Source of the DNA: a virus | Lineage: Duplodnaviria; Heunggongvirae; Uroviricota; Caudoviricetes | Reading direction: 5' to 3' (one strand) | Length of the DNA stretch: 37,524 bases | Virus record (IMG/VR): IMGVR_UViG_2718217884_000001 | Coordinates: 1-37,524 of that record | Part shown: piece after piece, positions 1 to 37,524 of the stretch | Numbering within the stretch: position 1 is the first letter of the stretch | Layout: each line of letters starts with the position of its first letter | Program-made: the position numbers and the translations under genes | Notes under the pieces: model-generated | Told to the model about the DNA's origin: nothing | What the model saw: the letters and a program-made list of their open reading frames with translations, nothing else | Databases searched by the model: none

Positions 1-267
1 ATGAAACGCATGCCCGAAAATGAAACAGGCTTCTGGGCAAGTCTGATAGCCTGGCTGTTCAGCCACAAAACAGAGTGGGGATATGCGGGTGTGGCGGGCA
101 TGTTCTCTCTGCTGCGCAGCGCCTATGCCCAGTCCTCATGGAGTAAACGTATTCTCGACGCCGTATCGTGCAGCGCCCTGGCATTCTTCGCCGCGCCGAC
201 GCTTCAGGTAATTGGTGGCGTACTTAACTGGAATGTCCCTGATGCTGCCGCCCAGGTATTTGCGGTG
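1..267 (+). pseudogene. Lambda S-like (class I) holin, 3' end replaced by IS1
   Basis: ORF 1..348 begins with a dual-start MKxM motif and has hydrophobic segments like lambda S; from nt 268 the frame reads into the IS1 left end (GGTAATGACTCCAACTTA...), so the native C-terminus is missing. Confidence 0.5.
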
Positions 268-282
268 GGTAATGACTCCAAC

Positions 283-786
283 TTACTGATAGTGTTTTAT
301 GTTCAGATAATGCCCGATGACCTTGTCATGCAGCTCCACCGATTTTGAGAACGACAGTGACTTCCGTCCCAGCCTTGCCAGATGTTGTCTCAGATTCAGG
401 TTATGTCGCTCAATGCGCTGAGTGTAACGCTTGCTGATAACGTGCAGCTTTCCCTTCAGGCGTGATTCGTACAGCGGCCAGCCATCCGTCATCCATACCA
501 CGACCTCAAAGGCCGACAGCAGGCTCAGAAGACGCTCCAGTGTGGCCAGAGTGCGTTCACCGAAGACGTGCGCCACAACCGTCCTCCGTATCCTGTCATA
601 CGCGTAAAACAGCCAGCGCTGACGTGATTTAGCACCGACGTAGCCCCACTGTTCGTCCATTTCAGCGCAGACAATCACATCACTGCCCGGTTGTATGCGC
701 GAGGTTACCGACTGCGGCCTGAGTTTTTTAAGTGACGTAAAACCGTGTTGAGGCCAACGCCCATAATGCGTGCACTGGCGCGACAT
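283..786 (-). CDS. insB: IS1 InsB (transposase produced as InsAB' by frameshift)
   Basis: 167-aa translation ...[58 protein letters not shown]... matches IS1 InsB; overlaps the insA 3' end as in IS1. Confidence 0.9.
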
Positions 787-980
787 CCGACGCCATTCAT
801 GGCCATATCAATGATTTTCTGGTGCGTACCGGGCTGAGAGGCGGTGTAAGTGAACTGTAGTTGCCATGTTTTACGGCAATGAGAGCAGAGATAGCGCTGA
901 TGTCCGGCAGTGCTTTTGCCGTTACGCACCACGCCTTCAGTAGCGGAGCAGGAAGGACATCTGATGGAAATGGAAGCCAC
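705..980 (-). CDS. insA: IS1 InsA
   Basis: 91-aa translation [43 protein letters not shown]... matches IS1 InsA as I recall it. Confidence 0.92.
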
Positions 981-1035
981 GCAAGCACCTTAAAATCACC
1001 ATCATACACTAAATCAGTAAGTTGGCAGCATTACC

Positions 1036-2092
1036 GAAATCCTTGCTCATTGAGAGCTGTACTTGCGATAGAACGCAAGCCATGAGAAACGAGAACACCT
1101 CCTAACCCAGCACGCTTGAGTGCTGCATTCACTGTTTGGCTGTTCATTGGCTGGGTTGGTTTGATGCGACTGGGAAAGATAAATTCTCGACCACCACTGA
1201 GGGACTTCATCATTTCCAGAATTGAGATAGCCTCATCCGATAGTGGAACCGTATGGTCTCGGTTCATCTTCATTCGAGCTGCTGGAATTTTCCATTCTTT
1301 AGCATTGAAATCGATCTCATCCCATCGTGCCTCAGCAGCTTCGGCAGGGCGGGTAATGGTGAGAAGCTGCCACATGAACAGACACCGCGTGGACACACTG
1401 ATACTTGCCGTACGCATTGTTTGCATTAACTGTGGAAGTTGATCCGGGCGGATACTTGGCATGTTTTTCTTCTGCGGTTTCTCGAATGCTTTCCCGATAT
1501 TTACACTGGGAACTGCATCAATCAGGCCTGTGTTCTGTGCATAAATCATGACTTCATTAATACGCTGACAAAGGCGGCGAACAGTCTCTAATGCCCCCCT
1601 AGCCTGAACCGGCTGAACTGCTTTAACCAGAGTATGAGCCTTAATCTCAGTGACACTGATATCACCGATTGCTGGAAAAATATCTCTCTCAAGTGAGCGC
1701 CAGATATCGTCAGCATAGTCCTCTGTTACGCTGGCTTTCCTCACATTCCACCAACGCTCAGCAACTAACAAGAAGGTATTAGTTTTGGCCTCTTGAGAAT
1801 TTCTCACCTGTTCTTTCTGATGTTCCTGAGGATCAATGTCTTTCGCCAATAAAACTTTAGATTCGGCTCTGAGTTTACGTGCATCAGAAAGCGAGACGGC
1901 AGGGTAGGCACCGAAGCTCTGTTTGGTTCGCTGCTTGGTCAGAGGCCGATAGTAACGGAATTGCCAGAGCTTACTTCCACTGGATTTGATTAACAGAGTA
2001 AGTCCGTCACCATCATACAACTGGTAATCGGCATCTTTAGGTTTAGCGGCTTTGATTTCCGTATCGGTTAACGGCTTTGTTTTTCTTGCCAT
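1036..2092 (-). pseudogene. intA: CP4-57/P4-type tyrosine integrase (IntA-like), C-terminally truncated by IS1
   Basis: Translation from ATG at 2092 (MARKTKPLTDTEIKAAKPKDADYQLYDGDGLTLLIKSSGSKLWQFRYYRP...) is typical of P4-family integrases; GGAG Shine-Dalgarno 8 nt upstream; ORF ends ...HGLRSIASTALNEQGF at the IS1 boundary, so the catalytic Tyr region is missing. Confidence 0.85.
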
Positions 2093-2214
2093 GGGGAGTC
2101 TCCATGCGTTTAGGCCCAACGAAAACAATAGAGCTTTTCGTTGGGCCTATCAATGGGCCTAAAAGGTTCGGATTTAATTAGTTCTCTTCGGACTTCGCGG
2201 GACAAATTGAAGGC

Positions 2215-2250
2215 ACAAAAAAGCCCGCAGGGCTTGCGCCGTGCGGGCTC
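2215..2250 (-). terminator. Rho-independent terminator (ancestral ssrA terminator, now behind the partial ssrA copy)
   Basis: On minus strand: hairpin GCCCGCA-N12-TGCGGGC (2223..2248) followed by TTTTTTGTG; lies about 45 nt downstream of the partial ssrA 3' end. Confidence 0.6.
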
Positions 2251-2293
2251 TTAGGACTTCATCGGATGACTCTGGTAATCACCGATGGAGAAT

Positions 2294-2340
2294 TTTGGTG
2301 GAGCTGGCGGGAGTTGAACCCGCGTCCGAAATTCCTACAT
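2294..2340 (-). repeat. attL core: 47-bp direct repeat containing the last 45 nt of ssrA
   Basis: TTTGGTGGAGCTGGCGGGAGTTGAACCCGCGTCCGAAATTCCTACAT is identical to 36463..36509 inside the intact ssrA; sequence diverges immediately after CAT. Confidence 0.9.
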
Positions 2341-2457
2341 ACCATTTTTAGCCTAATAAAAACATACATTTACTTTTAAAATCATCACGTTATTGTTTTT
2401 TGTATTTGTCGGGTTTTATGTGATTTTAAGTCTGTGCCGCCAAAGTGCCGCCATAAA

Positions 2458-3483
2458 TTAACGGTTCCAGTTGAGATTGTGAAGCGGGTTTTTTGTCACT
2501 GCATCTTCCAGGTGGTCGGGTGCGAAGTGGGCGTAAATCATTGTCATTTTAATATCGGCGTGGCCCAGAATATCGCGCAGTACCAGTATATTTCCGCCGT
2601 TCATCATAAAATGACTGGCGAAAGTATGGCGCAGAACGTGGGTGCATTGGCCCTCTGGCAAGTCAATGCTTGCCCGCTTGACTGCACGCTCAAAGGCTTT
2701 TCTGCATGGCGTGAATAACTTCCCTCGGTTCTTTGGTAACTCGTCATACAGCGCCTGAGATATAGGAACCGTTCGGTTTTTCTTGCCCTTTGTTTTGGTG
2801 TAGGTGATTCGGTATTTAGATAACTGATGGCCCTGCAGGTTTTCGGCTTCACTCCAGCGGGCGCCGGTAGCTAAGCAGATTTTTGCAATCATGAGCAGGC
2901 TGGGGTTTTCTGAATCAGCGCAGGCATCCAGCAGGCGTTTAATTTCTTCCGGCGCCAGGAACGCCAGTTCCCCCTCTGCGATTTTAAATGTTGGAAGCCC
3001 GGCGAGTGGGTTGGGGGCTGACCAGTGGCCCAGCTTTTTCAGCGTGCCAAAAACTGATGATAGGTTGCGTTGTTCAAGGTTTACCGTGCGGGGCTTAACT
3101 GGCGACATAGGCAAGCCATCTTCATTTTTGACTTCACCTTTTAGGCGTGCTTCACGGTATTTTGTAAAGTCACCGGCAGTCAGCTCCGAGGCAATGGGAT
3201 CACCCAGGCCATTACAAATAATGTTAAGTTTTGCCATCAGGCGCTTGGGGTCAGCAAGAGTCTGTCCGTAAAGTGAATGCCACTGCTTAATTACTTCTGA
3301 CAATTGGCGCCGATCATCCTTTTCGCCTAGCCATGGCTTTTTGTTCACTTCATCCATTGTGAAGTTTTCGAATGCTATGGCCTCGCCTTTCGTCGCAAAT
3401 TGCTTGCGCACGCGCTTGCCATCGCGCCCGCTAGGGTAGCACTCACACAACCATTTCCCGTTTGGCTGTTTTCTGATGGTCAT
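2458..3483 (-). CDS. int: Phage integrase (tyrosine recombinase, P2/186 Int family)
   Basis: 341 aa; C-terminal motifs HVLRHTFAS and MIYAHF (catalytic His/Arg/Tyr region); adjacent to attL; followed by GTGCCGCC direct repeats. Confidence 0.88.
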   Translation of the reverse strand: MTIRKQPNGKWLCECYPSGRDGKRVRKQFATKGEAIAFENFTMDEVNKKPWLGEKDDRRQLSEVIKQWHSLYGQTLADPKRLMAKLNIICNGLGDPIASELTAGDFTKYREARLKGEVKNEDGLPMSPVKPRTVNLEQRNLSSVFGTLKKLGHWSAPNPLAGLPTFKIAEGELAFLAPEEIKRLLDACADSENPSLLMIAKICLATGARWSEAENLQGHQLSKYRITYTKTKGKKNRTVPISQALYDELPKNRGKLFTPCRKAFERAVKRASIDLPEGQCTHVLRHTFASHFMMNGGNILVLRDILGHADIKMTMIYAHFAPDHLEDAVTKNPLHNLNWNR

Positions 3484-3484
3484 A

Positions 3485-4117
3485 TCAAAGGCTCTTAATA
3501 ACTTTTAAGACGTGGCCTACAACCTCGATATCATCCAGGCTGCACTCAAAAGATGATTCATCTTGATGAACTACCAATCTGTTTCCGGGGATACGGGTTA
3601 ACTTCACAATACTTTTTATTCCATCAATATCGACCAACCACACCCCATTTACTGGTGGTGTTTGGCTGCGATCCACTAGGTATGAATCACCACCGGTATT
3701 TACTAAGAGTAAGTTACTGGAATTGGAAGGAAGCAAGCTGCTGTCAATGATTGCTTTACCTGTATCCACCAAAGAGCCGCTAGAAAGTGTCACTTTGTCA
3801 ATTTCGGGAGAAACAAGGTCAGAAAGGTGTTTAACTTTGCCGGAGTTCACGAAATTGATATCTTTTTGCATGTCAATGTTTGAACCCGGCTCGCCTTGCC
3901 CTGTGGTAAGCCAGAGTAAAGAAACGCCTGTCTCAAGAGCGCACTGAATTACCCATTCTGCAGGGAAACTATCTCTTAAGTATCTGTTTGCCATGGTGCT
4001 TTTAGATGCGCCAAGATGGTCGCACAATTGCTGTCTTGATTTGAAATCGTAGGCTGCCATTAGCCTATGGATGGCCTCTCTACCCCCGGTGTTCTCGCCT
4101 GTCTTTACTTGTATCAT
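3485..4117 (-). CDS. cI: CI-like immunity repressor (N-terminal HTH, C-terminal S24-like domain)
   Basis: 210 aa, divergent from apl/cII operon, position between int and the lytic operon as in 186. Confidence 0.7.
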   Translation of the reverse strand: MIQVKTGENTGGREAIHRLMAAYDFKSRQQLCDHLGASKSTMANRYLRDSFPAEWVIQCALETGVSLLWLTTGQGEPGSNIDMQKDINFVNSGKVKHLSDLVSPEIDKVTLSSGSLVDTGKAIIDSSLLPSNSSNLLLVNTGGDSYLVDRSQTPPVNGVWLVDIDGIKSIVKLTRIPGNRLVVHQDESSFECSLDDIEVVGHVLKVIKSL

Positions 4118-4236
4118 TTTTTAATCCTATTGACGTATCAAATATTGGATCGTAGTATCTTTTCGTATCAACTCTTGAATCGTATAAAACAAGATAAAAC
4201 GACGTAAACCAAACCTTAACCGAGAGATACTGCACT
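4118..4236. promoter_or_regulatory. Lysis-lysogeny switch region with divergent promoters and repeated operator-like motifs
   Basis: Between divergent cI (-) and apl-like (+); four spaced copies of a (A)TCGTAT-containing motif (TTGACGTATCA 4129.., TTGGATCGTAGTAT 4145.., TTCGTATCA 4162.., TTGAATCGTATA 4175..); candidate -35/-10 TTGACG-18-TAGTAT. Confidence 0.5.
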
Positions 4237-4485
4237 ATGAGCACTGATATTTCAATTCGTGTACCAAAAGTGATAGCGACGCCAGCCGAGTTTGCTAAGT
4301 GGGAAGGGTATTCCCGTGGTTCTGTTTATCAGATGATTCATAACGGTAAATTGGCTAACTACATTGAAAAGAAAGAAAAAAACAAAGGCCGCGTATTCAT
4401 CCTTTACCTCAAGTACAAAAAAGACCAAGCAAGCAAAAACATGGACAAGTCTGCATTCAATTACAACGTTGTAGTTGGTTGTTAA
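4237..4485 (+). CDS. Apl/Cox-like excisionase and transcriptional regulator
   Basis: 82-aa basic protein, first gene of the rightward operon opposite cI, position as 186 apl / P2 cox. Confidence 0.5.
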   Translation: MSTDISIRVPKVIATPAEFAKWEGYSRGSVYQMIHNGKLANYIEKKEKNKGRVFILYLKYKKDQASKNMDKSAFNYNVVVGC

Positions 4486-4517
4486 GTTCAATTATGTGAA
4501 CTTTTGAGGTATGAAAC

Positions 4518-5027
4518 ATGTTTGATTATAAGATTTCCAAACATCCGCATTTTGATGAAGCCTGCCGGGCTTTCTCGCTGCGTCACAACATGGCGAAGCT
4601 GGCAGAACGCGCAGGAATGAATGTCCAGACGCTGCGCAACAAGCTGAACCCGGAGCAACCGCATCAACTTACCCCGCCGGAGATCTGGCTGCTGACTGAT
4701 ATCACAGAAGACTCAACGCTGGTTGACGGTTTTCTGGCTCAAATCCATTGCCTGCCGTGCGTGCCATTGAATGAAGTGGCAAAAGAGAAGCTGCCGCATT
4801 ACGTCATGAGAGCTACTGCTGAAATCGGACGTGTTGCTGCCGGTGCCGTATCGGGTGATGTGAAAACCACCGCAGGCCGCCGCGATGTTATCAGCAGCAT
4901 TAACTCTGTTACTCGTCTGATGGCACTGGCTGCCGTTTCGATGCAGGCGCGTTTACAGGCTAACCCGGCGATGGCAAGCGCGGTGGATACCGTGACGGGC
5001 CTCGGCGCTTCGTTTGGTCTGATCTGA
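4518..5027 (+). CDS. cII: 186 CII-like lysogeny establishment activator
   Basis: 169 aa; MFDYKISKHPHFDEACRAFSLRHNMAKLAERAGMNVQTLRNKLNPEQPH... resembles phage 186 CII; GAGGT RBS. Confidence 0.75.
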   Translation: MFDYKISKHPHFDEACRAFSLRHNMAKLAERAGMNVQTLRNKLNPEQPHQLTPPEIWLLTDITEDSTLVDGFLAQIHCLPCVPLNEVAKEKLPHYVMRATAEIGRVAAGAVSGDVKTTAGRRDVISSINSVTRLMALAAVSMQARLQANPAMASAVDTVTGLGASFGLI

Positions 5028-5034
5028 GGTGGTT

Positions 5035-5235
5035 ATGCTGACTAAAGAACCCTCTTTTGCGTCACTTCTCATAAAGCAAAGCCCGGCAATGCACTACGGT
5101 CACGGCTGGATCATGGGGAAGGATGGCAAACGCTGGCACCCGTGCCGCTCTCAGGATGAACTGCTGGCTGACCTGTCCACAACCAAACAGGGGAAATCAT
5201 GGCTATTGAAGGCGCTGCAGCGACTGTCCCATTAA
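5035..5235 (+). CDS. Small early protein (Fil-like by position)
   Basis: ATG at 5035 preceded by GAGGTGG; ORF track lists 5029 (GTG); follows cII as fil does in 186. Confidence 0.4.
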   Translation: MLTKEPSFASLLIKQSPAMHYGHGWIMGKDGKRWHPCRSQDELLADLSTTKQGKSWLLKALQRLSH

Positions 5236-5540
5236 GCCCCGGTAAAAGGCTGGACGCATTGAATCATATTGCGGAATTGAGAGCTAAAGTGTTTGGCCTG
5301 AATATTGAGCCGGAGCTTGAAAGGTTTATTAAAGATATGCGCGATCCACGCGACGTAAATAATAAACAGAATGAGCGGGCACTGGCAGCCATTTTTTATA
5401 TGGCAAAAATTCCGGCAGAACGTCACGGCGTCAATATTAGTGATCTGACTACTGACGAAAAGCGGGAACTGGTGAAAGCAATGAATCATTTTCGTGCAGT
5501 GGTGAGCTTATTTCCCAAACGGCTAACCATGCCGAATTAA
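5199..5540 (+). CDS. Hypothetical early-operon protein
   Basis: 113-aa ORF in the early operon, overlaps previous stop; no family recognised. Confidence 0.5.
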   Translation: MAIEGAAATVPLSPGKRLDALNHIAELRAKVFGLNIEPELERFIKDMRDPRDVNNKQNERALAAIFYMAKIPAERHGVNISDLTTDEKRELVKAMNHFRAVVSLFPKRLTMPN

Positions 5541-5607
5541 TCCACAACAGAAATTAATGGCGTAAACCCGCCGGGCTTCTTATTGCCCAAATTCAGGAGA
5601 AACAACT

Positions 5608-5841
5608 ATGCGAAATATTGAAACCCGTACCACTAAAACCGGACCAGATGATGCTGGTCTCAACCTGTTGCTGACTGAGGCACGCAAAGAAGAACGCCGG
5701 GGACGCGCAGATGTGATGGCTGCGCGTCTGGATTCTTTAGCTGCTCGTATCGTGTCACGTCAGCTTAACCACACGGAAGCGGCTGAGCTGCTGCGTCAGG
5801 AAGCTGTGAAGATTCAGAACGAAGCGCAGGAGATCCACTGA
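5608..5841 (+). CDS. Hypothetical early-operon protein
   Basis: 77-aa ORF with AGGAG RBS; stop overlaps next start. Confidence 0.5.
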   Translation: MRNIETRTTKTGPDDAGLNLLLTEARKEERRGRADVMAARLDSLAARIVSRQLNHTEAAELLRQEAVKIQNEAQEIH

Positions 5842-6068
5842 TGGCTGATTCAATGGACCTTGTACAGCAGCGCGTTGAAGAAGAACGCCCGCGCCATATC
5901 CACACCGCCCGCAATAAAACGCCGGGCGTTTCCCGTGTTCTCTGCATTGATTGCGATGCGCCGATCCCGCCAGCTCGCCGCCGCGCCATTCCGGGCGTGC
6001 AGTGCTGCGTCACTTGTCAGGAAATCGCAGAGCTGAAAGGCAAACACTACAACGGGGGTGCTGTATGA
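5841..6068 (+). CDS. TraR/DksA-type C4 zinc-finger protein
   Basis: 75 aa with CIDC...N17...CVTC four-Cys motif; common upstream of gene A in P2-like phages. Confidence 0.65.
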   Translation: MADSMDLVQQRVEEERPRHIHTARNKTPGVSRVLCIDCDAPIPPARRRAIPGVQCCVTCQEIAELKGKHYNGGAV

Positions 6069-6925
6069 GCACTATTCTGAAATGGGCGGGAAATAAAACC
6101 TCCATCATGCCGGAACTGATTAAGCATCTTCCTGCTGGCACGCGACTGGTTGAACCTTTCGCGGGTTCATGCGCTGTAATGATGGCGACAGACTATCCTC
6201 ATTATCTTGTCGCGGATATTAACCCAGACCTGATAAATCTTTTTAAGCATATTGCATTTGACTGCGAGAAATTTATTTCAAATTCAAAAGGATTCTTTTC
6301 AGGCACAAATAGCGCTGAGTCTTATTACAACATCCGTCAGGATTTTAATCATTCGGCTGAAACCACCGATTTCTGGAAAGCTGTATTTTTCCTTTATCTT
6401 AATCGCCATGGTTATCGTGGGTTGTGCCGCTATAATTTGAGCGGTCATTTTAATGTCCCTTACGGTAATTATAAAAATCCGTATTTTCCTGAAAGTGAAA
6501 TACGCGCTTTTGCAGAAAAGGCTCAACGCGCAACGTTTATCTGTGCCAGCTATGACGAAACACTGGCGCTGCTGCAGGCTGGTGATGTTGTTTATTGTGA
6601 TCCGCCATACGATGGCACATTTAGCGGTTATCACACTGCCGGTTTTACAGAAGACGATCAGTATCATCTGGCGTCTATTCTTGAGCGCCGGTCATCAGAA
6701 GGTCATCCGGTTATCGTGTCCAACAGCGACACGTCCCTGACCCGTTCGCTTTATCGTAATTTTACCCGCCATCGCATCACTGCAAAGCGCAGCATGGGTG
6801 TGGCTGCCGGCGAGAGTAAATCTGCAGCAGAAATCATCGCCACAAAATCAGCTGGCTGGTTTGGTGTCGATTTGGCGTCCGGTCCAGATATCTCGGTGGA
6901 AACTGAGGTGCGGGCGTGGCAGTGA
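6065..6925 (+). CDS. dam: DNA adenine methyltransferase (Dam family, N6-A MTase)
   Basis: [23 protein letters not shown]...FAGSCAVMM (AdoMet motif) and DPPY catalytic motif; ATGA overlap with upstream gene. Confidence 0.85.
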
Positions 6926-9324
6926 GTAAATTCACATTACATAATGCACCAACCACCGGCGGCTCGAATGAGGCCGCCGTGGCCTTTTCATGGAATAACC
7001 CCAAAAAAGCGGTTAACCCATATCTGGACCCGGCGGAAGTTGCGCCGGGGTCTGCGCTTTCAAACCTGATTGCTCTTTACGCTGCGGATAACGAGCAGGA
7101 GCAGCTGCGCCGTGAGGCGCTGAGCGATGAGGTCTGGGAACGCTATTTCTTCAATGAATCCCGTGATCCTGTCCAGCGCGAAATGGAGCAGGACCGGCTG
7201 ATTAGTCGTGCCAAAATGGCGCGCGAGCAGCAGCGTTTTAATCCCGATCTGGTCATTCTGGCTGACGTTAACGCCATGCCGTCCCATATCAGCAAGCCTC
7301 TGCTGGAGCGGATTAAATATTTCCATAGCCTGGGCAGAGCAAAAGCCTATTCCCGCTACCTGCGCGAAACAATTAGGCCCTGTCTTGAGCGGCTGGAGCG
7401 CGTGCGTGACAGTCAGGTGTCTGCCTCTTTCCGGTTCATGGCAAGTCATGACGGGCTGGAGGGGCTGCTGGTACTGCCTGAAATGAATCAGGATCAGGTC
7501 AAGCGTCTTTCCACGCTGGTTGCGGCTCATATGAGCATGTGTCTTGATGCGGCCTGCGGTGATCTGTTTGTCAGCGACGATGTTAAACCAGAAGAAATCC
7601 GCCAGGCATGGGAAAGGGTTGCAGCAGAGGCGATGCGCCTTGAGATCATCCCGCCTGCGTTTGAGCAGTTACGCCGCAAAAAGCGTCGACGCAAGCCGGT
7701 GCCCTATGAACTGATCCCACCGTCGCTGGCGCGGATGCTGTGCGCGGACTGGTGGTATCGCAAATTGTGGCAGATGCGCTGCGAGTGGCGGGAGGAACAG
7801 CTGCGTGCTGTCTGCCTGGTCAACAAAAAAGCGTCCCCGTATGTCAGCTATGAAGCCGTGATCCACAAGCGCGAGCAGCGCCGCAAATCGCTGGAGTTCT
7901 TCCGCTCACATGAGCTGGTCAACGAAGACGGTGACACGCTGGACATGGAAGACGTGGTGAACGCCAGTAACAGCAACCCGGCACACCGCCGTAATGAAAT
8001 GATGGCCTGTGTTAAGGGACTGGAGCTGATAGCGGAAATGCGCGGAGACTGCGCAGTGTTCTATACCATCACCTGCCCGTCACGCTTCCACGCAACCCTC
8101 AACAACGGCAGACCTAATCCGAAGTGGACCAGTGCCACAGTCCGGCAGAGCAGTGACTATCTGGTTGATACGTTCGCCGCTTTCCGCAAGGCAATGCACA
8201 AGGCCGGGCTGCGCTGGTATGGCGTCCGCGTTGCGGAGCCGCACCATGACGGCACAGTGCACTGGCATCTGTTGTGCTTCATGCGCAAAAAAGACCGCCG
8301 TTTCATCACTGCGATGCTGCGCAAGTTTGCCATCCGTGAAGACCGCGAGGAGCTGGGCACCAACACCGGGCCGCGCTTCAAATCCGAGCTAATCAACCCG
8401 CGCAAGGGCACGCCGACCAGCTACATCGCCAAATACATCAGCAAGAACATCGACGGGCGTGGGCTGGCTAAAGAAATCAGCAAAGAAACCGGCAGATCGC
8501 TGCGTGACAGTGCCGAGCATGTCAGCGCCTGGGCGTCACTGCACCGTGTCCAGCAATTTCGTTTCTTTGGTATTCCAGGGCGTCAGGCATACCGCGAGCT
8601 GCGCTTGCTGGCTGGTCAGGTGGCGAGAGTGCAGGGCGAACGCAAAGCGGGTGCGCCGGTACTGGATAATCCGCGTCTGGATGCGGTACTGGCGGCGGCT
8701 GATGCGGGCTGCTTTGCCACCTACATCATGAAGCAGGGCGGCGTGCTGGTTCCCCGCAAACATCACCTTGTCCGCACGGCTTATGAGCTTAACGACGAAC
8801 CGAGCGCCTACGGCGATCACGGTATCCGTATCTATGGCATCTGGTCCCCGATTGCAGAGGGCAAGATTTGCACGCACGCGGTGAAGTGGAAAAAGGTTCG
8901 TAAGGCCGTTGATGTTCAGGAGGCGGCAGCCGACCAGGGCGCTTGCGCCCCTTGGACTCGTGGCAATAACTGTCCCCCTGTTGAAAATCTGAACAAATCA
9001 GGGGGGGATTTACCCGATATTAAAACTATGGATGAGAGGGAGCTGCAGGAATATCTCCACAACATGGGCCAGAAGGAACGGCGGGAGCTGACAGCCAGGT
9101 TAAGGCTGGTAAAACCGAAGCGGAAAAAAGCATATAAACAGACTATTTCGGATCAGCAGCGCCTGCAGCTTGAGGCAGAACTGAGTTCCAGAGGGTTCGA
9201 TGGTAGCGAGTCAGAGATTGACCTGCTTCTGCGCGGCGGCAGTATTCCGTCAGGTGCCGGGCTGCGTATTTTTTACCGCAACCACCGTCTGCAGGAAGAT
9301 GACAAATGGCGTCAGTGGTACTGA
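6916..9324 (+). CDS. A: Replication initiation endonuclease (P2 gpA family, rolling circle)
   Basis: 802 aa, GTG start overlapping dam stop; contains conserved segment around HxH and tyrosine-containing YIAKYISK characteristic of gpA. Confidence 0.88.
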
Positions 9325-9420
9325 TGCCGCAGCTTTAACAATTCTTGCTCTTATTGATCCGCATCAGAGCGATCTAATTGACAGATAAAAAACGGTTTAC
9401 ATTCGCAAATTCCTACTATA

Positions 9421-9436
9421 CTGTAATTATAAACAG
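9421..9436 (+). promoter_or_regulatory. LexA (SOS) box overlapping promoter -10
   Basis: CTGTAATTATAAACAG is a perfect CTGT-N8-ACAG; -35 TTTACA (9396..9401) and -10 TATACT (9417..9422); a second degenerate half-box at 9437..9452. Confidence 0.7.
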
Positions 9437-9485
9437 TGGATATATATACAGTTGTTGTATATCCGAGGTGGTGATAGGAGGGAAA

Positions 9486-9674
9486 ATGCAGGATTATCTT
9501 TTGGAGTCGTTGAAGCTCCAGCGCATTGATTTTTTTATCAAGCTTGTAGCGGCTAGTGAGTGTAGCGACGAAGAAAAGCGGCTGGCTATCCAGTGGGTGT
9601 CCGAACTGACCGACGAGCTGATGGCGAAAATCCGCAGCCATGAATACTGCCGGTCAATGGATGTAACCAGTTAA
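9486..9674 (+). CDS. Small SOS-controlled protein (candidate antirepressor, Tum-position)
   Basis: 62 aa from ATG 9486 with GGAGGG RBS; directly downstream of LexA box; the longer 9378 start would precede the promoter. Confidence 0.5.
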   Translation: MQDYLLESLKLQRIDFFIKLVAASECSDEEKRLAIQWVSELTDELMAKIRSHEYCRSMDVTS

Positions 9675-9685
9675 GGGGAATCTGT

Positions 9686-9919
9686 ATGCGCATTGAAATA
9701 ATGATCGATAAAGAGCAGAAGATTAGCCAGGCTACACTGGACGCCCTTGAATCCGAGCTTTACCGTAATTTGCGCCCTCTGTATCCCAAAACAGCAATTC
9801 GTATCCGTAAGGGCAGCGCCAACGGCGTTGAGCTGAGCGGGTTAAAACTGGATGAAGATAAAAAGCGAGTGATGGAAATAATGCAGCAGGTCTGGGAGGA
9901 CGACAGCTGGTTACATTAG
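9686..9919 (+). CDS. DinI-family protein
   Basis: 77 aa; MRIEIMIDKEQKISQATLDALESELYRNLRPLYP...EIMQQVWEDDSWL aligns with DinI by eye. Confidence 0.75.
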   Translation: MRIEIMIDKEQKISQATLDALESELYRNLRPLYPKTAIRIRKGSANGVELSGLKLDEDKKRVMEIMQQVWEDDSWLH

Positions 9920-10052
9920 CGAACGTTGCGGACGATAAAACTGGTTTTTACCGTCCGCAAGGTTGAACAACGAGCCACGCGAGGCGTTAGCGCTGTTGTG
10001 CATGTCTATGCCGCATGAAATCGCATGATCGTTTGAGGATCGTTTTTGCTCA

Positions 10053-10078
10053 GGCCCGCCAGAACTGGCGGGCTTTTG
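10053..10078 (+). terminator. Rho-independent terminator after SOS operon
   Basis: GCCCGCCAG-AACT-GGCGGGC hairpin followed by TTTTGCTT. Confidence 0.55.
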
Positions 10079-10122
10079 CTTATGTCATGCAGGTGCATGA
10101 AAACCACTACACAAAGCGGGCA

Positions 10123-10141
10123 GGCGTGGCGGGGATACGAG
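10123..10141. other. Candidate cos (cohesive end) site
   Basis: GGCGTGGCGGGGATACGAG; first 13 nt identical to my recollection of the 186 cohesive end GGCGTGGCGGGGAAAGCAT; position near Q 3' end. Confidence 0.35.
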
Positions 10142-10240
10142 CGCGCGCTGGTTGGTTTGGGACAGCTTTCAAGAGCTATGTCTCATTTTTGCTTGGACGG
10201 ATAGATTACTCTACTCAAAACATGTGAAATGGAGATAAAC

Positions 10241-10423
10241 ATGCCGTATCAAGTTAAAGCTTATTGTCCTTGTTGTGGGGTCGCTGCAAGTGGTGATCTG
10301 AACAAAATTGAAGAGGTATTTGGTTTTAGAATGATGGAAGGGGAACGTTTGATTCCACAATCATATTGTCGCAGATGTCGTCGATTAAGATGTTCTCCAA
10401 ATGATAAAAAGTGCGGAGCATAA
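10241..10423 (+). CDS. Cys-rich zinc-ribbon protein, unknown function
   Basis: 60 aa from ATG 10241 (GGAG 6 nt upstream); CPCCG...CRRCRRLRC; AT-rich codons; 3-nt gap to next gene. Confidence 0.55.
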   Translation: MPYQVKAYCPCCGVAASGDLNKIEEVFGFRMMEGERLIPQSYCRRCRRLRCSPNDKKCGA

Positions 10424-10426
10424 AAG

Positions 10427-10696
10427 ATGGCGGTCTATTGTGTAACGTATGACTTGAAAGCTCCAGGCAAGAACTATGATGATGTTTTTACCTATCTCAA
10501 AAAGTTTGACTACTGCAAACATTTAGAATCCTTTTGGTTAATCGATACCACGCTTTCTGCAGCGCAATTGCGTGATGGACTTAAAGCAAATGTTGATAGT
10601 AACGATGTGATCTTTGTTGCTCGTTTACAAAAATCTTGGGCCTCATTAAATTATTCTTGTTCTACATGGTTAAAGGCTCCTGGTCGAAATTGGTAA
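10427..10696 (+). CDS. 89-aa protein of unknown function, co-operonic with zinc-ribbon ORF
   Basis: GGAG RBS; N-terminal beta-strand-like VYCVTYDL; AT-rich; followed by terminator hairpin. Confidence 0.55.
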   Translation: MAVYCVTYDLKAPGKNYDDVFTYLKKFDYCKHLESFWLIDTTLSAAQLRDGLKANVDSNDVIFVARLQKSWASLNYSCSTWLKAPGRNW

Positions 10697-10703
10697 ATAA
10701 ATT

Positions 10704-10730
10704 AAGGCCGCATGATTAGCGGCCTGTTTG
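10704..10730. terminator. Bidirectional terminator hairpin between small cassette and Q
   Basis: GGCCGC-ATGATTA-GCGGCC with T-rich tracts on both strands. Confidence 0.5.
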
Positions 10731-10758
10731 AATATTGTTGTTGATGAGTAGGTGATTA

Positions 10759-11805
10759 CTATTCATCACCTAAATTTAACTTGTAGGGTTCAAAGCGTAT
10801 TACATCTTCTTGTAACCAATCATTGAGTTCTTGCAGCCTTTTTTGGAGGGGGATTAGTTCGTTTCTTACAAAAACAAGGCTGGCCTTTTCCACATCCCCA
10901 AAACCCCCAACATTGCTTGGCATGATCCCCATCATCTGTGGCGGCACACGGTGCGCTGCCATCATGTCATCGCGGCTCACGTTCTTGATGTTCAGAAACT
11001 CATCCTTTGCTGCTACCTCTGATAGTGGGATTATCTGAATGCCGTCCTTCTTCCCGTTGGGCGAATACATAAACAGGTTGCGGAAGTTGCCTGGCCCTTT
11101 GGCGCTTTTCATGGCCTGGCGGATGTTGTTCACGTCCTCCTGGTTCTGCGCGGCGTCGGTCATGTACATGATAAAGCCCGCGTGGCTGCCGTTGATGTAG
11201 TACTTGCGGCGGAACAGCGTGGCGGACTCATTCAGAAGGGCGGAAGGGATAGCGGACAGGTATTCTGGTAGTCCATAAATCTCCTGGTTTAAGTCCGGCT
11301 CCATCAGGTGGAAGATGCTGCCTTTGGTGAACTCGTAGGGCTGCGTGGTCATGCCGTATTGCACAAACCAGTAAGTGTCGAGGTCGGTCCCGCGGCGGGT
11401 GTATTTCGCCAGCGATGGCTCCAGTGACAGAATGCCGCCCAGCCGGTTCGTCCGTTTCTCCAGATAGGCATTACCAAACACCAGGTAGTCCTGCACGAAG
11501 CGGCTGAATGCCTGCTGGCTCAGCAGCGGATGCGGGATAAACGTGCTGGTCAGGATGTTGCGCTTAACGGCAATCGGTGAGCTGTGATGCACGGCGGCGC
11601 GGTAGGTGCGAGCCAGGCCGTCAAAGCTCACGGGCGGCTCATACCATTTGTCCATCTGCACGCATTCCACATAGTCCAGCAGTTCGCGGCGGTCCAGTAC
11701 CGGGATAGGATCGCCAAAGCTGAATGCTTCGGCTTGAGTTGTGTTCTTCTGCTGCGCGGCTTCCTGTACTGGCGCGGTACTGGTCAGGGCGTCGTGTTCA
11801 CTCAT
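10759..11805 (-). CDS. Q: Portal protein (P2 gpQ)
   Basis: 348 aa; position and size match P2 Q; start overlaps P stop. Confidence 0.88.
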   Translation of the reverse strand: MSEHDALTSTAPVQEAAQQKNTTQAEAFSFGDPIPVLDRRELLDYVECVQMDKWYEPPVSFDGLARTYRAAVHHSSPIAVKRNILTSTFIPHPLLSQQAFSRFVQDYLVFGNAYLEKRTNRLGGILSLEPSLAKYTRRGTDLDTYWFVQYGMTTQPYEFTKGSIFHLMEPDLNQEIYGLPEYLSAIPSALLNESATLFRRKYYINGSHAGFIMYMTDAAQNQEDVNNIRQAMKSAKGPGNFRNLFMYSPNGKKDGIQIIPLSEVAAKDEFLNIKNVSRDDMMAAHRVPPQMMGIMPSNVGGFGDVEKASLVFVRNELIPLQKRLQELNDWLQEDVIRFEPYKLNLGDE

Positions 11806-13571
11806 TAAAAAATCTCCACAATATTGCTGGTATTGGCGGATTCGCCCTGCAGCGGTTCGTTAAACAGTGCGTGCATCGTTGCCCAGGCCAAATCTGCGTG
11901 GCTGGCTTCTTCGCTGCGGCTCGCTTCGTAGGTAGGGCGGTTGCCGCTGGCGGTAGTGGCACGGCGGATTGCCATAAAGGACTGCGCAATGTCAGTGTGC
12001 CCGGCGTCAAACTCCAGACGACGGTGGCTGATAATGTCGTACGCTTTGAGCACCAGGGCGTTTTTGACGTTGGGGTTGTAGACAAACTCCCGCACGGCAG
12101 GAAAGAACGCTTTTACGTTCTCATAAACACCGTGACCGACGCCGGTCGAGTCGATGCCGATATAAGTCACGTTGTACTGCTGCGTCAGCTTTTTGATGGC
12201 ATCAGCCTGGGCGCGGAAGTCCATCCCGCGCCACTGATGACGCTCCAGAATGCGGAACTTTCCGCCAGGTACAGTGGGTGGTGCCATAACCACGCAGCCT
12301 GCGCTGTCACCGTTCTGCGTACCTTTCGCTGGGTCGTAACCGATCCAGACTTCCCGCCAGCCAAACGGGCGCAGCGCCAGCGCCTGAAAATCGGTCCAGA
12401 CTTCCCAGCTGTCCACCATGCACGCCTGCAGCTCGCTGAGCGGGAATACTGACGCCAGATCGTCAATAAATTCGCACATCAGCAGGTTCTGGTATTCGTC
12501 CGGGCTGTACTCCATGCGCAGTTGGTCCAGGTCGAACAGGTTACAGCCTCCGCGCACCGCATCCTCCACGGTGACGATCTGGCGGTACTGTCCGTCAGGG
12601 CAGAGCAGGCCGCGCGCAAGGTTGCTGTGGGTCAGGTCAATATCCACCTTGTCCGCTTTGGCGCGGCCCCGATTAAACAGCGCACCGGACCAGAACGGAT
12701 AGGCACTGTGAGTCAGGCTGGACGGCGTGGAAAAGTAGGTTTGTCGCCATTTTTTGTGAATGGCCATCCCGGAGGCCACCTTGCGCAGCTCCTGGAATTT
12801 CGGTATCCAGAAATACTCATCAAGATACAGGTTGCCGTGGTAGCTCTGCGCAGTACGGGCATTGGTGCCGAGGAAGTACAAAGCTGCGCCATTGGGCAGC
12901 ACCATGGGATCGCCTTTCAGCTCAACATCCACCTCTTTGGCAAAGTCGATGATGTACTGCTTAAAAACGTGCGCCTGCGCCTTACTGGCAGAAAGGAAAA
13001 TCTGGTTGCGCCCGGTCAGCAGGGCGTCAATCAATGCTTCACGGGCAAAATAAAACGTGGCGCCAATCTGGCGCGACTTGAGCAGATTACGGATGCGGTT
13101 TGTTTTTCCGGCTTCAAACCAGTGACGCTGATAGTCGAACATTGAGGCATGGAAGACTTCTTCCAGCTTTTCGATCTGTTCGTCGGAGAAAACGTTCTTT
13201 TCCGGCTGCCTGCGCGGACCTTTGTTACGGTTGTCTACTTTCGGGTTTAAATCTGCTTCGTTCCCGCCGTCGTTAAATTTTCCGATCCGGGCGTGACGCT
13301 CTGACTGGCGCGCCAGCAGGTCAATTTCCTTGAAGTCTTTCCCTTCTTTCTGCTCCTTCATGATGAGCTGGCAGTAACGTGCGGCGGTGGTGAGCTGCAT
13401 CTGATCCAGCGGCCCATAGTCGCCCCACTTGTCGCGCTTCTTCCAGCTGTGAACGGTTGCAACTTTTTCGCCCAGCATTTCAGCAATGCGGGCTACGCGG
13501 TATCCCTGAAAGTACAGCAGCATGGCCTGCCGACGGGGATCGAGGTCTGCGGGGGTCAGTGTCGTGTTCAT
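11805..13571 (-). CDS. P: Terminase large (ATPase) subunit (P2 gpP)
   Basis: 588 aa; upstream of Q on same strand as in P2. Confidence 0.88.
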   Translation of the reverse strand: MNTTLTPADLDPRRQAMLLYFQGYRVARIAEMLGEKVATVHSWKKRDKWGDYGPLDQMQLTTAARYCQLIMKEQKEGKDFKEIDLLARQSERHARIGKFNDGGNEADLNPKVDNRNKGPRRQPEKNVFSDEQIEKLEEVFHASMFDYQRHWFEAGKTNRIRNLLKSRQIGATFYFAREALIDALLTGRNQIFLSASKAQAHVFKQYIIDFAKEVDVELKGDPMVLPNGAALYFLGTNARTAQSYHGNLYLDEYFWIPKFQELRKVASGMAIHKKWRQTYFSTPSSLTHSAYPFWSGALFNRGRAKADKVDIDLTHSNLARGLLCPDGQYRQIVTVEDAVRGGCNLFDLDQLRMEYSPDEYQNLLMCEFIDDLASVFPLSELQACMVDSWEVWTDFQALALRPFGWREVWIGYDPAKGTQNGDSAGCVVMAPPTVPGGKFRILERHQWRGMDFRAQADAIKKLTQQYNVTYIGIDSTGVGHGVYENVKAFFPAVREFVYNPNVKNALVLKAYDIISHRRLEFDAGHTDIAQSFMAIRRATTASGNRPTYEASRSEEASHADLAWATMHALFNEPLQGESANTSNIVEIF

Positions 13572-13617
13572 GGCCCAAACATACGGCCTTGGATGGCGGC
13601 TTTCCCCGGCTGCAGTT

Positions 13618-13635
13618 TGTGTGGTTTACCGTACA
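13618..13635. promoter_or_regulatory. Candidate Ogr-dependent late promoter element (TGT-N12-ACA) in P/O divergent region
   Basis: TGTGTGGTTTACCGTACA; centre about 55 bp upstream of a plausible O-operon start and of the P start. Confidence 0.45.
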
Positions 13636-13713
13636 AATACAGCGCGTTGTCTCACTCCCCCCATCACCGCAAACATAAGGCTCCAGTAAGTTATTTCTAA
13701 CGGAGCACGGCTC

Positions 13714-14547
13714 ATGACAGTGAAAGCAAAACGTTTCCGTATCGGGGTGGAAGGCGCCACTACCGACGGACGCGAAATCCAGCGTGAATGGCTGGTACAG
13801 ATGGCTGCCAGCTACAATCCGACGGTCTATACCGCGCTGATCAACATGGAACACATCAAGTCTTATTCCCCGGACAGTGCATTCAACCGTTACGGCAAAG
13901 TGACTGCGCTGGTTGCAGAAGAAATCCAGGACGGTCCGCTGGCGGGCAAGATGGCACTTTACGCCGATGTTGAACCGACGGACTCCCTGGTGGCCCTAGT
14001 GAAAAAAGGCCAGAAGCTGTTTACCTCCATGGAGGTCAGCCCGAAGTTTGCCGACACCGGCAAAGCCTATCTTGTGGGGCTGGCGGCAACAGACGATCCG
14101 GCGAGTCTCGGCACCGAAATGCTGGTATTCAGCGCCAGCGCCGCCCATAACCCGCTGGCAAACCGTAAGCAGAACCCTGAAAACCTGTTTACCGCTGCCG
14201 AAGAAACGCAGATCGAACTGGAAGAAGCCCAGGACGAAAAGCCATCCCTCTTTGCCCGCGTCACCGCGCTGTTCACCAAAAAAGAGCAGACCGACGATGC
14301 GCGATTCTCTGATGTGCATAAAGCCGTGGAACTGGTCGCCACCGAGCAGCAGAACCTGAGCGAACGCACTGATAAATCCCTGTCAGAACAGGACAAGCGC
14401 CTTTCTGAGCTGGAGTCCTCCCTGCAGGAACAACAGGCCGCCTTTGCCGAGTTACAGCAGCAGCTGAGCCGTGAAGACAGCCGCAAGGATTACCGCCAGC
14501 GCGCGCCGGGCGGTGACGCACTGGCAGGCACCCTGACCAATTGCTGA
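13714..14547 (+). CDS. O: Capsid scaffolding protein (P2 gpO)
   Basis: 277 aa, acidic coiled-coil C-terminal half; first gene of rightward late operon. Confidence 0.85.
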   Translation: MTVKAKRFRIGVEGATTDGREIQREWLVQMAASYNPTVYTALINMEHIKSYSPDSAFNRYGKVTALVAEEIQDGPLAGKMALYADVEPTDSLVALVKKGQKLFTSMEVSPKFADTGKAYLVGLAATDDPASLGTEMLVFSASAAHNPLANRKQNPENLFTAAEETQIELEEAQDEKPSLFARVTALFTKKEQTDDARFSDVHKAVELVATEQQNLSERTDKSLSEQDKRLSELESSLQEQQAAFAELQQQLSREDSRKDYRQRAPGGDALAGTLTNC

Positions 14548-14563
14548 TGGAGCATAAAACCCG

Positions 14564-15631
14564 ATGAAAAAGAAAACCCGCTTTGCCTTTAACGCTTACC
14601 TGCAGCAACTGGCGCGCCTGAACGGTGTGGAGGTTGAAGAACTGTCCAGCAAGTTTACCGTGGAGCCGTCCGTGCAGCAGACGCTGGAAGACCAGATCCA
14701 GCAGTCCGCCGCTTTCCTGACGCTGATTAACATCACGCCGGTCACTGAGCAGTCCGGTCAGTTGCTGGGGCTGGGCGTGGGAAGCACCATTGCCGGAACC
14801 ACCGATACCACCACCAAAGAGCGCGAGCCTACCGATCCGACGCTGATGGAAGATGTGGAATACAAATGCGAGCAGACCAACTTTGATACGGTGCTGACCT
14901 ACGCAAAACTGGACATGTGGGCGAAATTCCAGGACTTCCAGGTGCGTATTCGCAACGCCATCGTCAAGCGTCAGGCGCTGGACCGCATCATGATCGGCTT
15001 TAACGGCGTGAAGCGCGCCAAAACCTCCAACCGTGCTGAAAACCCGCTGCTGCAGGACGTCAATAAAGGCTGGCTGCAGAAAATCCGCGAAGACGCGCCG
15101 GATCACGTCATGGGCAGCAAAACCGCAGAAGACGGCACCACTACTGCAGAACCGGTAAAAGTAGGTCCGGGTGGTAAGTATGTAAATCTTGACGCGGTGG
15201 TGATGGATACCGTCAACGAGCTGATCGATGTGGAGTATCAGGATGATGACGAGCTGGTTGTTGTCTGCGGACGTGAACTGCTGTCTGACAAGTATTTCCC
15301 GCTGGTCAACAAAGAGCAGGACAACAGCGAGAAAATCGCCGCCGATCTGATCATCAGCCAGAAACGCATGGGCGGCCTGCAGGCTGTGCGCGCGCCTTTC
15401 TTCCCGGCAAATGCCCTGCTGATCACCCGTCTGGATAACCTGTCCATCTACTGGCAGGAAGACACCCGCCGCCGTTCAGTTATCGACAACCCGAAACGTG
15501 ACCGGATTGAAAACTTTGAATCCGTCAACGAGGCGTATGTGGTCGAGGACTACCGCTGCGCGGCGCTGGTTGAAAACATCGAAATCGGTGATTTCACCCC
15601 GCCTGCAGTAGAAACAGGAAACGGAGAGTAA
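14564..15631 (+). CDS. N: Major capsid protein (P2 gpN)
   Basis: 355 aa; MKKKTRFAFNAYLQQLARLNGV... close to P2 N. Confidence 0.9.
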   Translation: MKKKTRFAFNAYLQQLARLNGVEVEELSSKFTVEPSVQQTLEDQIQQSAAFLTLINITPVTEQSGQLLGLGVGSTIAGTTDTTTKEREPTDPTLMEDVEYKCEQTNFDTVLTYAKLDMWAKFQDFQVRIRNAIVKRQALDRIMIGFNGVKRAKTSNRAENPLLQDVNKGWLQKIREDAPDHVMGSKTAEDGTTTAEPVKVGPGGKYVNLDAVVMDTVNELIDVEYQDDDELVVVCGRELLSDKYFPLVNKEQDNSEKIAADLIISQKRMGGLQAVRAPFFPANALLITRLDNLSIYWQEDTRRRSVIDNPKRDRIENFESVNEAYVVEDYRCAALVENIEIGDFTPPAVETGNGE

Positions 15632-15634
15632 CGC

Positions 15635-16285
15635 ATGAGCCTGAGTCCCGCACGGCAACACCGCCTGCGCATTCAGGCCGAACAGGCCGCCCGTGAGGGC
15701 GGCAGTGTTCGCCATGCGTCGGGTTATGACCTGATGCTGCTGCAGCTGGCAGAAGACCGCCGCCGCCTCAAGGGCGTTCAGTCCACGGTGAAAAAGGCGG
15801 AAATCAAGGTGGAACTGCTGCCGAAATATTCCGCCTGGGCGGAGGGCGTGCTGGCTGCCGGAGGTGCGCAGCAGGATGACGTGCTGATGTACGTGATGCT
15901 GTGGCGTATCGACGCCGGTGATTATGCCGGTGCGCTGGAAATCGGACGCCATGCACTGCTCCATGGCTGGGTGATGCCGCTGGGCAACCGTAACGTGCAG
16001 ACCGTGCTGGCAGAAGAAATGGCAGACGCGGCGCAAAGCGCTCTGCTTACCGCTGCCGGTTTTGATGCTGATCTGCTTCTGCAGACGCTGGACCTGACCA
16101 CCGATCTTGATATGCCGGACCAGTCGCGGGCGCGCCTGCATAAAGCCATCGGCGCTGTACTGAGCGAAAGCAACCCGGCGTCTGCCCTGAATCACCTTAC
16201 CCATGCGCTGCAGCTTGATCCCCGCTGCGGTGTGAAAAAAGAAAAGCAGCAGCTGGAGCGCAGACTGCGCAATGACAGCCGCTAA
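15635..16285 (+). CDS. M: Terminase small/endonuclease subunit (P2 gpM)
   Basis: 216 aa, follows N as in P2. Confidence 0.8.
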   Translation: MSLSPARQHRLRIQAEQAAREGGSVRHASGYDLMLLQLAEDRRRLKGVQSTVKKAEIKVELLPKYSAWAEGVLAAGGAQQDDVLMYVMLWRIDAGDYAGALEIGRHALLHGWVMPLGNRNVQTVLAEEMADAAQSALLTAAGFDADLLLQTLDLTTDLDMPDQSRARLHKAIGAVLSESNPASALNHLTHALQLDPRCGVKKEKQQLERRLRNDSR

Positions 16286-16378
16286 CGAACGTGCCCCGCG
16301 CACGGGCGGCACGGGATGGCGAAAGGCACTGCCACATCAAAATTCCGTCCACCGCCCACTTATTCAGGAGAAAGCCGC

Positions 16379-16843
16379 ATGAAGTTTGTTGCGCCCGAAC
16401 AGGCACCGGAGCAGGCGGAGGTCATCAAAAATACGCCGTTCTGGCCTGATGTGGACCTGTCGGAATTTCGCAGTGTGATGCGAACTGACGGCACGGTGAC
16501 GCAGTCGCGTTTAAAGCAGGTTGTGCTGACGGCTATTTCTGAGGTTAACGCTGAGCTGTACGACTTCCGCAACCGCCAGCAGTTGCTGGGCTACCGGGCA
16601 CTGGCTGAGGTTCCGGCGGACATGCTGGACGGTAAAAGCGAGCGTATCCGGCACTACCATAACGCCGTTTTTTGCTGGACGCGCGCTGTGCTCAATGAGC
16701 GTTATCAGGACTATGACGCCACGGCATCAGGTGTGAAACGGGGGGAGGAGCTGGCGGAGGCCAGCGGCGATCTGTGGCGTGATGCCCGCTGGGCCATCAG
16801 CCGGGTGCAGGATGCGCCGCACTGTACGGTGGAGCTTATCTGA
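16379..16843 (+). CDS. L: Head completion/stabilisation protein (P2 gpL)
   Basis: ATG at 16379 with AGGAG RBS (ORF track extends upstream to 16316); 154 aa. Confidence 0.8.
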   Translation: MKFVAPEQAPEQAEVIKNTPFWPDVDLSEFRSVMRTDGTVTQSRLKQVVLTAISEVNAELYDFRNRQQLLGYRALAEVPADMLDGKSERIRHYHNAVFCWTRAVLNERYQDYDATASGVKRGEELAEASGDLWRDARWAISRVQDAPHCTVELI

Positions 16844-17046
16844 TGAAAGTGCGTGCGCATCAGTATGACACGGTGGACGCGCTTTGCTGGCGTCATTACG
16901 GGCGCACGCAGGGGGTCACTGAGCAGGTTCTGAAGGCAAATCCGGGGCTGGCAGAGTACGGCCCATTTTTACCGCACGGGCTGCAGGTGGAACTGCCGGA
17001 CATTACGGCGTCAACCACGGGGCAGACCGTCCAGCTATGGGACTGA
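16843..17046 (+). CDS. X: Tail protein X (P2 gpX)
   Basis: 67 aa, overlaps L stop. Confidence 0.8.
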   Translation: MKVRAHQYDTVDALCWRHYGRTQGVTEQVLKANPGLAEYGPFLPHGLQVELPDITASTTGQTVQLWD

Positions 17047-17049
17047 ATT

Positions 17050-17265
17050 ATGACGCTTGAACGAATCAGCGCCTTTATTACTTACTGCATCGCCGTGCTG
17101 CTGGCATGGCTGGGCGATCTGTCACTCAAGGATGCATCAACGGTTGGAGGCGTACTGATTGGTGTGCTGATGCTGGCTATCAACTGGTACTACAAACACC
17201 AGTCTTTCAGGTTGCTGCGCGATGGCAAAATTTCACGGGGGGAATATGAATCCTTCAATCGTTAA
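17050..17265 (+). CDS. Holin
   Basis: 71 aa with two hydrophobic helices and charged C-terminus, immediately upstream of endolysin. Confidence 0.65.
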   Translation: MTLERISAFITYCIAVLLAWLGDLSLKDASTVGGVLIGVLMLAINWYYKHQSFRLLRDGKISRGEYESFNR

Positions 17266-17758
17266 GCGCTGTCTTGTCGGGGCTGTGCTGGCTATCGCCG
17301 CCACGCTGCCCGGTTTTCAGTCGCTCAAAACTTCCGTTGAGGGGCTGAAACTGATCGCCGATTACGAGGGATGCCGCCTGCAGCCTTATCAGTGCAGCGC
17401 GGGCGCCTGGACTGACGGGATCGGCAATACGTCCGGTGTGGTGCCGGGGAAAGCTATCACGGAACGGCAGGCGGCGCAGGGGTTAATAAACAATGTACTA
17501 CTGACTGAAAAAAGGCTGGACGCCTGCCTGACGGTTAAGCCTCCGCAACATGTCTACGATGCGCTGGTGAGTATTGGTTTCAATGTGGGGACCGGCGCGA
17601 TCTGCAGGTCAACCATGGTGTCATATATCAATCGCCAGCAGTGGTGGCAGGCATGCAACCAGCTACCGCGCTGGATTTATGTTAACGGTGTGAAAAATAA
17701 AGGTCTGGAGAACCGCCGCGCGCGGGAAATGGCCTGGTGCTTAAAGGGAGCGTCCTGA
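17246..17758 (+). CDS. K: Endolysin (lysozyme-like, P2 gpK family)
   Basis: EGxxLxAYxD-type motif (LIADYEGCRLQPYQCSAGAWTDGIGNT); start 17246 or 17222 uncertain. Confidence 0.82.
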   Translation: MNPSIVKRCLVGAVLAIAATLPGFQSLKTSVEGLKLIADYEGCRLQPYQCSAGAWTDGIGNTSGVVPGKAITERQAAQGLINNVLLTEKRLDACLTVKPPQHVYDALVSIGFNVGTGAICRSTMVSYINRQQWWQACNQLPRWIYVNGVKNKGLENRRAREMAWCLKGAS

Positions 17759-17759
17759 A

Positions 17760-18134
17760 ATGAAATGGTTAAAAAGTTACTGGTTGCCGCTTTCGGTTCT
17801 GGCGTTTCTTGTAATGGTTGATGTGATTTTCCCTGCCTCCCATGCGCTTTTCCCCCTGGCGCTGATCATGTGGTTTGAGTTTGCCGCGTTTTCTCTGGTC
17901 TGCTTTGCCGGGCTTTATTCCTGCACTCTGACAGGTAATGACCGGCTAAAGGTCAGATTCCTGCTGGGGAGGGTATTAAGGATGATGGACGCAATCAATC
18001 TCACCTGGTATCTGCGTCTGGCTGTTGCCTTTGTGATGTTGCTTGCCGGGTGGAAACTGACGGGGCTGGTTTATGTATCTACCGTTGCCATTGGCCTGGC
18101 AATCAAGGATGAATTAAAGGCATTGCGGGAATGA
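17760..18134 (+). CDS. LysA-like membrane protein (lysis timing)
   Basis: 124 aa, multiple hydrophobic helices, position after endolysin. Confidence 0.55.
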   Translation: MKWLKSYWLPLSVLAFLVMVDVIFPASHALFPLALIMWFEFAAFSLVCFAGLYSCTLTGNDRLKVRFLLGRVLRMMDAINLTWYLRLAVAFVMLLAGWKLTGLVYVSTVAIGLAIKDELKALRE

Positions 18135-18559
18135 ATCGCGTACTGATTTTAGGGCTGGCGCTGGTTCTTATTGCGCTGGGCTGGCAGTCGTGGCGGCTTA
18201 ACAATGCCAGTCACATCATTGAGACGCAGGGCACGGCGCTGAAAAACAAAACGCAGGAACTGACGAAGAAAAACAGTCAGTTGGTCGGCCTGTCCATTCT
18301 GACCGAAACCAACAGCCGGGAGCAGACTCGGCTTTATGCGGCAGCGGAACAGACCACCGCACTGTTGCGAGGCCGCCAGCGCCGGATCGAGGAACTGAAA
18401 CGTGAAAACGAGGATTTGCGCCGCTGGGCTGACACTCCTTTGCCTGCTGACATTATCAGGCTGCGTGAACGTCCGGCCCTTGCCGGAGGTGCAGCTTACC
18501 GTGAATGGCTGTCCCAGAGTGACGCAGTGCCGCCTGGAAAGGTCAGCGCCGCGCAGTAA
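18131..18559 (+). CDS. i-spanin (Rz/LysB-like)
   Basis: N-terminal TM helix then coiled-coil; overlaps o-spanin gene. Confidence 0.6.
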   Translation: MNRVLILGLALVLIALGWQSWRLNNASHIIETQGTALKNKTQELTKKNSQLVGLSILTETNSREQTRLYAAAEQTTALLRGRQRRIEELKRENEDLRRWADTPLPADIIRLRERPALAGGAAYREWLSQSDAVPPGKVSAAQ

Positions 18560-18692
18560 CGGTGATCTGAATGCGGCGCTGGATGAAACAGAGGCCGCCT
18601 GGGCGGTCTGTGCTGACAAAGTCGACACGATAGTTGCGTGTCAGGAGCGAAACAGTGAACAAACCGCAGTCCCTGCGCAGCGCCCTGAATAA
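18402..18692 (+). CDS. o-spanin lipoprotein (Rz1/LysC-like), overlapping frame
   Basis: Signal peptide with lipobox LTLSGC, Pro-rich; starts inside i-spanin gene in another frame and extends past it. Confidence 0.6.
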   Translation: MKTRICAAGLTLLCLLTLSGCVNVRPLPEVQLTVNGCPRVTQCRLERSAPRSNGDLNAALDETEAAWAVCADKVDTIVACQERNSEQTAVPAQRPE

Positions 18693-19095
18693 AGCGGTGG
18701 CGTATGTCCGCAACAACCCGGATAAGCTGCACCTTTTCGTTGATAACGGCTCACTGGTGGCAACCGGTGCCAGCTCTATGTCATGGGAATACCGCTACAC
18801 CCTGAACGTTGTGATCGAGGATTTCAGCGGCGACCAGAATCTGCTGATGGCTCCCGTGTTGCTGTGGCTCAGCGAAAATCAGGCGGACGCCATCAACAAC
18901 CCGGAGCTGCGCGAAAAACTGTTCACCTTTGAAGTGGATATTCTGCGCAATGATGTGTGCGATATCAGCCTGAATCTGCAACTGACGGAGCGTGTACTGG
19001 TCAGCACTGACGGCGGTATCTCAACGGTTGAGGCGGAGCCAGAACCCGACGAGCCAGAAGAAATGTGGACGGTGAAACGTGGAAAATCTGCATAA
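18655..19095 (+). CDS. R: Tail completion protein R (P2 gpR)
   Basis: GTG start at 18655 with AGGAGCG RBS; ORF track start 18634 is TTG. Confidence 0.75.
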   Translation: MNKPQSLRSALNKAVAYVRNNPDKLHLFVDNGSLVATGASSMSWEYRYTLNVVIEDFSGDQNLLMAPVLLWLSENQADAINNPELREKLFTFEVDILRNDVCDISLNLQLTERVLVSTDGGISTVEAEPEPDEPEEMWTVKRGKSA

Positions 19096-19525
19096 AGTGG
19101 ATGAGTGGCTGACAGCGCTGCTGGCGAATCTGGAGCCGGCTGCGCGTCAGCACATGATGTGTGAACTGGCGCAGCAGCTGCGTCGAAATCAGCAGAACAA
19201 CATCCGCCTGCAGCGCAACCCCGACGGAACCGGCTACGAGCCGCGCCGGGTAACAGCCCGCAGCAAAAAGGGGCGCATCAAACGCCAGATGTTTGCAAAA
19301 CTTCGCACCACCAAATACCTGAAAGCTGCAGCGAGCGCGAACTCTGCGAGCGTGCAGTTTGTGGGACAAGTGCAGCGTATCGCTCGGGTACACCATTACG
19401 GCTTACGTGATCGTGTTAGCCGCAATGGACCATTAGTAATTTATAGAGAACGAAGGTTACTTGGATTCAATGAGAATAATGATTGCATTAAAAATATATT
19501 AATTATGTCTTTATTTAATACATAA
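19079..19525 (+). CDS. S: Tail completion protein S (P2 gpS)
   Basis: 148 aa, GTG start overlapping R; last codons are AT-rich. Confidence 0.75.
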   Translation: MENLHKVDEWLTALLANLEPAARQHMMCELAQQLRRNQQNNIRLQRNPDGTGYEPRRVTARSKKGRIKRQMFAKLRTTKYLKAAASANSASVQFVGQVQRIARVHHYGLRDRVSRNGPLVIYRERRLLGFNENNDCIKNILIMSLFNT

Positions 19526-19529
19526 TGTA

Positions 19530-19575
19530 TCGTGGTAAAAAATAGTAAAGCCAAATGGCTGGCTAATTGCCAGCC
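19530..19575 (-). terminator. Terminator hairpin between convergent S and ATPase cassette
   Basis: GGCTGGC-TAATT-GCCAGCC (19557..19575) followed on minus strand by T-rich tract. Confidence 0.5.
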
Positions 19576-19581
19576 ATAACT

Positions 19582-20439
19582 CTATGAAATTAGTGATATT
19601 TTTTGATTGTAGTAATCATAATCCGCATGTTCTTCAGTAAAGAATAATTCAAAAGCCGTTAGCATATTTGAATAAAAACTATCTTTTGATATTGCAGTTT
19701 TTCTCTCATTTTTAGCTAAGTAATTGGTTATGAATCTTAATGATGCTGAGAATAGAAAGTGCCCCTTTATCCAATGCGTTATGCAAGTGTTGGCAGGAAA
19801 TTGAATGTTGTTTTTTTCTGCTAACCCTACATTTCTGAAATCATCAGGAAGGGTTTGAATATAAGCATTTATCTTATCTTGACATGTTTTGTAAGAGTTT
19901 TTTGATTGCATAAATCTATCGCATGAATCACCTACTACGGAATAGCCACGCTGATTTAAATGATTGTAAATATCTAAGGCAATTAGGTCTTCAATATTGT
20001 TATAAAACTCTAATAGCCAGGAGTTTATATTTATTCCTTGGATTTCTTTGGCACTGTATCTTCCCATGTGTTTTAACACACGGGATAGGACTTTCTCATC
20101 GACTATAGTATTTTCAATTGAGTAACCTTTTGTATAGATGATGTTTGTATGATTTACTAAGTTGGATGAAAAATGATTCAGATCTGCATCGCGGGCAACA
20201 ATTGCGTTTATTTGTCCTGATGTGATTCGCTCAATATAAGGTTCTAATGCTTCACACCCTCCAACTTCTTGCACTTCAACACTTAGTCGACCATTTTTTT
20301 TGAAAACTATTTCCCAAAATCCAATATCATCCTCACCTTCAACATATACCATGATATCAGCATCATAAAACATGCTGATAACATTTTCCGCCTCGTCAGA
20401 CCAATTAAAGTTATCTGTTCGAATCTCATTATTGGACAT
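19582..20439 (-). CDS. TOPRIM/DUF4435-like protein (PARIS AriB-like candidate effector)
   Basis: ATG 20439 overlaps the last codons of upstream ATPase gene; conserved acidic motifs VYVEGEDD and IVARDAD spaced as in TOPRIM folds; AT-rich. Confidence 0.5.
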   Translation of the reverse strand: MSNNEIRTDNFNWSDEAENVISMFYDADIMVYVEGEDDIGFWEIVFKKNGRLSVEVQEVGGCEALEPYIERITSGQINAIVARDADLNHFSSNLVNHTNIIYTKGYSIENTIVDEKVLSRVLKHMGRYSAKEIQGININSWLLEFYNNIEDLIALDIYNHLNQRGYSVVGDSCDRFMQSKNSYKTCQDKINAYIQTLPDDFRNVGLAEKNNIQFPANTCITHWIKGHFLFSASLRFITNYLAKNERKTAISKDSFYSNMLTAFELFFTEEHADYDYYNQKISLIS

Positions 20440-21682
20440 TGACAAGTTTCTCCATGTTAAAAATTGCACTCCTGTATTTTGAAGCTACTTCTGGAGAATG
20501 TGTGGCAGCTATTACTTGTGCATTGGGATTGAGTTTTTTGATTGCTGGGATAATGTTTCTTTGCCATTGAATATGTAGGGAGAGTTCAGGCTCATCTGTT
20601 AGGAAAATATATTGTTTTTCTCTTTGTAATAGGGTTTCTATGAATAAAATAAGTAATTGCTTCTCACCTGAAGATAAATTTTCCTGAATTATTGGTCCGT
20701 AAGTATTCTTTATGGAAAGTATTCCGCCTTGAAAGTCAAATTCCTTATCAGTAATAAATTCTTTTAAAATACTTAAAAATTGTTCAATGGGAGCGAAAAC
20801 TAAAGATGTTTTTTCTTTAGATTTTAAAGACATTCTAATTATTTTTTGTGTCTTTCTTAGCGCTTCAATTGAGCGGATGTCAAAACCATCTTTTTTATTT
20901 TGTTTTAATTCTGCAATGGTGTGATCAATAGTGTCAACATGGAAATTTATTTTCCGACGGACATTCATATCAATAGCGTTTAGTTGTGTGTACGCACTTA
21001 AAAGGTTTTGTTTTTCTTCCTCCTTGTTAAATTGAATGTTGTACGCCTTATCATCAATATCATCTTTACTATATAGAATAGATGCTAAAACTTCTTTTTG
21101 AAGTTCTAATGCAATATCTCTCGCTCGTTGAGATAATTCAAGTTGATATTTTGTTAATTCCTGCATTAATTCTGATAGTTTATAATCGACAGGGTTGATA
21201 AAGCGAGAGCCGTATTTGTCTCTAACCTCAAAGTCGTCACTATTCCTTAGTCTATAGACGGATAAAGATGAGAGTGAAACCAGTTTTGCTAATTCTGCTC
21301 TTAACTCCTCAGTCTCTTCTTGTGCTCTGCGTCTATAACTGAGGGAGATTCTTCTGTCATCGGCGTTGAATAGTCGGATGGTATGTTTTTTTGATGAAAG
21401 TTGATACTCTATTTTAGAGAACGGTGATGTATCACTCTCGATTTTCTTAATTTTTATTGTCTTAGTTTTCTTTTTGTCCTTTAGTTTTATTTCGGCACTA
21501 TTGAAATCATTGTTGTTAATGCCATCAAGGTCAATTGATAAAATTGAATGCAAAATATTCATAAAAGTTGTTTTGCCGGTTCCATTCCTTCCAATGATGA
21601 TGTTTACATCATCATTAAAAGAGCAAAGAGCATTTAATCTTTGCCAAAAACCATTGATAGCGATGCTTTGTATTTTATACAT
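20429..21682 (-). CDS. ABC-type ATPase (AAA_15/OLD-N-like; PARIS AriA-like candidate sensor)
   Basis: Walker A GRNGTGKTT, ABC signature LSSGEKQ, Walker B IFLTDEPELSLH, H-loop ATHSP; AAGGAG RBS 7 nt before ATG 21682; AT-rich. Confidence 0.6.
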   Translation of the reverse strand: MYKIQSIAINGFWQRLNALCSFNDDVNIIIGRNGTGKTTFMNILHSILSIDLDGINNNDFNSAEIKLKDKKKTKTIKIKKIESDTSPFSKIEYQLSSKKHTIRLFNADDRRISLSYRRRAQEETEELRAELAKLVSLSSLSVYRLRNSDDFEVRDKYGSRFINPVDYKLSELMQELTKYQLELSQRARDIALELQKEVLASILYSKDDIDDKAYNIQFNKEEEKQNLLSAYTQLNAIDMNVRRKINFHVDTIDHTIAELKQNKKDGFDIRSIEALRKTQKIIRMSLKSKEKTSLVFAPIEQFLSILKEFITDKEFDFQGGILSIKNTYGPIIQENLSSGEKQLLILFIETLLQREKQYIFLTDEPELSLHIQWQRNIIPAIKKLNPNAQVIAATHSPEVASKYRSAIFNMEKLVNVQ

Positions 21683-21725
21683 CAACTTACTCCTTGTTTT
21701 GGTTGAGTCGAACTTATCAACTGTT

Positions 21726-21743
21726 TGTACCAGCTATAACACA
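21726..21743 (+). promoter_or_regulatory. Candidate Ogr-dependent late promoter element upstream of V
   Basis: TGTACCAGCTATAACACA fits TGT-N12-ACA; spacing to V start is shorter than ideal. Confidence 0.35.
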
Positions 21744-21790
21744 ATTATGCTGGTTCGTACGAATCATTTCAAATGTTCAATATAGGCAGT

Positions 21791-22369
21791 ATGAACACAC
21801 AACTTACCGAAATCATGCGCCTTATCACCAATCTGATCCGTACCGGCACTGTGACCGAAGTGGACCGGAAAAAGTGGCTGTGTCGGGTGAAAGTGGGCGA
21901 GCTTGAAACTAACTGGATTAACTGGCTGACGCTGCGCGCCGGTGGTGCCCGTACATGGTGGTGTCCGTCGCCGGATGAGCAGGTGGTGTTGCTGAGCATG
22001 GGCGGCAATCTGGAAACCGCTTTTGTGCTGCCCGCTATCTACTCCAATCAGTTTCCGCCACCGTCGGATTCCGTGGACGGCTGCGTGACGGAGTACCCGG
22101 ACGGGGGATGGTTTGAGTATGAACCCGCCACCGGACGGTGGCATGTCAGGGGCATCAAATCCATGGTGATCGAGGCATCAGACAGTGTCACCTACAAAAC
22201 CGGTGAGTTTGTGGTGGAGGCTGACACCACGCGCATTAACAGCGAGGTGGTGATCAATGGCGGCGTCACCCAGGGCGGCGGCGCAATGAGTTCTAACGGG
22301 ATCGTAGTTGATGACCATGAGCATACTGGCGTTCTGAAAGGCGGCGACAACACGGGGGGACCGGTATGA
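21791..22369 (+). CDS. V: Baseplate spike/assembly protein V (P2 gpV)
   Basis: Starts MNT... like P2 V; alternative ATG at 21773. Confidence 0.8.
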   Translation: MNTQLTEIMRLITNLIRTGTVTEVDRKKWLCRVKVGELETNWINWLTLRAGGARTWWCPSPDEQVVLLSMGGNLETAFVLPAIYSNQFPPPSDSVDGCVTEYPDGGWFEYEPATGRWHVRGIKSMVIEASDSVTYKTGEFVVEADTTRINSEVVINGGVTQGGGAMSSNGIVVDDHEHTGVLKGGDNTGGPV

Positions 22370-22725
22370 CGTTGTATATCGGTATGAGCAGGAATGACGG
22401 GCAGACCATTGCAGATACAGACCATCTGCGCCAGTCGGTGCGGGATATTCTGCTGACGCCGCAGGGCAGTCGTCTTGCGCGTCGGGAATATGGTTCCCTG
22501 CTGTCTGCCCTGATAGACCAGCCGCAGACCCCGGCGCTGCGCCTGCAGATTATGTCTGCGGTCTATGTGGCGCTGAACCGTTGGGAGCCGCGCCTTACGC
22601 TGGACTCCATCACCATCAACGGCAATTTTGATGGCTCTATGGTGGTTGAACTTACCGGACACGGCAATAACGGCGCACCGGTTTCCCTTTCCGTATCAAC
22701 AGGAGCAGACAATGGCAGTCATTGA
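22366..22725 (+). CDS. W: Baseplate protein W (P2 gpW)
   Basis: 119 aa, overlaps V stop. Confidence 0.8.
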   Translation: MTLYIGMSRNDGQTIADTDHLRQSVRDILLTPQGSRLARREYGSLLSALIDQPQTPALRLQIMSAVYVALNRWEPRLTLDSITINGNFDGSMVVELTGHGNNGAPVSLSVSTGADNGSH

Positions 22726-23620
22726 CCTTTCCCGGCTACCGCCGCCGCAGATTGTGGATGTGCCGGACTTTGAGGCATTGCTGGCAGAACGCAAGGCCGC
22801 CTTTGTGGCCCTCCATCCGGCTGATGAACAGGAGGCTGTTATGCGCACGTTAGCGCTGGAGTCAGAACCTGTCACCAAACTGCTGCAGGAAAATACTTAC
22901 CGCGAAATCCTGCTGCGTCAGCGAATTAATGAGGCTGCGCAGGCGGTCATGGTGGCCTATTCCATGGGAAATGACCTTGAACAACTGGCAGGTAACTGCA
23001 ACGTGAAGCGCCTGACGGTAGTCCCTGCAGATAATGACTCGGTGCCGCCGGTCGCCGCAGTGATGGAAAGTGATGAAGCATTACGCCAGCGCATTCCTGC
23101 AGCATTTGAGGGGCTGTCCGTTGCAGGGCCGACGGGAGCCTATGAGTTCCACGCCAGAAGTGCCGACGGGCGGGTGGCTGATGCCAGCGCAACCAGTCCG
23201 GCACCGGCAGAGGTGGTGCTTACCGTGCTGAGCCGTGAGGGGGACGGTACGGCAGGGGCTGACCTGCTGGCGGTGGTTGAGCAGGCGCTTAACAGTGAAA
23301 AAGTTCGCCCGGTGGCAGACCGCCTGACGGTGCGCAGCGCAGAAATTATTCCGTACAGCGTGGACGCAACGATCTTCCTTTATCCGGGGCCGGAGGCTGA
23401 GCCGGTGATGGCAGAAGCAAAAGCCAGTCTGCAGAAATACATCGCCAGTCAGACGCGGCTGGGACGCGATATCCGCCGCAGCGCCATTTATGCCGCGTTG
23501 CATGTGGAGGGCGTCCAGCGTGTGGAGCTGGCGTCCCCGCAGGGTGATGTGGTGCTGGATAAGACGCAGGCGGCATCCTGTACTGAATGGAGCATCATCA
23601 ACGGGGGCACGGATGAATAG
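22712..23620 (+). CDS. J: Baseplate protein J (P2 gpJ)
   Basis: ATG 22712 after AGGAG; 302 aa. Confidence 0.85.
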   Translation: MAVIDLSRLPPPQIVDVPDFEALLAERKAAFVALHPADEQEAVMRTLALESEPVTKLLQENTYREILLRQRINEAAQAVMVAYSMGNDLEQLAGNCNVKRLTVVPADNDSVPPVAAVMESDEALRQRIPAAFEGLSVAGPTGAYEFHARSADGRVADASATSPAPAEVVLTVLSREGDGTAGADLLAVVEQALNSEKVRPVADRLTVRSAEIIPYSVDATIFLYPGPEAEPVMAEAKASLQKYIASQTRLGRDIRRSAIYAALHVEGVQRVELASPQGDVVLDKTQAASCTEWSIINGGTDE

Positions 23621-24218
23621 CCTGTTGCCGCCGGGTTCGTCGCCGCTTGAGCGCCGACTGGCGCAGACCTGCAGCGGGATTTCCGATCTGCAGGTATCGC
23701 TGCGTGATTTGTGGAATCCGTCAATCTGCCCGGTCAGATTCCTGCCTTATCTGGCCTGGGCGTTTTCTGTTGACCGCTGGGATGAGAGCTGGACAGAAAG
23801 CGTCAAGCGCCGCGTTGTGCAGGACGCTTTTTATATCCATCAGCACAAGGGGACAACCAGCGCCGTGCGGCGCGTGGTGGAGCCGTTCGGCTTTCTGATC
23901 CGCATCATTGAGTGGTGGCAGACTGGCGAAATACCAGGGACGTTCCGTCTGGATATTGGCGTGCAGGACCAGGGCATAACAGAAGAAACCTATCTGGAGC
24001 TGGAGCGCCTGATCGGTGACGCCAAACCGTGCAGCCGTCACCTGGTTGGTATGTCCATCAACCTGCAGACAGGTGGCCCGTATTTTGTGGGCGCAGCCAC
24101 CTACACCGGCGAAGAAATCACGATCTACCCGTATATCAACGAAACCATTATTTCCGGCGGCACCGCTTATGAGGGCGGGGCGGTCCATGTTATTGACACG
24201 ATGAGAGTGAACCCATGA
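23613..24218 (+). CDS. I: Baseplate/tail protein I (P2 gpI)
   Basis: ATG 23613 overlapping J stop. Confidence 0.8.
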   Translation: MNSLLPPGSSPLERRLAQTCSGISDLQVSLRDLWNPSICPVRFLPYLAWAFSVDRWDESWTESVKRRVVQDAFYIHQHKGTTSAVRRVVEPFGFLIRIIEWWQTGEIPGTFRLDIGVQDQGITEETYLELERLIGDAKPCSRHLVGMSINLQTGGPYFVGAATYTGEEITIYPYINETIISGGTAYEGGAVHVIDTMRVNP

Positions 24219-25203
24219 GCGCAAAATTTTACACCCTGCTGACGGATATCGGCGCGGCGAAACTGGTAAGCGCCGCCGCGCTCGGTGTCCCACTAAAAAT
24301 TACCCATATGGCGGTGGGCAGCGGTGGTGGTATGCTGCCCACACCCAACGCGCAACAGACCGCGTTAGTGGCTGAGGAACGCCGCGCAGCGCTGAATATG
24401 CTGTATATCGACCCACAGAACAGCAGCCAGATTATTGCTGAGCAGGTGATCCCGGAAAATGAGGGCGGGTGGTGGATTCGTGAAGTCGGCCTGTTTGATG
24501 AAACAGGTGCGCTAATTGCTGTGGGAAACTGCCCGGAGAGCTACAAGCCGAAGCTGGCGGAGGGCAGCGGACGCACGCAGACCGTGCGAATGGTACTGAT
24601 TACCAGCAGCACGGATAACATCACCCTGAAAATTGACCCCGCTGTGGTTCTGGCAACCCGCAAATATGTGGATGATAAGGTGCTGGAACTTAAGGTGTAT
24701 GTGGATGACCTGATGGCAAAGCATCTTGCTGCGGTTGATCCTCATTCGCAATATGCACCAAAAGACAGTCCGACTCTGACAGGCATGCCTAAAACGCCAA
24801 CGCCACCGGCAGGAAACAACAGCACCCTGATTGCCAGTACAGCCTTTGTACAGGCCGCTATTCTTGCCCTGATAGGTGGCGCACCGGCAATGCTGGATAC
24901 GCTGAAAGAAATTGCGGCAGCTATCAATAATGACCCGAATTTCAGTACCACCATTAACAATGCGCTGGCACTGAAAGCACCACTGGCAAGCCCAGCCCTG
25001 ACCGGAACGCCAACGGCTCCGACTGCGGCGCAGACTGTGAACAATACGCAGATTGCCACTACAGCATTTGTGAAGGCAGCTATTGCCGGGCTGGTTGGTT
25101 CATCGCCGGAGGCGCTGGACACACTGAATGAACTGGCAGCTGCGCTGGGGAATGATCCTAACTTTGCGACAACAGTGATGAACGCGCTGGCGGGGAAACA
25201 GCC

Positions 25204-26542
25204 CATAAGCGCTAACTTAAGGGTTGAACCATCTGAAGAATGCGACGCCTCGGTGCCTCGTTAAGACGATGCCTCGCGTTCTTCAATTGCGTTTTGTAGG
25301 CTGTCAGGGATACTGTCCCACGAATGGCCACCTGTAAGCTCCAGATGACCATTTTTGTTATTCTCCACAACGAGTTAGTTCTTCTTTTCGGATCCGGCAC
25401 TTCTGGGGGGGAAATCCAGCGATGGCTGGATTATGTCGTCAATTAAAAATGCGGCGAGTAGATTAGCAAATATCCACGCTTTCGCGAGTTCAGGTTCCTT
25501 TGCACGCAAAGCATCCAGGTGCAGCAAACTTTTGAGCCGCTTAAAAGCCAGTTCAATTTGCCATCGCAGACGGTAACAATCAGCCACTTGCTCTGCTGAA
25601 TATTCATCTTCCGGTAATGATGTTAGCAATAGCACATGGCCCGCTGCTTCCAGCGTTTCCGCCTGAACTACTCGTCCTTTTCGACGATTCTCGCTGAGCA
25701 GTCGGGTTTTACTGATTAATGCTTTTTCGGGAGGAAGTGATACGGCAATGAGACGTGCCGGAAAGGGAGCTCCGGCTTTTTTATTACCTGAATTGCCTAT
25801 CATTACAGTGGTTTCACCGTTCTTACCGCAATCCAGCCCGCGCAGAAAACCCATCATGTCAAAGCGCATTCCTTCTGCAGTTAACCAGCGCAATCCTCGC
25901 CAGTGAACCCGGACGATATAATCAGCTTCTCCAAAAGCAAGTGAGCGGATACATTCGGGACGCGAACCGAATCCCCGGTCAGCAATGCGTATCTCGTCTG
26001 CCGTTTGCGCAAATCGGTCCAGCCGTTCAGCGTCTCTGCTGTCGGTTAGCTCAAAATCAGTGAACTGACAGGTATGAGGATCATATCCCATATGTAGTCG
26101 CCATTCAGCGCTGCCGCCCCCGGGCGCACTGATTGCTGTTCCATCGACAAGACGCAATCTCTTTCCGCTTGTACAACCCGTAACTGCGGCGCGTACAGCA
26201 AGTGTTTGTGCGGCAAGTATGCCAAACCAGTCGGCGGCATTCCGCAGCCGCTTCAGGAGAGCCACGTCAGATAATGTTGCAACGTCATGGAGCTGAGCCC
26301 ATGCAGTGACTTCACGTAATGACATCCCCCCGGGGCCGTAAGCCAGCCCCAGACGTAGCAGAGTTGCAGCATCACGAATTTCGCGGCGGCGGGTTAGAGC
26401 CCCGGCATTACGTGCCGAAGTATCCAGTTCTTCGGGCTTACCAATATGGGCCAGAATTGCTGACCAGTTATCGTGAGAGTAATTCATCGGCACGTTAAAT
26501 CATATCAGGCGTAATACCACAACCCTTAAGTTAGCGCTTATG
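25204..26542 (-). mobile_element. IS186 (IS4 family) insertion
   Basis: Inverted repeats CATAAGCGCTAACTTAAGGGTTG / CAACCCTTAAGTTAGCGCTTATG; direct repeat GGAAACAGCC at 25194..25203 and 26543..26552. Confidence 0.88.
25375..26493 (-). CDS. IS186 transposase (DDE, YREK motif)
   Basis: 372 aa; ...CYRLRWQIELAFKRLKSLL contains the IS4-family Y-R-E-K signature. Confidence 0.88.
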   Translation of the reverse strand: MPMNYSHDNWSAILAHIGKPEELDTSARNAGALTRRREIRDAATLLRLGLAYGPGGMSLREVTAWAQLHDVATLSDVALLKRLRNAADWFGILAAQTLAVRAAVTGCTSGKRLRLVDGTAISAPGGGSAEWRLHMGYDPHTCQFTDFELTDSRDAERLDRFAQTADEIRIADRGFGSRPECIRSLAFGEADYIVRVHWRGLRWLTAEGMRFDMMGFLRGLDCGKNGETTVMIGNSGNKKAGAPFPARLIAVSLPPEKALISKTRLLSENRRKGRVVQAETLEAAGHVLLLTSLPEDEYSAEQVADCYRLRWQIELAFKRLKSLLHLDALRAKEPELAKAWIFANLLAAFLIDDIIQPSLDFPPRSAGSEKKN

Positions 26543-26590
26543 GGAAACAGCCCCTCGATGCCACTTTGACTAACCTCAGCGGGAAAAGTG

Positions 26591-26616
26591 TTTCAGCCCT
26601 TCTACAATACCTTGGT
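26591..26616. promoter_or_regulatory. Hin/Gin-type recombination site (left crossover site of invertible tail-fibre segment)
   Basis: TTCTACAATACCTTGGTTTGGGAGAA; 12-bp half-sites around a central TT, resembles hix/gix; located in H at the constant/variable junction. Confidence 0.65.
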
Positions 26617-27083
26617 TTGGGAGAAGGCTCAGCGTTACCCGTTGGTGTACCTGTTCCGTGGTCTTCAGCCACTCCTCCAACAGGCTGGCTGAAATGCAAT
26701 GGTGCGCCTTTTTCTGCCGAAGAGTATCCGGAACTGGCAAAAGTTTATCCGACAAATGAATTGCCAGATTTACGTGGTGAGTTTATTCGTGGCTGGGATG
26801 ACGGGCGCGGTATTGACGCGGGGCGCGAAATTCTGTCTGCTCAGGGTGACGCCATTCGAAATATCGTTGGGCATATCTCATGCGTGCGTCGTGGGCCTGA
26901 AGGTTCAGACCGTGCCGATGGCGCGTTTAGATACGATAGCAACTGGTCTACAAAAATTAGATCGACTGATTTAGCAGACGACTGGGGGAGCGTAGTCTCA
27001 TTTGATGCCAGTCGCGTAGTTCCAACTGCACCAGAAAACCGTCCACGCAGTATCGCATTTAACTTCATCGTGAGGGCCGCATA

Positions 27084-27686
27084 ATGACACAGGCAAAATT
27101 AAACAGTGAATTTATTGCCACAGTAGCGGGTGATATGACCGTCTATAACTATGACAACACGACACGGGAATACATTTCATCATCAACAGAATATCTTGCC
27201 GTTGGCGTCGGTATCCCGGCATGTTCTTGTTTAGATGCACCAGTTACACATAAAGCTGGTTATGCAATCTGCCGTTCTGCAGATTTTAACTCATGGGAAT
27301 ATGTGCCAGACCATCGCGGTGAAATCATCTATAGCACCGAAACAGGAGAATCGAAAGAAATCACAGCTCTGGGTGATTACCCTGAAAATACAACCACTAT
27401 CGCCCCGTTAACGCCATATGATAAATGGGATGGTGAGAAATGGGTGACGGATACCGAGGCACAGCACGGCGCAGCAGTAGATGCAGCAGAAGCACAGCGC
27501 CAGTCGCTGATTGATACTGCAATGGCCTCCATCAGTCTGATTCAGCTGAAATTGCAGGCCGGACGTAAACTGACGCAGGCAGAAACAACCCGCCTTAACG
27601 CTGTGCTGGATTACATTGACGCGGTGACGGCAACAGATACCAGCACCGCGCCGGATGTCATCTGGCCTGAACTGCCGGAGGCGTAG
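27084..27686 (+). CDS. G: Tail fibre assembly chaperone (P2 gpG-like)
   Basis: 200 aa; C-terminal ...DYIDAVTATDTSTAPDVIWPELP typical of Tfa proteins. Confidence 0.8.
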   Translation: MTQAKLNSEFIATVAGDMTVYNYDNTTREYISSSTEYLAVGVGIPACSCLDAPVTHKAGYAICRSADFNSWEYVPDHRGEIIYSTETGESKEITALGDYPENTTTIAPLTPYDKWDGEKWVTDTEAQHGAAVDAAEAQRQSLIDTAMASISLIQLKLQAGRKLTQAETTRLNAVLDYIDAVTATDTSTAPDVIWPELPEA

Positions 27687-28110
27687 GCCATTCAATATCT
27701 GGCGCACCGGAAGTATCGACCAGCTCCAGTGCGTCCAGATAATCCAGCCACAAATTATATTGCGCCAGTTCATCATCTTTCAGACGACCAATAGCGGCTT
27801 TACCGGGCCATTGCTTACTGTTCATGTATTCGTTGGCCTGGTTAATTAGTAGCTGTCTTTCTGATTCAGTAATTTCAATAAGCTCTTCATGCGTGGGTGG
27901 AGGAATATCTGCCCACGCAGGCAGCCCATCATTTCCGGCAATACGGATTTTTCCTTGTGGCGGTTCAGCCATAAACTCACTGATAATATTTTGATTCACT
28001 TCCTTAGCATCTGATAAATCCCATCCCTCTGATTTATATTTATCAATCATATCCACAGGGAAAAAAGCATTATGCCTTGCGCTATAAACATATTCGTTCA
28101 TATAAATCAC
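27658..28110 (-). CDS. Alternative tail fibre assembly chaperone (inverted orientation)
   Basis: 150 aa; C-terminal ...DYLDALELVDTSGAPDIEWP parallels gpG; convergent with G. Confidence 0.75.
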   Translation of the reverse strand: MIYMNEYVYSARHNAFFPVDMIDKYKSEGWDLSDAKEVNQNIISEFMAEPPQGKIRIAGNDGLPAWADIPPPTHEELIEITESERQLLINQANEYMNSKQWPGKAAIGRLKDDELAQYNLWLDYLDALELVDTSGAPDIEWPTPPAVQAR

Positions 28111-28121
28111 CCTGAATAAAA

Positions 28122-28481
28122 TTACTCACCAACAGCCCACCAACTGTAATTCATCGATACAGTGTTGCTGGTTGATGACGTTCTGTAAGCAGAATTAAAG
28201 CCGGTTAACGTTGGGTCTTCTGCAGTCATCATGAACCCTCGCCCAGCGCCTAAAGGCGCACCGCCATCACCAGAATGAGTAAGCATGGCGCAGTCCGCTT
28301 TTTTGGGGAAAGGGATGCTGAATGTAATTCTCATTGTTTGCGTCGATAATGTCGGCGTAACCGCACCACGACCATATTGCAGGATTTTCCCGTTGGGTAA
28401 TTTCATCCATCCATCACCACTGGCAAAAGAGGCCATGTCCGGTATCTGATTTTCCCCTGTCCCCACATCCCGTTTTGCCGC
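28122..28481 (-). CDS. Alternative tail fibre C-terminal segment (promoterless; fused to H after inversion)
   Basis: Open frame continues from the right crossover site; after inversion would read ...YLGLGE-AAKRDVGTGENQ... in frame with H. Confidence 0.65.
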   Translation of the reverse strand, partial: AAKRDVGTGENQIPDMASFASGDGWMKLPNGKILQYGRGAVTPTLSTQTMRITFSIPFPKKADCAMLTHSGDGGAPLGAGRGFMMTAEDPTLTGFNSAYRTSSTSNTVSMNYSWWAVGE

Positions 28482-28507
28482 TTCTCCCAAACCAACATTT
28501 AGCCAAA
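28482..28507. promoter_or_regulatory. Hin/Gin-type recombination site (right crossover site)
   Basis: TTCTCCCAAACCAACATTTAGCCAAA; first 14 nt identical to reverse complement of left site inner half-site plus core. Confidence 0.65.
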
Positions 28508-28592
28508 GCCAGTATTGAATCAGTTACGTAGCAAATGATTCCAGCATCTGAAAATCATGGCATGCTGTTTACCTTTTAAGAGGTTATTTTTC

Positions 28593-29150
28593 ATGCAAAT
28601 AGGCTATGTGAGGGTGTCAACAAATGACCAGAACACTGCTTTGCAACGTGATGCACTGGAACGCTCAGGATGTGAGCTAATTTTTGAAGACAAAATGAGC
28701 GGAAAAACAGCAGACAGACCAGGGCTAAAAAGGTTGCTCAGGACGTTATCAGAGGGAGACACGCTGGTTGTATGGAAGCTCGACAGGCTGGGAAGAAGCA
28801 TGCGACACCTTGTTACCCTGATAGAAGAACTCCGGCAGCGCGGAGTTAATTTCCGTAGTCTGACTGACAGCATAGACACCAGTACACCAATGGGGCGGTT
28901 TTTCTTTCACGTTATGGGGGCACTGGCGGAGATGGAACGCGAGTTGATAGTGGAACGAACCCGTGCGGGACTGGAAGCCGCAAGAGCTAAAGGCAGGATT
29001 GGAGGGCGAAGACCAAAACTGACGCCAGAGCAATGGGCACAGGCTGGCAGGTTACTTGCTGCAGGTGAAACACGGCAGCGGGTTGCTTTAATTTTTGATG
29101 TGGGGATCTCGACGTTATACCGCAAATATCCTGCGACATTGTGTGATTAA
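28593..29150 (+). CDS. Serine DNA invertase (Hin/Gin/Pin/Cin family)
   Basis: MQIGYVRVSTNDQN...GDTLVVWKLDRLGRS...MGRFFFHVMGALAEMERELIVERT matches the resolvase/invertase catalytic domain; C-terminal HTH. Confidence 0.9.
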   Translation: MQIGYVRVSTNDQNTALQRDALERSGCELIFEDKMSGKTADRPGLKRLLRTLSEGDTLVVWKLDRLGRSMRHLVTLIEELRQRGVNFRSLTDSIDTSTPMGRFFFHVMGALAEMERELIVERTRAGLEAARAKGRIGGRRPKLTPEQWAQAGRLLAAGETRQRVALIFDVGISTLYRKYPATLCD

Positions 29151-29233
29151 CAGGACAACGCCGCGCAGCTGTCTGCGTGACGTAATCAATACAACATAGG
29201 GCGAAGCCTATTCCAATCAGGAGGTTCGCCGCT

Positions 29234-30406
29234 ATGGCTCAGGATTACCACCACGGGGTGCGCGTTGTTGAAGTCAACGAGGGCACCCGATCTATCACCA
29301 CGGTGAGCACCGCTATCGTGGGCATGGTCTGCACCGGCGATGATGCTGATGCGTCCGTGTTTCCTCTCAATAAGCCGGTTCTGCTGACGGATGTGCTGGA
29401 GGCCAGCGGTAAAGCAGGCGAGTCCGGCACGCTGGCCCGTTCGCTTGATGCGATTGCCGACCAATCAAAACCCGTGACGGTTGTTGTGCGCGTGGCGCAG
29501 GGCGAAACCGAAGCGGAAACCACCTCCAATATTATCGGTGGCGTCACGTCCGACGGTAAAAAAACGGGGATGAAAGCGCTGCTTTCTGCGCAGTCGCAGC
29601 TGAAAGTTAAGCCGCGCATTCTCGGTGTGCCGGGGCATGACACGCAGGCGGTAGCCACTGAGCTGATGAGTATTGCGCAGAGCCTGCGCGGGTTTGCCTA
29701 CCTGTCTGCCTATGGCTGCAAGACGGTGGAGGAAGCCATTGCTTACCGGGACAATTTCAGCCAGCGAGAAGGGATGCTGATCTGGCCTGATTTCATCAAC
29801 TTTGACACCGTTCTTAAAGCCGATGCGACGGCTTACGCCTCCGCACGTGCGCTCGGTCTGCGCGCCAAAATCGACGAACAGACCGGATGGCACAAAACCC
29901 TGTCCAACGTGGGTGTGAATGGCGTCACCGGTCTTTCCGCTGATGTGTTCTGGGATCTGCAGGACCCGGCAACAGACGCGGGACTGCTGAACCAGAATGA
30001 CGTCACCACGCTGATCTGCAAAGACGGCTTCCGCTTCTGGGGTTCCCGCTGCCTCAGTGACGATCCATTGTTTGCGTTTGAGAACTACACCCGTACGGCG
30101 CAGGTGCTGGCTGACACGATTGCAGAGGGGCATATGTGGGCGGTGGATAAGCCACTGAATCCGTCACTGGCCCGCGACATTATCGAAGGTATTCGCGCCA
30201 AATTACGCAGCCTGGTAAATCAGGGATACCTCATCGGGGCGGACTGCTGGCTGGATGAGTCAGTGAACGATAAAGACTCTCTGAAAGCCGGGAAGCTCAC
30301 CATCGACTACGACTACACGCCTGTGCCGCCGCTTGAAAATCTGATGCTGCGCCAGCGCATCACCGATCGCTACCTGGTCGATTTTGCCAGCCGTGTCAGT
30401 GCATAA
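29234..30406 (+). CDS. FI: Tail sheath protein (P2 gpFI)
   Basis: 390 aa, position and size. Confidence 0.88.
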
Positions 30407-30416
30407 GGGGGGATAC

Positions 30417-30932
30417 ATGGCATTACCACGCAAGTTAAAACACCTGAATCTGTTCAACGACGGGAACAACTGGCAGGGGATCGTTGAGTCCCTGACTCTG
30501 CCGAAATTCACCCGCAAGTTTGAGAAGTATCGCGGCGGCGGTATGCCGGGCGCGGTAGATGTGGATATGGGGCTGGATGACGGCGCACTCGACACGGAAT
30601 TTTCAATCGGCGGCACCGAACTGTTGTTATTCAAGCAGATGGGCAAGGCAACCGTTGATGGCATCCAGCTGCGTTTCACCGGCTCTATTCAGCGTGACGA
30701 TACCGGCGAAGTTCAGGCCATTGAGCTGGTTGTGCGGGGGCGTCATAAAGAAGTGGATTCCGGCGAGTGGAAAACCGGCGAGAGCAGCACCACCAAAGTC
30801 AGCAGCACCAACAGCTACGCGAAGCTGACCATTAACGGCGAAGTGCTCTATGAGGTTGATCTGGTCAACATGATTGAAATCGTTGACGGCGCGGACCTGA
30901 TGGAAGCACACCGTAACGCCCTTGGCCTCTGA
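30417..30932 (+). CDS. FII: Tail tube protein (P2 gpFII)
   Basis: ATG 30417; 171 aa. Confidence 0.88.
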   Translation: MALPRKLKHLNLFNDGNNWQGIVESLTLPKFTRKFEKYRGGGMPGAVDVDMGLDDGALDTEFSIGGTELLLFKQMGKATVDGIQLRFTGSIQRDDTGEVQAIELVVRGRHKEVDSGEWKTGESSTTKVSSTNSYAKLTINGEVLYEVDLVNMIEIVDGADLMEAHRNALGL

Positions 30933-30986
30933 TTTAACTTAACGGCGCGGTGATCCGCGCCAGTATCTGATTAACAGGAAACGAAC

Positions 30987-31289
30987 ATGAGCGACAAGCT
31001 GACTGAAAAAACCGTACAACTGGATACGCCCATCATGCGCGGTAAAACCCAAATCACCGAAATTGTGCTGCGTAAGCCGCAGTCCGGTGCGCTGCGCGGC
31101 ACCCGCCTGCAGGCCATTATGGATATGGACGTGGGGGCCATGATGACAGTGATCCCGCGTATTTCCACCCCAACGCTGACCGCACAGGAAATGGCTGAAC
31201 TGGACCCCGCCGATCTCACCGCGCTGTCGGTCGAGGTGGTGACTTTTTTGTTGAAGAAGTCGGTGCTTGCCGGTTTACCGACAGCCTGA
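30987..31289 (+). CDS. E: Tail assembly chaperone E (P2 gpE)
   Basis: 100 aa; contains slippery TTTTTTG near 3' end. Confidence 0.8.
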   Translation: MSDKLTEKTVQLDTPIMRGKTQITEIVLRKPQSGALRGTRLQAIMDMDVGAMMTVIPRISTPTLTAQEMAELDPADLTALSVEVVTFLLKKSVLAGLPTA

Positions 31290-31423
31290 CGATTGATGAC
31301 CTGGTGGCGGATATCGCCACCATCTTTCACTGGTCGCCGTCCATCACTGACGTTATGCCGCTGACAGAGGTGCTGGAGTGGCGGCATAAAGCGATTCAGA
31401 GAAGCGGGGCCAGCGATGAGTGA
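30987..31423 (+). CDS. E+E' frameshift-extended tail chaperone (programmed -1 frameshift at 31244..31250)
   Basis: Slippery heptamer T TTT TTG; -1 frame is open to TGA at 31421..31423, overlapping T start. Confidence 0.6.
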
Positions 31424-34400
31424 CAATAACCTGCGTCTGCAGGTGATTCTGAATGCGGTTGACAAGCTCACCCGCCCATTTCGATCCGCGCAGACCAGCT
31501 CAAAAGAGCTGGCTGCCGCCATTCAGCAAAGCCGCGCCCGGCTGAAAGAGTTAGATTCTCAGGCGGGCAGAATTGATGGCTTCCGTAAGGCCAGCGCGCA
31601 GCTAGCAGTCACAGGTAACAGCCTTAAAGCCGCCCGCGAAGAAGCGGCAAAACTCGCCACGCAGTTTACTGCGACCAACCGCCCGACGGCAGCTCAGGCC
31701 AGGCTGCTTGAGCAGGCTAAAAATCGCGTCACCGATTTACAGGGAAAATATAACGGGCTGCGTCAGTCAGTGCAGCGTCAGCGCCTTGCGCTGAATGAGG
31801 CAGGGCTTGATACAAAGAAACTGAGCAGCGCACAGCGTGAGCTACGGCAGAACGCCGATGAAACCCGACTGGCACTGGAGCGACAGCAAAAATCTCTGAA
31901 ACACCTGGGTGAACAGCAGGCGAGAATGAATGCGGTTCGTGATCAGTATTCGCGCCGTCTTGAGGTTCGGGATCGCATAGCCGGAGCCGGAGCCACCACT
32001 ACAGCTGCCGGGCTGGCAATGGGTGCGCCGGTTTTGGCTGCAGTGAAAAGCTACGCCAGCATGGAAGATGCCATGAAAGGCGTGGCAAAGCAGGTAAACG
32101 GGTTGCGGGACGATAACGGCAACCGTACAAAACAGTTTTATGACATGCAGGATGCCATTAAGGCTGCCAGTGAGCAGCTGCCGATGGAGAATGGCGCTAT
32201 AGATTATGCCGCGCTGGTTGAAGGGGGCGCGCGTATGGGCGTGACCAGCCAGGACGATCTCTTTGAGGACCAGAAACGTGACCTGCTGGCCTTTGCATCC
32301 ACGGCGGCAAAAGCTGCAACGGCCTTTGAGCTGCCCGCCGATGAGCTGGCGGAAGGATTGGGGAAAATCGCGCAGCTCTATAAAGTGCCGACGCGCAATA
32401 TTGAACAACTGGGCGATGCGCTGAACTACCTGGACGATAACGCCATGTCAAAGGGCGGGGACATTATCAACGTCCTGCAGCGTATGGGGGGCGTGGCTGA
32501 CCGCCTTGACTTCCGAAAAGCTGCTGCGCTGGGTTCAACATTCCTTTCTCTTGGGGCTGCCCCGGAAATTGCCGCCAGCGCCTCTAATGCCATGGTGCGT
32601 GAACTGTCCATTGCCACCATGCAAAGTAAGCGCTTCTTTGAAGGTATGAATCTGCTGAAACTCAATCCTGCGGAGATTGAAAAGCAGATGACCACCGATG
32701 CCATGGGCACCATTCAGCGGGTTCTGGAGAAGGTCAACAATCTGCCGCAGGATAAACGCCTGTCAGCCATGACAATGATTTTTGGTAAAGAGTTTGGCGA
32801 TGATGCGGCAAAGCTGGCTAACAACCTGCCGGAGCTGCAGCGTCAGCTGAAACTCACATCAGGCAGTGGTGCGAATGGCTCGATGCAGAAAGAATCCGAC
32901 ATTAACAAGGATTCATTGTCTGCGCAGTGGTTGCTGGTTAAGACTGGCGCGCAGAACGCTTTCAGCAGTCTGGGGGAAACGTTGCGCCAGCCGCTGATGG
33001 ATATTATGGGCATGGTTAAGGGTGTGACCGGGGCGCTGCGTCGCTGGGTGGAGCAGAATCCCGTGCTGGCTGGCACGCTGATGAAAGTGGCGGCGGCTAC
33101 GGCGGCTGTCACTGTCGGGCTGGGTACACTTGCCGTGGCAGTGGCTGCTGTGCTGGGGCCGATTGCGGTGATTCGGTTTGGCCTGTCTGTGCTGGGTGTA
33201 AAAACATTACCTTCCGTTGCTGCAGCGGTAACACGTACTGGCGGTGCCCTGTCATGGCTGGCAGGTGCGCCACTTTCCCTGTTGCGTCGGGGTATGGCGT
33301 CATCCGGTGGCAGTGTAGGGTTACTGAGTGCCCCGCTTAATTCCCTGCGTCGCTCAGCCGGAATAGCGGGTAATGCACTGAAAACGGTGGCAGGTGCTCC
33401 GCTTGCCGTGTTCCGTGTCGGTATGTCAGGCATCCGTAATGTTATCGGTATGGTGATGAACCCGCTGGCGGCGTTGCGTGGTGGGCTGACAGCTGCCGGT
33501 GGCGTATTGCGTTTTCTTGTTTCTGGTCCGCTGGCATTACTTCGCGGCGCGCTGTTTGGTATTTCCGGCCTGCTGGGTGCGCTGCTCAGTCCGATAGGGC
33601 TGGTTGTGGCTGCGCTGGCTGGTGTGGCGCTGGTTGTGTGGAAATACTGGCAGCCCATCAGTGCATTTCTGGGGGGCGTGGTGGAAGGGTTCAAAGCCGC
33701 TGCAGCGCCAATTAGCGCCGCCTTTGAGCCGCTCAGGCCCATGTTCCAGTGGATTGGTGACAGGGTGCAGGCCTTGTGGGGCTGGTTCAGCGATTTACTT
33801 TCGCCGGTTAAATCCACTTCCGAAGAACTGAACAGCGCAGCTGCAATGGGGCGCCGGTTTGGTGAGGCGCTGGCGGAAGGTCTGACTATGGTGATGCACC
33901 CGCTGGAGTCTCTTAAATCCGGTGTGTCATGGCTACTGGAAAAGCTCGGTATTGTCAGTAAGGAGGCGGCAAAGGCGAAACTGCCTGCACAGGTCACGCA
34001 GCAGCAATCCGCCACGGTGAACAGTGACGGCAAAGTGGTGCTGCCGCCAGGCGGGTTCCCGGCTTACGCAGGGATGTACGACACGGGCGGGATCATTCCA
34101 CGCGGGCAGTTTGGCATTGTTGGAGAAAATGGCCCTGAAATTGTGAACGGACCGGCAAATGTCACCAGCAGGCGGCGTACTGCTGCGCTTGCCTCTGTCG
34201 TTGCAGGCGTTATGGGGGTTGCTGCGACACCTGCAGAAGCGGTTCCGCTTCATCCGTTCAGTCTGCCTGCGAGTGCATACCAGACGCAGCCAGTGAAGGC
34301 TGACAGCCCGCCGTCAGTTATTCGTTATGAGATAAATGCGCCCATTCATATCGTCGCGCAGCCGGGACAGAGTGCGCAGGATATTGCCCGTGAAGTGGCA

Positions 34401-34481
34401 CGTCAGCTTGACGAGCGGGAACGCAGGGCCAGGGCAAAAGCGCGCAGCAATTTCAGCGATCAGGGGGGGTATGAATCATGA
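31416..34481 (+). CDS. T: Tail tape measure protein (P2 gpT)
   Basis: 1021 aa, coiled-coil N-terminus, Gly/Ala-rich hydrophobic middle with degenerate repeats. Confidence 0.9.
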   Translation: MSDNNLRLQVILNAVDKLTRPFRSAQTSSKELAAAIQQSRARLKELDSQAGRIDGFRKASAQLAVTGNSLKAAREEAAKLATQFTATNRPTAAQARLLEQAKNRVTDLQGKYNGLRQSVQRQRLALNEAGLDTKKLSSAQRELRQNADETRLALERQQKSLKHLGEQQARMNAVRDQYSRRLEVRDRIAGAGATTTAAGLAMGAPVLAAVKSYASMEDAMKGVAKQVNGLRDDNGNRTKQFYDMQDAIKAASEQLPMENGAIDYAALVEGGARMGVTSQDDLFEDQKRDLLAFASTAAKAATAFELPADELAEGLGKIAQLYKVPTRNIEQLGDALNYLDDNAMSKGGDIINVLQRMGGVADRLDFRKAAALGSTFLSLGAAPEIAASASNAMVRELSIATMQSKRFFEGMNLLKLNPAEIEKQMTTDAMGTIQRVLEKVNNLPQDKRLSAMTMIFGKEFGDDAAKLANNLPELQRQLKLTSGSGANGSMQKESDINKDSLSAQWLLVKTGAQNAFSSLGETLRQPLMDIMGMVKGVTGALRRWVEQNPVLAGTLMKVAAATAAVTVGLGTLAVAVAAVLGPIAVIRFGLSVLGVKTLPSVAAAVTRTGGALSWLAGAPLSLLRRGMASSGGSVGLLSAPLNSLRRSAGIAGNALKTVAGAPLAVFRVGMSGIRNVIGMVMNPLAALRGGLTAAGGVLRFLVSGPLALLRGALFGISGLLGALLSPIGLVVAALAGVALVVWKYWQPISAFLGGVVEGFKAAAAPISAAFEPLRPMFQWIGDRVQALWGWFSDLLSPVKSTSEELNSAAAMGRRFGEALAEGLTMVMHPLESLKSGVSWLLEKLGIVSKEAAKAKLPAQVTQQQSATVNSDGKVVLPPGGFPAYAGMYDTGGIIPRGQFGIVGENGPEIVNGPANVTSRRRTAALASVVAGVMGVAATPAEAVPLHPFSLPASAYQTQPVKADSPPSVIRYEINAPIHIVAQPGQSAQDIAREVARQLDERERRARAKARSNFSDQGGYES

Positions 34482-34963
34482 TGATGGTGCTGGGTTTATA
34501 TGTATTTATGCTGCGCACTGTCCCTTATCAGGAGCTGCAGTATCAGCGCAGCTGGCGACATGCCGCCAACAGCCGGGTGAATCGCCGCCCGTCAACGCAG
34601 TTTCTTGGCCCGGATAATGATTCACTGACACTGTCCGGGGTTCTGCTGCCGGAAGTGACCGGAGGCAGGTTGTCATTGCTGGCGCTGGAGTTGATGGCAG
34701 AGCAGGGCAAAGCCTGGCCTTTGATTGAAGGCAGCGGAACCATTTACGGCATGTTTGTTATTGAAAGTCTGAGCCAGACAAAGACGGAGTTTTTTGCCAG
34801 CGGTATGCCCAGGCGCATTGAGTTTACGATCACCCTCAAACGGGTTGATGAATCACTGTCTGACATGTTCGGGAGCCTGAGTGACCCGCTCAGCAACCTG
34901 CAGGACTCTGCTGCCTCTGCGATTGGGGGGATTAAGAACACGGTAGGAGGATTGCTGCAGTGA
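34478..34963 (+). CDS. U: Tail protein U (P2 gpU)
   Basis: 161 aa, overlaps T stop. Confidence 0.85.
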   Translation: MMMVLGLYVFMLRTVPYQELQYQRSWRHAANSRVNRRPSTQFLGPDNDSLTLSGVLLPEVTGGRLSLLALELMAEQGKAWPLIEGSGTIYGMFVIESLSQTKTEFFASGMPRRIEFTITLKRVDESLSDMFGSLSDPLSNLQDSAASAIGGIKNTVGGLLQ

Positions 34964-36060
34964 ACGTTAATTCTGATCTTCTGAATCTGAACAGCAAAAG
35001 CCCGGCTTTCAGTATCGTCATTGAAGGTAAGGACGTGACGACCGTGCTGGATACCCGCCTGATGAGTCTGACGCTGACGGATAACCGGGGCTTTGAAGCG
35101 GACCAGCTTGATCTGGAGCTGGACGACGCCGACGGGCTGATCGCCCTGCCGCGACGTGGGGCAGTGATTCAGCTGGCGCTGGGCTGGAAAGGCCAGCCGC
35201 TTTTCCCTAAAGGGGCTTTTACTGTGGATGAAATTGAACACAGCGGTGCCCCTGACCGGCTGACCATCCGGGCGCGTAGCGCAGATTTCCGTGAAACCCT
35301 CAATACACGGCGCGAAAAATCATGGCATCAGACAACGGTGGGGGAGGTGGTAAAGGAAATAGCCGCCCGGCATAACCTCAAAATGGCGCTGGGTAAAGAC
35401 CTGACGGATAAGGCGCTGGATCATCTGGACCAGACCAATGAAAGCGATGCAAGTTTTCTGATGAAACTGGCGAGACAGTATGGGGCGATTGCTTCCGTTA
35501 AGGACGGGAATCTGCTGTTTATCCGGCAGGGACAGGGAAGAACGGCGAGCGGCAAGCCGCTGCCGGTTATCACCATCACTCGCAAAGCCGGTGACGGTCA
35601 TCGGTTCACCCTTGCTGATCGTGGTGCCTATACCGGTGTTATTGCCAGCTGGTTGCATACGCGTGAACCCAGGAAAAAAGAGACAACCAGTGTTAAGCGT
35701 CGTCGAAAGAAAACCACCACACCCAAAGAGCCGGAAGCAAAACAGGGCGATTATCTGGTGGGAACGGATGAAAACGTGCTAGTTCTTAATCGTACCTACG
35801 CCAACCGGAACAATGCTGAGCGCGCAGCAAAAATGCAGTGGGAACGTCTGCAGCGTGGGGTTGCTACATTTTCCCTGCAGCTCGCTGAGGGGCGGGCTGA
35901 TCTCTATACGGAAATGCCGGTGAAGGTTACAGGGTTCAAGCAGCCGATCGATGATGCAGAGTGGACCATTACCACCCTGACGCATTCTGTCAGCCCGGAT
36001 AATGGATTTACGACCAGCATGGAGCTTGAAGTAAAGATTGGTGATCTTGAAATTGAATAA
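34960..36060 (+). CDS. D: Tail protein D / late control D family (P2 gpD)
   Basis: 366 aa, GTG start overlapping U stop. Confidence 0.88.
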   Translation: MNVNSDLLNLNSKSPAFSIVIEGKDVTTVLDTRLMSLTLTDNRGFEADQLDLELDDADGLIALPRRGAVIQLALGWKGQPLFPKGAFTVDEIEHSGAPDRLTIRARSADFRETLNTRREKSWHQTTVGEVVKEIAARHNLKMALGKDLTDKALDHLDQTNESDASFLMKLARQYGAIASVKDGNLLFIRQGQGRTASGKPLPVITITRKAGDGHRFTLADRGAYTGVIASWLHTREPRKKETTSVKRRRKKTTTPKEPEAKQGDYLVGTDENVLVLNRTYANRNNAERAAKMQWERLQRGVATFSLQLAEGRADLYTEMPVKVTGFKQPIDDAEWTITTLTHSVSPDNGFTTSMELEVKIGDLEIE

Positions 36061-36128
36061 TCGGTTCTCAATACTGAATAATGATGTATCATTATTGCGA
36101 CTACGGCAAGAGTGGTGGGATAACAGCG

Positions 36129-36347
36129 ATGATGAACTGTCCAGAGTGCGGTCATGCAGCACATACCAGAAGCAGTTTTCAGGTATCAGCTACGACAAAA
36201 GAACGTTACAACCAGTGCCAAAATATAAATTGTGGCTGTACGTTCGTTACTCATGAAACGTTTGTACGGCACATTATAAAACCGAATCTAATTTCTTCTG
36301 CGCCGCCACATCCTGGAAAAGGTGGTCAAGGCCACATGAGTTTCTGA
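36129..36347 (+). CDS. ogr: Late gene transcriptional activator (Ogr/Delta/186 B zinc-finger family)
   Basis: MMNCPECGHAAHTRSS...KERYNQCQNINCGCTF: CxxC-N22-CxxxxC zinc finger as in P2 Ogr. Confidence 0.85.
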   Translation: MMNCPECGHAAHTRSSFQVSATTKERYNQCQNINCGCTFVTHETFVRHIIKPNLISSAPPHPGKGGQGHMSF

Positions 36348-36351
36348 ACAG

Positions 36352-36377
36352 AACCCGCTTTAAAGGCGGGTTTTTTG
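36352..36377 (+). terminator. Rho-independent terminator after ogr
   Basis: CCCGC-TTTAAAG-GCGGG followed by TTTTTTG. Confidence 0.75.
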
Positions 36378-36462
36378 TTGCCGCCAGTCCGACACTCTGT
36401 CGCCATTTTGCCGCCACTACCAAAGAAAAAGGGGCTACGTTTTCACGTAACCCCTTGTTTTA

Positions 36463-36509
36463 TTTGGTGGAGCTGGCGGGAGTTGAACCCGCGTCCGAAA
36501 TTCCTACAT
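36463..36509 (-). repeat. attR core: 47-bp direct repeat (within intact ssrA 3' end)
   Basis: Identical to 2294..2340. Confidence 0.9.
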
Positions 36510-36827
36510 CCTCGGTACTACATGCTTAGTCAGTCTTTACATTCGCTTGCCAGCTGCGGACGGACACGCCACTAACAAACTAGCCTGATTAAGTTTTAAC
36601 GCTTCAACCCCAGGCAGGGCTTCCACGCGATCTCTTTTGGGTTTGACCTCTCTTGATCCCCGTCCTAAGAGCGGAGGCTAGGGAGAGAGGGCTCTAAGCA
36701 GGTTATTAAGCTGCTAAAGCGTAGTTTTCGTCGTTTGCGACTATTTTTTGCGGCTTTTTACGAGGCCAACCGCCCCTCGGCATGCACCTTGGGTTTCGCA
36801 AATCCCGTCGAATCCAGAATCAGCCCC
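36465..36827 (-). ncRNA. ssrA: tmRNA (SsrA), intact
   Basis: Reverse complement begins GGGGCTGATTCTGGATTCGACGGG and ends GGTTCAACTCCCGCCAGCTCCACCA; tag region GCAAACGACGAAAACTACGCTTTAGCAGCTTAA (ANDENYALAA) present. Confidence 0.95.
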
Positions 36828-37041
36828 AATGTGTAAAGGTAAGTATACCAGATTTATGAGCGCCATGACCAGCCTCAATGGCGTTATCGTTAAAGATTTA
36901 GCACCCATGTAGCCTGATTTTTATTCGATTAAGCAATGGGATGGCAACATTTGTGTCGGATGTGATAGCCAATAAGATGTTCATTCGCGCCGCCGGAGAG
37001 GGAGGCGCGGTGAGGAACTGGTCAATAATTGGAGTGCAGGT

Positions 37042-37524
37042 TTAACGGTGGGCGTTTTTCATGATACGCGCTTTATCCACCTGCCATTCGCGCTCTTTGA
37101 TATCTGAACGTTTATCGTGCTGTTTCTTACCTTTGGCGACGCCGATTTTCACTTTGCACCAGGCATTTTTCCAGTACAGGGAGAGCGCCACTACGGTATA
37201 GCCTTCTCGATTGACGCGACCGTACAATGAGTCCAGTTCGCGCTGGTTGAGAAGTAACTTGCGGGTACGGGTAGGATCGCACACCACATGCGTGGAGGCC
37301 ACTGCCATTGGCGTGATGTTTGCGCCAAACAGGAACGCTTCTCCGTCACGCAGAAGGACATAGCTGTCGCTGATATTGGCTTTTCCTGCGCGCAGGGATT
37401 TAACTTCCCAGCCTTGCAGGGCAAGTCCCGCTTCGAACTCTTCTTCGATAAAGTATTCGTGACGGGCGCGCTTGTTAAGCGCGATGGTCGCTGAACCAGG
37501 TTTATGTGCTTTTTTCTTCGTCAT
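37042..37524 (-). CDS. smpB: SsrA-binding protein SmpB
   Basis: 160-aa translation [56 protein letters not shown]...; start codon at window edge. Confidence 0.95.

Follow-up and report, generated by a model that had tools for sequence, protein, structure and literature searches.

The window, i.e., the whole stretch of DNA that was analysed (37,524 nucleotides of a tailed-phage record, IMG/VR IMGVR_UViG_2718217884_000001), carries several mobile elements arranged in layers around a tmRNA gene. Counted outward from that gene, the following layers can be distinguished: (i) ssrA; (ii) a Fels-2-like prophage; (iii) a truncated integrase gene, intA'; (iv) a copy of IS1; and (v) a truncated holin gene, holin'. 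The functional ssrA gene (tmRNA, with the tag peptide ANDENYALAA) was located with ARAGORN on the minus strand at 36465..36827. The region 2341..36462 is occupied by a P2-type (Fels-2/SopEPhi/SEN8-like) prophage of ~34.1 kb, delimited by nucleotide identity and att repeats, whose integrase (3483..2458) has the domains Int_N and Phage_integrase. Positions 2341-27000 of the window are 89-91% identical, over 76-78%, to Yersinia phage MLG42, SopEPhi, SEN8 and Fels-2. On the minus strand at 2294..2340 lies a displaced ssrA 3' end of 47 bp, an exact direct repeat with 36463-36509, which serves as the distal att repeat of the prophage and, at the same time, marks the place where ssrA and intA originally met. 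The 34-kb prophage thus resembles the P2-type prophages Fels-2 and SopEPhi in its location in ssrA and in the 47-bp repeats of the ssrA 3' end that flank it; what sets it apart is that here it is context and lies outside the scar described below.

The truncated integrase gene intA' (1036..2092, minus strand; identified through Pfam and protein comparison) is a pseudogene that retains the first 352 of the 413 codons of a tyrosine integrase of the CP4-57/P4 type. The ssrA 3' fragment at 2294-2340 lies ~200 bp upstream of its start codon, and intA is found directly downstream of ssrA, in the same direction, with 91% identity to K-12 intA over the 100 bp compared. In these respects, as well as in the three-domain architecture (Arm-DNA-bind_3, Phage_int_M and Phage_integrase) adjoining the ssrA 3' end, it is like the integrase of CP4-57 at the ssrA-intA locus of E. 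coli K-12. Unlike CP4-57, the integrase of the window is deprived of its last 61 residues, and the place of the island cargo is taken by IS1 and a lambdoid remnant. The catalytic domain is incomplete: the match to PF00589 ends at profile position 145 of 172, while that of the intact 413-aa allele of strain 1008S19 reaches position 170. The open reading frame closes with an Arg and a stop codon provided by IS1 (1031-1035), which results in a 353-aa product indexed in 76 blocks of the assembly collection. Among the 61 missing residues are ...LAHVDKNEVRRAY... and LAH...RRAY, a segment which we take to be the site of the second histidine and the nucleophilic tyrosine, as in tyrosine recombinases generally. 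Since this catalytic His/Tyr segment is among the residues lost, intA' is dead.

Next to intA' comes a complete, 768-bp IS1 (268..1035, minus strand), recognised by an inverted-repeat search and by its Pfam domains. Its terminal inverted repeats, GGTAATGACTCCAACTTACTGAT at 268-290 and GGTAATGCTGCCAACTTACTGAT (minus-strand reading) at 1013-1035, are 23 bp long and identical at 20 of 23 positions; the number of matches expected for such a pair in dinucleotide-preserving shuffles is 0, and there is no other copy within the window. The insA-distal repeat (IRR, 268-290) adjoins the holin gene and the insA-proximal one (IRL, 1013-1035) adjoins intA'. The frames of insA (91 aa, 705..980, minus; PF03811 and PF12759) and insB' (283..786, minus; PF03400, E 1.3e-74) are undamaged, with the domains Zn_ribbon_InsA, HTH_Tnp_IS1 and DDE_Tnp_IS1 (Pfam, E 1e-20 to 1e-74), and they are joined by the A6C -1 frameshift motif TTAAAAAAC at 723-731 of the window (IS1 position 305). 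The length of ~768 bp, the imperfect inverted repeats of ~23 bp starting with GGTRATG, the A6C frameshift and the domains are all those of the family; the element is a bona fide IS1, despite the absence of a target-site duplication. Strain 1008S19 has an IS1 at this very site with the same sequence (100% identity); an IS1A located a few kilobases away in the genome of that strain is 91% identical. E. coli genomes commonly carry IS1 copies at ≥99% identity, the median number of matching places per genome being 11.

On the other side of IS1, positions 1..267 (plus strand) contain the 5' 89 codons of a class I holin of the lambda S family (PF05106, E 8.8e-10). The match covers profile positions 2-67 of 99 with 39.3 bits, the gathering cut-off being 23.8. 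Full-length relatives have 114-125 aa (one of them, P0002, spans PF05106 positions 1-99 of 99) and run on past the point of the IS1 junction as ...VFAV|YIGYVGNDYISEKL...; in the closest of them the stretch ...AAAQVFAV is followed by YIGYVGNDYISEKLRGW..., and in the window by IS1-derived sequence instead. The original gene probably had ~117 codons, of which the last ~28-30 were lost to IS1, the cut falling where the protein aligns to the third hydrophobic segment. The fragment shares with lambda S holin cassettes the PF05106 match, a possible dual start (M-K-R-M) at its N-terminus and, in sister loci, a Q antiterminator upstream. It differs from them in being cut at the third hydrophobic stretch and in having neither endolysin nor spanin after it. 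A complete class I holin would have three transmembrane segments, a charged tail at its C-terminus and an endolysin gene beside it. As the C-terminal part has been replaced and no lysozyme gene comes next, in contrast to the Pantoea prophage L014 and to locus L015, the holin of the window is a gene fragment. It is read together with 26 IS1-antisense residues as a chimeric open reading frame of 115 aa (1..348, plus strand; taken from the list of open reading frames), labelled 'phage holin family protein' in the RefSeq entries of strains 1008S19 and N9; the assembly collection has 169 blocks indexed for the exact chimera. The nearest full-length holins, 79-90% identical, come from metagenomes, Pantoea and Erwinia, not from E. 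coli. A full-length holin of the window allele was not found among 5.8 billion proteins, where the best full-length match is just 90% identical, and the phage collection has distant relatives alone (≤49% identical, from Erwinia and Aeromonas phages). In functional terms, the holin/integrase remnant can neither lyse the cell nor excise by means of its own integrase.

A target-site duplication of 8-9 bp is the mark of a simple IS1 insertion event, not of the element itself. The sequence-only reading had held that IS1 occupies 268..1035 between unrelated 9-bp flanks, and that it truncates a lambda-S-like holin gene on one side and an intA-like integrase gene on the other. All of this was borne out, with 89 holin codons and 352 of 413 integrase codons left and the PF05106 and PF00589 matches breaking off as described above. 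The flanks, TTTGCGGTG on the left (259-267) and GAAATCCTT on the right (1036-1044), are unrelated, having 1 of 9 bases in common. Once the ends had been mapped exactly, the 8-9 bp duplication that would have spoken for a simple insertion was looked for and was not found: when lengths of 5-14 bp were tried and either end was moved by as much as 3 bp, agreement never rose above 57%, no better than chance. A simple insertion whose duplication has since decayed by point mutation is conceivable as a general possibility alone. Against it, the flanks belong to two different convergent genes, both truncated (the holin at codon 89, the integrase at codon 352), they agree at 1 of 9 bases, and the right flank in sister genomes is a different sequence 188 bp away. 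The truncated convergent genes and the different right flank led to the rejection of this explanation, whose probability is negligible. The absent duplication is instead attributed to deletion or recombination.

High-copy IS1 often breaks or mis-joins short-read assemblies, and mis-joining could account for a metagenome contig (L017) in which this IS1 is linked to an unrelated qseC region. It might then be argued that the junction is an artefact, produced by contigs mis-joined across a collapsed IS1 repeat, with both flanking genes intact elsewhere. Nevertheless, a 4.7-Mb contig (L013/L016) contains window positions 1-2340 without any difference (100% identity), and a 142-kb contig (L010) contains them with one mismatch. 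The same junction is present in a 4.6-Mb contig (L008), which diverges after window position 2318, and the 413-aa variant of intA is present in two complete RefSeq chromosomes. Furthermore, a survey of 5,426 complete E. coli genomes showed the holin allele at no other place. Being present in contigs of 4.6-4.7 Mb, the junction is not an assembly artefact; this explanation is essentially refuted by the repeated occurrence in independent chromosome-scale assemblies and has next to no probability left. The intact open reading frames that a corrected assembly might have revealed did not appear, as independent assemblies have the same junction. The window junction is a real, inherited allele.

Of the 5,426 complete E. 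coli genomes, just 2 match the holin DNA, 1008S19 and N9, and both have the same truncation. The suggestion that the holin be sought in lambdoid prophages of the same species did not, in consequence, lead to an intact gene. In 1008S19 and N9 the holin::IS1 junction is identical to that of the window, and at its other end IS1 is separated by 3 bp from the stop codon of an intact intA, with the right flank GGATCATCC; again, there is no duplication. The same holin/IS1 junction, followed by GGATCATCC and an intact 413-aa intA, was found in L001, L002, L004-L007, L009 and L012, and GAAATCCTT is the right flank in the window, L008, L010, L013 and L016. Out of the 169 blocks indexed for the chimeric open reading frame, 10 contexts were read: 6 with an intact 413-aa intA, 3 with the window junction and 1 with an inverted segment. 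In this last one (L011), tnpB'-fliC-holin' is inverted between two identical IS1 copies in inverted orientation, and intA is intact, with 413 aa.

By BLAST against L001/L002, the window aligns to the 1008S19/N9 arrangement as 1-1036 plus 1036-2340, with 188 bp absent between them. The deletion junction, defined by this alignment and by the extracted deleted segment, is at 1035..1036, its breakpoint being ambiguous by 1 bp (a shared G). Of the 188 bp lost, 182 are the end of the intA coding sequence, and its stop codon and a 3-bp spacer make up the remainder. The gap adjoins IRL exactly, and IS1 and the holin are 100% identical between the window and L001. A single SNP in intA has the window base in every 353-aa sister locus aligned across the site and the other base in every 413-aa locus; as the SNP splits the two groups of loci, it indicates that the 188-bp loss occurred once, inside the holin::IS1-intA lineage, i.e., that it has a single origin. 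The intA allele is also present in strain 1368KP, among unrelated neighbours, and there an IS30 interrupts the intA 3' end. Among complete E. coli genomes, the intA 3' end is found at ≥99% identity in 1008S19, N9 and 1368KP only.

Both junctions and the 188-bp difference are directly observed, and so is the single origin of this difference. A deletion that ends at the terminus of an IS, with the IS kept and the opposite flank intact, is the signature of either adjacent deletion or recombination between IS copies. Very probably, the region represents a scar left by deletions that were anchored on a single IS1 copy, and not the result of a simple insertion. IS1-promoted deletions in the gal region, described by Reif and Saedler in 1975, are the classic case. 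In the genomes of experimental-evolution studies, a missing target-site duplication usually means adjacent deletion or IS-IS recombination, and adjacent deletions often begin small and grow stepwise (PMC11708052). Actually, IS1-mediated deletions are widely reported, with modern examples at hand (PMC11708052; bioRxiv 10.1101/2023.04.03.535367). The scar resembles the IS1 deletions of E. coli in that the IS is kept, its terminus adjoins the deleted interval, no duplication is present, the deletion is extended stepwise and the neighbouring genes are truncated. It differs from them in that the events of the window are natural, fixed in a lineage and reconstructed by comparison; nothing mechanistic differs.

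The 188-bp step shows the features of an adjacent deletion (the same IS1 at the same site, with the other flank unchanged), and it is more probable than not that it was catalysed by the transposase, the IRL end having transposed intramolecularly into a target close by. A different possibility is that both junctions arose by RecA-dependent recombination between direct IS1 copies, with no transposase-catalysed adjacent deletion at all. Two IS1 copies would first have inserted in the ordinary way, each flanked by a 9-bp duplication of its own; the holin gene would have housed the first, and the second would have been near or in intA. The two processes yield products of identical sequence, IS1 is abundant (see the median number of copies given above), and recombination between IS1 copies is demonstrably active at the locus, where it produced the inversion in L011. 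But such recombination requires a second direct IS1, 188 bp from the first and later lost, and none was seen among the contigs read. Nor is there any mosaicism, IS1 being 100% identical in the 413-aa and 353-aa states, although this identity says nothing if the second copy derived from the first. On balance, recombination at both junctions is a possible but rather unlikely explanation. Adjacent deletion is favoured for the 188-bp step because the alternative needs that transient second IS1 188 bp away. The sequence-only reading had suggested that IS1 mediated a deletion or that two IS1 copies recombined; the sister genomes support this proposal and refine it to at least two successive steps.

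Regarding what was removed, intact relatives of the remnant are informative. The Pantoea prophage L014, whose holin is 86% identical, reads cI-cro-cII-replication-NinG-Q-holin-lysozyme-spanin-...-terminase-portal. In strain ETEC1749, an intact lambdoid prophage lies between ssrA 3'-end repeats, with its late genes toward ssrA and its own integrase at the far end, where it adjoins a displaced ssrA fragment. Its orientation and its order helicase-primase-Q-holin are those of the remnant, but its helicase-primase-Q block is just ~76% identical and its holin is a different one; the ETEC1749 prophage is a model of the layout, not the ancestor. Left of the window, the sister E. coli loci contain IS1A and a helicase fragment, followed by the surviving primase, Q antiterminator, IS605-type tnpB, flagellin gene and holin stump. 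To judge by the intact relatives, the genes lost are those for the endolysin, the spanin, the terminase, the head and the tail, and the layout suggests that a second element, the bearer of intA, was deprived of its cargo as well.

It is likely that the holin and intA came from two elements stacked at ssrA, the intA element having entered after the lambdoid phage. Since the ETEC1749 integrase lies at the far end of its prophage, beside the displaced ssrA fragment, intA would therefore be a separate layer. Both genes could, in principle, have belonged to one prophage from which the deletion took only the internal late region: they lie in the same ssrA-proximal island with nothing else between them, and some phages have an inward-reading int gene where the late region ends. 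Such an origin from one prophage is improbable, given the distal position of the ETEC1749 integrase, the P4/CP4-57 type of an intA that sits directly downstream of ssrA and in the same direction, and the occurrence of the same allele in 1368KP with unrelated neighbours. An origin from two elements also modifies the proposal of the sequence-only reading that most of a resident prophage or island had been removed: lysozyme, spanin and morphogenesis genes are indeed absent, and yet there were probably two elements, parts of which survive.

The undeleted arrangement, whose recovery from related genomes had been recommended, was obtained in part, i.e., as the sister state with an intact intA. The state of the holin before the deletion was not found. 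More specifically, searches of 5,426 complete E. coli genomes with the holin DNA and with the intA 3' end did not retrieve the pre-deletion state, and the primase-Q segment has no close relatives besides 1008S19 and N9. Likewise, exact-pattern scans of metagenome contigs and of contigs of species-representative genomes yielded neither an intact holin past codon 89 nor an IS1 with a 9-bp duplication at the holin or intA site.

In other carriers of the scar, the slot proximal to ssrA is taken by P4-like satellites, by a phage whose integrase is of the lambda type or by a different island, or it is empty. As the proximal occupants differ among carriers, the scar is the older layer, and the Fels-2-like prophage integrated between ssrA and intA' after the scar had formed.

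From all these comparisons, the following order of events may be proposed: (i) a lambdoid prophage would have integrated into ssrA, with its late genes running toward ssrA; (ii) a CP4-57-like element with intA would have entered the regenerated ssrA; (iii) a large IS1-mediated deletion would have joined codon 89 of the holin to a site 3 bp beyond the stop codon of intA, with loss of the remainder of the lysis cassette, of the genes for morphogenesis, of the internal att site and of the cargo that had come with intA; (iv) a second deletion, of 188 bp and starting from the same IRL end, would have consumed the intA segment that holds the catalytic tyrosine; and (v) in the window strain, a Fels-2-like phage would have integrated into ssrA, by which the scar would have been moved 34 kb away from the live tmRNA gene. 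The large deletion of the third step, together with its direction, we infer from sequence comparison.

In general terms, the scar is of an ordinary and already known kind: a textbook IS1-associated deletion within the routine decay of a prophage, made up of known parts. A far more ambitious interpretation can be imagined, namely that IS1-anchored deletions locked useful cargo (the flagellin gene that occupies the Q-holin 'moron' slot left of the window in sister genomes) into the chromosome, that the chimera or the read-out from IS1 gained a role, and that selection keeps the remnant, with ssrA open to serial phage capture; it is very improbable. From a practical point of view, calling the 115-aa chimera a holin family protein, as RefSeq does, is an annotation error, and in the assembly collection both truncated proteins are called ordinary complete genes, when neither of them can function as labelled. 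In addition, the order of the layers provides a relative chronology of integrations which could help strain typing. In any case, the locus offers a natural example of the stepwise, IS1-anchored erosion of mobile elements stacked at the ssrA hotspot.

Direct evidence of recombination between IS1 copies at this locus comes from L011 (positions 7403-11035; GCA_051217875.1), a sister locus found in one assembly. There, a second, identical IS1 copy lies in inverted orientation within tnpB, and the segment comprising the truncated tnpB, the flagellin gene and the truncated holin gene is flipped between the two copies. In a metagenome contig (L017, positions 1461-3645), the truncated integrase gene intA' lies on one side of IS1, while the holin-side end of IS1 is joined to a two-component region resembling qseC/qseB, together with ygiW and mqsRA. 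This join reflects either (i) a further IS1-mediated rearrangement; or (ii) an assembly that is chimeric across the IS1 repeat.

Different insertion sequences have also struck intA on separate occasions, since in E. coli 1368KP (L003, positions 13787-16181) the allele of the window, 100% identical across the compared part, is split by an IS30 close to its 3' end. Downstream, this copy has other neighbours, namely an IS3-family fragment and an AAA ATPase.

The truncated genes of the window are a small but propagating annotation problem. The chimeric holin::IS1 ORF (window 1-348; 12001-12348 in L001, the locus of E. coli 1008S19) is named "phage holin family protein" in RefSeq without a pseudogene flag, and the truncated 353-aa integrase (window 1031-2092) is entered in the assembly collection as an ordinary, complete gene.

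Few E. coli carry the holin allele itself (window 1-267), which occurs in 2 of 5,426 complete genomes, and its nearest named full-length relatives belong to Pantoea and Erwinia. This suggests an origin of the initial prophage beyond the lambdoid pool normally found in E. coli. Overall, full-length relatives are 79-90% identical, the top one (90%) being a metagenome protein.

Sister genomes carry, immediately to the left of the first base of the window, a flagellin gene (FliC/FljB family, 356 aa) and an IS605-type tnpB. Both lie on the opposite strand and separate the Q antiterminator of the lambdoid remnant from its holin (L001 9405-11550, also in the sister loci L004-L013). In Stx phages, the stx genes sit in this same Q-holin "moron" slot. 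The flagellin gene could be a candidate non-fliC flagellin locus of the flk, fll, flm and fln kind mentioned in PMC7018530.

Inside ssrA, with the IS1 scar on one side and the live tmRNA gene on the other, lies an apparently complete P2-type prophage (2341-36462; att repeats at 2294-2340 and 36463-36509), which carries an integrase (3483..2458) and a repressor-like ORF (4117..3485) and is akin to Fels-2, SopEPhi, SEN8 and Yersinia phage MLG42 (89-91% identity). Among strains with the same scar, this ssrA-proximal slot holds at least four other kinds of elements (L004 and L009 12900-20348; L008 and L019-L024; L025), with occupants including P4-like satellites (Psu, Ogr/Delta, primase), a phage whose integrase is of the Arm-DNA-bind_2 type, and an island that carries DUF6387, AlpA and additional integrases. 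Such varied occupants show that the ssrA att site has been reused serially.

Follow-up and report, generated by a model that had tools for sequence, protein, structure and literature searches.

Integrated elements arrayed in tandem at the tmRNA gene were reportedly described by Williams in 2003 in J Bacteriol under the title "Traffic at the tmRNA gene", and SopEPhi is said to have been located in ssrA by Pelludat et al., also in 2003. Fels-2 and SopEPhi both integrate in ssrA (PMC3448106), and tandem integrated elements at the tmRNA gene have been described for the ssrA islands of Dehalococcoides (PMC3146451). The elements using this site differ in the trace they leave in the gene: P2-type elements leave CGCCAGCTCCACCA intact, whereas most P4-type elements, including CP4-57, leave deletions (PMC10107115, Table 1), and excision of CP4-57 from the E. 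coli K-12 chromosome deletes T357 of ssrA (PMC10107115).

The locus analysed here lies on a stretch of 37,524 nt (IMG/VR record IMGVR_UViG_2718217884_000001), referred to below as the window. It resembles Fels-2 and SopEPhi, phages of Salmonella belonging to Felsduovirus (Peduoviridae), in its gene order from int, cI, apl and cII to ogr, in using the ssrA 3' end as att core and in leaving the tmRNA 3' end intact (PMC10107115, Table 1; PMC3448106), but it differs from them in its E. coli host, its AriA/AriB cargo, another tail-fibre/invertase region and an IS186 copy in gene H, and its prophage adjoins the stub of a P4-type integrase instead of native chromosome. With CP4-57 of K-12, which extends from intA to ypjF, the window shares IntA, the 203-nt trailer with its terminator and their position relative to the ssrA 3' end, whereas it retains only 352 codons of intA and lacks alpA, the cargo and the distal att site, containing IS1 and a holin fragment instead. 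As in the known tandem arrays at tmRNA genes, the elements have the same orientation, a copy of the gene's 3' end precedes each of them and the older element has decayed in place; we see no difference in kind from these arrays, only an unusually small distal remnant. The arrangement is a clear and ordinary case of serial integration at a well-known hotspot and represents an already known kind. The features are listed in Table 1, in which the boundaries of the prophage are fixed to the base.

Table 1. Features of the window, with the evidence for each assignment
Feature	Position	Strand	Evidence or remarks
Holin 5' fragment, 89 codons, lambda-S-type	1..267	plus	Pfam Phage_holin_3_1, E = 8.8e-10, profile 2-67 of 99
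IS1, complete, 768 bp	268..1035	minus	insA and insB' ORFs match NCBIfam transpos_IS1
intA', codons 1-352 of a 413-codon CP4-57-type (P4-family) ssrA-specific integrase	1036..2092	minus	Pfam, NCBIfam, K-12 alignment
Trailer of the earlier P4-type island	2093..2293	minus	comparison with K-12 and 1008S19
Displaced ssrA 3'-end copy (45 nt of the gene + 2 nt)	2294..2340	minus	exact repeat
Prophage, Fels-2/SopEPhi-type, P2-like	2341..36462 (plus one 47-nt core)		megablast, attP reconstruction
Phage att arm, int side	2341..2457		two TGCCGCCA motifs at 2435 and 2446
Integrase, full-length tyrosine recombinase	2458..3483	minus	Pfam Int_N + Phage_integrase; C-terminal ...LGHADIKMTMIYAH... motif present
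CI repressor, 186/Fels-2-type	3485..4117	minus	Pfam Phage_CI_repr + Phage_CI_C
Apl/Cox-like excisionase	4237..4485	plus	PHROG 6912 (excisionase, E = 2.9e-34) and PHROG 575 (Cox-like)
IS186/IS421 (IS4 family, ~1.34 kb) in tail-fibre gene H	25205..26541	minus	comparison with L3Cip3
ogr, late-gene activator, last gene at the ssrA-proximal end	36129..36347	plus	NCBIfam PRK09678; L3Cip3 annotation
Phage att arm, ogr side	36378..36462	minus	two TGCCGCCA motifs (36379, 36409) and hairpin terminator ~36420..36456
Proximal att core, 47 nt, forming the 3' end of functional ssrA	36463..36509	minus	exact repeat and attP comparison
ssrA (tmRNA), intact	36465..36827	minus	ARAGORN and Rfam; tag ANDENYALAA
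smpB, conserved chromosomal neighbour of ssrA	37042..37524	minus	ORF; 100% identity to the regions annotated as smpB in 1008S19 and K-12

The ssrA gene gave a full-length match to the Rfam tmRNA model (295.8 bits, model positions 1-374 of 374) and is identical to that of K-12 over all 363 nt. Exactly two copies of its terminal 45-nt string, TGGTGGAGCTGGCGGGAGTTGAACCCGCGTCCGAAATTCCTACAT, are present in the window (2296..2340 and 36465..36509); a chance origin of this repeat was ruled out, as no match appeared in 100 shuffles. An earlier note, made from the letters of the window alone, had placed the gene and the repeat of its last 45 nt at these positions, and ARAGORN, Rfam and the exact string match all agree with it; its coordinates were throughout correct to within a few bases. 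The identity of the two copies, on which its reading depended, extends over 47 nt, 2 nt past the CCA end, and the sequences flanking this block are unrelated between the copies on both sides. Rfam scored only the full tmRNA and returned no separate match for the 45-nt fragment, as expected. The displaced copy represents the prophage att site distal to ssrA, on the int side, and holds a whole P4-type core of about 15 nt. Read along the gene strand, the order is smpB, ssrA, the prophage from ogr to int, the 45-nt fragment, the trailer and intA'; two integrase-bearing elements thus lie in one orientation with a 3'-end copy before each, the proximal one supplying the 3' end of the gene.

By megablast, the prophage belongs to the Fels-2/SopEPhi group, in agreement with the earlier description of the inserted element as P2-like and with the documented occurrence of this group at ssrA (PMC3448106; PMC10107115). 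It is 89–91% identical to Fels-2, SopEPhi, SEN8 and MLG42 over 76–78% of the query; for Fels-2 and SopEPhi, the identity is 89–90% over about 77% of the first 24.7 kb. A prophage at ssrA of E. coli L3Cip3 is 99.9–99.95% identical to it, and in that strain the native ypjA flank comes after the displaced ssrA fragment. The annotation of L3Cip3 gives the order portal, terminase, scaffold, capsid, lysis, baseplate, tail fibre, sheath, tube, tape measure, D and ogr; the late and structural genes accordingly have the canonical P2-type order, int and ogr occupy the two ends of the prophage, and the lysogeny module is of the 186 type, comprising CI, Apl/Cox and a CII-like protein that was also detected with PHROG. 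The exact Int protein of the prophage was found in 499 blocks of a public collection. The cargo includes a PARIS-like AriA/AriB pair, and PADLOC had no match for the invertase and just a marginal one for an 89-aa ORF at 10427. The insertion in gene H, which is missing from the L3Cip3 prophage, has 25-nt inverted ends, matches the NCBIfam IS4 transposase family, is labelled IS421 in the matching RefSeq element and is flanked by the target duplication GGGAAACAGCCC (25193..25204 and 26542..26553). This damage to the prophage itself refines the reading of the earlier note. Because IS186 splits gene H, infectious particles are improbable, and the intact int and apl/cox genes together with both cores argue for excision competence; the prophage is therefore probably able to excise and unable to form infectious particles.

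The attP obtained by joining the ends of the prophage corresponds collinearly to a single uninterrupted segment in the free phage genomes of SEN8 and MLG42. In the records of SopEPhi and RE2010, the match runs exactly to the end of the 47-nt core, which is the last base of each record, and the Fels-2 record ends inside the core, where it is annotated as part of attP. The attP core thus equals the ssrA 3' end, which is regenerated on integration, and a phage hairpin terminator lies right beside this copy. The TGCCGCCA motifs in the int-side arm are candidate arm-type binding sites of Int and are invariant among the window, SEN8 and MLG42. The phage hairpin on the ogr side (~36420..36456, minus strand) has 12 pairs followed by a U run (z = −6.3) and is a predicted terminator which would now end the transcription of ssrA. 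The proposal of the earlier note that the phage supplies the sequence downstream of ssrA, including a new hairpin at about 36421..36458, is upheld by this hairpin and by the intact attP in SEN8 and MLG42. In K-12, the distal copy of CP4-57 reads TGGTGG-GCTGGCGG, which shows that the 47-nt core encloses the P4-type core. The crossover point and the choice of phage-derived bases are a matter of inference only, because the two 47-nt copies do not differ at any base; the 3' end of the functional ssrA would, at least in part, come from the phage attP.

On the far side of the prophage, the integrase remnant shows the Pfam domains Arm-DNA-bind_3, Phage_int_M and Phage_integrase and matches NCBIfam PRK09692 with 778 bits (cut-off 434) over positions 1-352 of 413. 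It shares 97% of its 352 retained residues and 93.8% of its DNA with K-12 intA, including the trailer, and is by sequence the orthologue of K-12 IntA. The alignment stops at residue 352 of 413, so that neither the second conserved histidine nor the catalytic tyrosine (...LAHVDKNEVRRAY...) is present; the segment PPDVIEAALAHVDKNEVRRAYNRSDY... is absent, the Pfam Phage_integrase profile is covered over positions 3-144 of 172 only, and the catalytic domain is thus incomplete. Because these two residues are gone, the stub is predicted to be dead and fixed in place: it is a catalytically dead protein that should neither excise nor integrate. From its start at 2092 (minus strand) to the ssrA fragment there are 203 nt, the same distance as in K-12 MG1655 (intA start at 2557 and ssrA end at 2761 of the K-12 locus L001). 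The trailer differs at 3 of 203 nt from K-12 and at none from 1008S19, and contains a small hairpin (~2261..2286), an intrinsic terminator (~2217..2252) and, at 2153..2125, a site resembling a promoter for intA. In this terminator, the G+C-rich hairpin of the minus strand leads into a U run (−37.9 kcal/mol for a 96-nt fold, z = −5.9). An integrase directly 3' of an ssrA 3' end, with an island trailer and terminator, is thus present, and what follows it is not the island body (alpA and cargo) with a distal att copy, but IS1 and a foreign holin fragment. Neither the window nor 43 kb of the related 1008S19 locus contained a third copy of the P4-type core. As neither an island body nor a distal att remains, we dropped the label "CP4-57-like prophage in tandem" in favour of "integrase stub".

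Aligning the window to ssrA-intA of K-12, as the earlier note had suggested, recovered the same spacer and terminator. Its spacing of about 205 bp, its rho-independent terminator at 2215..2250 on the minus strand and its assignment of the left integrase to the CP4-57/P4 type are all confirmed. Two of its statements needed refinement. The "CP4-57-type integrase remnant" was correctly identified, and can be specified as a dead stub of 352 codons from an island whose other genes and distal att are missing; the "original" ssrA terminator has indeed been displaced, but it came with the earlier P4-type island and was not that of the ancestral chromosome.

The loss of the intA end can be traced by comparison with E. 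coli 1008S19, in which the holin-IS1 junction is identical, intA has its full length and ssrA lies directly beside it. Positions 1..1036 of the window correspond to 3778..4813 of the 1008S19 locus (L004), and 1036..2340 to 5001..6305; because these segments are not contiguous in 1008S19 (4813 vs. 5001), 188 bp are missing from the window. The deletion begins exactly at the end of IS1 and cuts intA at codon 352 of 413, removing the last 61 codons. Apart from this deletion and the prophage, the two loci differ by one substitution in intA' (position 1740). The IS1 copy has its terminal inverted repeats at 268..290 and 1013..1035, is 100% identical to that of 1008S19, which is annotated as an IS1 family transposase, and has two different flanks, GCGGTG and GAAATCC, with no target duplication. 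Adjacent deletion is a classical behaviour of IS1, known since the work on the gal region in the 1970s, and the junction found here, with its endpoint at the IS1 terminus, the IS kept and the target not duplicated, corresponds to the standard outcome. The holin fragment fused to IS1, 100% identical at this junction to 1008S19, stems from an unrelated lambdoid remnant and marks the far side of the IS1-mediated rearrangement.

Among genomes that encode precisely this IntA' product (353 aa), with an identical intA'-IS1 junction in the 8 contigs examined, four different states were seen upstream of the stub: an empty one with ssrA directly beside it and no phage (L010/L027 and L012/L029), a P4-like satellite whose fragment is 15 nt long or of the deltaT form, a lambdoid prophage (one genome) and the Fels-2-like phage of the window. 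In the collection, 76 blocks carry this junction, and the phage-free sister genomes include GCA_045607865.1. Because these sister genomes share the junction but differ upstream of it, the stub most likely predates the phage, with repeated re-occupation of ssrA afterwards, and the phage-free genomes bear out the claim of the earlier note that a CP4-57-like element was already present when the phage arrived. In two other E. coli loci (L018 and L023), the 45-nt fragment and other P4-type integrases come after this same phage Int; a related phage adjoins a full intA in APEC-O117H42, and the phage is the sole occupant in most of the other genomes read. The phage-type junction occurred in 59 genomes, intA beside ssrA in 677 and both in 2, counts which give no usable estimate of co-occurrence, as they come from phylogenetically non-independent strains and also miss tandem cases with other P4-type integrases. 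No further case of this phage together with this stub appeared in 5,426 complete E. coli genomes, in the other contigs read or in a set with one genome per species; the exact IS1-intA' junction had no match in the latter set, which includes a single E. coli and is therefore uninformative on this point. The integrase families at ssrA use nested cores of about 15, 27–33 and 45–47 nt.

Serial site-specific integration at the tmRNA gene very probably explains the locus. As comparison with K-12 suggests, a CP4-57-type island with a P4-family integrase would have entered the last ~15 nt of ssrA, carrying its own trailer, terminator and intA. As comparison with E. coli 1008S19 and N9 shows, IS1-mediated rearrangements then reduced the island to intA, joined to the unrelated lambdoid fragment, and the further IS1-adjacent 188-bp deletion took the last 61 codons including that of the catalytic tyrosine. 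Afterwards, a Fels-2/SopEPhi-type phage would have integrated via its own Int, its 47-bp attP core recombining with the identical last 45 nt (+2) of ssrA; the anatomy of this step is visible in the window, and its chemistry is deduced from the knowledge of tyrosine recombinases. The old 3' end with trailer, terminator and intA' would thereby have been shifted by 34.1 kb to the int end of the prophage, and ssrA stays intact and terminated because attP carries a replacement 3' end and its own intrinsic terminator. Finally, IS186 split the tail-fibre gene. This order of events is drawn from genome comparison rather than from a dated phylogeny, with precise phage loss from the "empty" relatives as an unlikely alternative.

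With identical core copies, the opposite order, in which the phage arrived first, the P4-type island then entered the displaced 45-nt fragment and IS1 eroded it last, would end in the same sequence, and the displaced fragment does hold the complete ~15-nt P4-type core. We nevertheless give it only a slim chance: the irreversible intA'-IS1 junction exists beside ssrA in the phage-free genomes, the other elements filling the same slot would each require precise phage loss and a new acquisition, and the occurrence of the phage as sole occupant elsewhere shows that it is independent of the island.

Two further explanations concern how the prophage came to stand beside the stub. An import of the prophage-bearing ssrA region by homologous recombination (transduction or conjugation), without Int-mediated integration in this lineage, could have drawn on available donors, since 99.9% identical prophages reside at ssrA of unrelated E. 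coli such as L3Cip3. However, the flanks match 1008S19 right up to the core (1,062 nt at 100% on the ssrA-smpB side and 1,305 nt at 99.92% on the intA' side), no foreign flanking DNA is visible, with the trailer free of mismatches to 1008S19, and no donor with an intA trailer beside the phage was found, which leaves this route very improbable indeed. The chance that an assembler merely joined a phage contig to the chromosome via the shared 47-nt repeat is close to negligible: assemblers may be led astray by repeats, and none of the other genomes searched had exactly this combination, but 47 nt is shorter than ordinary reads, the junctions occur independently in complete genomes (both phage junctions in L3Cip3, ssrA-intA in 1008S19), and Fels-2-type lysogens have exactly this orientation and this int-to-ogr order with respect to ssrA.

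Serial integration, as preferred here, explains why 34 kb separate ssrA from a second copy of its 3' end and from a fragment of an integrase gene, and intA' should be annotated as a pseudogene. It seems hardly likely that the displaced material is anything other than inert, either through effects of IntA' on binding or excision or through the trailer swap changing the tmRNA. IntA', which has kept its arm- and core-binding domains and lost the nucleophile, could bind the P4-type core nested in both att sites of the prophage and modulate prophage excision, and it could have an influence on how P4-like satellites, which fill the slot in some sister genomes, gain entry. Its intact reading frame is uninformative in this respect because the truncation is recent, with one substitution relative to 1008S19 in the retained sequence. 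Replacing the two-hairpin P4-type trailer by the single-hairpin phage trailer may possibly alter the 3' maturation of pre-tmRNA or the tmRNA level.

The fixed intA'-IS1 landmark makes the sister genomes comparable and reveals that the slot beside it was filled independently by a P2-like phage, P4-like satellites and a lambdoid phage, each occupant using a nested core of its own length. Because the two att cores are identical, excision by Int and the Apl/Cox-like protein should rebuild ssrA without a scar, as for P2-type elements, in contrast to P4-type excision, which leaves a one-base deletion. The tmRNA-inactivating excision of CP4-57 observed in K-12 would be impossible in this strain, because the stub is incapable of excision.

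The window contains a single tmRNA gene, ssrA, which was detected by ARAGORN as well as by the full Rfam model RF00023 (295.8 bits) and is identical to ssrA of E. coli K-12 over 363 of 363 nt. The intact ssrA described in the earlier note is thereby confirmed, as is its claim that the end of the gene is repeated far to the left: the last 45 nt recur exactly in a distal copy (0 of 100 shuffles matched), no difference between the copies was found, and pairwise alignment extended the identity to a 47-nt block, the core, with unrelated flanks on both sides. The terminators proposed downstream of either copy were also recovered, each as a hairpin with a U run. The distal one lies within a 96-nt fold (z = −5.9), and the one close to ssrA consists of 12 pairs (z = −6.3).

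Features of the ssrA locus and the adjoining elements (positions in the window)
Feature	Position	Strand	Description
Holin fragment	1..267		beyond IS1; 89 codons from the start of a lambda-S-type holin gene
IS1	268..1035		complete, 768 bp
intA'	1036..2092	minus	352 residues; Arm-DNA-bind_3, Phage_int_M and Phage_integrase, the P4-family architecture
Distal hairpin and U run	~2217..2252	minus	
Small hairpin	2261..2286	minus	in the intA trailer
Distal core	2294..2340		47 nt
Copy of the ssrA end	2296..2340		last 45 nt
Prophage	2341..36462		
Putative PARIS-like cargo	19582..21685	minus	two genes
IS186/IS421 with duplications	25193..26553		~1.34 kb, IS4 family, in tail-fibre gene H; absent from the 99.95% identical L3Cip3 prophage
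ssrA-proximal hairpin and U run	~36420..36456	minus	
ssrA-proximal core	36463..36509		47 nt
ssrA	36465..36827	minus	
smpB	37042..37524		just upstream of ssrA

Beyond the distal copy, the reading frame of intA' starts at a distance of 203 nt, which is exactly the ssrA-intA spacing of K-12 MG1655, put at about 205 bp in the earlier note. The product IntA' matches NCBIfam PRK09692 with 778 bits (profile positions 1–352 of 413) and is 97% identical to IntA of K-12, so its assignment to the P4/CP4-57 type withstood the database search. The suggested alignment to ssrA-intA of K-12 gave 93.8% identity without gaps over 1036..2340, with 3 differing positions in the 203-nt trailer. The reading frame stops where IS1 starts, and because the 61 missing residues include the second conserved histidine and the catalytic tyrosine (...LAHVDKNEVRRAY...), the product is unable to recombine DNA. 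Neither a CP4-57 gene other than intA' nor a third copy of the P4-type core was found in the window. The left element thus shows the sequence features of an IntA-type integrase, but because it lacks both a complete catalytic domain and an island body, it represents a remnant, which cannot excise itself. The small hairpin in its trailer has counterparts in two contigs (L018 and L023) carrying the Int of the window prophage followed by other P4-type integrases. In all three elements, these hairpins of unrelated sequence lie 10–15 nt after the CCA end of ssrA and precede a well-conserved terminator, while the Fels-2-type trailer contains the terminator only.

The loss of the intA end could be traced by comparison with E. 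coli 1008S19, which shares the holin-IS1 junction with 100% identity (as does strain N9). In both strains intA is full-length and directly adjoined by ssrA; a gap of 3 nt separates its stop codon from IS1. Relative to 1008S19 and N9, the window shows a 188-bp deletion whose first base lies exactly at the IS1 terminus (1031..1036; positions 4813..5001 of the 1008S19 sequence L004); over the sequence shared with 1008S19, the only further differences are the 34-kb prophage and one substitution in intA' (1740). No flanking target duplication was present at IS1 in the window or in 1008S19. Such a pattern is the classical signature of an IS1-mediated rearrangement followed by an IS1-adjacent deletion, the latter having removed the catalytic tyrosine of IntA.

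The element between the cores is P2-like, as had been proposed, being 89–91% identical to Fels-2, SopEPhi, SEN8 and the Yersinia phage MLG42 over 76–78% of its first 24.7 kb. Except for the tail-fibre/invertase region, it shares 99.9% identity with the prophage that occupies ssrA in E. coli L3Cip3, whose annotation comprises the full P2-type set of int, cI, cII, dam, A, head, lysis and tail genes, D and ogr; in the window itself, direct matches were obtained for CI, CII and an Apl/Cox-like excisionase. The features that define a Fels-2-type prophage are present at the locus, as are those that define a tandem array. Among the accessory prophage genes, 5951..6925 codes for an orphan methyltransferase of the Dam type (PADLOC oMTase, E = 4e-105) and 9686..9919 for a homologue of DinI; 10427..10696, located in the interval from gene A to the portal gene, codes for an 89-aa protein (PHROG 1090). 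Two cargo genes between baseplate gene V and a virion morphogenesis gene match the PADLOC models for AriA (E = 2e-36) and AriB (E = 9e-23), and we regard them as a predicted PARIS-like system for anti-phage defence, placed in a P2-type hotspot. A comparable pair (AAA_15/AAA_21 and DUF4435) is the cargo of a P4-like satellite in another contig, L033.

Compared to L3Cip3, the window contains an extra 1,337 bp at 25205..26541 with 25-nt inverted ends, an IS4-family transposase and a 12-bp duplication, GGGAAACAGCCC (G3-N6-C3 target); the matching element is annotated in RefSeq as IS421, equivalent to IS186. It splits gene H into a 349-codon 5' and a 172-codon 3' reading frame. While the excision functions look intact from their sequences, infectious particles are unlikely, which makes this prophage a probably non-infectious one. 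In the regions 25204..28481 and 28557..29150, the C-terminal and assembly genes of the tail fibre, located beside a DNA invertase (PHROG 125), differ from those of L3Cip3, and the block 27018..27813 matches L3Cip3 in inverted orientation (87%), which suggests an invertible host-range segment in the other orientation or allele.

To reconstruct attP in silico, 36262..36462, the core and 2341..2540 were joined. The product aligns collinearly, as one piece, to the genome of the free Salmonella phage SEN8 (448/448 nt covered, 89%), and the same holds for MLG42. The matches to the SopEPhi and RE2010 records end at the final base of the core, which is the final base of each record; the Fels-2 record stops inside the core and is annotated with the statement that the two ends join to form attP. 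The window prophage, SEN8 and MLG42 have in common the core, four TGCCGCCA motifs and, apart from one or two substitutions, the neighbouring hairpin terminator, indicating that the phage brings a spare ssrA 3' end and its own terminator and, as claimed earlier, supplies the sequence now downstream of ssrA. The four motifs, invariant in both free phages, lie on the same strand at 2435, 2446, 36379 and 36409, two per arm and within ~120 nt of the core; TGCCGCCA occurs 11 times in the window versus 3 expected by chance. They are plausible candidates for arm-type sites of the Fels-2-type Int.

While this anatomy is read directly from the locus, we infer the recombination steps from what is established about tyrosine recombinases in general. 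In this view, Int of the phage would have catalysed recombination between the 47-bp core of attP and the ssrA 3' end, which is identical to it, leaving an ssrA with a bacterial 5' part and a phage-derived 3' end and terminator beyond the crossover; since the core copies are identical, the point of crossover and the assignment of particular core bases to the phage are deduced. The former ssrA 3' end would have passed, together with the trailer, terminator and intA' of the earlier island, to the int-side att site, and the old terminator and integrase indeed lie at the int end of the prophage, displaced from ssrA as proposed. Because both copies are identical, phage excision should restore ssrA scarlessly, which fits the entry for Fels-2 in Table 1 of PMC10107115; by contrast, excision of CP4-57 deletes T357 and inactivates tmRNA (PMC10107115). 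The distal copy of CP4-57 in K-12 reads TGGTGG-GCTGGCGG, so the P4-type core comprises the last ~15 nt only and is nested inside the phage core. Nothing at this locus is new in kind: integration at ssrA is documented for both Fels-2 and SopEPhi (PMC3448106), CP4-57 of K-12 serves as the model of a P4-type island in this position (PMC10107115), tandem ssrA arrays with nested 'sublocations' per integrase family are credited to Williams 2003 (as cited in PMC10107115, PMC3146451), and such arrays occur at ssrA of Dehalococcoides (PMC3146451).

The exact 353-residue IntA' product was present in 76 blocks of the public collection, and its junction with IS1 was identical in 8 of 8 contigs inspected. 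ssrA is directly adjacent to the stub in GCA_045607865.1 and a metagenome contig. Other contigs with this junction contain P4-like satellites with varied cargos (L030–L033, L035, L036) or a lambdoid prophage (L034) before the stub. The complete satellites encode a P4-type Int (399 aa), Psu, Delta, AlpA, Ash and primase; that of L031 starts right after the ssrA 3' end (L031 157..201 and 9784). They end just before the intA trailer in a 15-nt fragment or a one-base-deleted CCGCCAGC-CCACCA, and int of the lambdoid prophage adjoins a ~27–33-nt ssrA fragment; three integrase families with nested cores have thus made use of a single slot within one lineage. All these upstream states share the 188-bp deletion, which is irreversible. 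The simplest history is that the dead stub came first and that different elements, the window phage among them, later entered the slot independently of one another, which gives a comparative basis to the earlier proposal that the phage entered a chromosome already carrying a CP4-57-like element. The exact phage Int occurred in 499 blocks; most contexts read had the native ypjA flank after the ssrA fragment, and in two the 45-nt fragment preceded P4-type integrases other than IntA, to which they are 47% and 61% identical. Together with a related phage adjoining full-length intA in APEC-O117H42, these contexts indicate that stacking of both element types at ssrA is recurrent. Neither the 5,426 complete E. 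coli genomes searched nor the contigs read contained the exact combination of phage and stub, as expected for a highly variable hotspot.

In 1008S19, the entire ssrA island is an 8-kb patch between two IS1 copies, which abuts glaH/csiD and contains lambdoid phage fragments and a flagellin gene. The holin fragment of the window is part of this patch in related genomes (35440..40652 of their sequence L005), where the genes between ssrA and glaH/csiD include a helicase fragment, a toprim primase, an antiterminator, TnpB and a flagellin gene of the FliC/FljB family. This extra flagellin gene within an eroded ssrA island may bear on H-antigen variation.

Follow-up and report, generated by a model that had tools for sequence, protein, structure and literature searches.

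A phage-encoded orphan Dam-family methyltransferase, predicted to be GATC-specific, in the early operon of a Fels-2/186-type prophage

Dam is a bacterial enzyme that methylates the adenine of GATC. Orphan GATC methyltransferases are also encoded by phage, including T4 and T2 (Dam), P1, VT-2/933W and HP1, a P2-like phage of Haemophilus, and the function of Dam enzymes in phage is not well understood as yet (PMC7556043). P2 itself does not encode any putative methylase (PMC3091744). A Dam ORF was reported for the 34-kb Ec67 element (Hsu, Inouye and Inouye, 1990, PNAS 87:9454), and this element was recognized as a 186-related prophage (Dodd and Egan, 1996), both as cited in PMC7826664. In Fels-2, STM2730 is annotated as a “DNA adenine methylase-like protein”; this gene is also named in a paper on the sigma-54 regulon. 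A phage Dcm is the subject of a preprint on retron-Ec86, in which Dam is named only as a trigger identified earlier, and a whole-word search of PMC12409349 gave no match for Dam.

The stretch of DNA analyzed here (37,524 nucleotides, “the window”) carries, integrated at the 3′ end of ssrA, a prophage of ~34 kb that belongs to the P2 family and is of the 186/Fels-2 type. The att repeat, 40 nt in length, was found at 2294 and 36463, and the tmRNA gene is encoded on the minus strand (36465..36827). With the 24.7 kb early and structural region (2300-27000) as the query, the closest sequenced phage were Yersinia phage vB_YpM_MLG42, SopEPhi, SEN8 and Fels-2, which share 89-91% identity over ~77% of the query. 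The left flank of the window is unlike that of the best E. coli match, whose prophage adjoins ypjA.

The early region has the order integrase, CI, pR-like promoter, Apl/Cox-like excisionase, CII, Fil, DUF5347, DUF2732, TraR, Dam and A, and a small ORF and a DinI/Tum-like gene are found 3′ of gene A. Dam is therefore encoded downstream of the CI/Apl/CII switch, in the early operon where the first-pass annotation had placed it. The cI repressor gene is on the minus strand (3485..4117; PF07022 and PF16452). A consensus scan detected a pR-like early promoter on the plus strand at 4130..4158 (TTGACG and TAGTAT, separated by 17 nt), which corresponds to the position of the 186 pR, and the apl/cox-like gene (4237..4485) is located 3′ of it. 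This promoter is presumed to be the source of the dam transcript. The only other plus-strand promoter-like site upstream of dam is a 9-of-12 match at 5277, and the scan identified none between 5307 and 6915. Between the DUF5347 and DUF2732 genes, the consensus scan alone indicated a weak terminator-like hairpin (5558..5573, plus strand), at the place where 186 has tR1 and P2 has the terminator that follows gene B.

The dam gene occupies 6065..6925 on the plus strand, with an ATG at 6065-6067 and a TGA stop codon at 6923-6925. The ORF is intact and encodes a 286 amino acid protein that we assign to the Dam family (D12 class) of N6-adenine DNA methyltransferases and predict to be GATC-specific. 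The product matched PF02086 (MethyltransfD12) with an E-value of 5.1e-71 and 239.8 bits (cut-off 22), and the match covered all of the model (positions 1-253 of 253). In the NCBIfam comparison, it scored 298.4 bits against TIGR00571 (“Dam family”), which is 2.6x the cut-off of 114.85. Structures in the PDB that it matched include E. coli Dam (EcoDam, 2G1P; E = 2.5e-73), DpnM (E = 5e-31) and T4 Dam (E = 7e-19), and in PHROGs it matched phrog_56, DNA methyltransferase (1.4e-115). The motifs are in the alpha-class order, i.e., motif I, the target-recognition domain and then motif IV, colinear with residues 7-270 of EcoDam. The score against the equivalog model of housekeeping Dam (NF008152) was 287.9 bits and thus under the cut-off of 441, which indicates that the protein belongs to a clade of phage paralogues and is not a copy of the host dam.

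The first-pass annotation had proposed a DPPY-motif enzyme of the Dam family at exactly these coordinates, and had suggested a profile search to confirm the class. The Pfam, NCBIfam and E. coli Dam structure matches bear out the family assignment, the Dam subfamily model is exceeded by a wide margin, and DPPY can be read at residues 179-182. The same annotation linked the gene to the upstream zinc-finger gene and to the GTG start codon of gene A, and both junctions were found as described below.

Dam is the third of four genes in an overlapping chain (DUF2732, TraR, Dam, A). The chain starts with the DUF2732 gene (5608..5841, plus strand; PF10809, E = 9e-31), the stop codon of which overlaps the ATG of the zinc-finger gene in the sequence TGATG at 5839-5843. 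The latter gene (5841..6068, plus strand) encodes a C4 zinc-finger protein of the TraR/DksA type (PF01258, E = 3.9e-10), and its assignment to the TraR family is based on a TIGR02419 score of 65.2 bits (cut-off 59.7). Its TGA at 6066-6068 overlaps the ATG of dam to form an ATGA junction, ahead of which is a G-rich, Shine-Dalgarno-like GGGGGT (6054-6059). At the other end, dam overlaps by 10 nt with gene A (6916..9324, plus strand), which encodes an 802 amino acid replication initiator, a rolling-circle nickase (PF05840 Phage_GPA, E = 2.5e-131). The GTG start of gene A at 6916 is preceded by a Shine-Dalgarno sequence, GAGGTG, inside dam (6905-6910). Three lines of evidence support this start codon: it was chosen in the PGAP annotation of an identical E. 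coli prophage, the annotation of Fels-2 has the same layout, and V-A-V-S-K at the N-terminus can be aligned with M-A-V-K-A of P2 gpA. No restriction endonuclease gene adjoins dam, which is flanked by the TraR/DksA and gpA genes, and we thus consider it to be an orphan methylase.

Both the catalytic and the recognition elements of EcoDam could be located in the predicted protein. Catalytic motif IV, D-P-P-Y (residues 179-182, encoded at 6599..6610 on the plus strand), corresponds to D181-Y184 of EcoDam, and is kept in 119-120 of the 120 homologs used as cluster representatives. AdoMet motif I, F-A-G-S-C-A-V (residues 32-38; 6158..6178, plus strand), was identified by alignment to F35-V41 of EcoDam and is part of an N-terminal EPFAGSCAV (residues 30-38). 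F32, G34 and the acidic residue of motif II, D51 (D54 in EcoDam), are invariant in the clade. In place of the second glycine of FxGxG, the protein has a cysteine (C36), as do 119 of the 120 homologs.

In EcoDam, R124 reads the guanine of the fourth base pair, K9 and Y138 are involved at the first base pair, and L122, P134, N120 (which forms a base hydrogen bond) and the intercalating Y119 also contribute to the reading of GATC (PMC4417163). Six of these seven residues are identical in the protein studied here (K6 = K9, Y117 = Y119, L120 = L122, R122 = R124, P132 = P134 and Y136 = Y138), and the mapped recognition residues are kept in at least 118 of the 120 cluster representatives. Five of them (Y117, L120, R122, P132 and Y136) are the predicted GATC contacts of a recognition beta-hairpin that spans residues 116-137 (6410..6475, plus strand). 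The seventh residue, N120 of EcoDam, is replaced by arginine (R118). Like the cysteine in motif I, this substitution is fixed across the clade. GATC specificity is strongly predicted from these sequence comparisons. Outside of the variable cassette considered below, dN/dS is ~0.1-0.17 (0.046/0.48 against Fels-2 and 0.043/0.249 against SEN8), which indicates that dam has been maintained as a functional enzyme.

One part of the protein shows a very different pattern. Residues 58-110, encoded by an AT-rich segment at 6236..6394 (plus strand), form a hypervariable cassette and presumably correspond to the helical part of the EcoDam DNA-binding domain, ahead of the recognition hairpin. The cassette falls into 24 deeply diverged types at 80% identity among the 120 representatives, whereas the remainder of the protein is 87-98% conserved. 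Some homologs are 94% identical to the window protein outside the cassette and only 38% identical inside it, and the partial protein P0093 shows the reverse, with 96% identity inside and 81% outside. The GC content of the cassette is 35%, compared with 49% for the rest of dam, and in the comparisons to Fels-2 and SEN8 its dS is saturated, compared with values of 0.25-0.5 outside. A YY..R..FN core, which includes the equivalent of EcoDam R95, is kept within the cassette. This pattern points to recombination as the process that has shuffled old alleles of a surface-exposed subdomain. It is rather unlikely, in our estimate, that the cassette goes beyond relaxed constraint and represents either the footprint of an arms race with a host defense sensor or inhibitor that recognizes the Dam surface, or a tuner of the flanking preference or processivity of GATC methylation.

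The window contains 114 GATC sites, ~108 of which are within the prophage. Dinucleotide-preserving shuffles gave an expectation of 127 +/- 12, so the count that the first-pass annotation had recommended reveals neither avoidance nor enrichment. This frequency is consistent with a phage that grows in Dam+ hosts and whose own DNA is methylated. We also searched for a regulatory target. An ori-like nick sequence in gene A (8946-8973) aligns to the ori of P2 and of 186, and there is no GATC within ~130 bp of it. Near the cos-like site (10123-10141) there is no pac-like cluster, and we found only two GATC sites, at a distance of ~85-95 bp. The spacer of the pR-like promoter contains a GATC (at 4148), and Fels-2 and SEN8 have one there as well. 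We give this site little weight as a Dam target, given that it is not specific to phage with dam: the P2 Pe promoter also has a GATC although P2 has no dam, and the 186 pR has none.

The dam gene is an already known and already annotated feature of Fels-2/186-type prophages. The 1.8 kb region around it is 100% identical to prophages of eight complete E. coli genomes, and the identical protein is in RefSeq as “DNA adenine methylase” (WP_001744221.1, PGAP). This exact protein is recorded on 246 contigs. Genes of the same clade are present in 1262 of 5426 complete E. coli genomes (~23%), nearly always beside a TraR/DksA gene, and 4800 homologs were detected at E ≤ 1e-20, with hosts that include Klebsiella, Salmonella, Enterobacter, Citrobacter, Edwardsiella, Serratia and others. 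A dam gene is in the same slot in SopEPhi and in many phage of Klebsiella, Salmonella and Escherichia, and members of the gene family have been described in numerous further Peduoviridae. Given carriage by ~23% of genomes, the gene may be relevant for methylation-based assays, for mismatch repair during induction and for methylation-sensing defense.

In combination, we conclude that the gene very probably encodes the orphan Dam of a prophage of the Fels-2/SopEPhi type (Felsduovirus, with a 186-like switch), and that the enzyme methylates GATC sites of replicating phage DNA. On infection or induction, Dam would be made together with gpA. It would methylate the GATC adenines of phage DNA produced by rolling-circle replication more rapidly than the limiting host enzyme, for which it would compensate, and packaged genomes would then be fully, not partly, methylated. 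Full methylation may protect the DNA from nucleases that are blocked by Gm6ATC (those of the MboI/DpnII type and those with overlapping sites), and may keep hemimethylated phage DNA from MutH and SeqA. The 10-nt overlap and the Shine-Dalgarno sequence within dam would also couple the translation of gene A to that of dam. According to the 186 record, A appears to be translated only if orf84 is translated through to its end, and by analogy with this precedent the conserved 10-nt overlap suggests that dam and A may be coupled in the same way. Every known host genus is already Dam+, and thus what a phage would gain from a second GATC methylase can only be inferred.

The first-pass annotation had offered protection from restriction and altered host gene regulation during lysogeny as possible functions. 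The former is compatible with our results and the latter is not favored by the operon context. A regulator of this kind would act in lysogenic conversion, with Dam from the resident prophage altering host GATC methylation and, through it, gene expression, phase variation or mismatch repair. Dam methylation does affect Salmonella prophages, including the excision of SopEPhi (PMC7380047), and the spread of the gene through 1262 of 5426 E. coli genomes could reflect a benefit to the host. However, dam lies in the middle of a CI-repressed early lytic operon, overlaps both of its neighbors and is not directly preceded by a predicted promoter; no plus-strand promoter-like site was detected at 5307-6915. 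A role in lysogeny is unlikely for these reasons. Moreover, the true cargo slots of the prophage are elsewhere, in the cos-to-portal interval and among the tail genes; in the window, the former holds a two-gene cassette and no retron. We thus regard lysogenic conversion as an unlikely explanation. There is even less reason to view the protein as the modification half of a restriction-modification system, a reading to which we assign a negligible probability. Enzymes of the D12 class do occur in Type II systems, and the second-ranked PADLOC model was MTase_II (1.2e-85), but the best model was that of orphan methyltransferases (3e-105), no nuclease gene adjoins dam, and in every relative examined the flanking genes encode TraR/DksA and gpA.

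Other alternatives concern the enzyme itself. The replacement of N120 and the hypervariable helical subdomain could have produced a specificity other than plain GATC, or a changed preference for flanking sequence. For example, the EcoDam N120 base contact is arginine in all 120 homologs, R137 of EcoDam is asparagine or histidine, and alleles differ strongly in the helical part of the DNA-binding domain. Yet the main GATC determinants (R124, L122, P134, Y119, K9 and Y138) are conserved, T4 Dam and DpnM are matched in addition to EcoDam, and the TIGR00571 score is well over twice its cut-off, so we consider altered specificity to be very unlikely. It is highly improbable that the protein is a catalytically dead, Dam-like binder that has been kept as a coupling leader for A or as a GATC-binding regulator. 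The departure of FAGSC from FxGxG could be read in this way, as could the coupling to A documented for the unrelated 186 orf84. Also, EcoDam binds non-cognate DNA and may repress transcription without methylation (PMC4417163). In opposition to this, DPPY, D51, F32 and G34 do not vary, purifying selection on the catalytic domain is strong, and a mere leader would not stay full-length and conserved across Enterobacterales.

Comparison with known systems places the gene in a site that is variable among related phage. The T4/T2, P1, VT-2/933W and HP1 enzymes are far more distant in sequence, and differ in genomic context and in regulation. As the first-pass annotation had suggested, the gene is not part of canonical P2: the same slot is occupied by Orf83 (DUF5405), an unrelated protein, and PMC3091744 is in agreement. 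In 186, the slot contains an exonuclease gene, a DUF5405 gene and the PAPS-reductase gene orf84, which are also unrelated. Neither phage has a methyltransferase there, but in both, as in the window, the gene at the end of the slot and the start of A overlap. We found no similarity of the C-terminal tail of Dam to P2 Orf83 or 186 orf84, and accordingly rejected the possibility that the tail is left over from either of them. For annotation, the interval from the zinc-finger gene to A can be treated as a variable site for genes of DNA metabolism or DNA modification: P2 has DUF5405 there, 186 has exonuclease and PAPS reductase, and the prophage of the window has Dam.

EcoDam (2G1P) has the fold class, motif order, DPPY and GATC-reading hairpin residues in common with the window protein, and the two are colinear over 258 residues with 46.5% identity. 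The window protein differs by N120R, R137N and G39C, by a 5-residue deletion after DPPY and by another C-terminus. Moreover, it is phage-borne in a lytic operon, whereas EcoDam is encoded in the host dam operon. Much closer is the Dam of the retron-Ec67 prophage: a protein named “retron EC67 DNA adenine methylase” at NCBI is 78% identical to the window protein over the full length. Both have FAGSC as motif I and the R118 signature, and both prophages are 186-like and share the order of the early genes. The two proteins differ in the variable cassette and in the C-terminal tail, and the window is without a retron.

The closest known systems include the Dam proteins of Fels-2, SopEPhi, SEN8 and vB_YpM_MLG42 (Felsduovirus, Peduoviridae), with 81-82.5% protein identity. 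In SEN8, an extra exonuclease gene is located between the zinc-finger gene and dam, and some E. coli prophages have dam together with a gene for a PAPS-reductase domain protein in the same slot. Relative to Fels-2, the difference is concentrated in the cassette, where 6 of 20 residues (61-80) and 9 of 20 residues (81-100) are identical, compared with 16-20 of 20 in the other 20-residue bins. STM2730 of Fels-2 and its equivalents lie, like dam of the window, between the zinc-finger gene and A. They have the same C-terminal tail, and they overlap their neighbors by the same 4 nt and 10 nt.

Residues 58-110 of the predicted Dam methyltransferase (window 6236..6394) form an AT-rich, hypervariable cassette, whereas the remainder of the enzyme is highly conserved. 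Among the 120 representatives of the dam homologue clusters, this segment falls into 24 types at 80% identity. In comparisons with the dam-carrying relatives Fels-2 and SEN8, synonymous sites are saturated in residues 58-110, with values of 0.25-0.5 elsewhere in the gene. The saturation and the many cassette types together point to old dam alleles that were shuffled by recombination.

The pR-like promoter (window 4130..4158) has a GATC in its spacer at 4148, inside one of two repeated operator-like units (CGTATCAA…TTG(G/A)ATCGTA). Fels-2, SEN8 and P2 Pe likewise have a spacer GATC, which 186 pR lacks. Downstream of gene A, in a region at about 9380..9440, TTGACA (9379..9384) and a LexA-box-like sequence, CTGTAATTATAAACAG, precede a small ORF (9486..9674) and a DinI/Tum-like gene (9686..9919). 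The arrangement is similar to that of the p95 operon of 186, which is under SOS control. GATC occurs twice, at 9356 and 9371, just 5′ of this region.

A cos-like sequence, GGCGTGGCGGGGATACGAG, was detected at 10123..10141 and is also found in Fels-2. It matches P2 cosR at 13 of 19 bases, and the DNA immediately preceding it is similar to the 186 record at its right end. An AT-rich (36-39% GC) two-gene cassette (10229..10696, plus strand) separates the cos-like site from the portal gene, encoding a Cys-rich ORF of 64 aa (phrog_19700) and an 89-aa ORF of phrog_1090 (function unknown). The latter has a sub-threshold, Cas2-like Pfam match (E = 0.002), and a sequence-based search for PDB relatives of the cassette found none. 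In 186-like prophages, the retrons Ec67 and Ec86 are located in this cos-to-portal slot. Further along, a PARIS-like defence pair (19582..21682, minus strand) is inserted amid the tail and baseplate genes. It comprises an AAA_15/AAA_21 ATPase (20429..21682, minus; PADLOC AriA, 1.8e-36) and a DUF4435 protein (19582..20439, minus; PADLOC AriB, 8.6e-23).

The integration site of the prophage is the 3′ end of ssrA. This tmRNA gene lies at 36465..36827 on the minus strand and has the tag ANDENYALAA. Both ends of the prophage are marked by a direct repeat of 40 nt (2294..2333 and from 36463). Beyond attL we identified a second tyrosine integrase with an Arm-DNA-binding domain (1031..2128, minus) and an IS1 transposase fragment (283..786, minus), which suggests that this ssrA site also holds an older island (283..2128). 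The 100% identical copy in E. coli L3Cip3 has different flanks and adjoins ypjA.

Gene A and the zinc-finger gene are separated by a slot whose content varies and consists of DNA-metabolism genes. In the comparison loci L005, L006 and L004 it spans 2066..2650, 2911..3921 and 3391..5248, respectively, in their own coordinates. The prophage studied here has Dam alone in this position, whereas P2 has DUF5405, 186 has an exonuclease, DUF5405 and a PAPS reductase, SEN8 has an exonuclease and Dam, and some E. coli prophages have Dam with a PAPS-reductase-domain protein.

Follow-up and report, generated by a model that had tools for sequence, protein, structure and literature searches.

A probable SOS-induction operon with a split tum locus in a P2-like prophage of the Fels-2/SopEPhi type

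Directly after its replication gene A, the stretch of viral DNA which we analysed (37,524 nucleotides, called the window in the following) carries an operon on the + strand (9396-10081) whose likely promoter is overlapped by LexA sites. We regard this region, with a probability of about 0.9, as the SOS-induction operon of a P2-like prophage of the Fels-2/SopEPhi type with a split tum locus. In phage 186, Tum is a single protein of 146 aa which combines an N-terminal antirepressor half with a DinI-like C-terminal half. In the window a 62-aa protein, named TumA here, stands for the first of these halves, and a DinI-like protein, named TumB, for the second. A DNA-damage switch of the tum type is already known from 186, PSP3, Fels-2 and the E. 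coli HS prophage DuoHS, and the finding, while correct, is in this sense an ordinary one.

Results

Position of the operon within the prophage

The window represents a P2/186-like prophage, and its CI protein matches by sequence the protein of the solved 186 CI structure (2FJR, E 3.5e-26). The order of the genes int, cI, apl and cII is of the 186 type. On the - strand int occupies 2458-3483, and it is followed on the same strand by the gene for the CI immunity repressor (3485..4117, 210 aa), the presumed target of TumA. The apl, cII and Dam-like methylase genes lie in this order between cI and gene A (6916-9324), and the portal and terminase genes are found from 10759 onward. The SOS operon is thereby located between gene A and cos, directly after the former, and is the final operon ahead of the right cos end, which is the place of tum in 186. 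A preliminary description, made from the sequence of the window, had assigned the interval to the 186 tum position, and the comparison with the 186 record bears this out.

Apart from the place of the operon behind gene A and close to the right end at cos, the window shares with 186 a LexA site which starts at the -10 and a repressor of the same CI family. The two differ in that both Tum halves form one polypeptide in 186, where internal starts also give DinI-like fragments, and in that 186 has a single LexA box, an orf97 downstream and a CI with a different N-terminal-domain family. PSP3 is organized more like the window, as it has tumA and tumB as individual genes at the corresponding place, the antirepressor half again preceding the DinI-like one. 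However, PSP3 TumA (60 aa) is a barely recognisable relative, there is only one LexA box in PSP3, and its CI is of another type. The PSP3 record describes tumA as 'similar to 5' end 186 tum; UV induction of prophage', and the Fels-2 record in turn refers to PSP3 TumB.

The same operon as in the window is present in Fels-2 and in SopEPhi. In Fels-2 the first gene, STM2728, encodes a protein 87% identical to the 62-aa protein of the window, and STM2726.1 is the second gene; the corresponding genes of SopEPhi are orf10, whose product is 100% identical, and orf11. The CI of Fels-2 is 58% identical to that of the window. Both phages carry cargo genes in a slot behind the operon, which is empty in the window.

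Promoter and tandem LexA operator

The CTGT-N8-ACAG LexA box on which the preliminary description was built is present at 9421-9436 (CTGTAATTATAAACAG), and the pattern as such has three matches in the window compared with 0.5 expected. It had been suggested to score the site with a weight matrix. Using an approximate matrix made of 23 operators known from E. coli, the 20-mer at 9419-9438 reaches 21.9 bits and is the top site of the 37.5-kb window. The second-best site (9434-9453, 19.2 bits) adjoins it, the third-best has 13.1 bits, and the maximum in shuffled windows is 12.1 +/- 2.8 bits. The single box noticed before is one member of a tandem pair. A third CTGT-N8-ACAG match, located inside the dinI-like gene (9779-9794), scores 6.9 bits only and was treated as chance.

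Box 1 (9419..9438, + strand, core CTGT-N8-ACAG) is kept in the relatives as well as in 186 and PSP3. In box 2 (9434..9453, + strand) the core at 9436-9451 is GTGG-N8-ACAG (GTGGATATATATACAG), in which G replaces the near-invariant C of CTG. The two cores are offset by 15 nt and overlap by one base, G9436, an arrangement that corresponds to the colicin-type double SOS box. Of 97 distinct upstream regions of the window's tumA type, 80 have such a tandem pair with 15-nt offset, and Fels-2, SopEPhi and E. coli HS have the same double-box layout. In contrast, all upstream regions of the 186 type (68/68) and of the PSP3 type (67/67) have a single LexA site, so that the double box is found in none of these 135 regions.

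With respect to the promoter, a scan for a strict consensus promoter found none. In the 186 record, the promoter p95 is given as TTCACA-N18-TACTGT, and its LexA site starts at the -10 hexamer. The corresponding candidate of the window consists of TTTACA (9396-9401), a 17-nt spacer and TACTGT (9419-9424), and the likely -10 is identical with the first six bases of box 1. An alternative -10 would be TATACT at 9417-9422 with a 15-nt spacer. The putative upstream part of the promoter (9387..9401, + strand) comprises an A-tract (9387-9392) in addition to the -35 hexamer, and the motif AAAAA..GTTTTACA upstream of the operator is kept in nearly all related loci. Therefore the earlier claim that the LexA box overlaps a promoter -10 holds for the box and its position, which match those of 186 p95, while the promoter itself is assigned by analogy, the consensus scan being negative. 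At the sequence level the two best matrix sites lie on the -10/start region; by analogy, the start point and the -10 would lie under box 1 and the first ~20 transcribed bases under box 2.

A 45-nt query taken from the Fels-2 operator matched 1088 plasmid records, 800 of which are predicted to be mobilizable. In the two records that were inspected, the match lies just upstream of a gene for a colicin-like pore-former and of a pesticin gene, respectively. The operators of these genes align with the boxes of the window almost base for base over ~33 nt, and common to both is a CTGT-N8-(A/C)CAG and a GTGG-N8-ACAG core sharing one G. They differ in what they drive, namely a bacteriocin on the one side and a predicted prophage antirepressor on the other. 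Colicin operators of this kind are reported to be bound by two LexA dimers, with undetectable basal expression (PMC2994835). Following this precedent, box 2 of the window would be occupied by LexA too, and two LexA dimers may be bound to the operator as a whole.

TumA is related to the N-terminal half of 186 Tum

The tumA gene (9486..9674, + strand) has 62 codons and begins with the ATG at 9486, so that the 62-aa ORF of the preliminary description is present with a small adjustment of its coordinates. A Shine-Dalgarno sequence AGGAGG (9476..9481, + strand) lies four bases before the ATG, and the motif ATAGGAGGGAA(A/G)ATG is kept in almost all loci. Conservation of the gene was studied in 34 loci from bacterial genomes together with phage records (38 loci in total). 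The length of 62 codons is kept in 34 of the 38 loci, the median dN/dS of 428 pairs is 0.07, and stop codons abound in both alternative reading frames. We conclude that the tumA ORF is a real gene, whose protein sequence is maintained by strong purifying selection.

No hit was obtained when the 62-aa protein was compared with 186 Tum and PSP3 TumA by pairwise BLASTP. Furthermore, Pfam, NCBIfam and PADLOC contain no meaningful family for it, PHROGs lists its family as of unknown function, and the RefSeq label is hypothetical. The blank BLASTP result and the missing family assignment would fit the reading of the preliminary description, according to which the protein, being much shorter than Tum, could be a new small antirepressor unrelated to Tum, encoded beside an independent dinI-like gene. 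We consider this very unlikely. An exhaustive HMMER search identified 58 family representatives, down to ~35% identity, and a profile built from 21 diverse members aligns over its residues 2-52 with the residues of the same numbers in 186 Tum (hhalign probability 94.7%, E 6.2e-8), this being the single profile comparison on which the homology of TumA and Tum rests. The match includes the conserved Cys and the stretch (E/D)(K/R)xLA(I/L)xW/L(I/V)(A/S)E(L/I), both in register, and intermediate family members such as P0147 resemble by eye the N-terminus of Tum. In addition, gene order, promoter and operator are as in 186, and what the second gene encodes is precisely the remaining half of Tum. Because the profile matches Tum residues 2-52 and the DinI-like protein matches Tum residues 71-145, the two ORFs can be taken as the two halves of Tum, and the shortness of the first one does not set it apart from Tum. 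What was proposed before as an SOS-induction module with the small first ORF as its antirepressor component is supported by the Tum homology and by the 186 position.

With PSP3 TumA the family gives a weak hhalign match (E 0.003, probability 10%), in which the residues next to the conserved Cys are aligned in the same register. A fusion of TumA with DinI was sought among the 58 representatives, and none was found. We also found no solved structure for the TumA/Tum N-terminal family. AlphaFold2 predicts TumA as a helical hairpin with helices at residues 2-23 and 28-61 (mean pLDDT 83.4), and in this model the conserved Cys26 is located in the loop of the hairpin.

The deletion known as delta-tum in DuoHS removes the orthologue of tumA

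The closely related gene of the E. coli HS prophage DuoHS, ECHS_RS04495 ('tum'), encodes a protein identical to the 62-aa protein of the window at 57 of 62 positions (92%) and has the same double operator. The CI of DuoHS is of a 189-aa type, and in a pairwise alignment its C-terminal domain is far more diverged from that of the window than its N-terminal domain. Induction of DuoHS by mitomycin C is abolished in a lexA(Ind-) host as well as by an in-frame 'delta-tum' deletion (PMC12055606). We mapped the delta-tum primers given in the supplement of that paper on the E. coli HS genome, where they bracket exactly ECHS_RS04495, a 62-aa 'hypothetical protein' encoded directly upstream of a DinI-like gene. 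In the respective locus of our set (L046) one primer ends on the ATG (44620-44622) and the other begins on the TGA (44806-44808). Because the delta-tum deletion and the lexA(Ind-) host block induction with this 92% identical orthologue, the genetic tests which the preliminary description had proposed have in effect been carried out. Taken from this literature on the orthologue, tumA of the window would likewise be required for SOS induction of its prophage.

TumB is a phage-type DinI-like protein

The second gene, tumB (9686..9919, + strand), encodes a protein of 77 aa, and its earlier assignment to the DinI family is confirmed by Pfam PF06183 (84.1 bits, E 8.8e-24, cut-off 24.2). TumB is 41% identical to residues 71-145 of 186 Tum (E 1e-24) and 91% identical to PSP3 TumB, and it covers positions 71-148 of the 151 positions in the DinI profile of PHROGs. 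Because it misses the cut-off of 111 for NCBIfam NF007893, the equivalog of chromosomal DinI, with a score of 51.7 bits, we regard TumB as a phage DinI-like protein and not as an orthologue of the host DinI.

The start of tumB lies 11 nt past the stop of tumA in the window, and in 22 loci the dinI-like gene is found 9-12 nt behind tumA. This close spacing makes translational coupling possible, and an in-frame deletion of the first ORF could reduce the expression of the second. Together with the statement of the 186 record that truncated, DinI-like forms of Tum 'modulate SOS induction', this could be read in favour of the DinI-like protein as the effector of induction, acting via RecA or CI, with the 62-aa ORF only as a leader or accessory peptide. 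Such a role of the two proteins is in our opinion highly improbable. About one third of the 34 genome loci lack the dinI-like gene or have a truncated copy of it. All of these loci keep tumA, full-length in all but one, and they retain its LexA operator. The strong purifying selection on the tumA protein also argues against a mere leader peptide. Moreover, the 186 record credits only full-length Tum with inhibiting the DNA binding of CI, and according to PMC3121763, tum is split by a stop codon in Fels-2 and PSP3, and it is the upstream gene of PSP3 that has antirepressor activity. With TumA as the antirepressor, TumB is probably an accessory protein which modulates RecA filament activity, and we propose that it is dispensable for the switch.

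TumA types and the N-terminal domain of CI

According to Shearwin 1998, as cited by PMC3121763 and PMC7708051, 186 Tum binds CI and prevents it from binding to its operators. By homology we infer that TumA binds CI directly as well. In the family of the window, identical or near-identical TumA proteins coexist with CI repressors which are only 33-40% identical overall. A comparison of the CI domains shows that this divergence is found mainly in the C-terminal domain. In all but one of 30 prophage loci, the identity to the CI of the window is 57-100% for residues 10-76, compared with 25-88% for residues 100-210.

This was extended to a comparison of the three Tum types with 80 loci per type sampled from viral contigs, and 244 loci with a CI were evaluated. 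For the CI N-terminal domain, the median identity of loci of one Tum type is 63-86%, and that of loci of different types is 38-43%. For the C-terminal domain, the window's tumA type has a median of 33% within the type, which is no better than the 29-30% between types, and the C-terminal domains found with this type fall into at least eight clusters. The CI of the window itself has the N-terminal-domain family that goes with its tumA type. In ~98% of the 244 loci the Tum type matches its CI N-terminal-domain family, and about five loci are off-type, for instance L018, which combines a TumA of the window's type with a 186-like CI. Because the tumA type tracks the N-terminal and not the C-terminal domain, TumA most likely contacts the N-terminal DNA-binding domain of CI, as far as co-occurrence of the sequences can indicate this. 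The reported block of operator binding by 186 Tum fits a target in this domain. However, the pairing of tumA types with CI N-terminal domains could partly be due to shared ancestry rather than to contact.

It is conceivable that TumA is SOS-induced and needed for induction but acts on Apl, CII or a host factor rather than on CI. The occurrence of near-identical TumA proteins alongside such divergent CI proteins would agree with another target, and so would the few loci in which a TumA of the window's type is paired with a CI of the 186 type and the result that within the family the divergence of TumA does not covary with that of CI on a fine scale (Mantel r about -0.1). Nevertheless we judge such a target to be unlikely, as the homologous 186 Tum is reported to bind CI in the sources named above, and TumA follows the N-terminal-domain family of CI in nearly all loci.

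With CI as the target, TumA might act as a kind of master key, which reads an N-terminal domain shared by many CI proteins with possibly different immunity. TumA is at least 85% identical across Enterobacterales. We put this idea forward tentatively and give it somewhat less than even odds.

The 3' region, terminator and cos site

The RNA fold of the region behind tumB (9920-10081) exceeds that of shuffled controls in stability (z -3.7). The region begins with a hairpin in the 3' UTR (9926-9960, + strand) with a 9-bp stem, directly behind which lies a conserved element of 30 nt (GGTTGAACAACGAGCCACGCGAGGCGTTAG, 9961-9990, + strand). Each locus, that of 186 among them, has one copy of this element with 0-6 mismatches; PSP3 has two copies. 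The variable cargo slot follows at ~9991-9995 (+ strand), and at this junction many relatives have inserts of 0.3-3.5 kb.

The terminator mentioned in the preliminary description was recovered by a scan as an intrinsic-terminator-like hairpin (10052-10075, + strand) 133 nt past the stop of the dinI-like gene, with 10 pairs, of which seven are G-C, a loop of 4 and a T-rich tail (TTTTGCTT) reaching to 10081. The hairpin lies in a block which is 91-95% conserved across the loci, and it ends 48 nt short of the phage cos site (GGCGTGGCGGGGATACGAG, 10123..10141, no strand applicable), the right end of the virion chromosome. Positions 10084-10135 of the window correspond to the right end of the 186 record and the first 13 nt of its annotated cos, and the homology with the relatives stops at ~10148. 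With the cos of 186 taken as a whole, the match extends from 10084 to 10141, by which the position of the cos site in the window was assigned.

A search of 9300-10800 against Rfam identified no RNA family; one match to a Trp leader is at chance level (E 0.37). An ORF at 10015-10227 with a match to phrog_28685 was regarded as spurious, since it spans the terminator hairpin and cos.

Discussion

From these observations and from the known systems, the following course of events can be proposed. In the lysogen, two LexA dimers on the tandem overlapping operator (9419-9453) would cover the -10 and the start of the p95-like promoter and thereby keep the operon silent. After DNA damage, active RecA would bring about the self-cleavage of LexA, and transcription of the operon would proceed up to the terminator shortly ahead of cos. 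TumA would then bind CI, which could no longer hold the lytic promoter, and the prophage would enter lytic growth. The co-transcribed TumB would be an accessory factor in this process, probably acting on the activity of the RecA filament.

Small LexA-repressed antirepressors which inactivate a non-cleavable repressor are also known from other phages, namely GfoA and GftA of the Gifsy prophages and AntC of N15 (PMC3121763). According to the same source the Gifsy operon also has a dinI homologue, but there dinI is the first gene, so that the order is reversed in comparison to the window. The Gifsy and N15 antirepressors belong to protein families unrelated to TumA, and the repressor family is different.

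The biology of the switch is established in 186, PSP3, Fels-2 and DuoHS, and the finding adds no new principle to it. Compared with the preliminary description, the minor additions are the lineage-specific double SOS box, the pairing of the tumA type with the CI N-terminal domain and a dinI-like gene which appears to be dispensable. For annotation the result has some value, as the 62-aa protein, now hypothetical in RefSeq and of unknown function in PHROGs, could be named a Tum antirepressor.

Of 5426 complete E. coli genomes, 1259 (~23%) contain the module, six of them at 100% identity. The module determines at which moment the prophages of a very common P2-like class exit from the chromosome, and SopEPhi, one of its carriers, bears a Salmonella virulence gene. 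If TumA indeed reads a domain shared by many CI proteins, the SOS pulse of one prophage of the Fels-2 type could cross-induce co-resident prophages of the same type, and, owing to the colicin-type double LexA operator, this would happen only beyond a high threshold of DNA damage. If confirmed, the lineage-specific pair of SOS boxes and the link of the tumA type to the CI N-terminal domain would provide modest leads on induction thresholds and on cross-induction between prophages.

Sequences related to LexA operators and Tum/CI pairing

A third CTGT-N8-ACAG sequence is found in the window at 9779-9794, inside the dinI-like coding sequence. With the LexA matrix it reaches only 6.9 bits, which is lower than all training sites, and it is most likely a chance match.

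Comparison of the related loci revealed rare off-type combinations, in which Tum of one type is found with a CI N-terminal domain of another, in L018 (Pantoea stewartii), L093 and L190. In L018 a TumA of the Fels-2 type, with 90% identity to TumA of the window, adjoins a 186-like CI whose N-terminal domain shares 67% identity with 186 and 36% with the window. In the cI region of PSP3 (L041), the CI frame seems to contain two tandem N-terminal helix-turn-helix-like domains followed by the C-terminal domain.

The cos site and neighbouring ORFs

The phage cos site was located at 10123-10141 (GGCGTGGCGGGGATACGAG) by its match to the joined ends of the 186 record: the 40 nt before it together with its first 13 nt correspond to the joined right and left ends. 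In related prophages the homology with the window stops at about 10148, near cos. A 70-codon ORF (10015-10227) matches phrog_28685, and some phage records annotate a gene there. Since both the terminator hairpin and cos fall within this ORF, the gene call is probably spurious and reflects conservation of a packaging region that does not encode protein.

Two small ORFs, which look like a putative moron, separate cos from the portal gene (10229-10696). One encodes a Cys-rich, zinc-ribbon-like protein of 64 aa (phrog_19700), the other a protein of 89 aa (phrog_1090) with weak Cas2-like matches (Pfam E 0.002; PADLOC Cas2b E 0.001).

Just outside the int gene of the prophage, reading of the ORF translations suggests an IS1-like element with InsA- and InsB-like ORFs (283-980) which adjoins an integrase-like ORF (1031-2128). 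This region (283-2128) may be what is left of a second element that had integrated at the attachment site.

Variable cargo genes at the SOS operon

A 107-aa ORF which is not dinI-like follows tumA in the related locus L026 (about 10290-10610), and in this relative the SOS promoter apparently drives another cargo gene instead.

In the 3' untranslated region of the operon, a hairpin precedes a conserved element of 30 nt (GGTTGAACAACGAGCCACGCGAGGCGTTAG), which lies together with its slot at 9961-9995 and is also present in the related loci L003 (3884-3913) and L004 (3595-3624 and 4000-4029). The variable cargo slot directly 3' of this element is empty in the window and comprises 0.3-3.5 kb in many relatives; in Fels-2 it harbours an orf97-like gene, and in PSP3 orf37 is located between two copies of the element. 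The 30-nt element may serve to anchor the exchange of cargo, or it may act as RNA.

Follow-up and report, generated by a model that had tools for sequence, protein, structure and literature searches.

A probable P2-family cos site beside a cargo hotspot in a Fels-2-like prophage of Escherichia coli

Probable cohesive-end sequence

The 19-nt sequence GGCGTGGCGGGGATACGAG, located within the window (the whole 37,524-nt stretch of viral DNA analyzed here, IMG/VR record IMGVR_UViG_2718217884_000001), is highly likely to be the functional cos site of the prophage that carries it, judging from sequence comparison. The feature is very probably an ordinary, already known P2-family cos that lies inside a known cargo hotspot. 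The assignment is based on sequence identity, conservation under selective constraint, the boundaries of the conserved block, and the intact packaging genes, from which we infer cleavage itself. The position of the feature is as follows.

10123–10141, + strand: 19-nt cohesive-end sequence GGCGTGGCGGGGATACGAG, identified by identity with the cos of phage SEN8 and similarity to that of phage 186

A search of the window with GGCGTGGCGGGGATACGAG gave this site as the sole match even when three mismatches were allowed, with a chance expectation of 0.01. An earlier note on this DNA had claimed that the sequence shares its first 13 nt with the cohesive end of 186, and comparison with the annotated 186 cos (NC_001317, bases 1–19; GGCGTGGCGGGGAAAGCAT) confirmed this, with 13 of the first 13 and 15 of all 19 nucleotides identical. 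P2 cosL (GGCGAGGCGGGGAAAGCAC) agreed with the window 19-mer at 14 of 19 positions. Bases 1–19 of Salmonella phage SEN8, annotated as 'putative cos site', were identical to the window 19-mer throughout (19/19), and the last base of the SEN8 record aligned exactly with window position 10122. The genome announcement of SEN8 names the same 19-mer as the cos site, identified during annotation, and SEN8 is a phage isolated as particles whose genome is headed by this 19-mer (PMC5427200). The window 19-mer has the G+C-rich form of P2-family cos sites, GGCG(A/T)GGCGGGGA followed by 6 nt, and its bases 14–19 read TACGAG, versus AAGCAT in 186 and AAGCAC in P2. Of 5426 complete E. coli genomes, 1254 contained the cos core.

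Two other observations were made during these searches. Many relatives also contain a look-alike sequence, GGCGTGGCAGTGAGTAAAT (6913–6931 in the window), with 11 of its first 13 bases in agreement with the 19-mer. This was considered as a second cos and rejected, being the start codon region of gene A (MAVSKF); its conservation is explained by its being coding sequence. A metagenomic contig, IMGVR_UViG_3300011853_000021, carries two exact 26-mer cos cores in opposite orientation, 3.2 kb apart, and this could represent a misassembly, or tandem or inverted prophages.

Prophage and packaging genes

The window contains a complete, intact Fels-2/186-like (Peduoviridae) prophage adjoining ssrA in E. 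coli. The genes and elements that define the surroundings of the cos site are listed below.

2458–3483, − strand: integrase
6916–9324, + strand: replication gene A (gpA homologue; Pfam Phage_GPA, 2.5e-131), left conserved anchor of the hotspot
9486–9674: small ORF between gene A and the DinI-like gene
9686–9919, + strand: DinI/Tum-like gene (Pfam DinI, 8.8e-24), the last gene before cos
9922–9964, + strand: terminator-like stem-loop directly 3′ of the DinI stop codon (inverted repeat with 19-nt arms, 89% complementary)
10759–11805, − strand: portal gene Q (Pfam Phage_portal, 2.3e-17), right conserved anchor of the hotspot
11805–13571, − strand: terminase large subunit, gpP homologue (Pfam Terminase_6N, 1e-64; Terminase_6C, 7e-50; Terminase_5, 3e-27)
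15635–16285, + strand: terminase small subunit, gpM homologue (Pfam Phage_term_smal, 2.7e-39)

The genes Q, P, O, N, M, and L were intact and arranged in P2 order and orientation, with O, N, M, and L on the + strand, and the head and packaging genes were all full length. A cognate gpM/gpP-type terminase is encoded on the same element as cos; the gpP homologue is predicted to be the nuclease that cuts cos, and the gpM homologue the cos-recognition subunit. The cos site is placed between the accessory region on the gene A side and Q, which is read towards cos. The proposal of the earlier note that the site is cos is supported by the conserved P2/186/P4 core, by its correct orientation and position, and by the intact adjoining genes Q, P, and M. 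The position of the DinI/Tum-like gene matches that of the DinI genes of SEN8, SopEPhi, and RE-2010, and that of 186 tum. The stem-loop that follows this gene lies outside the conserved island around cos.

At the prophage end, a tmRNA gene (36465–36827, − strand; tag ANDENYALAA) lies beside an ogr/delta-like zinc-finger gene, and the smpB-ssrA flank is 99–99.7% identical to E. coli. By these two matches, the element lies beside ssrA in E. coli, as expected of a Fels-2-type prophage. SopEPhi, a relative of Fels-2, reportedly integrates at ssrA. For this type of ssrA prophage, which is common in E. coli, the position of cos would give the packaging site and with it the ends of the virion DNA. 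An ORF at 5951–6925 (+ strand), immediately upstream of gene A and partly AT-rich, encodes motifs of a Dam-type DNA methyltransferase (FAGS...DPPY) and probably represents a further accessory gene.

Conserved sequence around the cos site

The P2, 186, P4, and SEN8 records were circularized, and their junctions were aligned with the window. In this alignment with P2, 186, and related cos regions, by which the earlier note had proposed to judge the motif, it was conserved as the cos core. The shared core consists, from left to right, of TGCA..(C/G)TGCAT(T/G)AAAACC, about 9 variable bases, AAGCGGGC(A/G), the 19-mer, and (T/C)GCGCGC, with a size of about 30 + 19 + 7 bp in the five aligned sequences. 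In the window, it reads as a TGCAT-AAAACC box, AAGCGGGCA, the 19-mer, and CGCGCGC. A block of this composition matches what passages of PMC9594776, PMC3931495, and PMC5694545 credit to Ziermann & Calendar (1990) as the '55-bp cos core' of P2-family phages. The window site is thus embedded in the core of about 55 bp that is common to P2, 186, and P4. The core is part of a longer conserved island, the elements of which are as follows.

9996–10148, + strand: conserved cos island (about 153 bp; −127 to +26 counted from the first base of the 19-mer), delimited by base conservation and the blastn edge
10000, 10013, and 10023 (10000–10027), + strand: three GCATG repeats, candidate binding elements of the small terminase subunit
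10054–10073, + strand: perfect 9-bp inverted repeat GCCCGCCAG-AA-CTGGCGGGC followed by TTTT, inside the cos island
10086–10105, + strand: CATGCAGGTGCATGAAAACC box, start of the 55-bp core, aligned with GGTGCATTAAAACC in P2 and ACTGCATTAAAACC in 186 and P4
10116–10122, + strand: GCGGGCA, putative left nick half-site (top-base frequency 0.96–1.0 in 68 loci)
10142–10148, + strand: CGCGCGC, putative right nick half-site and last conserved bases (frequency 0.90–1.0, +20 to +26)

The island at 9996–10148 is predicted to be the complete packaging signal. Left of the core, GCAT(G/T) repeats were common to the window, P2, 186, P4, and SEN8. Two further copies of GCATG occur at 10086 (minus strand) and 10095, giving five in all, and GCATG is nowhere denser in the window (Poisson P about 3e-6). 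The TGCAT/GCATG columns were invariant across the helper phages and the P4-like satellites.

The inverted repeat was present in all of the five aligned sequences but P2, and also in the P4-like satellites. Its pairing was kept through two compensatory changes between helper phages and P4-like satellites, and 80.6% of cells were paired, versus 29–52% when the partners were slid. It resembles a terminator in the window, where TTTT follows on the 3′ side, and it has no T-run in 186. The segment may be a conserved hairpin that serves as a terminator, a protein site, or both.

GCGGGC(A/G) was found at the left nick in P2, 186, P4, and SEN8, and (T/C)GCGCGC to the right of the 19-mer in P2, 186, P4, and the satellites. 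GCGGGCA at the left nick and GCGCGCG, read from the bottom strand at the right nick, have 5 of 7 bases in common, and the two motifs may represent the two half-sites of one nuclease.

Extent of the predicted packaging signal

To define the relatives of this site, IMG/VR was searched with the portal protein, which gave 598 relatives and 80 recovered related loci, and with the exact 26-mer, which gave at least 120 further loci. In 68 distinct loci anchored on the 19-mer, the top-base frequency was 0.65–1.0 from about −127 to +26 and 0.34–0.48 outside this range on both sides. On the right, it fell from 0.90 at +26 to 0.59 at +27 and to 0.34–0.5 beyond. In blastn analysis against GenBank phages, homology to about 80 Peduoviridae records stopped at window positions 10148–10151. 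Six P4-like satellite loci from other enterobacterial species had the same architecture, and similarity was gone right after TGCGCGC. P4 and P2 had no common sequence past +26. P4 is packaged by the P2 terminase.

These conservation edges indicate an asymmetric packaging signal, in which sequence is constrained over about 127 bp towards gene A but over no more than 7 bp towards Q. The view of the earlier note that the region between cos and Q is needed for packaging recognition is contradicted beyond these 7 bp by the end of conservation at +26 and by P4. A cosmid study found that longer flanks raise the efficiency of P2 transduction and left unstated which side matters, so that the Q side may still contribute to packaging in a non-sequence-specific manner. 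The signal from −127 to +26 would offer a ready-made design for cosmids or transducing particles with Fels-2-like helpers.

The same data bear on whether the 19-mer could be a decayed, non-functional cos remnant in a defective prophage, a mark of ancestry at which no cutting occurs. In one genome with identical cos and cassette, the small ORF upstream of the DinI gene is marked as frameshifted in RefSeq, as might be seen in a defective element. However, the site and 150 bp around it were nearly invariant in the 68 distinct loci and the flanks were random, a pattern that indicates purifying selection and not decay. The full-length head and packaging genes, and the presence of the same 19-mer at the head of the genome of the particle-isolated SEN8, also argue against such a remnant, which we consider improbable.

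Cargo between cos and the portal gene

According to the earlier note, a cassette of small genes separates cos from Q. Two ORFs were indeed found there, followed by a hairpin.

10241–10423, + strand: 60-aa zinc-ribbon ORF (CPCC...CRRC...C), cargo gene 1 (phrog_19700, 8.8e-44; family of unknown function)
10427–10696, + strand: 89-aa Cas2-fold ORF, cargo gene 2 (phrog_1090, 5e-30; family of unknown function)
10705–10725, − strand: G+C-rich, terminator-like hairpin with T-runs on both sides, between the cargo and the portal stop codon

The interval between cos and Q is 617 bp in the window, versus 167 bp in P2, for which the note had rightly described it as short, and 176 bp in 186. Among the related loci, 133 distinct ones had a cos core together with a portal gene, and in these the portal stop codon lay 138 to 3516 bp past the last base of the 19-mer, with a median of 1709 bp; the 617 bp of the window is on the short side of this distribution. 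The distance exceeded 250 bp in 118 loci and was below 250 bp in 15. Gene content between the two anchors varied among close relatives, and the sequence was random from +27 onward, as is characteristic of a hotspot. Isolated phages also have genes at this position, namely SEN8 (a hypothetical gene and an HNH endonuclease), SopEPhi (orf14 and orf15), and RE-2010 (an AIPR protein). 'Empty' relatives have a spacer of about 150 bp that ends in a terminator. This spacer is wholly absent from the window, indicating that the cassette has taken over the whole interval between +27 and the portal stop codon. The hairpin at 10705–10725 belongs to the cassette itself and sits where P2 has tQ and 186 has tW.

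The position is described in the literature. A passage of PMC5694545 has it called a hotspot since Dodd & Egan (1996). For the cos-proximal gpA-gpQ locus in E. coli, Rousset et al. (2022) reported 1,650 arrangements in 18,150 occurrences, together with a P4 hotspot that directly adjoins cos. Their Table S5 contains the arrangement 'hypothetical + DinI + hypothetical' with WP_024221516, which is the 89-aa protein of the window as annotated in E. coli LS45.

These results show that phages of this clade as a rule carry cargo on the Q side, a normal and already described state, and the claim that the cassette occupies an unusual place does not hold. Such cargo is tolerated because the sequences recognized in packaging are apparently situated on the A side of cos. 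The alternative is that cos is real and the cassette is exceptionally placed, interrupting a sequence required for packaging recognition, with the phage being impaired or its mode of recognition unusual. The gene-free intervals of P2 and 186 and the short spacer kept in 15 of the 133 loci are in line with this, but it is very unlikely in view of the longer intervals in the other 118 loci, the end of conservation at +26, the genes carried there by isolated SEN8, SopEPhi, and RE-2010, the lack of homology between P4 and P2 past that point, and the published hotspot with this very arrangement in Table S5.

The conserved block is extremely unlikely to owe its conservation to protein coding instead of packaging: an ORF at 10015–10227 (+ strand, 70 aa) matches phrog_28685 at 2e-32, and genes for a 'hypothetical protein' that overlap this stretch have been annotated in Yersinia phage MLG42 and Klebsiella phages, but conservation begins upstream of the ORF at 9996 and stops inside it at 10148, the PHROG match spans only residues 1–54, the last 80 nt or so of the ORF are unconserved, P4 and the satellites conserve this DNA block as well, and P2 and 186 annotate the 19-mer as cos. 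The ORF was rejected as a real gene; with conservation ending mid-ORF at +26, it looks like an annotation artefact of conserved non-coding cos DNA.

The 3′ end of the portal gene (10759–10900) is AT-rich, with a GC content of about 0.39, and the portal matches of many relatives end at query residues 341–345 of 348. These two observations suggest that recombination at the right-hand edge of the cargo module may take place within the final codons of Q.

Properties of the cargo genes

The GC content of the cassette is 0.36–0.39, versus 0.52–0.60 in the flanks. The zinc-ribbon ORF has GGAG 8 nt upstream of its ATG, and cargo gene 2 starts 3 nt past the stop codon of cargo gene 1. The two genes are translationally coupled. 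No sigma-70-like site was detected between cos and the zinc-ribbon ORF in a promoter scan. The zinc-ribbon protein has 11 homologue clusters, all in enterobacterial P2-like contexts, and its ORF is left without annotation by RefSeq in identical E. coli loci.

The 89-aa protein matched Pfam Cas2 with E = 0.002 and 18.7 bits, below the gathering cut-off of 23.8. Its AF2 model (pLDDT 90.8) adopts a Cas2-like ferredoxin fold. At least 12 of the top 15 PDB matches are named Cas2 chains, and the rest are unnamed 'hypothetical protein' or RNase entries (TM 0.55–0.65); VapD and GhoS rank below the Cas2 chains. The residues V6-T7-Y8-D9-L10 were invariant across 21 homologues, Y8-D9 representing the conserved Asp at the end of strand 1. 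No cas1 or CRISPR array was found next to the gene, the neighbors of which are the zinc-ribbon ORF and the portal gene.

Homologues of the 89-aa protein were scarce, forming just 34 clusters, including Klebsiella and Enterobacter P2-like prophages. The Cas2-fold gene occurs alone in an integron-like cassette array of Pseudomonas abyssi and near a transposase in Vibrio harveyi, and was also found in Mycolicibacterium. The zinc-ribbon gene was rejected as a constant partner, because the Pseudomonas, Vibrio, and Mycolicibacterium homologues are not accompanied by it. One related phage has the zinc-ribbon gene without the Cas2-fold gene. The pair was 100% identical in 8 complete E. coli genomes, LS45 and L3Cip3 being examples of strains whose locus is identical, and Klebsiella Gegevirus phages have cos and the whole cassette in common with the window at 78% identity.

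PADLOC gave only weak Cas2 and Cas2b matches (E of 1e-3 and 0.015) for the 89-aa protein and nothing for the zinc ribbon, and an NCBIfam scan of the cargo proteins gave no match; neither search placed the cargo in a recognized anti-phage system. The cargo may, as a reasonable guess, act as a small toxin of the nuclease type or as a defense module. The Cas2-fold gene is mobile by itself, including in integron-like cassette arrays, and the sharp +26/+27 boundary is common to helper phages and P4-like satellites. Two further readings are put forward tentatively and are regarded as rather unlikely. In the first, the zinc-ribbon/Cas2-fold pair may be an anti-phage or toxin-antitoxin-like hotspot module. 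In the second, the +26/+27 boundary may be where the minimal cos truly ends on the right, and terminase-made ends together with the conserved cos island might then drive the swapping of cassettes.

Proposed packaging mechanism

After excision and replication, the gpM/gpP terminase would recognize the A-side elements of the island, the small subunit presumably binding the GCATG repeats, the inverted repeat, and the TGCATGAAAACC...AAGCGGGCA box. On the Q side, CGCGCGC, as the mirror of GCGGGCA, would serve as the second nicking half-site for the large terminase. Both strands would be nicked 19 nt apart to leave 5′ overhangs, and with cuts staggered in this way virion DNA would begin at 10123, which would be the left end of the linear genome with the cassette as its first genes. 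Since nothing past +26 is needed sequence-specifically, the DNA between +27 and the portal stop codon is free for cargo, and in the window the low-GC two-gene cassette with its own terminator takes the place of the spacer of about 150 bp in 'empty' relatives. The 7-bp constraint on the Q side would explain how cargo can start 8 bp after the cut.

Comparison with known phages and satellites

Among the closest known systems is the SEN8/Fels-2 group (Felsduovirus; SopEPhi and RE-2010), in which the 19-mer and its flanks (about −127 to +26) are identical to those of the window, the DinI-cos-cargo-portal layout is the same, and a Fels-2-type attachment region lies next to ssrA. These phages differ in cargo, the window having the zinc-ribbon and Cas2-fold proteins.

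Coliphages 186 and P2 have 19-nt 5′ cohesive ends. The first 13 nt of the 19-mer are the same in 186 and the window, and both phages share with the window the TGCAT-AAAACC...AAGCGGGC left flank, the GCGCGC right flank, the upstream GCAT repeats, and the orientation to Q. On the other hand, they differ in bases 14–19, in the gene-free spacer of 167–176 bp before Q, and in carrying their own cargo (old/tin and orf97) on the A side of cos.

P4 and the P4-like satellites have the same core architecture and a variable hotspot directly after (T/C)GCGCGC, as also described by Rousset et al. (2022). The satellites differ in their 19-mer variants, which end in …AAAGCAC, …AGAGCAT, or …ATAGCAT. A Psu-based scan of species-representative genomes yielded six P4-like satellites, all with such other variants and none with …ATACGAG, and the first 120 IMG/VR matches to the 26-mer (114 P2-like and 6 unclassified) included no P4-like satellite. 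The six satellites thus provide no independent helper-satellite match for this variant.

With respect to the P2-like gpA-gpQ hotspot, the two cargo proteins of the window differ in having no match to a known defense family in PADLOC, whereas the organization is the same, with variable low-GC cargo between conserved anchors and an arrangement that is already included in the table of Rousset et al. (2022).

Follow-up and report, generated by a model that had tools for sequence, protein, structure and literature searches.

A probable TutA-like zinc-ribbon gene and a predicted stand-alone Cas2 relative stacked beside cos in a P2-like prophage of Escherichia coli

Variable, AT-rich accessory genes adjoin cos in P2-like prophages, among them old and tin of P2 and the cargo of the gpA-gpQ region, an established defence hotspot of these elements (Rousset et al. 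2022, PMC9122126). In the P2 reference, old and tin come before cosR on the A side, and the other side runs from cosL (annotated at 1-19) to tQ, the terminator of the Q-P operon (160-181), which lies immediately ahead of Q. A second point of reference is Toutatis, from the superintegron of Vibrio cholerae (Darracq et al., preprint 10.1101/2024.07.02.601686), which is named the TutAB antiphage system in PMC12614218. The gene of its TutA protein, which is 64 aa long and homologous to the recognition domain of Hpy99I, shares its cassette with that of a putative methyltransferase; TutA was reported to be both necessary and sufficient for anti-phage defence, tutB being dispensable; the system was described as almost restricted to V. 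cholerae (10.1101/2024.07.02.601686). A third is BPSL1038 of Burkholderia pseudomallei, an orphan Cas2/VapD-like DNase in which the catalytic Asp is conserved (PMC10491678). Here we compare these systems with a cassette of two small genes, zn and c2, in a P2-like (Peduoviridae) prophage of E. coli, analysed as a stretch of 37,524 nucleotides (IMG/VR record IMGVR_UViG_2718217884_000001) that we call the window.

The layout of the locus is given in Table 1. Two tightly linked small genes, each preceded by GGAG, were found exactly as the original prediction had described them, in an AT-rich segment (36-39% GC across 10200-10800 vs. 52-60% in the flanks) that ends in a hairpin. The cos-like site, which is the counterpart of P2 cosL (GGCGAGGCGGGGAAAGCAC), forms the left edge of the cargo slot, and the portal gene Q forms its right edge. 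A cos core of 60 bp is conserved among the E. coli, Salmonella, and Klebsiella copies. The leader that follows aligns across the zn-bearing loci of these three genera, its conservation being limited to prophages with the zinc-ribbon gene; it was not found in other P2-like phages having the same cos core. Since a sigma-70 scan upstream of the cassette returned no good promoter in the leader, the promoter placed there is one that we infer. An ORF of 70 aa that spans cos (10015-10227) was regarded as spurious, and an Rfam scan of the window returned only tmRNA (36465-36827).

Table 1. Features of the cos-to-Q interval of the window, with the prophage methylase gene
Feature	Position	Strand	Remarks
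D12 Dam methylase gene	5951-6925		encoded by the prophage
cos-like cohesive-end site GGCGTGGCGGGGATACGAG	10123..10141	+	motif found at every P2-like locus examined, the window included
Cassette leader	10142..10240	+	presumed weak promoter; GGAG ribosome-binding site of zn at 10231-10234
zn	10241..10423	+	ORF, ATG to TAA; 60-aa Cys-rich zinc-ribbon protein
GGAG ahead of c2	10413-10416		
zn-c2 gap	10424-10426		3 nt
c2	10427..10696	+	ORF, ATG to TAA; 89-aa predicted stand-alone Cas2-superfamily protein, putative nuclease
GC-rich hairpin GGCCGC-N7-GCGGCC	~10705-10726	both (proposed)	from folding and terminator scan
Portal gene Q	10759..11805	-	ORF; identical loci of E. coli annotate it as 'phage portal protein'

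The hairpin (dG -14 kcal/mol, z = -2.1 vs. shuffles) occupies the place of P2 tQ and was assigned to the minus strand by the terminator scan. It lies directly 3' of zn in Salmonella loci without c2, and in the variants from E. coli and Klebsiella it is c2 that precedes it. What had been described as the terminator of the cassette is thus present but is best seen as a shared bidirectional terminator in the tQ position, ending the cassette on the plus strand and serving the Q-P operon on the minus strand.

The same comparison with P2 corrects the position first proposed for the cassette, that of old and tin, which is on the wrong side of cos. Whereas old and tin are found on the A side, the cassette, which is also much smaller than old/tin and hotspot cargo, sits on the Q side, between cosL and the Q-operon terminator; the A-side slot of the window (9920-10122) is empty. 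Yersinia phage MLG42 and P2 have an "empty" cos-to-Q interval of ~150 nt, and in Klebsiella phage ST11-VIM1phi8.4 the same position is held by an AIPR abortive-infection gene. The cassette has the attributes of hotspot cargo: a location between gpA and gpQ beside cos, variable presence, and atypical GC. It was found in 17 of 5,426 E. coli genomes, and the comparison with other P2-like prophages bore out the variability of the locus, since only 17 of the 1,241 E. coli genomes having the same cos carry the cassette; in ~1,245 E. coli records the match to our query was limited to the cos part. The segment is foreign and variable. The 89-aa protein is entered as "hypothetical" in the locus table of PMC9122126 and was not assayed in that study.

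Both ORFs are real genes under strong purifying selection, as had been assumed. In comparisons of divergent copies, whose synonymous changes are near saturation, zn has a dN/dS of 0.005-0.13 and c2 one of 0.04-0.19, and the two proteins match phrog_19700 (E = 7e-44) and phrog_1090 (E = 5e-30), respectively, over their full length. That zn might be a non-coding part of cos was ruled out by its dN/dS of at most 0.13 and by its copies in ssrA-linked islands, in which the coding region is preserved behind an upstream region that is different but AT-rich. An alternative start of zn (ATG 10229) would give a product of 64 aa, but all family members keep the Met-1 with which the 60-aa form starts.

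As for the zn protein, the hallmark is a set of invariant or near-invariant cysteines (C9, C11, C12, C43, C46, C51, and C58), which it shares with a widespread family of ~60-residue, seven-cysteine zinc-ribbon proteins. It matched none of the Pfam, PADLOC, and NCBIfam models, and a sequence-profile search of the PDB gave nothing meaningful for either zn or c2, a RING-like BRE1 match (E = 0.28) being dismissed. The sole notable fold match of the zinc-ribbon family is Hpy99I; Foldseek with the AF2 model of zn itself (pLDDT 76) gave nothing. The usual genomic partner of the family is a DNA methyltransferase. A Dam-like methyltransferase adjoins the family member in 34 of 46 non-enteric genomes, and DpnII is found downstream in 14; nuclease genes lie directly downstream of zn in lineages other than the enteric ones, and in the Firmicute relatives the distance to DpnII is 2-10 nt. 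A Vibrio homolog, P0226 (53% identity to zn), occurs in superintegron cassettes, in five different cassette neighbourhoods, and is followed by an N6_N4 methyltransferase gene. V. cholerae was not among the genome contigs matched by the family search.

These relatives invite comparison with TutA, a protein devoid of catalytic residues. The two proteins are similarly small (64 aa vs. 60 aa), and the Vibrio relatives of zn share one integron cassette with a DNA methyltransferase, as do tutA and tutB. In contrast to TutA, zn of the window lies in a P2-like prophage beside cos rather than in an integron, and has no methyltransferase gene next to it (the nearest is the D12 Dam gene); the next gene is Cas2-like here, and there is none in Salmonella. 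The zn family is widespread, unlike Toutatis. By analogy, zn is probably a TutA-like small anti-phage or DNA-recognition protein, the identity with TutA being one that we infer from the published description. The original prediction had missed that zn belongs to a methyltransferase- and restriction-associated family fitting TutA. The place of the family between M and R genes could also mean a regulator rather than an effector. With the controller (C) proteins of restriction-modification (R-M) systems, the Firmicute relatives share a position upstream of an endonuclease gene; however, zn is a Cys-rich zinc ribbon rather than an HTH protein, and no endonuclease gene follows it in the window.

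The guess that the 89-aa protein resembles Cas2 or VapD gained support from profiles, from an AF2 model, and from fold searches. The c2 protein matches the Pfam Cas2 family (PF09827) with E = 0.002 and 18.7 bits, under the gathering cut-off of 23.8 bits, and the PADLOC Cas2b model weakly (E = 1e-3), PADLOC otherwise giving nothing. Among 75 relatives of c2, 33 match PF09827 at E <= 0.01, the best with E = 3.3e-9. The AF2 model (pLDDT 89.5) predicts, over ~90 residues, the ferredoxin-like β1-α1-β2-β3-α2-β4 fold of Cas2, with strands at residues 2-9, 28-33, 36-41, and 61-66, and helices at 18-24 and 45-53. When the PDB was searched with this model using Foldseek, the top 11 matches were Cas2 chains (E ~2e-3, TM 0.55-0.70), and VapD came at rank 26, below ~20 Cas2 chains. 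With E ~2e-3, the Cas2 matches are borderline, and a ferredoxin-like fold is shared by a great many proteins.

Conserved residues add to the likeness. Across the family, Y8, D9, S35, W37, R49, and D60 are conserved; all 24 close homologs have the Y8-D9 pair, with which strand 2-9 closes, and among 75 distant homologs its conservation is 90% or more. In Cas2, a nuclease that forms homodimers with the two Asp residues at their interface, the Asp in this place is the catalytic or metal-binding residue. Cas2 (PF09827) and c2 share a Tyr-Asp that ends β1, a Ser-x-aromatic in β3, and an Asp before β4, besides their size of ~90 residues and the top structural matches. VapD (of H. influenzae, and HP0315 of H. 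pylori) likewise shares with c2 a Cas2-like fold and an Asp in β1, and solitary VapD genes exist. In contrast to Cas2, c2 has a conserved Trp-rich C-terminal segment (W71 and W81), scores under the Pfam gathering threshold, and forms a large family of its own on phages, integrons, and islands, with 3,742 cluster representatives at E <= 1e-3 (clusters defined at 50% identity). Nor was c2 adjacent, at any locus examined, to cas1 or a CRISPR array: no cas1 or other cas gene, annotated or Pfam-labelled, was found in the neighbourhoods of the window or of ~15 c2 homolog loci. Sequence and model together indicate that c2 encodes a member of the Cas2 superfamily that is not a canonical Cas2. In being a stand-alone Cas2 fold away from CRISPR it parallels BPSL1038, whose DNase activity sets a precedent for orphan relatives of Cas2 (PMC10491678). 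BPSL1038 nonetheless belongs to a different family, with a D11(X20)SST motif, an extra helix, and no reported phage location, and was absent among the top 50 structural matches of c2.

The two genes are not an obligate pair. The zn-c2 pair is confined to enteric Peduoviridae, where in E. coli (17/17), Citrobacter, Kluyvera, and Klebsiella the genes always come together, with a conserved junction of 3-6 nt. In Salmonella P2-like prophages, zn stands alone beside cos, and it also occurs without c2 in ssrA-linked islands, Providencia contigs, plasmids, R-M operons, and Firmicute chromosomes. Conversely, c2 is found without zn in 31 of 41 IMG/VR loci, and zn is missing at all c2 loci of at most 58% identity (31 viral and 11 other loci). 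For example, c2 is alone in Enterococcus, Staphylococcus, and Mannheimia phages and in an integron cassette of Pseudomonas abyssi with attC-like flanks, and marine contigs have it next to Thoeris and Tae4. The reading of c2 as a moron is supported by its orientation, antisense to the early genes on its flanks in at least 10 phage lineages, and by its stop codon, which overlaps by 4-8 nt that of a convergent small ORF; as these ORFs are not homologous across lineages, they were ruled out as a hidden partner. More generally, the genes flanking c2 showed no homology between lineages, and no conserved c2 partner was found. The alleles of the two genes are incongruent as well, two loci having near-identical zn but very divergent c2: the alleles of zn and c2 recombine independently.

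We therefore favour, at somewhat better than even odds (roughly 0.55), the view that the cassette is composite, made up of two accessory genes that were acquired horizontally and move independently, as two defence-type morons stacked in the cosL-tQ slot. Of the roles first suggested for the cassette, that of a defence moron remains a reasonable reading, and that of a toxin-antitoxin module does not. Of the grounds for refutation listed with the original prediction, a lack of conservation as a gene pair in other genomes applies outside enteric Peduoviridae. A weak promoter a short way downstream of cos probably drives both genes as one transcript, which would stop at the shared hairpin. Their expression in the lysogen would then confer an anti-phage phenotype. 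The zn protein may serve as a non-catalytic DNA-recognition module against incoming phage DNA; speculatively, a Dam methylase of the host or prophage could make a dedicated partner methyltransferase unneeded in enterobacteria. The c2 protein may be a small dimeric nuclease acting alone in phage-host or phage-phage conflict, as an exclusion or abortive-infection function expressed by the lysogen and unrelated to CRISPR adaptation.

Could the two genes instead form a single two-component defence system? In such a system, zn would recognise DNA, perhaps its methylation state, and c2 would be the nuclease effector, in place of the DpnII or PD-(D/E)XK endonucleases of Firmicutes. The tight junction, the constant co-occurrence in four enteric genera, and the persistence of the pair across alleles with near-saturated synonymous divergence would fit such a system, and the nuclease genes downstream of zn in other lineages offer a parallel. 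However, each gene is kept alone under purifying selection in many lineages, alleles recombine between the two, and TutA alone was reported to be sufficient for defence (10.1101/2024.07.02.601686). We consider this explanation unlikely.

A bolder version, to which we give slightly less credence still, makes the zn family the effector of a nuclease-free, methylation-gated "mini restriction". The ribbon would bind unmodified sites (e.g., GATC) on incoming DNA, a methyltransferase of the Dam or N6/N4 type would shield self DNA, and in enteric P2-like prophages the ribbon would be coupled to a solo Cas2-family nuclease. If this were true, a Cas2 relative would be an effector outside CRISPR, and the solo Cas2 family would be the kind of mobile toxin or nuclease that CRISPR adaptation modules recruited as Cas2.

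Less probable again is a role in serving the phage itself, with c2 as a Cas2 decoy that keeps prophage DNA from being taken up as CRISPR spacers, and zn as a controller or anti-restriction factor tied to the prophage Dam or to cos packaging. Such a role would suit a Cas2 homolog carried by temperate phages of CRISPR-bearing hosts, and a ribbon gene that adjoins cos in a prophage with its own Dam methylase and whose relatives precede R genes, as controller genes do. Yet the decoy idea is unlikely because members of the c2 family stay 30-45% identical in hosts whose Cas1-Cas2 types are unrelated, and some are chromosomal, residing in integrons and defence islands. The antisense orientation of c2 to early lytic genes is, moreover, unusual for anti-defence genes, zn also resides in ssrA islands, plasmids, and Firmicute chromosomes, far from any cos, and most P2-like phages have neither gene.

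Least credible is a VapXD-like type II toxin-antitoxin or addiction module with c2 as RNase toxin and zn as antitoxin: although a small gene precedes a toxin-fold gene with a 3-nt gap and sizes that resemble VapX-VapD, VapD is among the structural matches of c2, and Cas2 relatives have been discussed as toxins (PMC3506569), we reject it, since both genes commonly occur singly and c2, unlike a VapXD toxin, which inhibits growth and always comes with the upstream gene of its neutralising cognate antitoxin, has no conserved partner, the upstream gene in the window being a zinc ribbon that is widespread alone, missing from most c2 loci (single-gene integron cassette and other islands included), incongruent with c2 in its alleles, and devoid of any antitoxin signature in Pfam, PADLOC, or NCBIfam.

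For annotation, the lesson is that a tight two-gene arrangement is insufficient for a toxin-antitoxin call. Moreover, RefSeq annotation lacks the conserved 60-aa gene that adjoins cos in P2-like prophages, the E. coli genomes having "none" under the match to zn. This gene appears to be of one family with the smallest protein so far reported to confer phage resistance by itself, a family that is far wider than reported and is embedded in Dam/DpnII R-M operons of gut Firmicutes, which provides a mechanistic lead, methylation. For P2-like prophages, the cosL-tQ interval represents a second cargo slot in a known hotspot, distinct from the old/tin slot. Finally, ~3,700 clusters of stand-alone Cas2 relatives reside on temperate phages, integron cassettes, and islands without a CRISPR link; earlier papers made only passing mention of such proteins, and their function bears on what Cas2 was before CRISPR.

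The DNA of the window is that of an E. coli prophage of the P2-like kind (Peduoviridae), and nine complete E. coli chromosomes share an identical 661-bp stretch of it, flanked on one side by genes for a Dam methylase, the gpA replication endonuclease and DinI and on the other by portal, terminase and capsid genes. As originally predicted, the cassette between the cos-like site and portal gene Q consists of two ORFs, here called zn (zinc-ribbon protein) and c2 (Cas2-like protein), spaced by 3 nt and each preceded by a GGAG. GC content is 36-39% over 10200-10800 vs. 52-60% in both flanks. Both zn and c2 are genuine genes, with dN/dS values of 0.005-0.13 and 0.04-0.19, respectively, computed from copies so diverged that their synonymous sites approach saturation (pS 0.5-0.9). 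PGAP annotates the 89-aa gene alone, and the 60-aa ORF goes unannotated in all 17 E. coli genomes carrying zn. A full-length tmRNA gene (ssrA) lies at the window's right end, so the prophage adjoins ssrA.

Features of the cassette and its surroundings (window positions)
Feature	Position	Strand	Details
D12 Dam methylase gene	5951-6925	+	Pfam E = 7e-71
gpA	6916-9324
70-aa ORF across cos site	10015-10227	+
Terminator after dinI	10052-10075
cos-like site	10123-10141		GGCGTGGCGGGGATACGAG
GGAG (zn)	10231-10234
zn ORF	10241-10423		60 aa
GGAG (c2)	10413-10416
c2 ORF	10427-10696		89 aa
GC-rich hairpin	~10705-10726		7-bp, GGCCGC...GCGGCC; dG -14 kcal/mol, z = -2.1
ssrA	36465-36827	-	full-length

The cassette had been placed where P2 carries its accessory old and tin genes, and this needs correcting. 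The P2 reference has cosL at 1-19, the minus-strand terminator tQ at 160-181 and Q at 187-1221, and its old and tin genes lie ahead of cosR, at the far end of the linear sequence. The cassette interrupts the stretch from cosL to tQ, Q-ward of cos, and thus lies outside the A-side old/tin slot, which is empty in the window, with a terminator after dinI and nothing else. In "empty" relatives, ~150 nt separate cos from the Q stop. The terminator scan calls the hairpin, which occupies the position of tQ, on the minus strand, so a shared bidirectional terminator is the best reading of it. In the Klebsiella P2-like phage ST11-VIM1phi8.4 (L124), an AIPR abortive-infection gene (1626-3052) fills the cos-to-Q interval, so the cosL-tQ interval takes cargo apart from the old/tin slot. 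This hotspot is known already, and cargo genes are expected there. The A-side and Q-side slots vary independently, and related cassette-bearing prophages can have three other cargo genes on the A side. A-side cargo in prophages bearing zn, with or without c2, varies (L002 2319-3887; L003 1055-3709; L014/L016 1-2664; L012/L017 864-2698) and includes three unannotated genes (E. coli PigCaeca_2), GAPS4-like genes, and GmrSD with HEPN (Salmonella). The 70-aa ORF across the cos site, shorter forms of which are annotated as hypothetical in Yersinia and Klebsiella phage records, is probably no gene; packaging would cut it.

The first gene, zn, is a member of a methyltransferase- and R-M-associated zinc-ribbon family, with seven conserved cysteines (C9, C11, C12, C43, C46, C51, C58) and the core F-G-F/Y-R...I-P-Q-S-Y-C-R-x-C-R. 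Profile searching reaches Vibrio, Providencia, Pectobacterium, Psychromonas and many metagenomic proteins (57-66 aa), and some relatives are named "hemagglutinin" by NCBI. When one genome per species was surveyed (48 loci, 46 of them non-enteric), a Dam-like D12 methyltransferase gene adjoined zn in 34 of these 46, in most cases in the same orientation and 10-15 nt upstream; a DpnII endonuclease gene lay 2-100 nt downstream in 14/46, and a PD-(D/E)XK gene took its place in three. Judged by these neighbors, the usual partner of zn is a DNA methyltransferase. Gut Firmicutes have GATC-type R-M operons in which an HTH-Dam (D12) methyltransferase gene, zn and DpnII follow one another with 2-15 nt gaps (L087 1902-4051, L096 1795-3057), and the same order is seen in Sulfurospirillum, Arcobacter, Moritella and a Nanoarchaeota MAG (L077-L121), several of these loci having the methyltransferase and zn with the endonuclease absent. 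A 501-aa protein (L122 2-1507) has the zinc ribbon at its C-terminus, behind a PAPS-reductase (PP-loop) domain, a fusion which suggests that this domain may be a portable nucleic-acid-recognition module. The D12 Dam gene of the window prophage, whose end overlaps the start of gpA, is 3.3 kb upstream of zn, and E. coli is Dam-positive; the relevance of either methylase to zn is a matter of speculation.

A known anti-phage system offers a parallel. In Vibrio superintegrons, a zn homolog (P0226; 58 aa, 53% identical) is followed after 65 nt by a gene for a 220-aa N6_N4 DNA methyltransferase, with attC-like sites on either side of the two genes, which are found in five different cassette neighborhoods. 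In Toutatis, one cassette holds tutA, for a 64-aa protein, and tutB, for a putative methyltransferase, TutA being necessary and sufficient for anti-phage activity (10.1101/2024.07.02.601686), and the "TutAB antiphage defense system" appears again in PMC12614218. The likeness, a small Vibrio gene with a methyltransferase in one cassette, holds point by point with the published description. By this analogy, we infer that the zn family is the TutA family, zn probably being one more member, found in a novel setting, of a type described only very recently.

As for c2, the by-eye comparison with Cas2/VapD is supported by profile matches, an AlphaFold2 model and Foldseek. The protein matches Pfam Cas2 at E = 0.002 (18.7 bits, under the 23.8-bit gathering score) and PADLOC Cas2b at E = 1e-3. 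Its profile retrieves 3,742 proteins at E <= 1e-3 from 1.84 billion representatives, almost all of 85-95 aa, and 33 of 75 scanned relatives match PF09827 (best 3.3e-9). The model (24 homologs, pLDDT 89.5) has the order β1-α1-β2-β3-α2-β4; against the PDB, ranks 1-11 are all Cas2 (E ~2e-3; TM 0.55-0.70; these scores are borderline and such folds are common), with VapD at rank 26. Sequence and predicted fold thus agree on the Cas2 superfamily. Conserved across the family are Y8, D9, L10, Y17, S35, W37, R49, D60 and W81, which we take to be the Cas2 motifs, that is, an aromatic-Asp ending β1, a Ser-x-aromatic in β3 and an Asp before β4. The modeled c2 has a Cas2 fold and a catalytic-type Asp. Since neither cas1 nor a CRISPR array was seen near any family member examined, c2 is a stand-alone Cas2-superfamily protein and no component of CRISPR. 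A few c2-like members have tandem duplications or N-terminal extensions: P0048 (184 aa), P0111 (169 aa) and P0062/P0085/P0092 (~111-114 aa).

The two genes are separable. In Salmonella P2-like prophages zn stands alone: cos and the same ~100-bp leader precede it, the same GGCCGC...GCGGCC hairpin and then the portal gene come after it, and the interval is too short for the 89-aa gene. It is also found in ssrA-linked islands beside an integrase and a GAPS4 system, with unrelated AT-rich sequence upstream, next to a resolvase on Providencia contigs, and in 46 non-enteric genomes. Solo zn islands carrying the integrase and GAPS4 system (L018-L020) adjoin smpB. Conversely, zn is absent near c2 in 31/41 IMG/VR loci and in 11 other loci. 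Homologs of c2 occur as the one gene of an integron cassette, with attC-like flanks, beside IntI (Pseudomonas abyssi), adjoining Thoeris and Tae4 (marine contigs), between two integrases (Mycolicibacterium), in a mobile region of Vibrio harveyi, and in temperate phages of Enterococcus, Staphylococcus pseudintermedius, Mannheimia and others. The S. pseudintermedius phage SN8 (L022 5427-6240), itself a carrier of a c2 homolog, has, in its lysogeny module, DUF4231 and TIR-domain proteins that are likely further defense cargo. Phage c2 homologs are typically antisense to flanking early genes, and in at least 10 phage lineages their stop overlaps by 4-8 nt that of a convergent small ORF; these abutting ORFs share no homology (L021, L038-L064, 3' ends). 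Such an anatomy is that of an autonomously expressed moron. The pair occurs only where c2 is >=70% identical to the window copy, in Peduoviridae of E. coli, Klebsiella, Citrobacter and Kluyvera; in E. coli, 17 of 5,426 genomes have zn and these 17 are also the ones with c2, in two allelic forms ~80% identical. Loci L003 and L025 are nearly alike in zn (pS 0.15) and far apart in c2 (pS 0.83), alleles whose incongruence indicates recombination between the genes.

Thus, zn and c2 are real genes of foreign origin, each separable from the other, which share a terminator in a cargo slot close to cos, and we favor, at a probability of roughly 0.55, that they are two stacked defense-type morons. They would be co-transcribed from a weak promoter within 10142-10240, where a consensus scan found none, and expressed in the lysogen. 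The zn product may be a TutA-like, small non-catalytic DNA-recognition protein interfering with incoming phage, and c2 a small nuclease for exclusion or abortive infection. That they instead form a cooperative sensor-nuclease pair, as their tight conserved junction and the nucleases downstream of zn in other genomes might suggest, is unlikely, and a phage-serving or anti-defense function is still less so. The toxin-antitoxin pair of the original prediction is the least probable, contradicted by separability, each gene occurring without the other in many loci, which is the main result against it.

Earlier papers touch on proteins like c2 in passing only. "Cas2-like proteins" in integron cassettes were noted as unpublished observations (PMC3710099), mobile elements carry Cas2 homologs without an antitoxin (PMC3506569), and a biochemical precedent exists in BPSL1038, an orphan DNase resembling Cas2 (PMC10491678). 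The 89-aa protein itself (WP_024221516) is "hypothetical" in the hotspot table of Rousset et al. and outside their tested set (PMC9122126). Proteins like c2 represent a large, essentially uncharacterized stand-alone branch of the Cas2 superfamily. The value of the finding rests mainly on leads reaching beyond the window.

Follow-up and report, generated by a model that had tools for sequence, protein, structure and literature searches.

A probable PARIS (AriA/AriB) abortive-infection cassette of a divergent lineage between tail genes S and V of a P2/186-like Escherichia coli prophage

The window analyzed here, the whole 37,524-nucleotide stretch of IMG/VR record IMGVR_UViG_2718217884_000001, has an identical counterpart in the E. 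coli S1 chromosome and corresponds to a 186-like prophage at ssrA. The gap between its genes S and V is filled by two minus-strand open reading frames (ORFs), the two-gene operon that an earlier note on this DNA had read from the letters. The features of the locus, with the evidence for each, are:

19079..19444, plus strand: left flank, the conserved portion of the tail-completion / virion-morphogenesis gene S (RefSeq; PHROG 26, tail completion, 1.7e-42)
19445..19525, plus strand: AT-rich 3' end of gene S, about its last 25 codons, part of the exchanged cargo module (GC content, alignment)
19537..19584, minus strand: intrinsic terminator of ariAB, with a hairpin from the ariB TAG stop and then a U-run (terminator scan and RNA fold)
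19582..20439, minus strand: ariB-like gene, predicted DUF4435/TOPRIM nuclease, 285 aa (ORF, Pfam, PADLOC, fold match)
20429..20439, minus strand: 11 nt shared by the 3' end of ariA and the start of ariB, ATGTCCAATAA (read from the sequence)
20429..21682, minus strand: ariA-like gene, ABC/SMC-type ATPase, 417 aa (ORF, Pfam, PADLOC, PDB sequence and fold matches)
21690..21695, minus strand: Shine-Dalgarno AAGGAG, 7 nt before the ariA ATG (read from the sequence)
21726..21743, plus strand: TGT-N12-ACA dyad, TGTACCAGCTATAACACA, predicted site for an Ogr/B-type activator at the V late promoter, PV (position, P2 annotation)
21744..21772, minus strand: weak sigma-70-like promoter candidate for ariAB, adjoining the PV dyad (consensus scan)
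21791..22369, plus strand: right flank, the baseplate-assembly / spike gene V (RefSeq; PHROG baseplate assembly protein)

The ariA-like ORF comprises 417 codons counted from its ATG (418 from a TTG one codon upstream), and RefSeq gives ariA and ariB identical coordinates in the E. coli S1 locus. The ariB ATG had been described as overlapping the ATPase stop; the two ORFs do overlap, but the ATG precedes the ariA TAA by 5 nt instead of coinciding with it. This 11-nt overlap is consistent with translational coupling, and homologous cassettes at two other loci (L003 and L009) have the same kind of overlap. The ribosome-binding site claimed for the operon is present in front of ariA, and so is the terminator, whose hairpin has a folding energy of -21.2 kcal/mol (z = -5.76; none of 200 shuffled sequences folds as well). 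A promoter belonging to the cassette, which had also been assumed, fared less well: the candidate (-35 TTGAAA, 17-nt spacer, -10 CATAAT) has 10 of 12 consensus matches, and a scan of this kind cannot establish it because sigma-70-like sites are fewer in the cassette region than in shuffled sequence. Plus-strand ORFs of 43-103 aa also occur within the cassette, and we took these as chance ORFs in AT-rich DNA. A search against Rfam returned no match in the cassette, and its sole match was the ssrA tmRNA at the prophage end.

All of the motifs first picked out by eye are found in the two proteins. Those of the ATPase are GRNGTGKTT at residue 31, LSSGEKQ at 336, DEPELSLH at 363, and ATHSP at 393, which contain the Walker A lysine (K37), the Walker B pair (D363-E364), and the H-loop histidine (H395). 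The protein scores 76.7 bits against Pfam AAA_15 and 72.2 bits against AAA_21, and its best PADLOC model is AriA (2e-36). When the PDB was searched by sequence, the best match was AriA of PARIS-2 from E. coli B185 (1.4e-17; 22% identity over nearly the full length), approximately nine orders of magnitude ahead of the next match, a retron PtuA-type ATPase. PARIS-2 is carried by a P4-like satellite and is represented by structures 8UX9 and 8V45-8V49 (PMC9122126, PMC11464382, PMC12409363). Comparison of the AlphaFold2 (AF2) model (pLDDT 80) with the PDB by Foldseek placed AriA in all of the best 14 chains (E ~1e-18, TM 0.57-0.63), with PtuA as the first match other than AriA (rank 16, E ~5e-13). 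K37 aligns with K39 of B185 AriA, and the DEPE of the Walker B motif aligns with the B185 DEPE that holds E393; both B185 residues are needed for defence. The Walker A and Walker B residues are invariant in 30 homologues.

The partner protein carries VYVEGEDD at residue 31 and ARDAD at 82, scores 92.2 bits against DUF4435, and has AriB as its best PADLOC model (9e-23). By sequence, it found nothing in the PDB at E<=1, either as a single sequence or as a 37-sequence profile, and AriB of PARIS-1 is likewise without a PDB match by sequence. Within the lineage ariA is well conserved and ariB evolves fast, with AriB residues 196-225 hypervariable; this pace, together with the null PDB searches, makes sequence search uninformative for AriB, so that fold search and hhalign were needed. 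The AF2 model of the partner (pLDDT 92) has as its best Foldseek matches AriB chains 8v46_D and 8ux9_A (probability 1.0, TM 0.54-0.56), which bears out the TOPRIM fold that had been anticipated for the 285-aa protein. The hhalign comparison with B185 AriB is marginal overall (E = 0.015, probability 3%; ~19% identity) and aligns E34, D38, D84, D86, and E109 of the partner with E26, D30, D88, E90, and E122, the first of which inactivates B185 AriB when changed to alanine (E26A). These five TOPRIM acidic residues are invariant in the 37 family members, in PARIS-1 AriB, and in an AriB from the P2 A-Q hotspot. B185 AriB R28 and R31, whose salt bridges are among the contacts that hold it to AriA, correspond to E36 and I39 in the partner. 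As these arginines are not kept, any AriA-AriB interface here must differ from that of B185 and would be lineage-specific.

The published detection rule for PARIS (MacSyFinder, Rousset 2022) calls for an AAA_15 match of at least 32 bits or an AAA_21 match of at least 27 bits adjacent to a DUF4435 match of at least 27 bits. The ATPase and its partner, encoded by overlapping genes, pass this rule, and the cassette would be picked up by DefenseFinder, PADLOC, and similar standard tools. In NCBIfam neither protein reaches the cut-off of any model, and PHROGs place both in families of unknown function. The gene architecture, family membership, folds, and catalytic-residue conservation are those of PARIS, the system to which the earlier note had likened the cassette, and we estimate a probability of roughly 85% that the two genes make up a PARIS (AriA/AriB) abortive-infection system, which the P2/186-like prophage carries as a moron. 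With only ~22% (AriA) and ~19% (AriB) identity to B185, it therefore represents an uncharacterised PARIS lineage; the caution that the system might be a diverged one was well placed.

Other systems that pair related domains were considered and rejected. P2 Old, the class 1 and class 2 OLD nucleases, and GajA also pair an ABC ATPase with a TOPRIM nuclease for phage exclusion, but in these the two are fused in one polypeptide, whereas the cassette encodes two separate proteins; Gabija would in addition bring a GajB UvrD-like helicase gene, and none lies between S and V. Septu (PtuAB, including the retron I-A effectors) has a related AAA_15/AAA_21 ATPase and supplies the second-best set of sequence and fold matches, and a PtuAB-like pair of AAA_21 and HNH genes sits at the S-V site in other E. 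coli prophages. The partner here is a DUF4435 protein with no HNH match, and the ATPase scores 62.6 bits against the NCBIfam PtuA model, for which the cut-off is 500. A subtler alternative is that the pair belongs to the wider OLD/Gabija/PARIS superfamily of ABC-ATPase and TOPRIM systems and works unlike B185, for example as a nuclease that nicks or degrades DNA in the manner of P2 Old or GajA, or with a trigger other than a protein. The identity of about 20% to B185 and the loss of the interface residues are compatible with this reading, as are the C-terminal TOPRIM regions of OLD proteins, which come next after AriB in the fold search, with GajA a remote match further down (rank 17, E = 0.43). 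We nevertheless consider it unlikely: the match to OLD-like_TOPRIM (PF20469) is weak at 14.5 bits and lies under the 23.2-bit cut-off, over its full length the model matches the fold of AriB (TM 0.55, as opposed to 0.22-0.25 for the OLD regions), and the domains reside on separate proteins, as in PARIS, with no GajB-type neighbour. The different OLD-like system that had been put forward as an equal possibility is thus not favoured. Moreover, PARIS-1 of E. coli O42, of the same architecture and equally divergent, is a distant homologue that works as PARIS in experiments (Rousset 2022, PMC9122126). Its AriB, 17% identical, has the same invariant E, G, DD, D-x-D, and IEN motifs as the window protein; PARIS-1 differs in being carried by a P4-like satellite and in being active only when induced (PMC9122126).

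PARIS-2 of B185 resembles the cassette most closely, each of the two proteins finding its best structural match there in an operon of ATPase and DUF4435 genes that shares the Walker A/B, signature, and H-loop motifs and the five TOPRIM acidic residues; both are borne by mobile elements of the P2/P4 system, although B185 PARIS-2 lies in a P4 hotspot and not at an S-V junction. In B185, a hexamer of AriA sequesters three AriB monomers. The triggers known so far are DNA mimics or acidic anti-restriction proteins, for example T7 Ocr, or T5 Ptr1 and Ptr2 (PMC9122126, PMC11464382, PMC12409363), and triggering leads to growth arrest and abortive infection, the released AriB dimer cleaving tRNA Lys-UUU, Thr-UGU, and Asn-GUU in the anticodon stem-loop. 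By analogy we infer for the cassette that its proteins form a complex, what triggers them, that tRNA is the substrate, and that the prophage expresses the genes during lysogeny. The AriA ABC ATPase would assemble as a trimer of dimers and keep AriB monomers inactive until a protein made by an incoming phage binds AriA, a step that would depend on ATP; AriB would then be set free, dimerise, and use its TOPRIM site to cut host tRNAs in the anticodon stem-loop, so that translation would stop and the infection be aborted. AriA is ~47 aa shorter here (417 aa versus 464 aa in B185) and its central helical region is divergent and aligns poorly; the oligomeric state and trigger may differ from those of B185.

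The GC content of 19526-21790 is 0.33, against 0.54 in the remaining prophage, in line with the AT-richness reported by the earlier note. That note had begun the foreign block at 19526; the AT-rich part in fact starts at ~19445, inside gene S, where GC drops to 0.12-0.30 toward the 3' end of the gene. Between phages, S genes that are otherwise ~97% identical have ~40% nucleotide identity over the last ~80 nt, with a different S C-terminus for each cargo type, and homology resumes at the V ATG, as seen in the alignment of V 5' ends. Next to the cassette, the dyad that had been proposed for the V late promoter spans 48-65 nt upstream of the V ATG. A dyad starts 63-65 nt before V in eight of ten loci (the window and seven of nine related S-V loci), where the surrounding sequence is unrelated from locus to locus and the background frequency of the dyad is 0.21 per kb; in the P2 annotation, the corresponding position is marked as bound by an activator. 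Each cargo comes with a version of the final ~25 S codons and a V late promoter of its own.

The S-V junction is a hotspot for cargo: about half of the sampled prophages have nothing there, and elsewhere the site contains further PARIS lineages or Septu-like, KAP, OLD-like, GmrSD, and TIR genes. P2 itself, in agreement with the earlier note, has a non-essential gene here, orf30, which shares with the cassette the site, the minus strand, and a placement flanked by the S terminator and the PV activator site. The product of orf30 is different, a single 261-aa protein without a Pfam match and unrelated to AriA or AriB. That unrelated defence genes alternate at the site of the cassette speaks against a second alternative, in which the pair would act mainly as a toxin-antitoxin-like (TA) addiction module that stabilises the prophage, with AriB as toxin and AriA as antitoxin. 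Depositors of PDB entries do label AriA an 'antitoxin', the Pfam description of AAA_21 reads 'putative AbiEii toxin, Type IV TA system', and B185 AriA sequesters a toxic nuclease; however, deletion of either B185 gene is non-toxic, which argues against a classical TA system, and we regard this alternative as very improbable.

Whether the cassette could instead be a silent or decaying passenger, with no current function, is raised by the state of the prophage, whose tail-fibre gene H is interrupted by IS421 and which may accordingly be a defective element. The cassette promoter is a candidate, and PARIS-1 is inactive from its native promoter, both of which would suit such a reading. Against it, both ORFs are intact with all catalytic and family-invariant residues kept, the ribosome-binding site, gene overlap, and terminator are undamaged, and nine complete E. 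coli genomes from different hosts and countries carry an intact copy of the cassette, with an identity of 99.8% or more. We give the passenger reading very little weight and retain that of a PARIS system.

As a PARIS system, the cassette is a well-supported but fairly ordinary divergent copy that leaves the understanding of PARIS unchanged. It adds an intact, naturally prophage-borne lineage far from the sole one solved mechanistically, and comparison of lineages would help to map the parts of AriA that set trigger specificity and those of AriB that set tRNA specificity. Its position indicates that the P2 orf30 site acts as a slot for defence cargo in E. coli prophages, beside the well-studied A-Q hotspot. 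Two further-reaching proposals are possible and, taken together, we hold them tentatively and as somewhat doubtful. Given the ~20% identity to B185, the conserved AriA, and the fast-evolving AriB with its hypervariable residues 196-225, specificity may differ, such that this ariAB lineage may sense another class of phage trigger, cut another set of tRNAs, or both. Separately, P2-like phages may have at their S-V junction a so far under-described hotspot for defence genes that swaps self-contained modules, which may re-encode the C-terminal end of S, an essential tail gene, and bring their own V late promoter; if true, this would be a distinct way for the boundary of an essential gene to tolerate the exchange of cassettes.

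Relatives of the cassette lie in known defence hotspots of P2-like elements, at S-V in E. coli and, in Serratia, where the cos-proximal A-Q hotspot is situated, flanked by the portal gene and a fragment of gpA (AriB 73% identical). A DNA search of a phage collection matched the V gene alone, in Klebsiella phages, and a protein search of the collection found one isolated phage, which carries a lineage of 43% identity.

The two minus-strand genes between the tail genes S and V are a divergent member of the known PARIS family of anti-phage systems (AriA ATPase plus AriB nuclease), sited at the position of orf30 in P2. Both genes, proposed in an earlier note, were found as open reading frames and are annotated in RefSeq.

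Genes of the cassette and its flanks
19079-19525, gene S, tail-completion, left flank
19582-20439, minus strand, ariB-like gene, 285 aa, RefSeq 'DUF4435 domain-containing protein'
20429-21682, minus strand, ariA-like gene, 417 aa, RefSeq 'AAA family ATPase'
21791-22369, gene V, baseplate, right flank

The two reading frames overlap by 11 nt (ATGTCCAATAA), and all of the motifs quoted in that note were found in the order and spacing described. The proposed ribosome-binding site and terminator are both present, the former as a Shine-Dalgarno sequence (AAGGAG) 7 nt upstream of the ariA ATG and the latter as a hairpin running from the ariB stop codon onward and followed by a U-run (dG -21.2 kcal/mol, z = -5.8). 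The predicted V late-promoter dyad, a TGT-N12-ACA site for an Ogr/B-type activator, adjoins the cassette at 21726-21743, 48-65 nt upstream of the V ATG. Relative to its surroundings the cassette is AT-rich, as claimed (GC content of 0.33 at 19526-21790 versus 0.54 in the remaining prophage), and in P2 the S-V interval does hold a minus-strand gene, orf30, that is non-essential. The findings on genes, motifs, GC content, ribosome-binding site, hairpin, dyad and orf30 therefore confirm the original observation, with two corrections. The promoter ascribed to the cassette has a sigma-70-like candidate at 21772-21744, but this is a consensus match of a kind rarer in the region than in shuffled sequence. 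The AT-rich block, taken to begin at 19526, has the low GC content described but starts inside gene S, at about 19445. The candidate promoter abuts the dyad on the opposite strand.

When the proteins were searched against Pfam, the ATPase scored 76.7 bits to AAA_15 and 72.2 bits to AAA_21, and its partner 92.2 bits to DUF4435, exceeding all three thresholds (32, 27 and 27, respectively) by which PARIS is defined and detected (Rousset 2022, PMC9122126); the best PADLOC models were AriA for the ATPase (2.2e-36) and AriB for the partner (9.4e-23). Standard defence-finder tools would call the cassette. Searched by sequence against the PDB, the ATPase matched AriA from the PARIS complex of B185, the E. 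coli PARIS-2 reference, most strongly (8ux9/8v45/8v46; 1.4e-17); it is 22% identical to this AriA by BLASTP over nearly its entire length, and retron/Septu PtuA came next at ~4e-8. No PDB match was found by sequence for the DUF4435 protein, even with a 37-sequence profile, and likewise none for the AriB of PARIS-1, the experimentally active system of E. coli O42; AriB proteins simply diverge fast. The AlphaFold2 model of the 285-aa protein (pLDDT 92, pTM 0.88) bore out the suggested TOPRIM fold: its only significant PDB matches were the AriB chains 8v46_D and 8ux9_A (E = 5e-5, probability 1.0, full-length TM 0.54-0.56), with OLD-family C-terminal TOPRIM regions below them. The top 14 matches of the ATPase model (pLDDT 80) were all AriA (E about 1e-18, TM 0.57-0.63); PtuA, at rank 16 (E about 5e-13), was the first match other than AriA, and SMC and Rad50 heads came after it. 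These scores disfavour an OLD- or Gabija-like mechanism, in which the partner would be a DNA nuclease, and we consider it improbable.

Profile-sequence alignment of the cassette AriB with that of B185 (Rousset Table S2A) paired E34 with E26, D38 with D30, D84 with D88, D86 with E90, and E109 with E122. The B185 residues are its five acidic TOPRIM residues, and E26A abolishes defence (Burman 2024, PMC11464382). None of the five positions varies in the family alignment, even after the AriB of PARIS-1 and that of the P2 A-Q hotspot were added. In AriA, K37 pairs with B185 K39 and the Walker B DEPE (D363-E364) with the B185 DEPE containing E393; K37 and the Walker B residues are invariant in 30 homologues. 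Thresholds, PADLOC models, folds and catalytic residues agree on the PARIS-like assignment, so that the interpretation in the earlier note was correct as well as its observation. With architecture, family membership, folds and catalytic residues all observed in the cassette, we put the probability that it is a functional PARIS system at roughly 0.85. A toxin-antitoxin-like addiction role is disfavoured and very unlikely.

By analogy with B185, the cassette would be expressed in lysogeny and its products would form an AriA-AriB complex in which AriA oligomers sequester AriB; upon a trigger, AriB would dimerise and cut its presumed substrate, host tRNAs, and the ensuing translation arrest would abort infection. 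That the trigger and tRNA targets equal those of B185 is much less certain than the PARIS function itself. The cassette proteins are only about 22% (AriA) and 19% (AriB) identical to those of B185; the cassette AriA is 47 residues shorter, with a barely alignable central helical region, and B185 AriB R28 and R31, which form salt bridges to AriA, correspond to E36 and I39. AriA pore residues are poorly conserved across the 11 PARIS subclades, and different clades have been suggested to sense different triggers (Burman 2024, PMC11464382). Within the cassette lineage, AriB is consistently less conserved than the AriA of the same genome (73 versus 84% in Serratia, 47 versus 71% in Yersinia, 40 versus 61% in Aeromonas), and AriB residues 196-225 (about 19765-19854) are a hypervariable stretch of 30 residues flanked by conserved blocks.

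P2-like prophages of E. coli have a cargo hotspot at their S-V junction. A 5-kb query comprising 2.5 kb from either side of the cassette matched 1,086 of 5,426 complete E. coli genomes; among 51 evenly spaced rows spanning both flanks, the S-V span was empty (a 68-bp intergenic region) in 28 and held extra DNA in 22. In all eight occupied loci inspected, the extra genes lay exactly between S and V.

Cargo at the S-V junction
The window, PARIS lineage of the cassette
Loci L003 and L009 and phage vB_EcoM-813R9, second PARIS lineage, 43% AriB identity
L004, AAA_21 plus HNH, Septu-like
L005, plus strand, TIR protein
L011, GmrSD
L012, KAP NTPase
L013, split AAA_15 plus OLD-TOPRIM
L014, DUF6216

The phage vB_EcoM-813R9 is an isolated member of the Peduoviridae. 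Cargoes across L003-L006 and L011-L015 also include FRG and hypothetical genes and occur in either orientation. The L013 cargo (2640-4597 of that locus), annotated as two 'AAA family ATPase' genes, is OLD-like (AAA_15 plus OLD-like TOPRIM; ORFs of 417 bp and 1545 bp) and may be a frameshifted OLD-family nuclease. DUF6216 genes at this site in other prophages, including the BL21 remnant, resemble P2 orf30 in size and strand; for P2 Orf30 itself (261 aa; 1440-2225 of the P2 locus, L002), Pfam gave nothing at E<=0.001. Copies of the exact cassette, at >=99.8% identity, are present in 9 genomes and a variant with 77% identity in 2. Two Serratia marcescens contigs carry a close homologue (genes 3758-5858; 84% identity in AriA, 73% in AriB) in an apparent prophage remnant, with a phage portal gene on one side and a fragment of gpA on the other; this is where the classical cos-proximal hotspot of P2 is located.

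Previously reported P2 hotspots lie between gpA and gpQ (Rousset 2022, PMC9122126), at old/tin, Z/fun and tail-cI (2024 preprint), and 'within the late genes' and 'downstream of GpL' (2026 preprint). In light of these reports S-V is thus the known orf30 moron site, probably covered by recent surveys; nothing in the literature searched, including these three sources, explicitly describes it as a hotspot carrying PARIS. The present analysis adds modestly to this, in the distance of the lineage from B185 and in the modular S-tail and V-promoter structure of the hotspot.

In prophages with S genes that elsewhere are ~97% identical, nucleotide identity falls to ~40% over the final ~80 nt of S. The last ~25 codons differ by cargo type, being non-homologous yet similar-looking in the window and its L003-L006 equivalents, with a GC content of 12-30% for the version in the window (about 19445-19525); the C-terminus of an essential tail gene is part of the swapped cargo module. 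On the right, inter-phage homology restarts at the V ATG. These two boundaries therefore delimit an exchanged unit of about 19445-21790, containing the S tail, terminator, ariB, ariA and the V promoter. The promoter region is non-homologous between modules and only the dyad is kept: in the window and in 7 of the 9 related loci (8 of 10 compared) it starts 63 to 65 nt before the V ATG, amid unrelated sequence; the exceptions are L004 (-78) and P2 (imperfect), whose annotation places the activator site at the equivalent position.

The window matches the E. coli S1 chromosome (NZ_CP010226.1, 620043-657566) with 0 mismatches over 37,524 bases. The 186/P2-like prophage within it encodes integrase, CI, CII, Fil, a replication endonuclease, ogr and the complete set of P2-type late genes, and is integrated adjacent to ssrA (tmRNA, 36465-36827). 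An IS421 transposase (IS4-family; 25375-26487) breaks the tail-fibre gene H (24215-27084). RefSeq treats the gene pieces on either side as pseudogenes, and the prophage is therefore probably defective and unable to yield infectious particles. This would favour the cassette being a silent passenger, which the intactness of its genes renders about as unlikely as an addiction role. The gpA-gpQ hotspot of this prophage (9325-10758) contains, by annotation, small genes only, two hypotheticals and a DinI-family protein, with no defence gene among those annotated. Just outside the prophage integrase (2458-3483), an IS1 and a truncated second integrase (283-2092) suggest an older, degraded integrated element beside that end of the prophage.

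Follow-up and report, generated by a model that had tools for sequence, protein, structure and literature searches.

Results

An IS186 copy interrupts the tail-fibre gene of a Fels-2-type prophage

The window, by which we mean the whole 37,524-nucleotide stretch of DNA that was analysed, carries a P2-family prophage of the Fels-2 type that lies beside ssrA and is bounded by a 47-bp direct att repeat (2294-2340 and 36464-36509). Domain content and gene order at the fibre locus are those of P2-family gpH, with an N-terminal fibre domain (Phage_tail_fib, 6e-63), a collar/receptor-binding end (Collar, 2.6e-14) and an assembly gene (Caudo_TAP, 1.7e-32) in the order V-W-J-I-H-G and with the synteny of annotated relatives; the Fels-2 homologue of H is annotated 'P2 gpH-like protein'. 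The window contains no uninterrupted full-length H frame, the gene being split by a complete IS186 in the following arrangement.

24215..25203, plus strand: H 5' part, residues 1-330, constant region (Pfam Phage_tail_fib, N-terminal, 6e-63)
25194..25203, no strand: left copy of the 10-bp target-site duplication GGAAACAGCC
25204..26542, minus strand: IS186, transposase antisense to H, 100% nucleotide identity to MG1655 IS186A
25204..25226, plus strand: terminal inverted repeat at the end farther from the transposase start
25375..26487, minus strand: InsL, the 370-aa transposase of IS186 (DDE domain, YREK motif)
26520..26542, minus strand: terminal inverted repeat at the end nearer to the transposase start
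26543..26552, no strand: right copy of the 10-bp target-site duplication GGAAACAGCC
26553..27084, plus strand: H 3' part, comprising the last stretch of the constant region (until about 26613) and then variable C-terminus 1 with a tail-collar domain (Pfam Collar, 2.6e-14)
36465-36827: ssrA (tmRNA)

The 5' part of H displays 99.9% identity to the initial 990 nt of the uninterrupted gene in the related E. coli genomes L3Cip3 and LS45, and its Phage_tail_fib match is confined to residues 1-150. Read from its start at 24215, the H frame runs through GGG AAA CAG CCC (G K Q P) at 25193-25204, which places the insertion within the GKQP codons, as originally proposed. Past the junction the frame continues for 19 IS codons to a stop at 25264, and the present 5' product is thus 349 aa long (330 H residues and 19 encoded by the IS). 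This product is without the receptor-binding end and without the region that is served by the assembly chaperone. The 3' part lacks its own start codon and promoter, and it lies in a different frame from the 5' part because 1349 mod 3 = 2; read-through therefore cannot reach it, and restoration of the gene requires that both the IS and one copy of the repeat be lost. Deletion of 25204-26552 in silico generated an open H of 1521 nt (506 aa) whose product aligns colinearly with the uninterrupted 502-aa H protein of LS45, the two being identical throughout residues 301-360, the stretch that contains the junction. The original prediction that the H frame resumes directly after the element thus holds for the gene from which the IS and one repeat copy have been removed, but not for the window as it stands.

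The element is identical to a K-12 copy of IS186

The inserted element (1339 bp, 25204-26542) matches IS186A of E. coli K-12 MG1655, annotated in the reference as insertion sequence:IS186A, at 1339/1339 positions with no gaps. Its termini are perfect 23-bp inverted repeats, CATAAGCGCTAACTTAAGGGTTG, which occur exactly twice in the 37.5-kb window and in opposite orientation, the chance expectation being 0 even with three mismatches tolerated. A repeat finder reported longer structures, namely inverted arms of 25 nt (CC.../...GG) and a direct repeat of 12 nt, GGGAAACAGCCC, with a spacing of 1349; these lengths arise because the target is palindromic (GG...CC), so that one base at each end of the IS cannot be assigned by sequence alone. 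We have kept the convention in which 23-bp inverted repeats delimit a 1339-bp IS and a 10-bp duplication. The MG1655 record gives 1345 bp for the same element.

A single open reading frame encodes the transposase, which matches Pfam DDE_Tnp_1 (1.6e-26; 93.7 bits against a cutoff of 23) and contains the IS4-family signature Y-(2)-R-(3)-E-(6)-K as YRLRWQIELAFKRLK at residues 305-319, as in IS186. The original prediction of a complete IS186 with these ends and an IS4-type YREK transposase, for which alignment against reference copies had been suggested, is therefore fully borne out. IS186 is common in E. coli. Among 5426 complete genomes, 2146 contain a place with coverage of at least 80%, the best place reaches at least 99% identity in 2724 records, and genomes carrying any copy have a median of 3 places. 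Identical IS186 copies carry two labels from the NCBI pipeline, 'IS186B family' or 'IS421 family' transposase.

The K-12 copies of this IS4-family element, IS186A/B/C, share with the one described here the 1339-nt sequence, the 23-bp inverted repeats and the 370-aa transposase, together with a 10-bp duplication of the form GG+N6+CC and a GGGG(N6)CCCC target, the sole difference being location in a prophage H gene. Identity to K-12 copies that moved in mutation-accumulation lines (PMC5009759) suggests that the window copy is likewise competent for transposition.

IS186 occupies the only preferred target in the restored window

Both junctions display the structure expected of transposition. In the 25000-26800 interval the left junction reads GCGGGGAAACAGCC followed by CATAAGCGCTAACTTAAGGGTTG and the right junction, some 1.3 kb downstream, reads CAACCCTTAAGTTAGCGCTTATG followed by GGAAACAGCCCCTCGAT. 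The duplicated target flanks described in the original prediction are indeed present, as GGAAACAGCC occurs exactly twice in the window (25194-25203 and 26543-26552) against a chance expectation of 0.09, and two matches were found in 0/100 shuffles. This geometry matches that of K-12 IS186A, which is flanked by GGGGATCACTCC on one side and GGATCACTCCCC on the other.

When the target is restored to its uninterrupted form, GGGGAAACAGCCCC, it conforms to GGGG-AAACAG-CCCC, and the sequence across the empty site reads GCGGGGAAACAGCCCCTCGAT. The motif is spelled by the H codons GCG GGG AAA CAG CCC CTC (A-G-K-Q-P-L). In a mutation-accumulation study of E. coli, nearly all IS186 insertions fell at 5'-GGGG(N6/N7)CCCC-3', in either orientation; the K-12 genome offers only 54 sites of this kind (PMC5009759). 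The restored window contains a single GGGG(N6/N7)CCCC sequence, and that is the occupied one. Target preference thus accounts fully for the position of the insertion, and selection is not needed to explain the site. At the lon promoter hot spot of E. coli B and at the fimA and menC hot spots of K-12 there is likewise site-specific insertion of IS186 at GGGG(N6/N7)CCCC with inactivation of the target gene (PMC5009759; title of SaiSree et al. 2001). The lon promoter, fimA and menC are, however, chromosomal loci of the host that are hit repeatedly, whereas the H site is without recurrence in the genomes searched.

Near-identical prophages retain the empty site

The original prediction had suggested comparison with the same prophage in related strains that lack the insertion. 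Among complete E. coli genomes, relatives occupy the same chromosomal position in L3Cip3, EN-1077 and 702/18 (99.9% identity, 87% coverage) and in LS45, XH992, CS5L and E22 (99.4% identity, 91% coverage). The left flank points to strains 1008S19 and N9 as relatives of the source clone. In L3Cip3 and LS45 the sequences corresponding to window positions 24215-25204 and 26542 onward abut with a 12-nt overlap, and these prophages contain one copy of GGGAAACAGCCC within an annotated, uninterrupted H of 500 or 502 aa. That the element was inserted is proved by these two near-identical prophages, in which the site is empty.

Outside the invertible segment the prophage is 99.7-99.95% identical to those of L3Cip3/LS45, and all of its large genes are open. 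The 2295-25204 interval departs from LS45 by 2 substitutions, by an in-frame deletion of 6 nt in the replication gene and by 3 inserted bases in a small ORF whose frame is broken in LS45; the 28434-37524 interval contains 30 substitutions and 0 gaps. The ORFs for the integrase, repressor, replication protein, portal, terminase, capsid, baseplate, sheath, tape measure and gpD have the lengths of the genes annotated in the relatives. At the level of sequence, IS186 is thus the only disruptive difference from the uninterrupted relatives. An AriA/AriB-like (PARIS-like defence) pair is located at 19582-21685 (PADLOC, 2e-36 and 9e-23).

More distantly, Fels-2, SopE-phi, SEN8 and RE2010 (Felsduovirus group) display ~91% nucleotide identity across ~68% of the late region. 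The Fels-2/SopE-phi group has in common with the window prophage the P2 gene order, the ssrA site, the invertase and the invertible fibre segment; the window prophage differs in the IS186 within H. The variable cassettes of the window are 79-94% identical to those of its closest relatives or have no match there. The related prophage GPEC1201 carries an IS186/IS421 copy between ogr and ssrA, not in H.

The insertion lies upstream of an invertible fibre segment

The 3' part of H extends into a segment bounded by two crossover sites in inverted orientation, which separate the constant part of the gene from two alternative ends.

26600..26625, plus strand: left crossover site TTCTACAATACC-TT-GGTTTGGGAGAA, starting 47 bp after the right target duplication
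26626-27084, plus strand: variable H C-terminus 1, inside the invertible segment
27084..27686, plus strand: assembly gene for C-terminus 1 (Pfam Caudo_TAP, 1.7e-32)
27658..28110, minus strand: assembly gene for the alternative C-terminus (Pfam Caudo_TAP, 7.4e-31)
28122..28490, minus strand: alternative variable H C-terminus (Pfam Gp53-like_C, 4.9e-13), its ORF starting inside the right crossover site
28482..28507, plus strand: right crossover site TTCTCCCAAACC-AA-CATTTAGCCAAA
28593..29150, plus strand: serine DNA invertase of the Hin/Gin/Cin type (Pfam Resolvase, 9e-53; HTH_7, 7e-13)

A perfect 15-nt inverted repeat (26612-26626 and 28481-28495) is located at the crossover sites, which bound alternative gene ends as in Hin/Gin-type systems, and upon inversion the alternative C-terminus would join the constant part of H. 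The invertase likewise has the architecture of the Hin/Gin type, a resolvase domain at the N-terminus followed by a C-terminal HTH, and relatives annotate a 558-nt recombinase family gene at this position. Identity to L3Cip3 ends exactly at the left crossover site, and the homologous L3Cip3 cassette lies on the opposite strand with respect to LS45 and the window; as identity between the cassettes is only 79-87%, this is indirect evidence of inversion.

We take the segment to be a counterpart of the Hin/Gin/Cin/Pin fibre switches (Mu G segment, P1 C segment, e14 P segment). In common with these it has a serine invertase gene adjoining a ~1.9-kb segment, 26-bp inverted sites with a 12+2+12 layout, a crossover within the fibre gene, and two C-termini that each have an assembly gene. 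Unlike the Mu, P1 and e14 systems, it is a switch without functional output, as the constant part of H is severed 47 bp upstream of the left site. Since the IS lies in the constant part, upstream of the invertible segment, both alternative C-termini are cut off together.

A scan of 25000-27200 detected no sigma-70-like promoter. On the H strand the IS contains a terminator-like hairpin (25757-25776), whose match to the consensus is at chance frequency. Polarity on the genes downstream of IS186 is presumed.

The occupied site is unique in the collections searched

Queries with the IS and 200-bp flanks identified no place with at least 80% coverage in 5,426 complete E. coli genomes, and a 300-nt left-junction query in sensitive mode gave none at 80% or above in the same 5,426 genomes. 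The exact 39-nt junction returned 0 hits in each of the GTDB species representatives, IMG/VR and the JGI metagenomes, and an exact look-up of the protein formed by fusion of H' to the IS found no record. The empty-site sequence had 4 hits in IMG/VR and 2 in species representatives, neither of the latter belonging to the enterobacteria. We rejected the idea of a recurrent or widespread hot spot in H, since the 5,426 genomes gave no second occupied site, the IS186/IS421 copy of GPEC1201 lies elsewhere, and the empty-site pattern is nearly lacking among species representatives and rare in IMG/VR. The sole new item is the particular insertion site, which is absent from every collection searched.

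Discussion

The data presented here make it very likely that an active IS186 of the host jumped to a preferred target in H of a Fels-2-like prophage, splitting the gene and blocking both fibre variants. In this mechanism a copy resident in the E. coli host would have transposed to GGGG-AAACAG-CCCC in H, with staggered cleavage and subsequent repair giving rise to the 10-bp duplication. H is thereby divided into a 5' fragment encoding the 349-aa product and a 3' fragment lacking both promoter and start. Neither orientation of the invertible segment would then provide the baseplate-binding N-terminus with a receptor-binding C-terminus, and transcription into the downstream assembly gene would presumably be reduced.

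It could be argued that the junction was created on the computer rather than in the cell, a copy of IS186 having been misplaced into H during contig assembly or scaffolding. The element is present in several copies in many genomes (the median of 3 places given above), repeats are a classic source of misassembly, and the junction is unique among all the collections searched. A misjoin, however, would not yield a perfect 10-bp direct target duplication, would not fall exactly in the sole GGGG(N6)CCCC motif of the window, and would not copy the exact insertion geometry of K-12 IS186A, and we regard such an artefact as extremely unlikely. It is also highly unlikely that the split gene still functions, whether through precise excision in a subpopulation, through recombination with or complementation by a second P2-like prophage, or through an outward promoter borne by the IS. 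The 10-bp direct repeats do permit precise excision in principle, the restored H is fully open, and in several E. coli genomes homologous H genes are present at two or more places, with a maximum of 7. Reversion, however, needs precise excision and should thus be rare; the one IS excision recorded in about 2.2 million generations was of IS3, not IS186 (PMC5009759). Equally, the failure to detect a sigma-70-like promoter in the scanned 25000-27200 interval argues against expression of the 3' fragment, whose product, without the baseplate-binding N-terminal domain, could not attach to the tail.

A biological alternative is that loss of H was favoured by selection, the knock-out stopping the loss of cells to phage spread or of the prophage by transfer while immunity and the PARIS-like pair were kept. 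The presence of the AriA/AriB-like genes, an intact repressor and integrase, and the fact that one insertion in the constant region disables both fibre variants are consistent with such domestication. The lysis, replication and capsid genes are intact, however, so induction would still kill the cell and loss of fibres alone would gain the host little; moreover, the target motif by itself accounts for the position, and IS186 is found at the H site in no other genome of the 5,426, though close relatives keep the empty motif. Selected domestication is therefore very unlikely. A related proposal is that the A-G-K-Q-P-L codons, by forming a canonical IS186 target shortly before the inversion switch, provide IS186-bearing hosts with a built-in, one-hit route to disarm both fibre variants of an incoming Fels-2-like prophage, the resulting knock-outs being selected with retention of immunity and the PARIS-like cargo. 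This is likewise very improbable, given that the 5,426 complete E. coli genomes include no second occupied H site and that the empty site is rare outside the lineage.

Transposition of a host IS186 to its preferred target thus remains the favoured explanation, and the insertion appears to be recent and need not have been selected. The original prediction regarded the split gene as a sign of prophage decay or domestication. While the interruption itself stands, its reading as decay or domestication is weakly supported, for the IS has the sequence of an active reference copy and elsewhere the prophage shows 99.7-99.95% identity to relatives without the insertion. That the IS is the only disruptive difference in a prophage otherwise near-identical to its relatives argues for a recent single event and not prolonged decay. 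The locus appears to reflect one recent, probably neutral hit at a preferred target, not decay in stages or selection that has been demonstrated.

H is an essential tail-fibre gene in P2 genetics, and on this basis the insertion very probably blocks the production of working tail fibres. The original prediction that intact fibres are probably not made is thus well founded, and the case is stronger than was claimed, for both C-termini are disconnected. An induced lysogen would be expected to release fibre-less, non-infectious particles, and the host cell would still be killed, as the lysis and replication genes are intact.

It should be emphasized that a known element here displays known behaviour, IS186 having inactivated a prophage gene by insertion at the motif that it is known to target; it is an ordinary case that leaves the understanding of IS186, of P2-family phages and of prophage decay unchanged. 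With respect to annotation, the prophage should be marked as H-disrupted; it otherwise looks complete, but infectious particles are very probably not produced. The locus provides a clean natural example of IS186 picking GGGG(N6)CCCC in newly acquired DNA, in which a single event ahead of the invertible fibre segment eliminates both host-range variants together.

Prophage boundaries and left flank

The 47-bp direct repeat at window positions 2294-2340 and 36464-36509, which equals the 3' end of ssrA, marks the attL and attR sites of the Fels-2-like prophage, and the positions of these sites thus define an element of ~34.2 kb, IS186 included. Just beyond the prophage, at 283-2128, a second mobile-element gene is disrupted by an IS:

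283-786, ORF of IS1 (Pfam DDE_Tnp_IS1, 1e-74)
1031-2128, minus strand, CP4-57-type integrase gene intA, its 3' end abutted by IS1

The match to the catalytic domain of intA ends at position 145 of the 172-position profile. The IS1/intA flank (283-2128) is shared at 99.9-100% by strains 1008S19 and N9, where it directly adjoins ssrA with no Fels-2-like prophage in between.

Variation among related prophages

Differences between the window and its relatives include those in the fibre region, which contains the following features in addition to the interrupted gene H:

26600-28507, invertible tail-fibre segment of the Hin/Gin type, its two crossover sites 26 bp each
28593-29150, serine invertase gene adjoining the invertible segment

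The invertible segment (26600-28507) carries two alternative H C-termini and two assembly genes, and the fibre cassettes of the window and its closest relatives are either 79-94% identical or reversed in orientation. Outside the fibre region, differences other than substitutions from the near-identical prophage of E. coli LS45 occur only at 8954 and 9503-9537. The replication endonuclease gene contains an in-frame 6-nt deletion, such that the product comprises 802 amino acids in the window compared with 804 in LS45. A small ORF has 1 + 2 extra bases relative to LS45, in which the same ORF is annotated as frameshifted, and thus the window probably carries the intact version.

The ssrA prophage of E. 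coli GPEC1201 is a more distant relative (~84% identical). It contains an IS186/IS421 copy (L004, 20940-22052) located between ogr and ssrA and adjoining a gene with a reverse-transcriptase domain, which represents an independent IS186 insertion into a related prophage at another site.

A putative defence island

Tail genes S and V flank a region of atypical composition, which is common to the relatives LS45 and L3Cip3:

19582-21685, minus strand, low-GC island (33-42% GC versus ~55-60% in its surroundings)

The island (19582-21685) encodes an AAA_15/AAA_21 ATPase that matches AriA in PADLOC (2e-36), and a DUF4435 protein that matches AriB (9e-23). Together the two genes form a PARIS-like pair for defence against phages, which the prophage carries as cargo.
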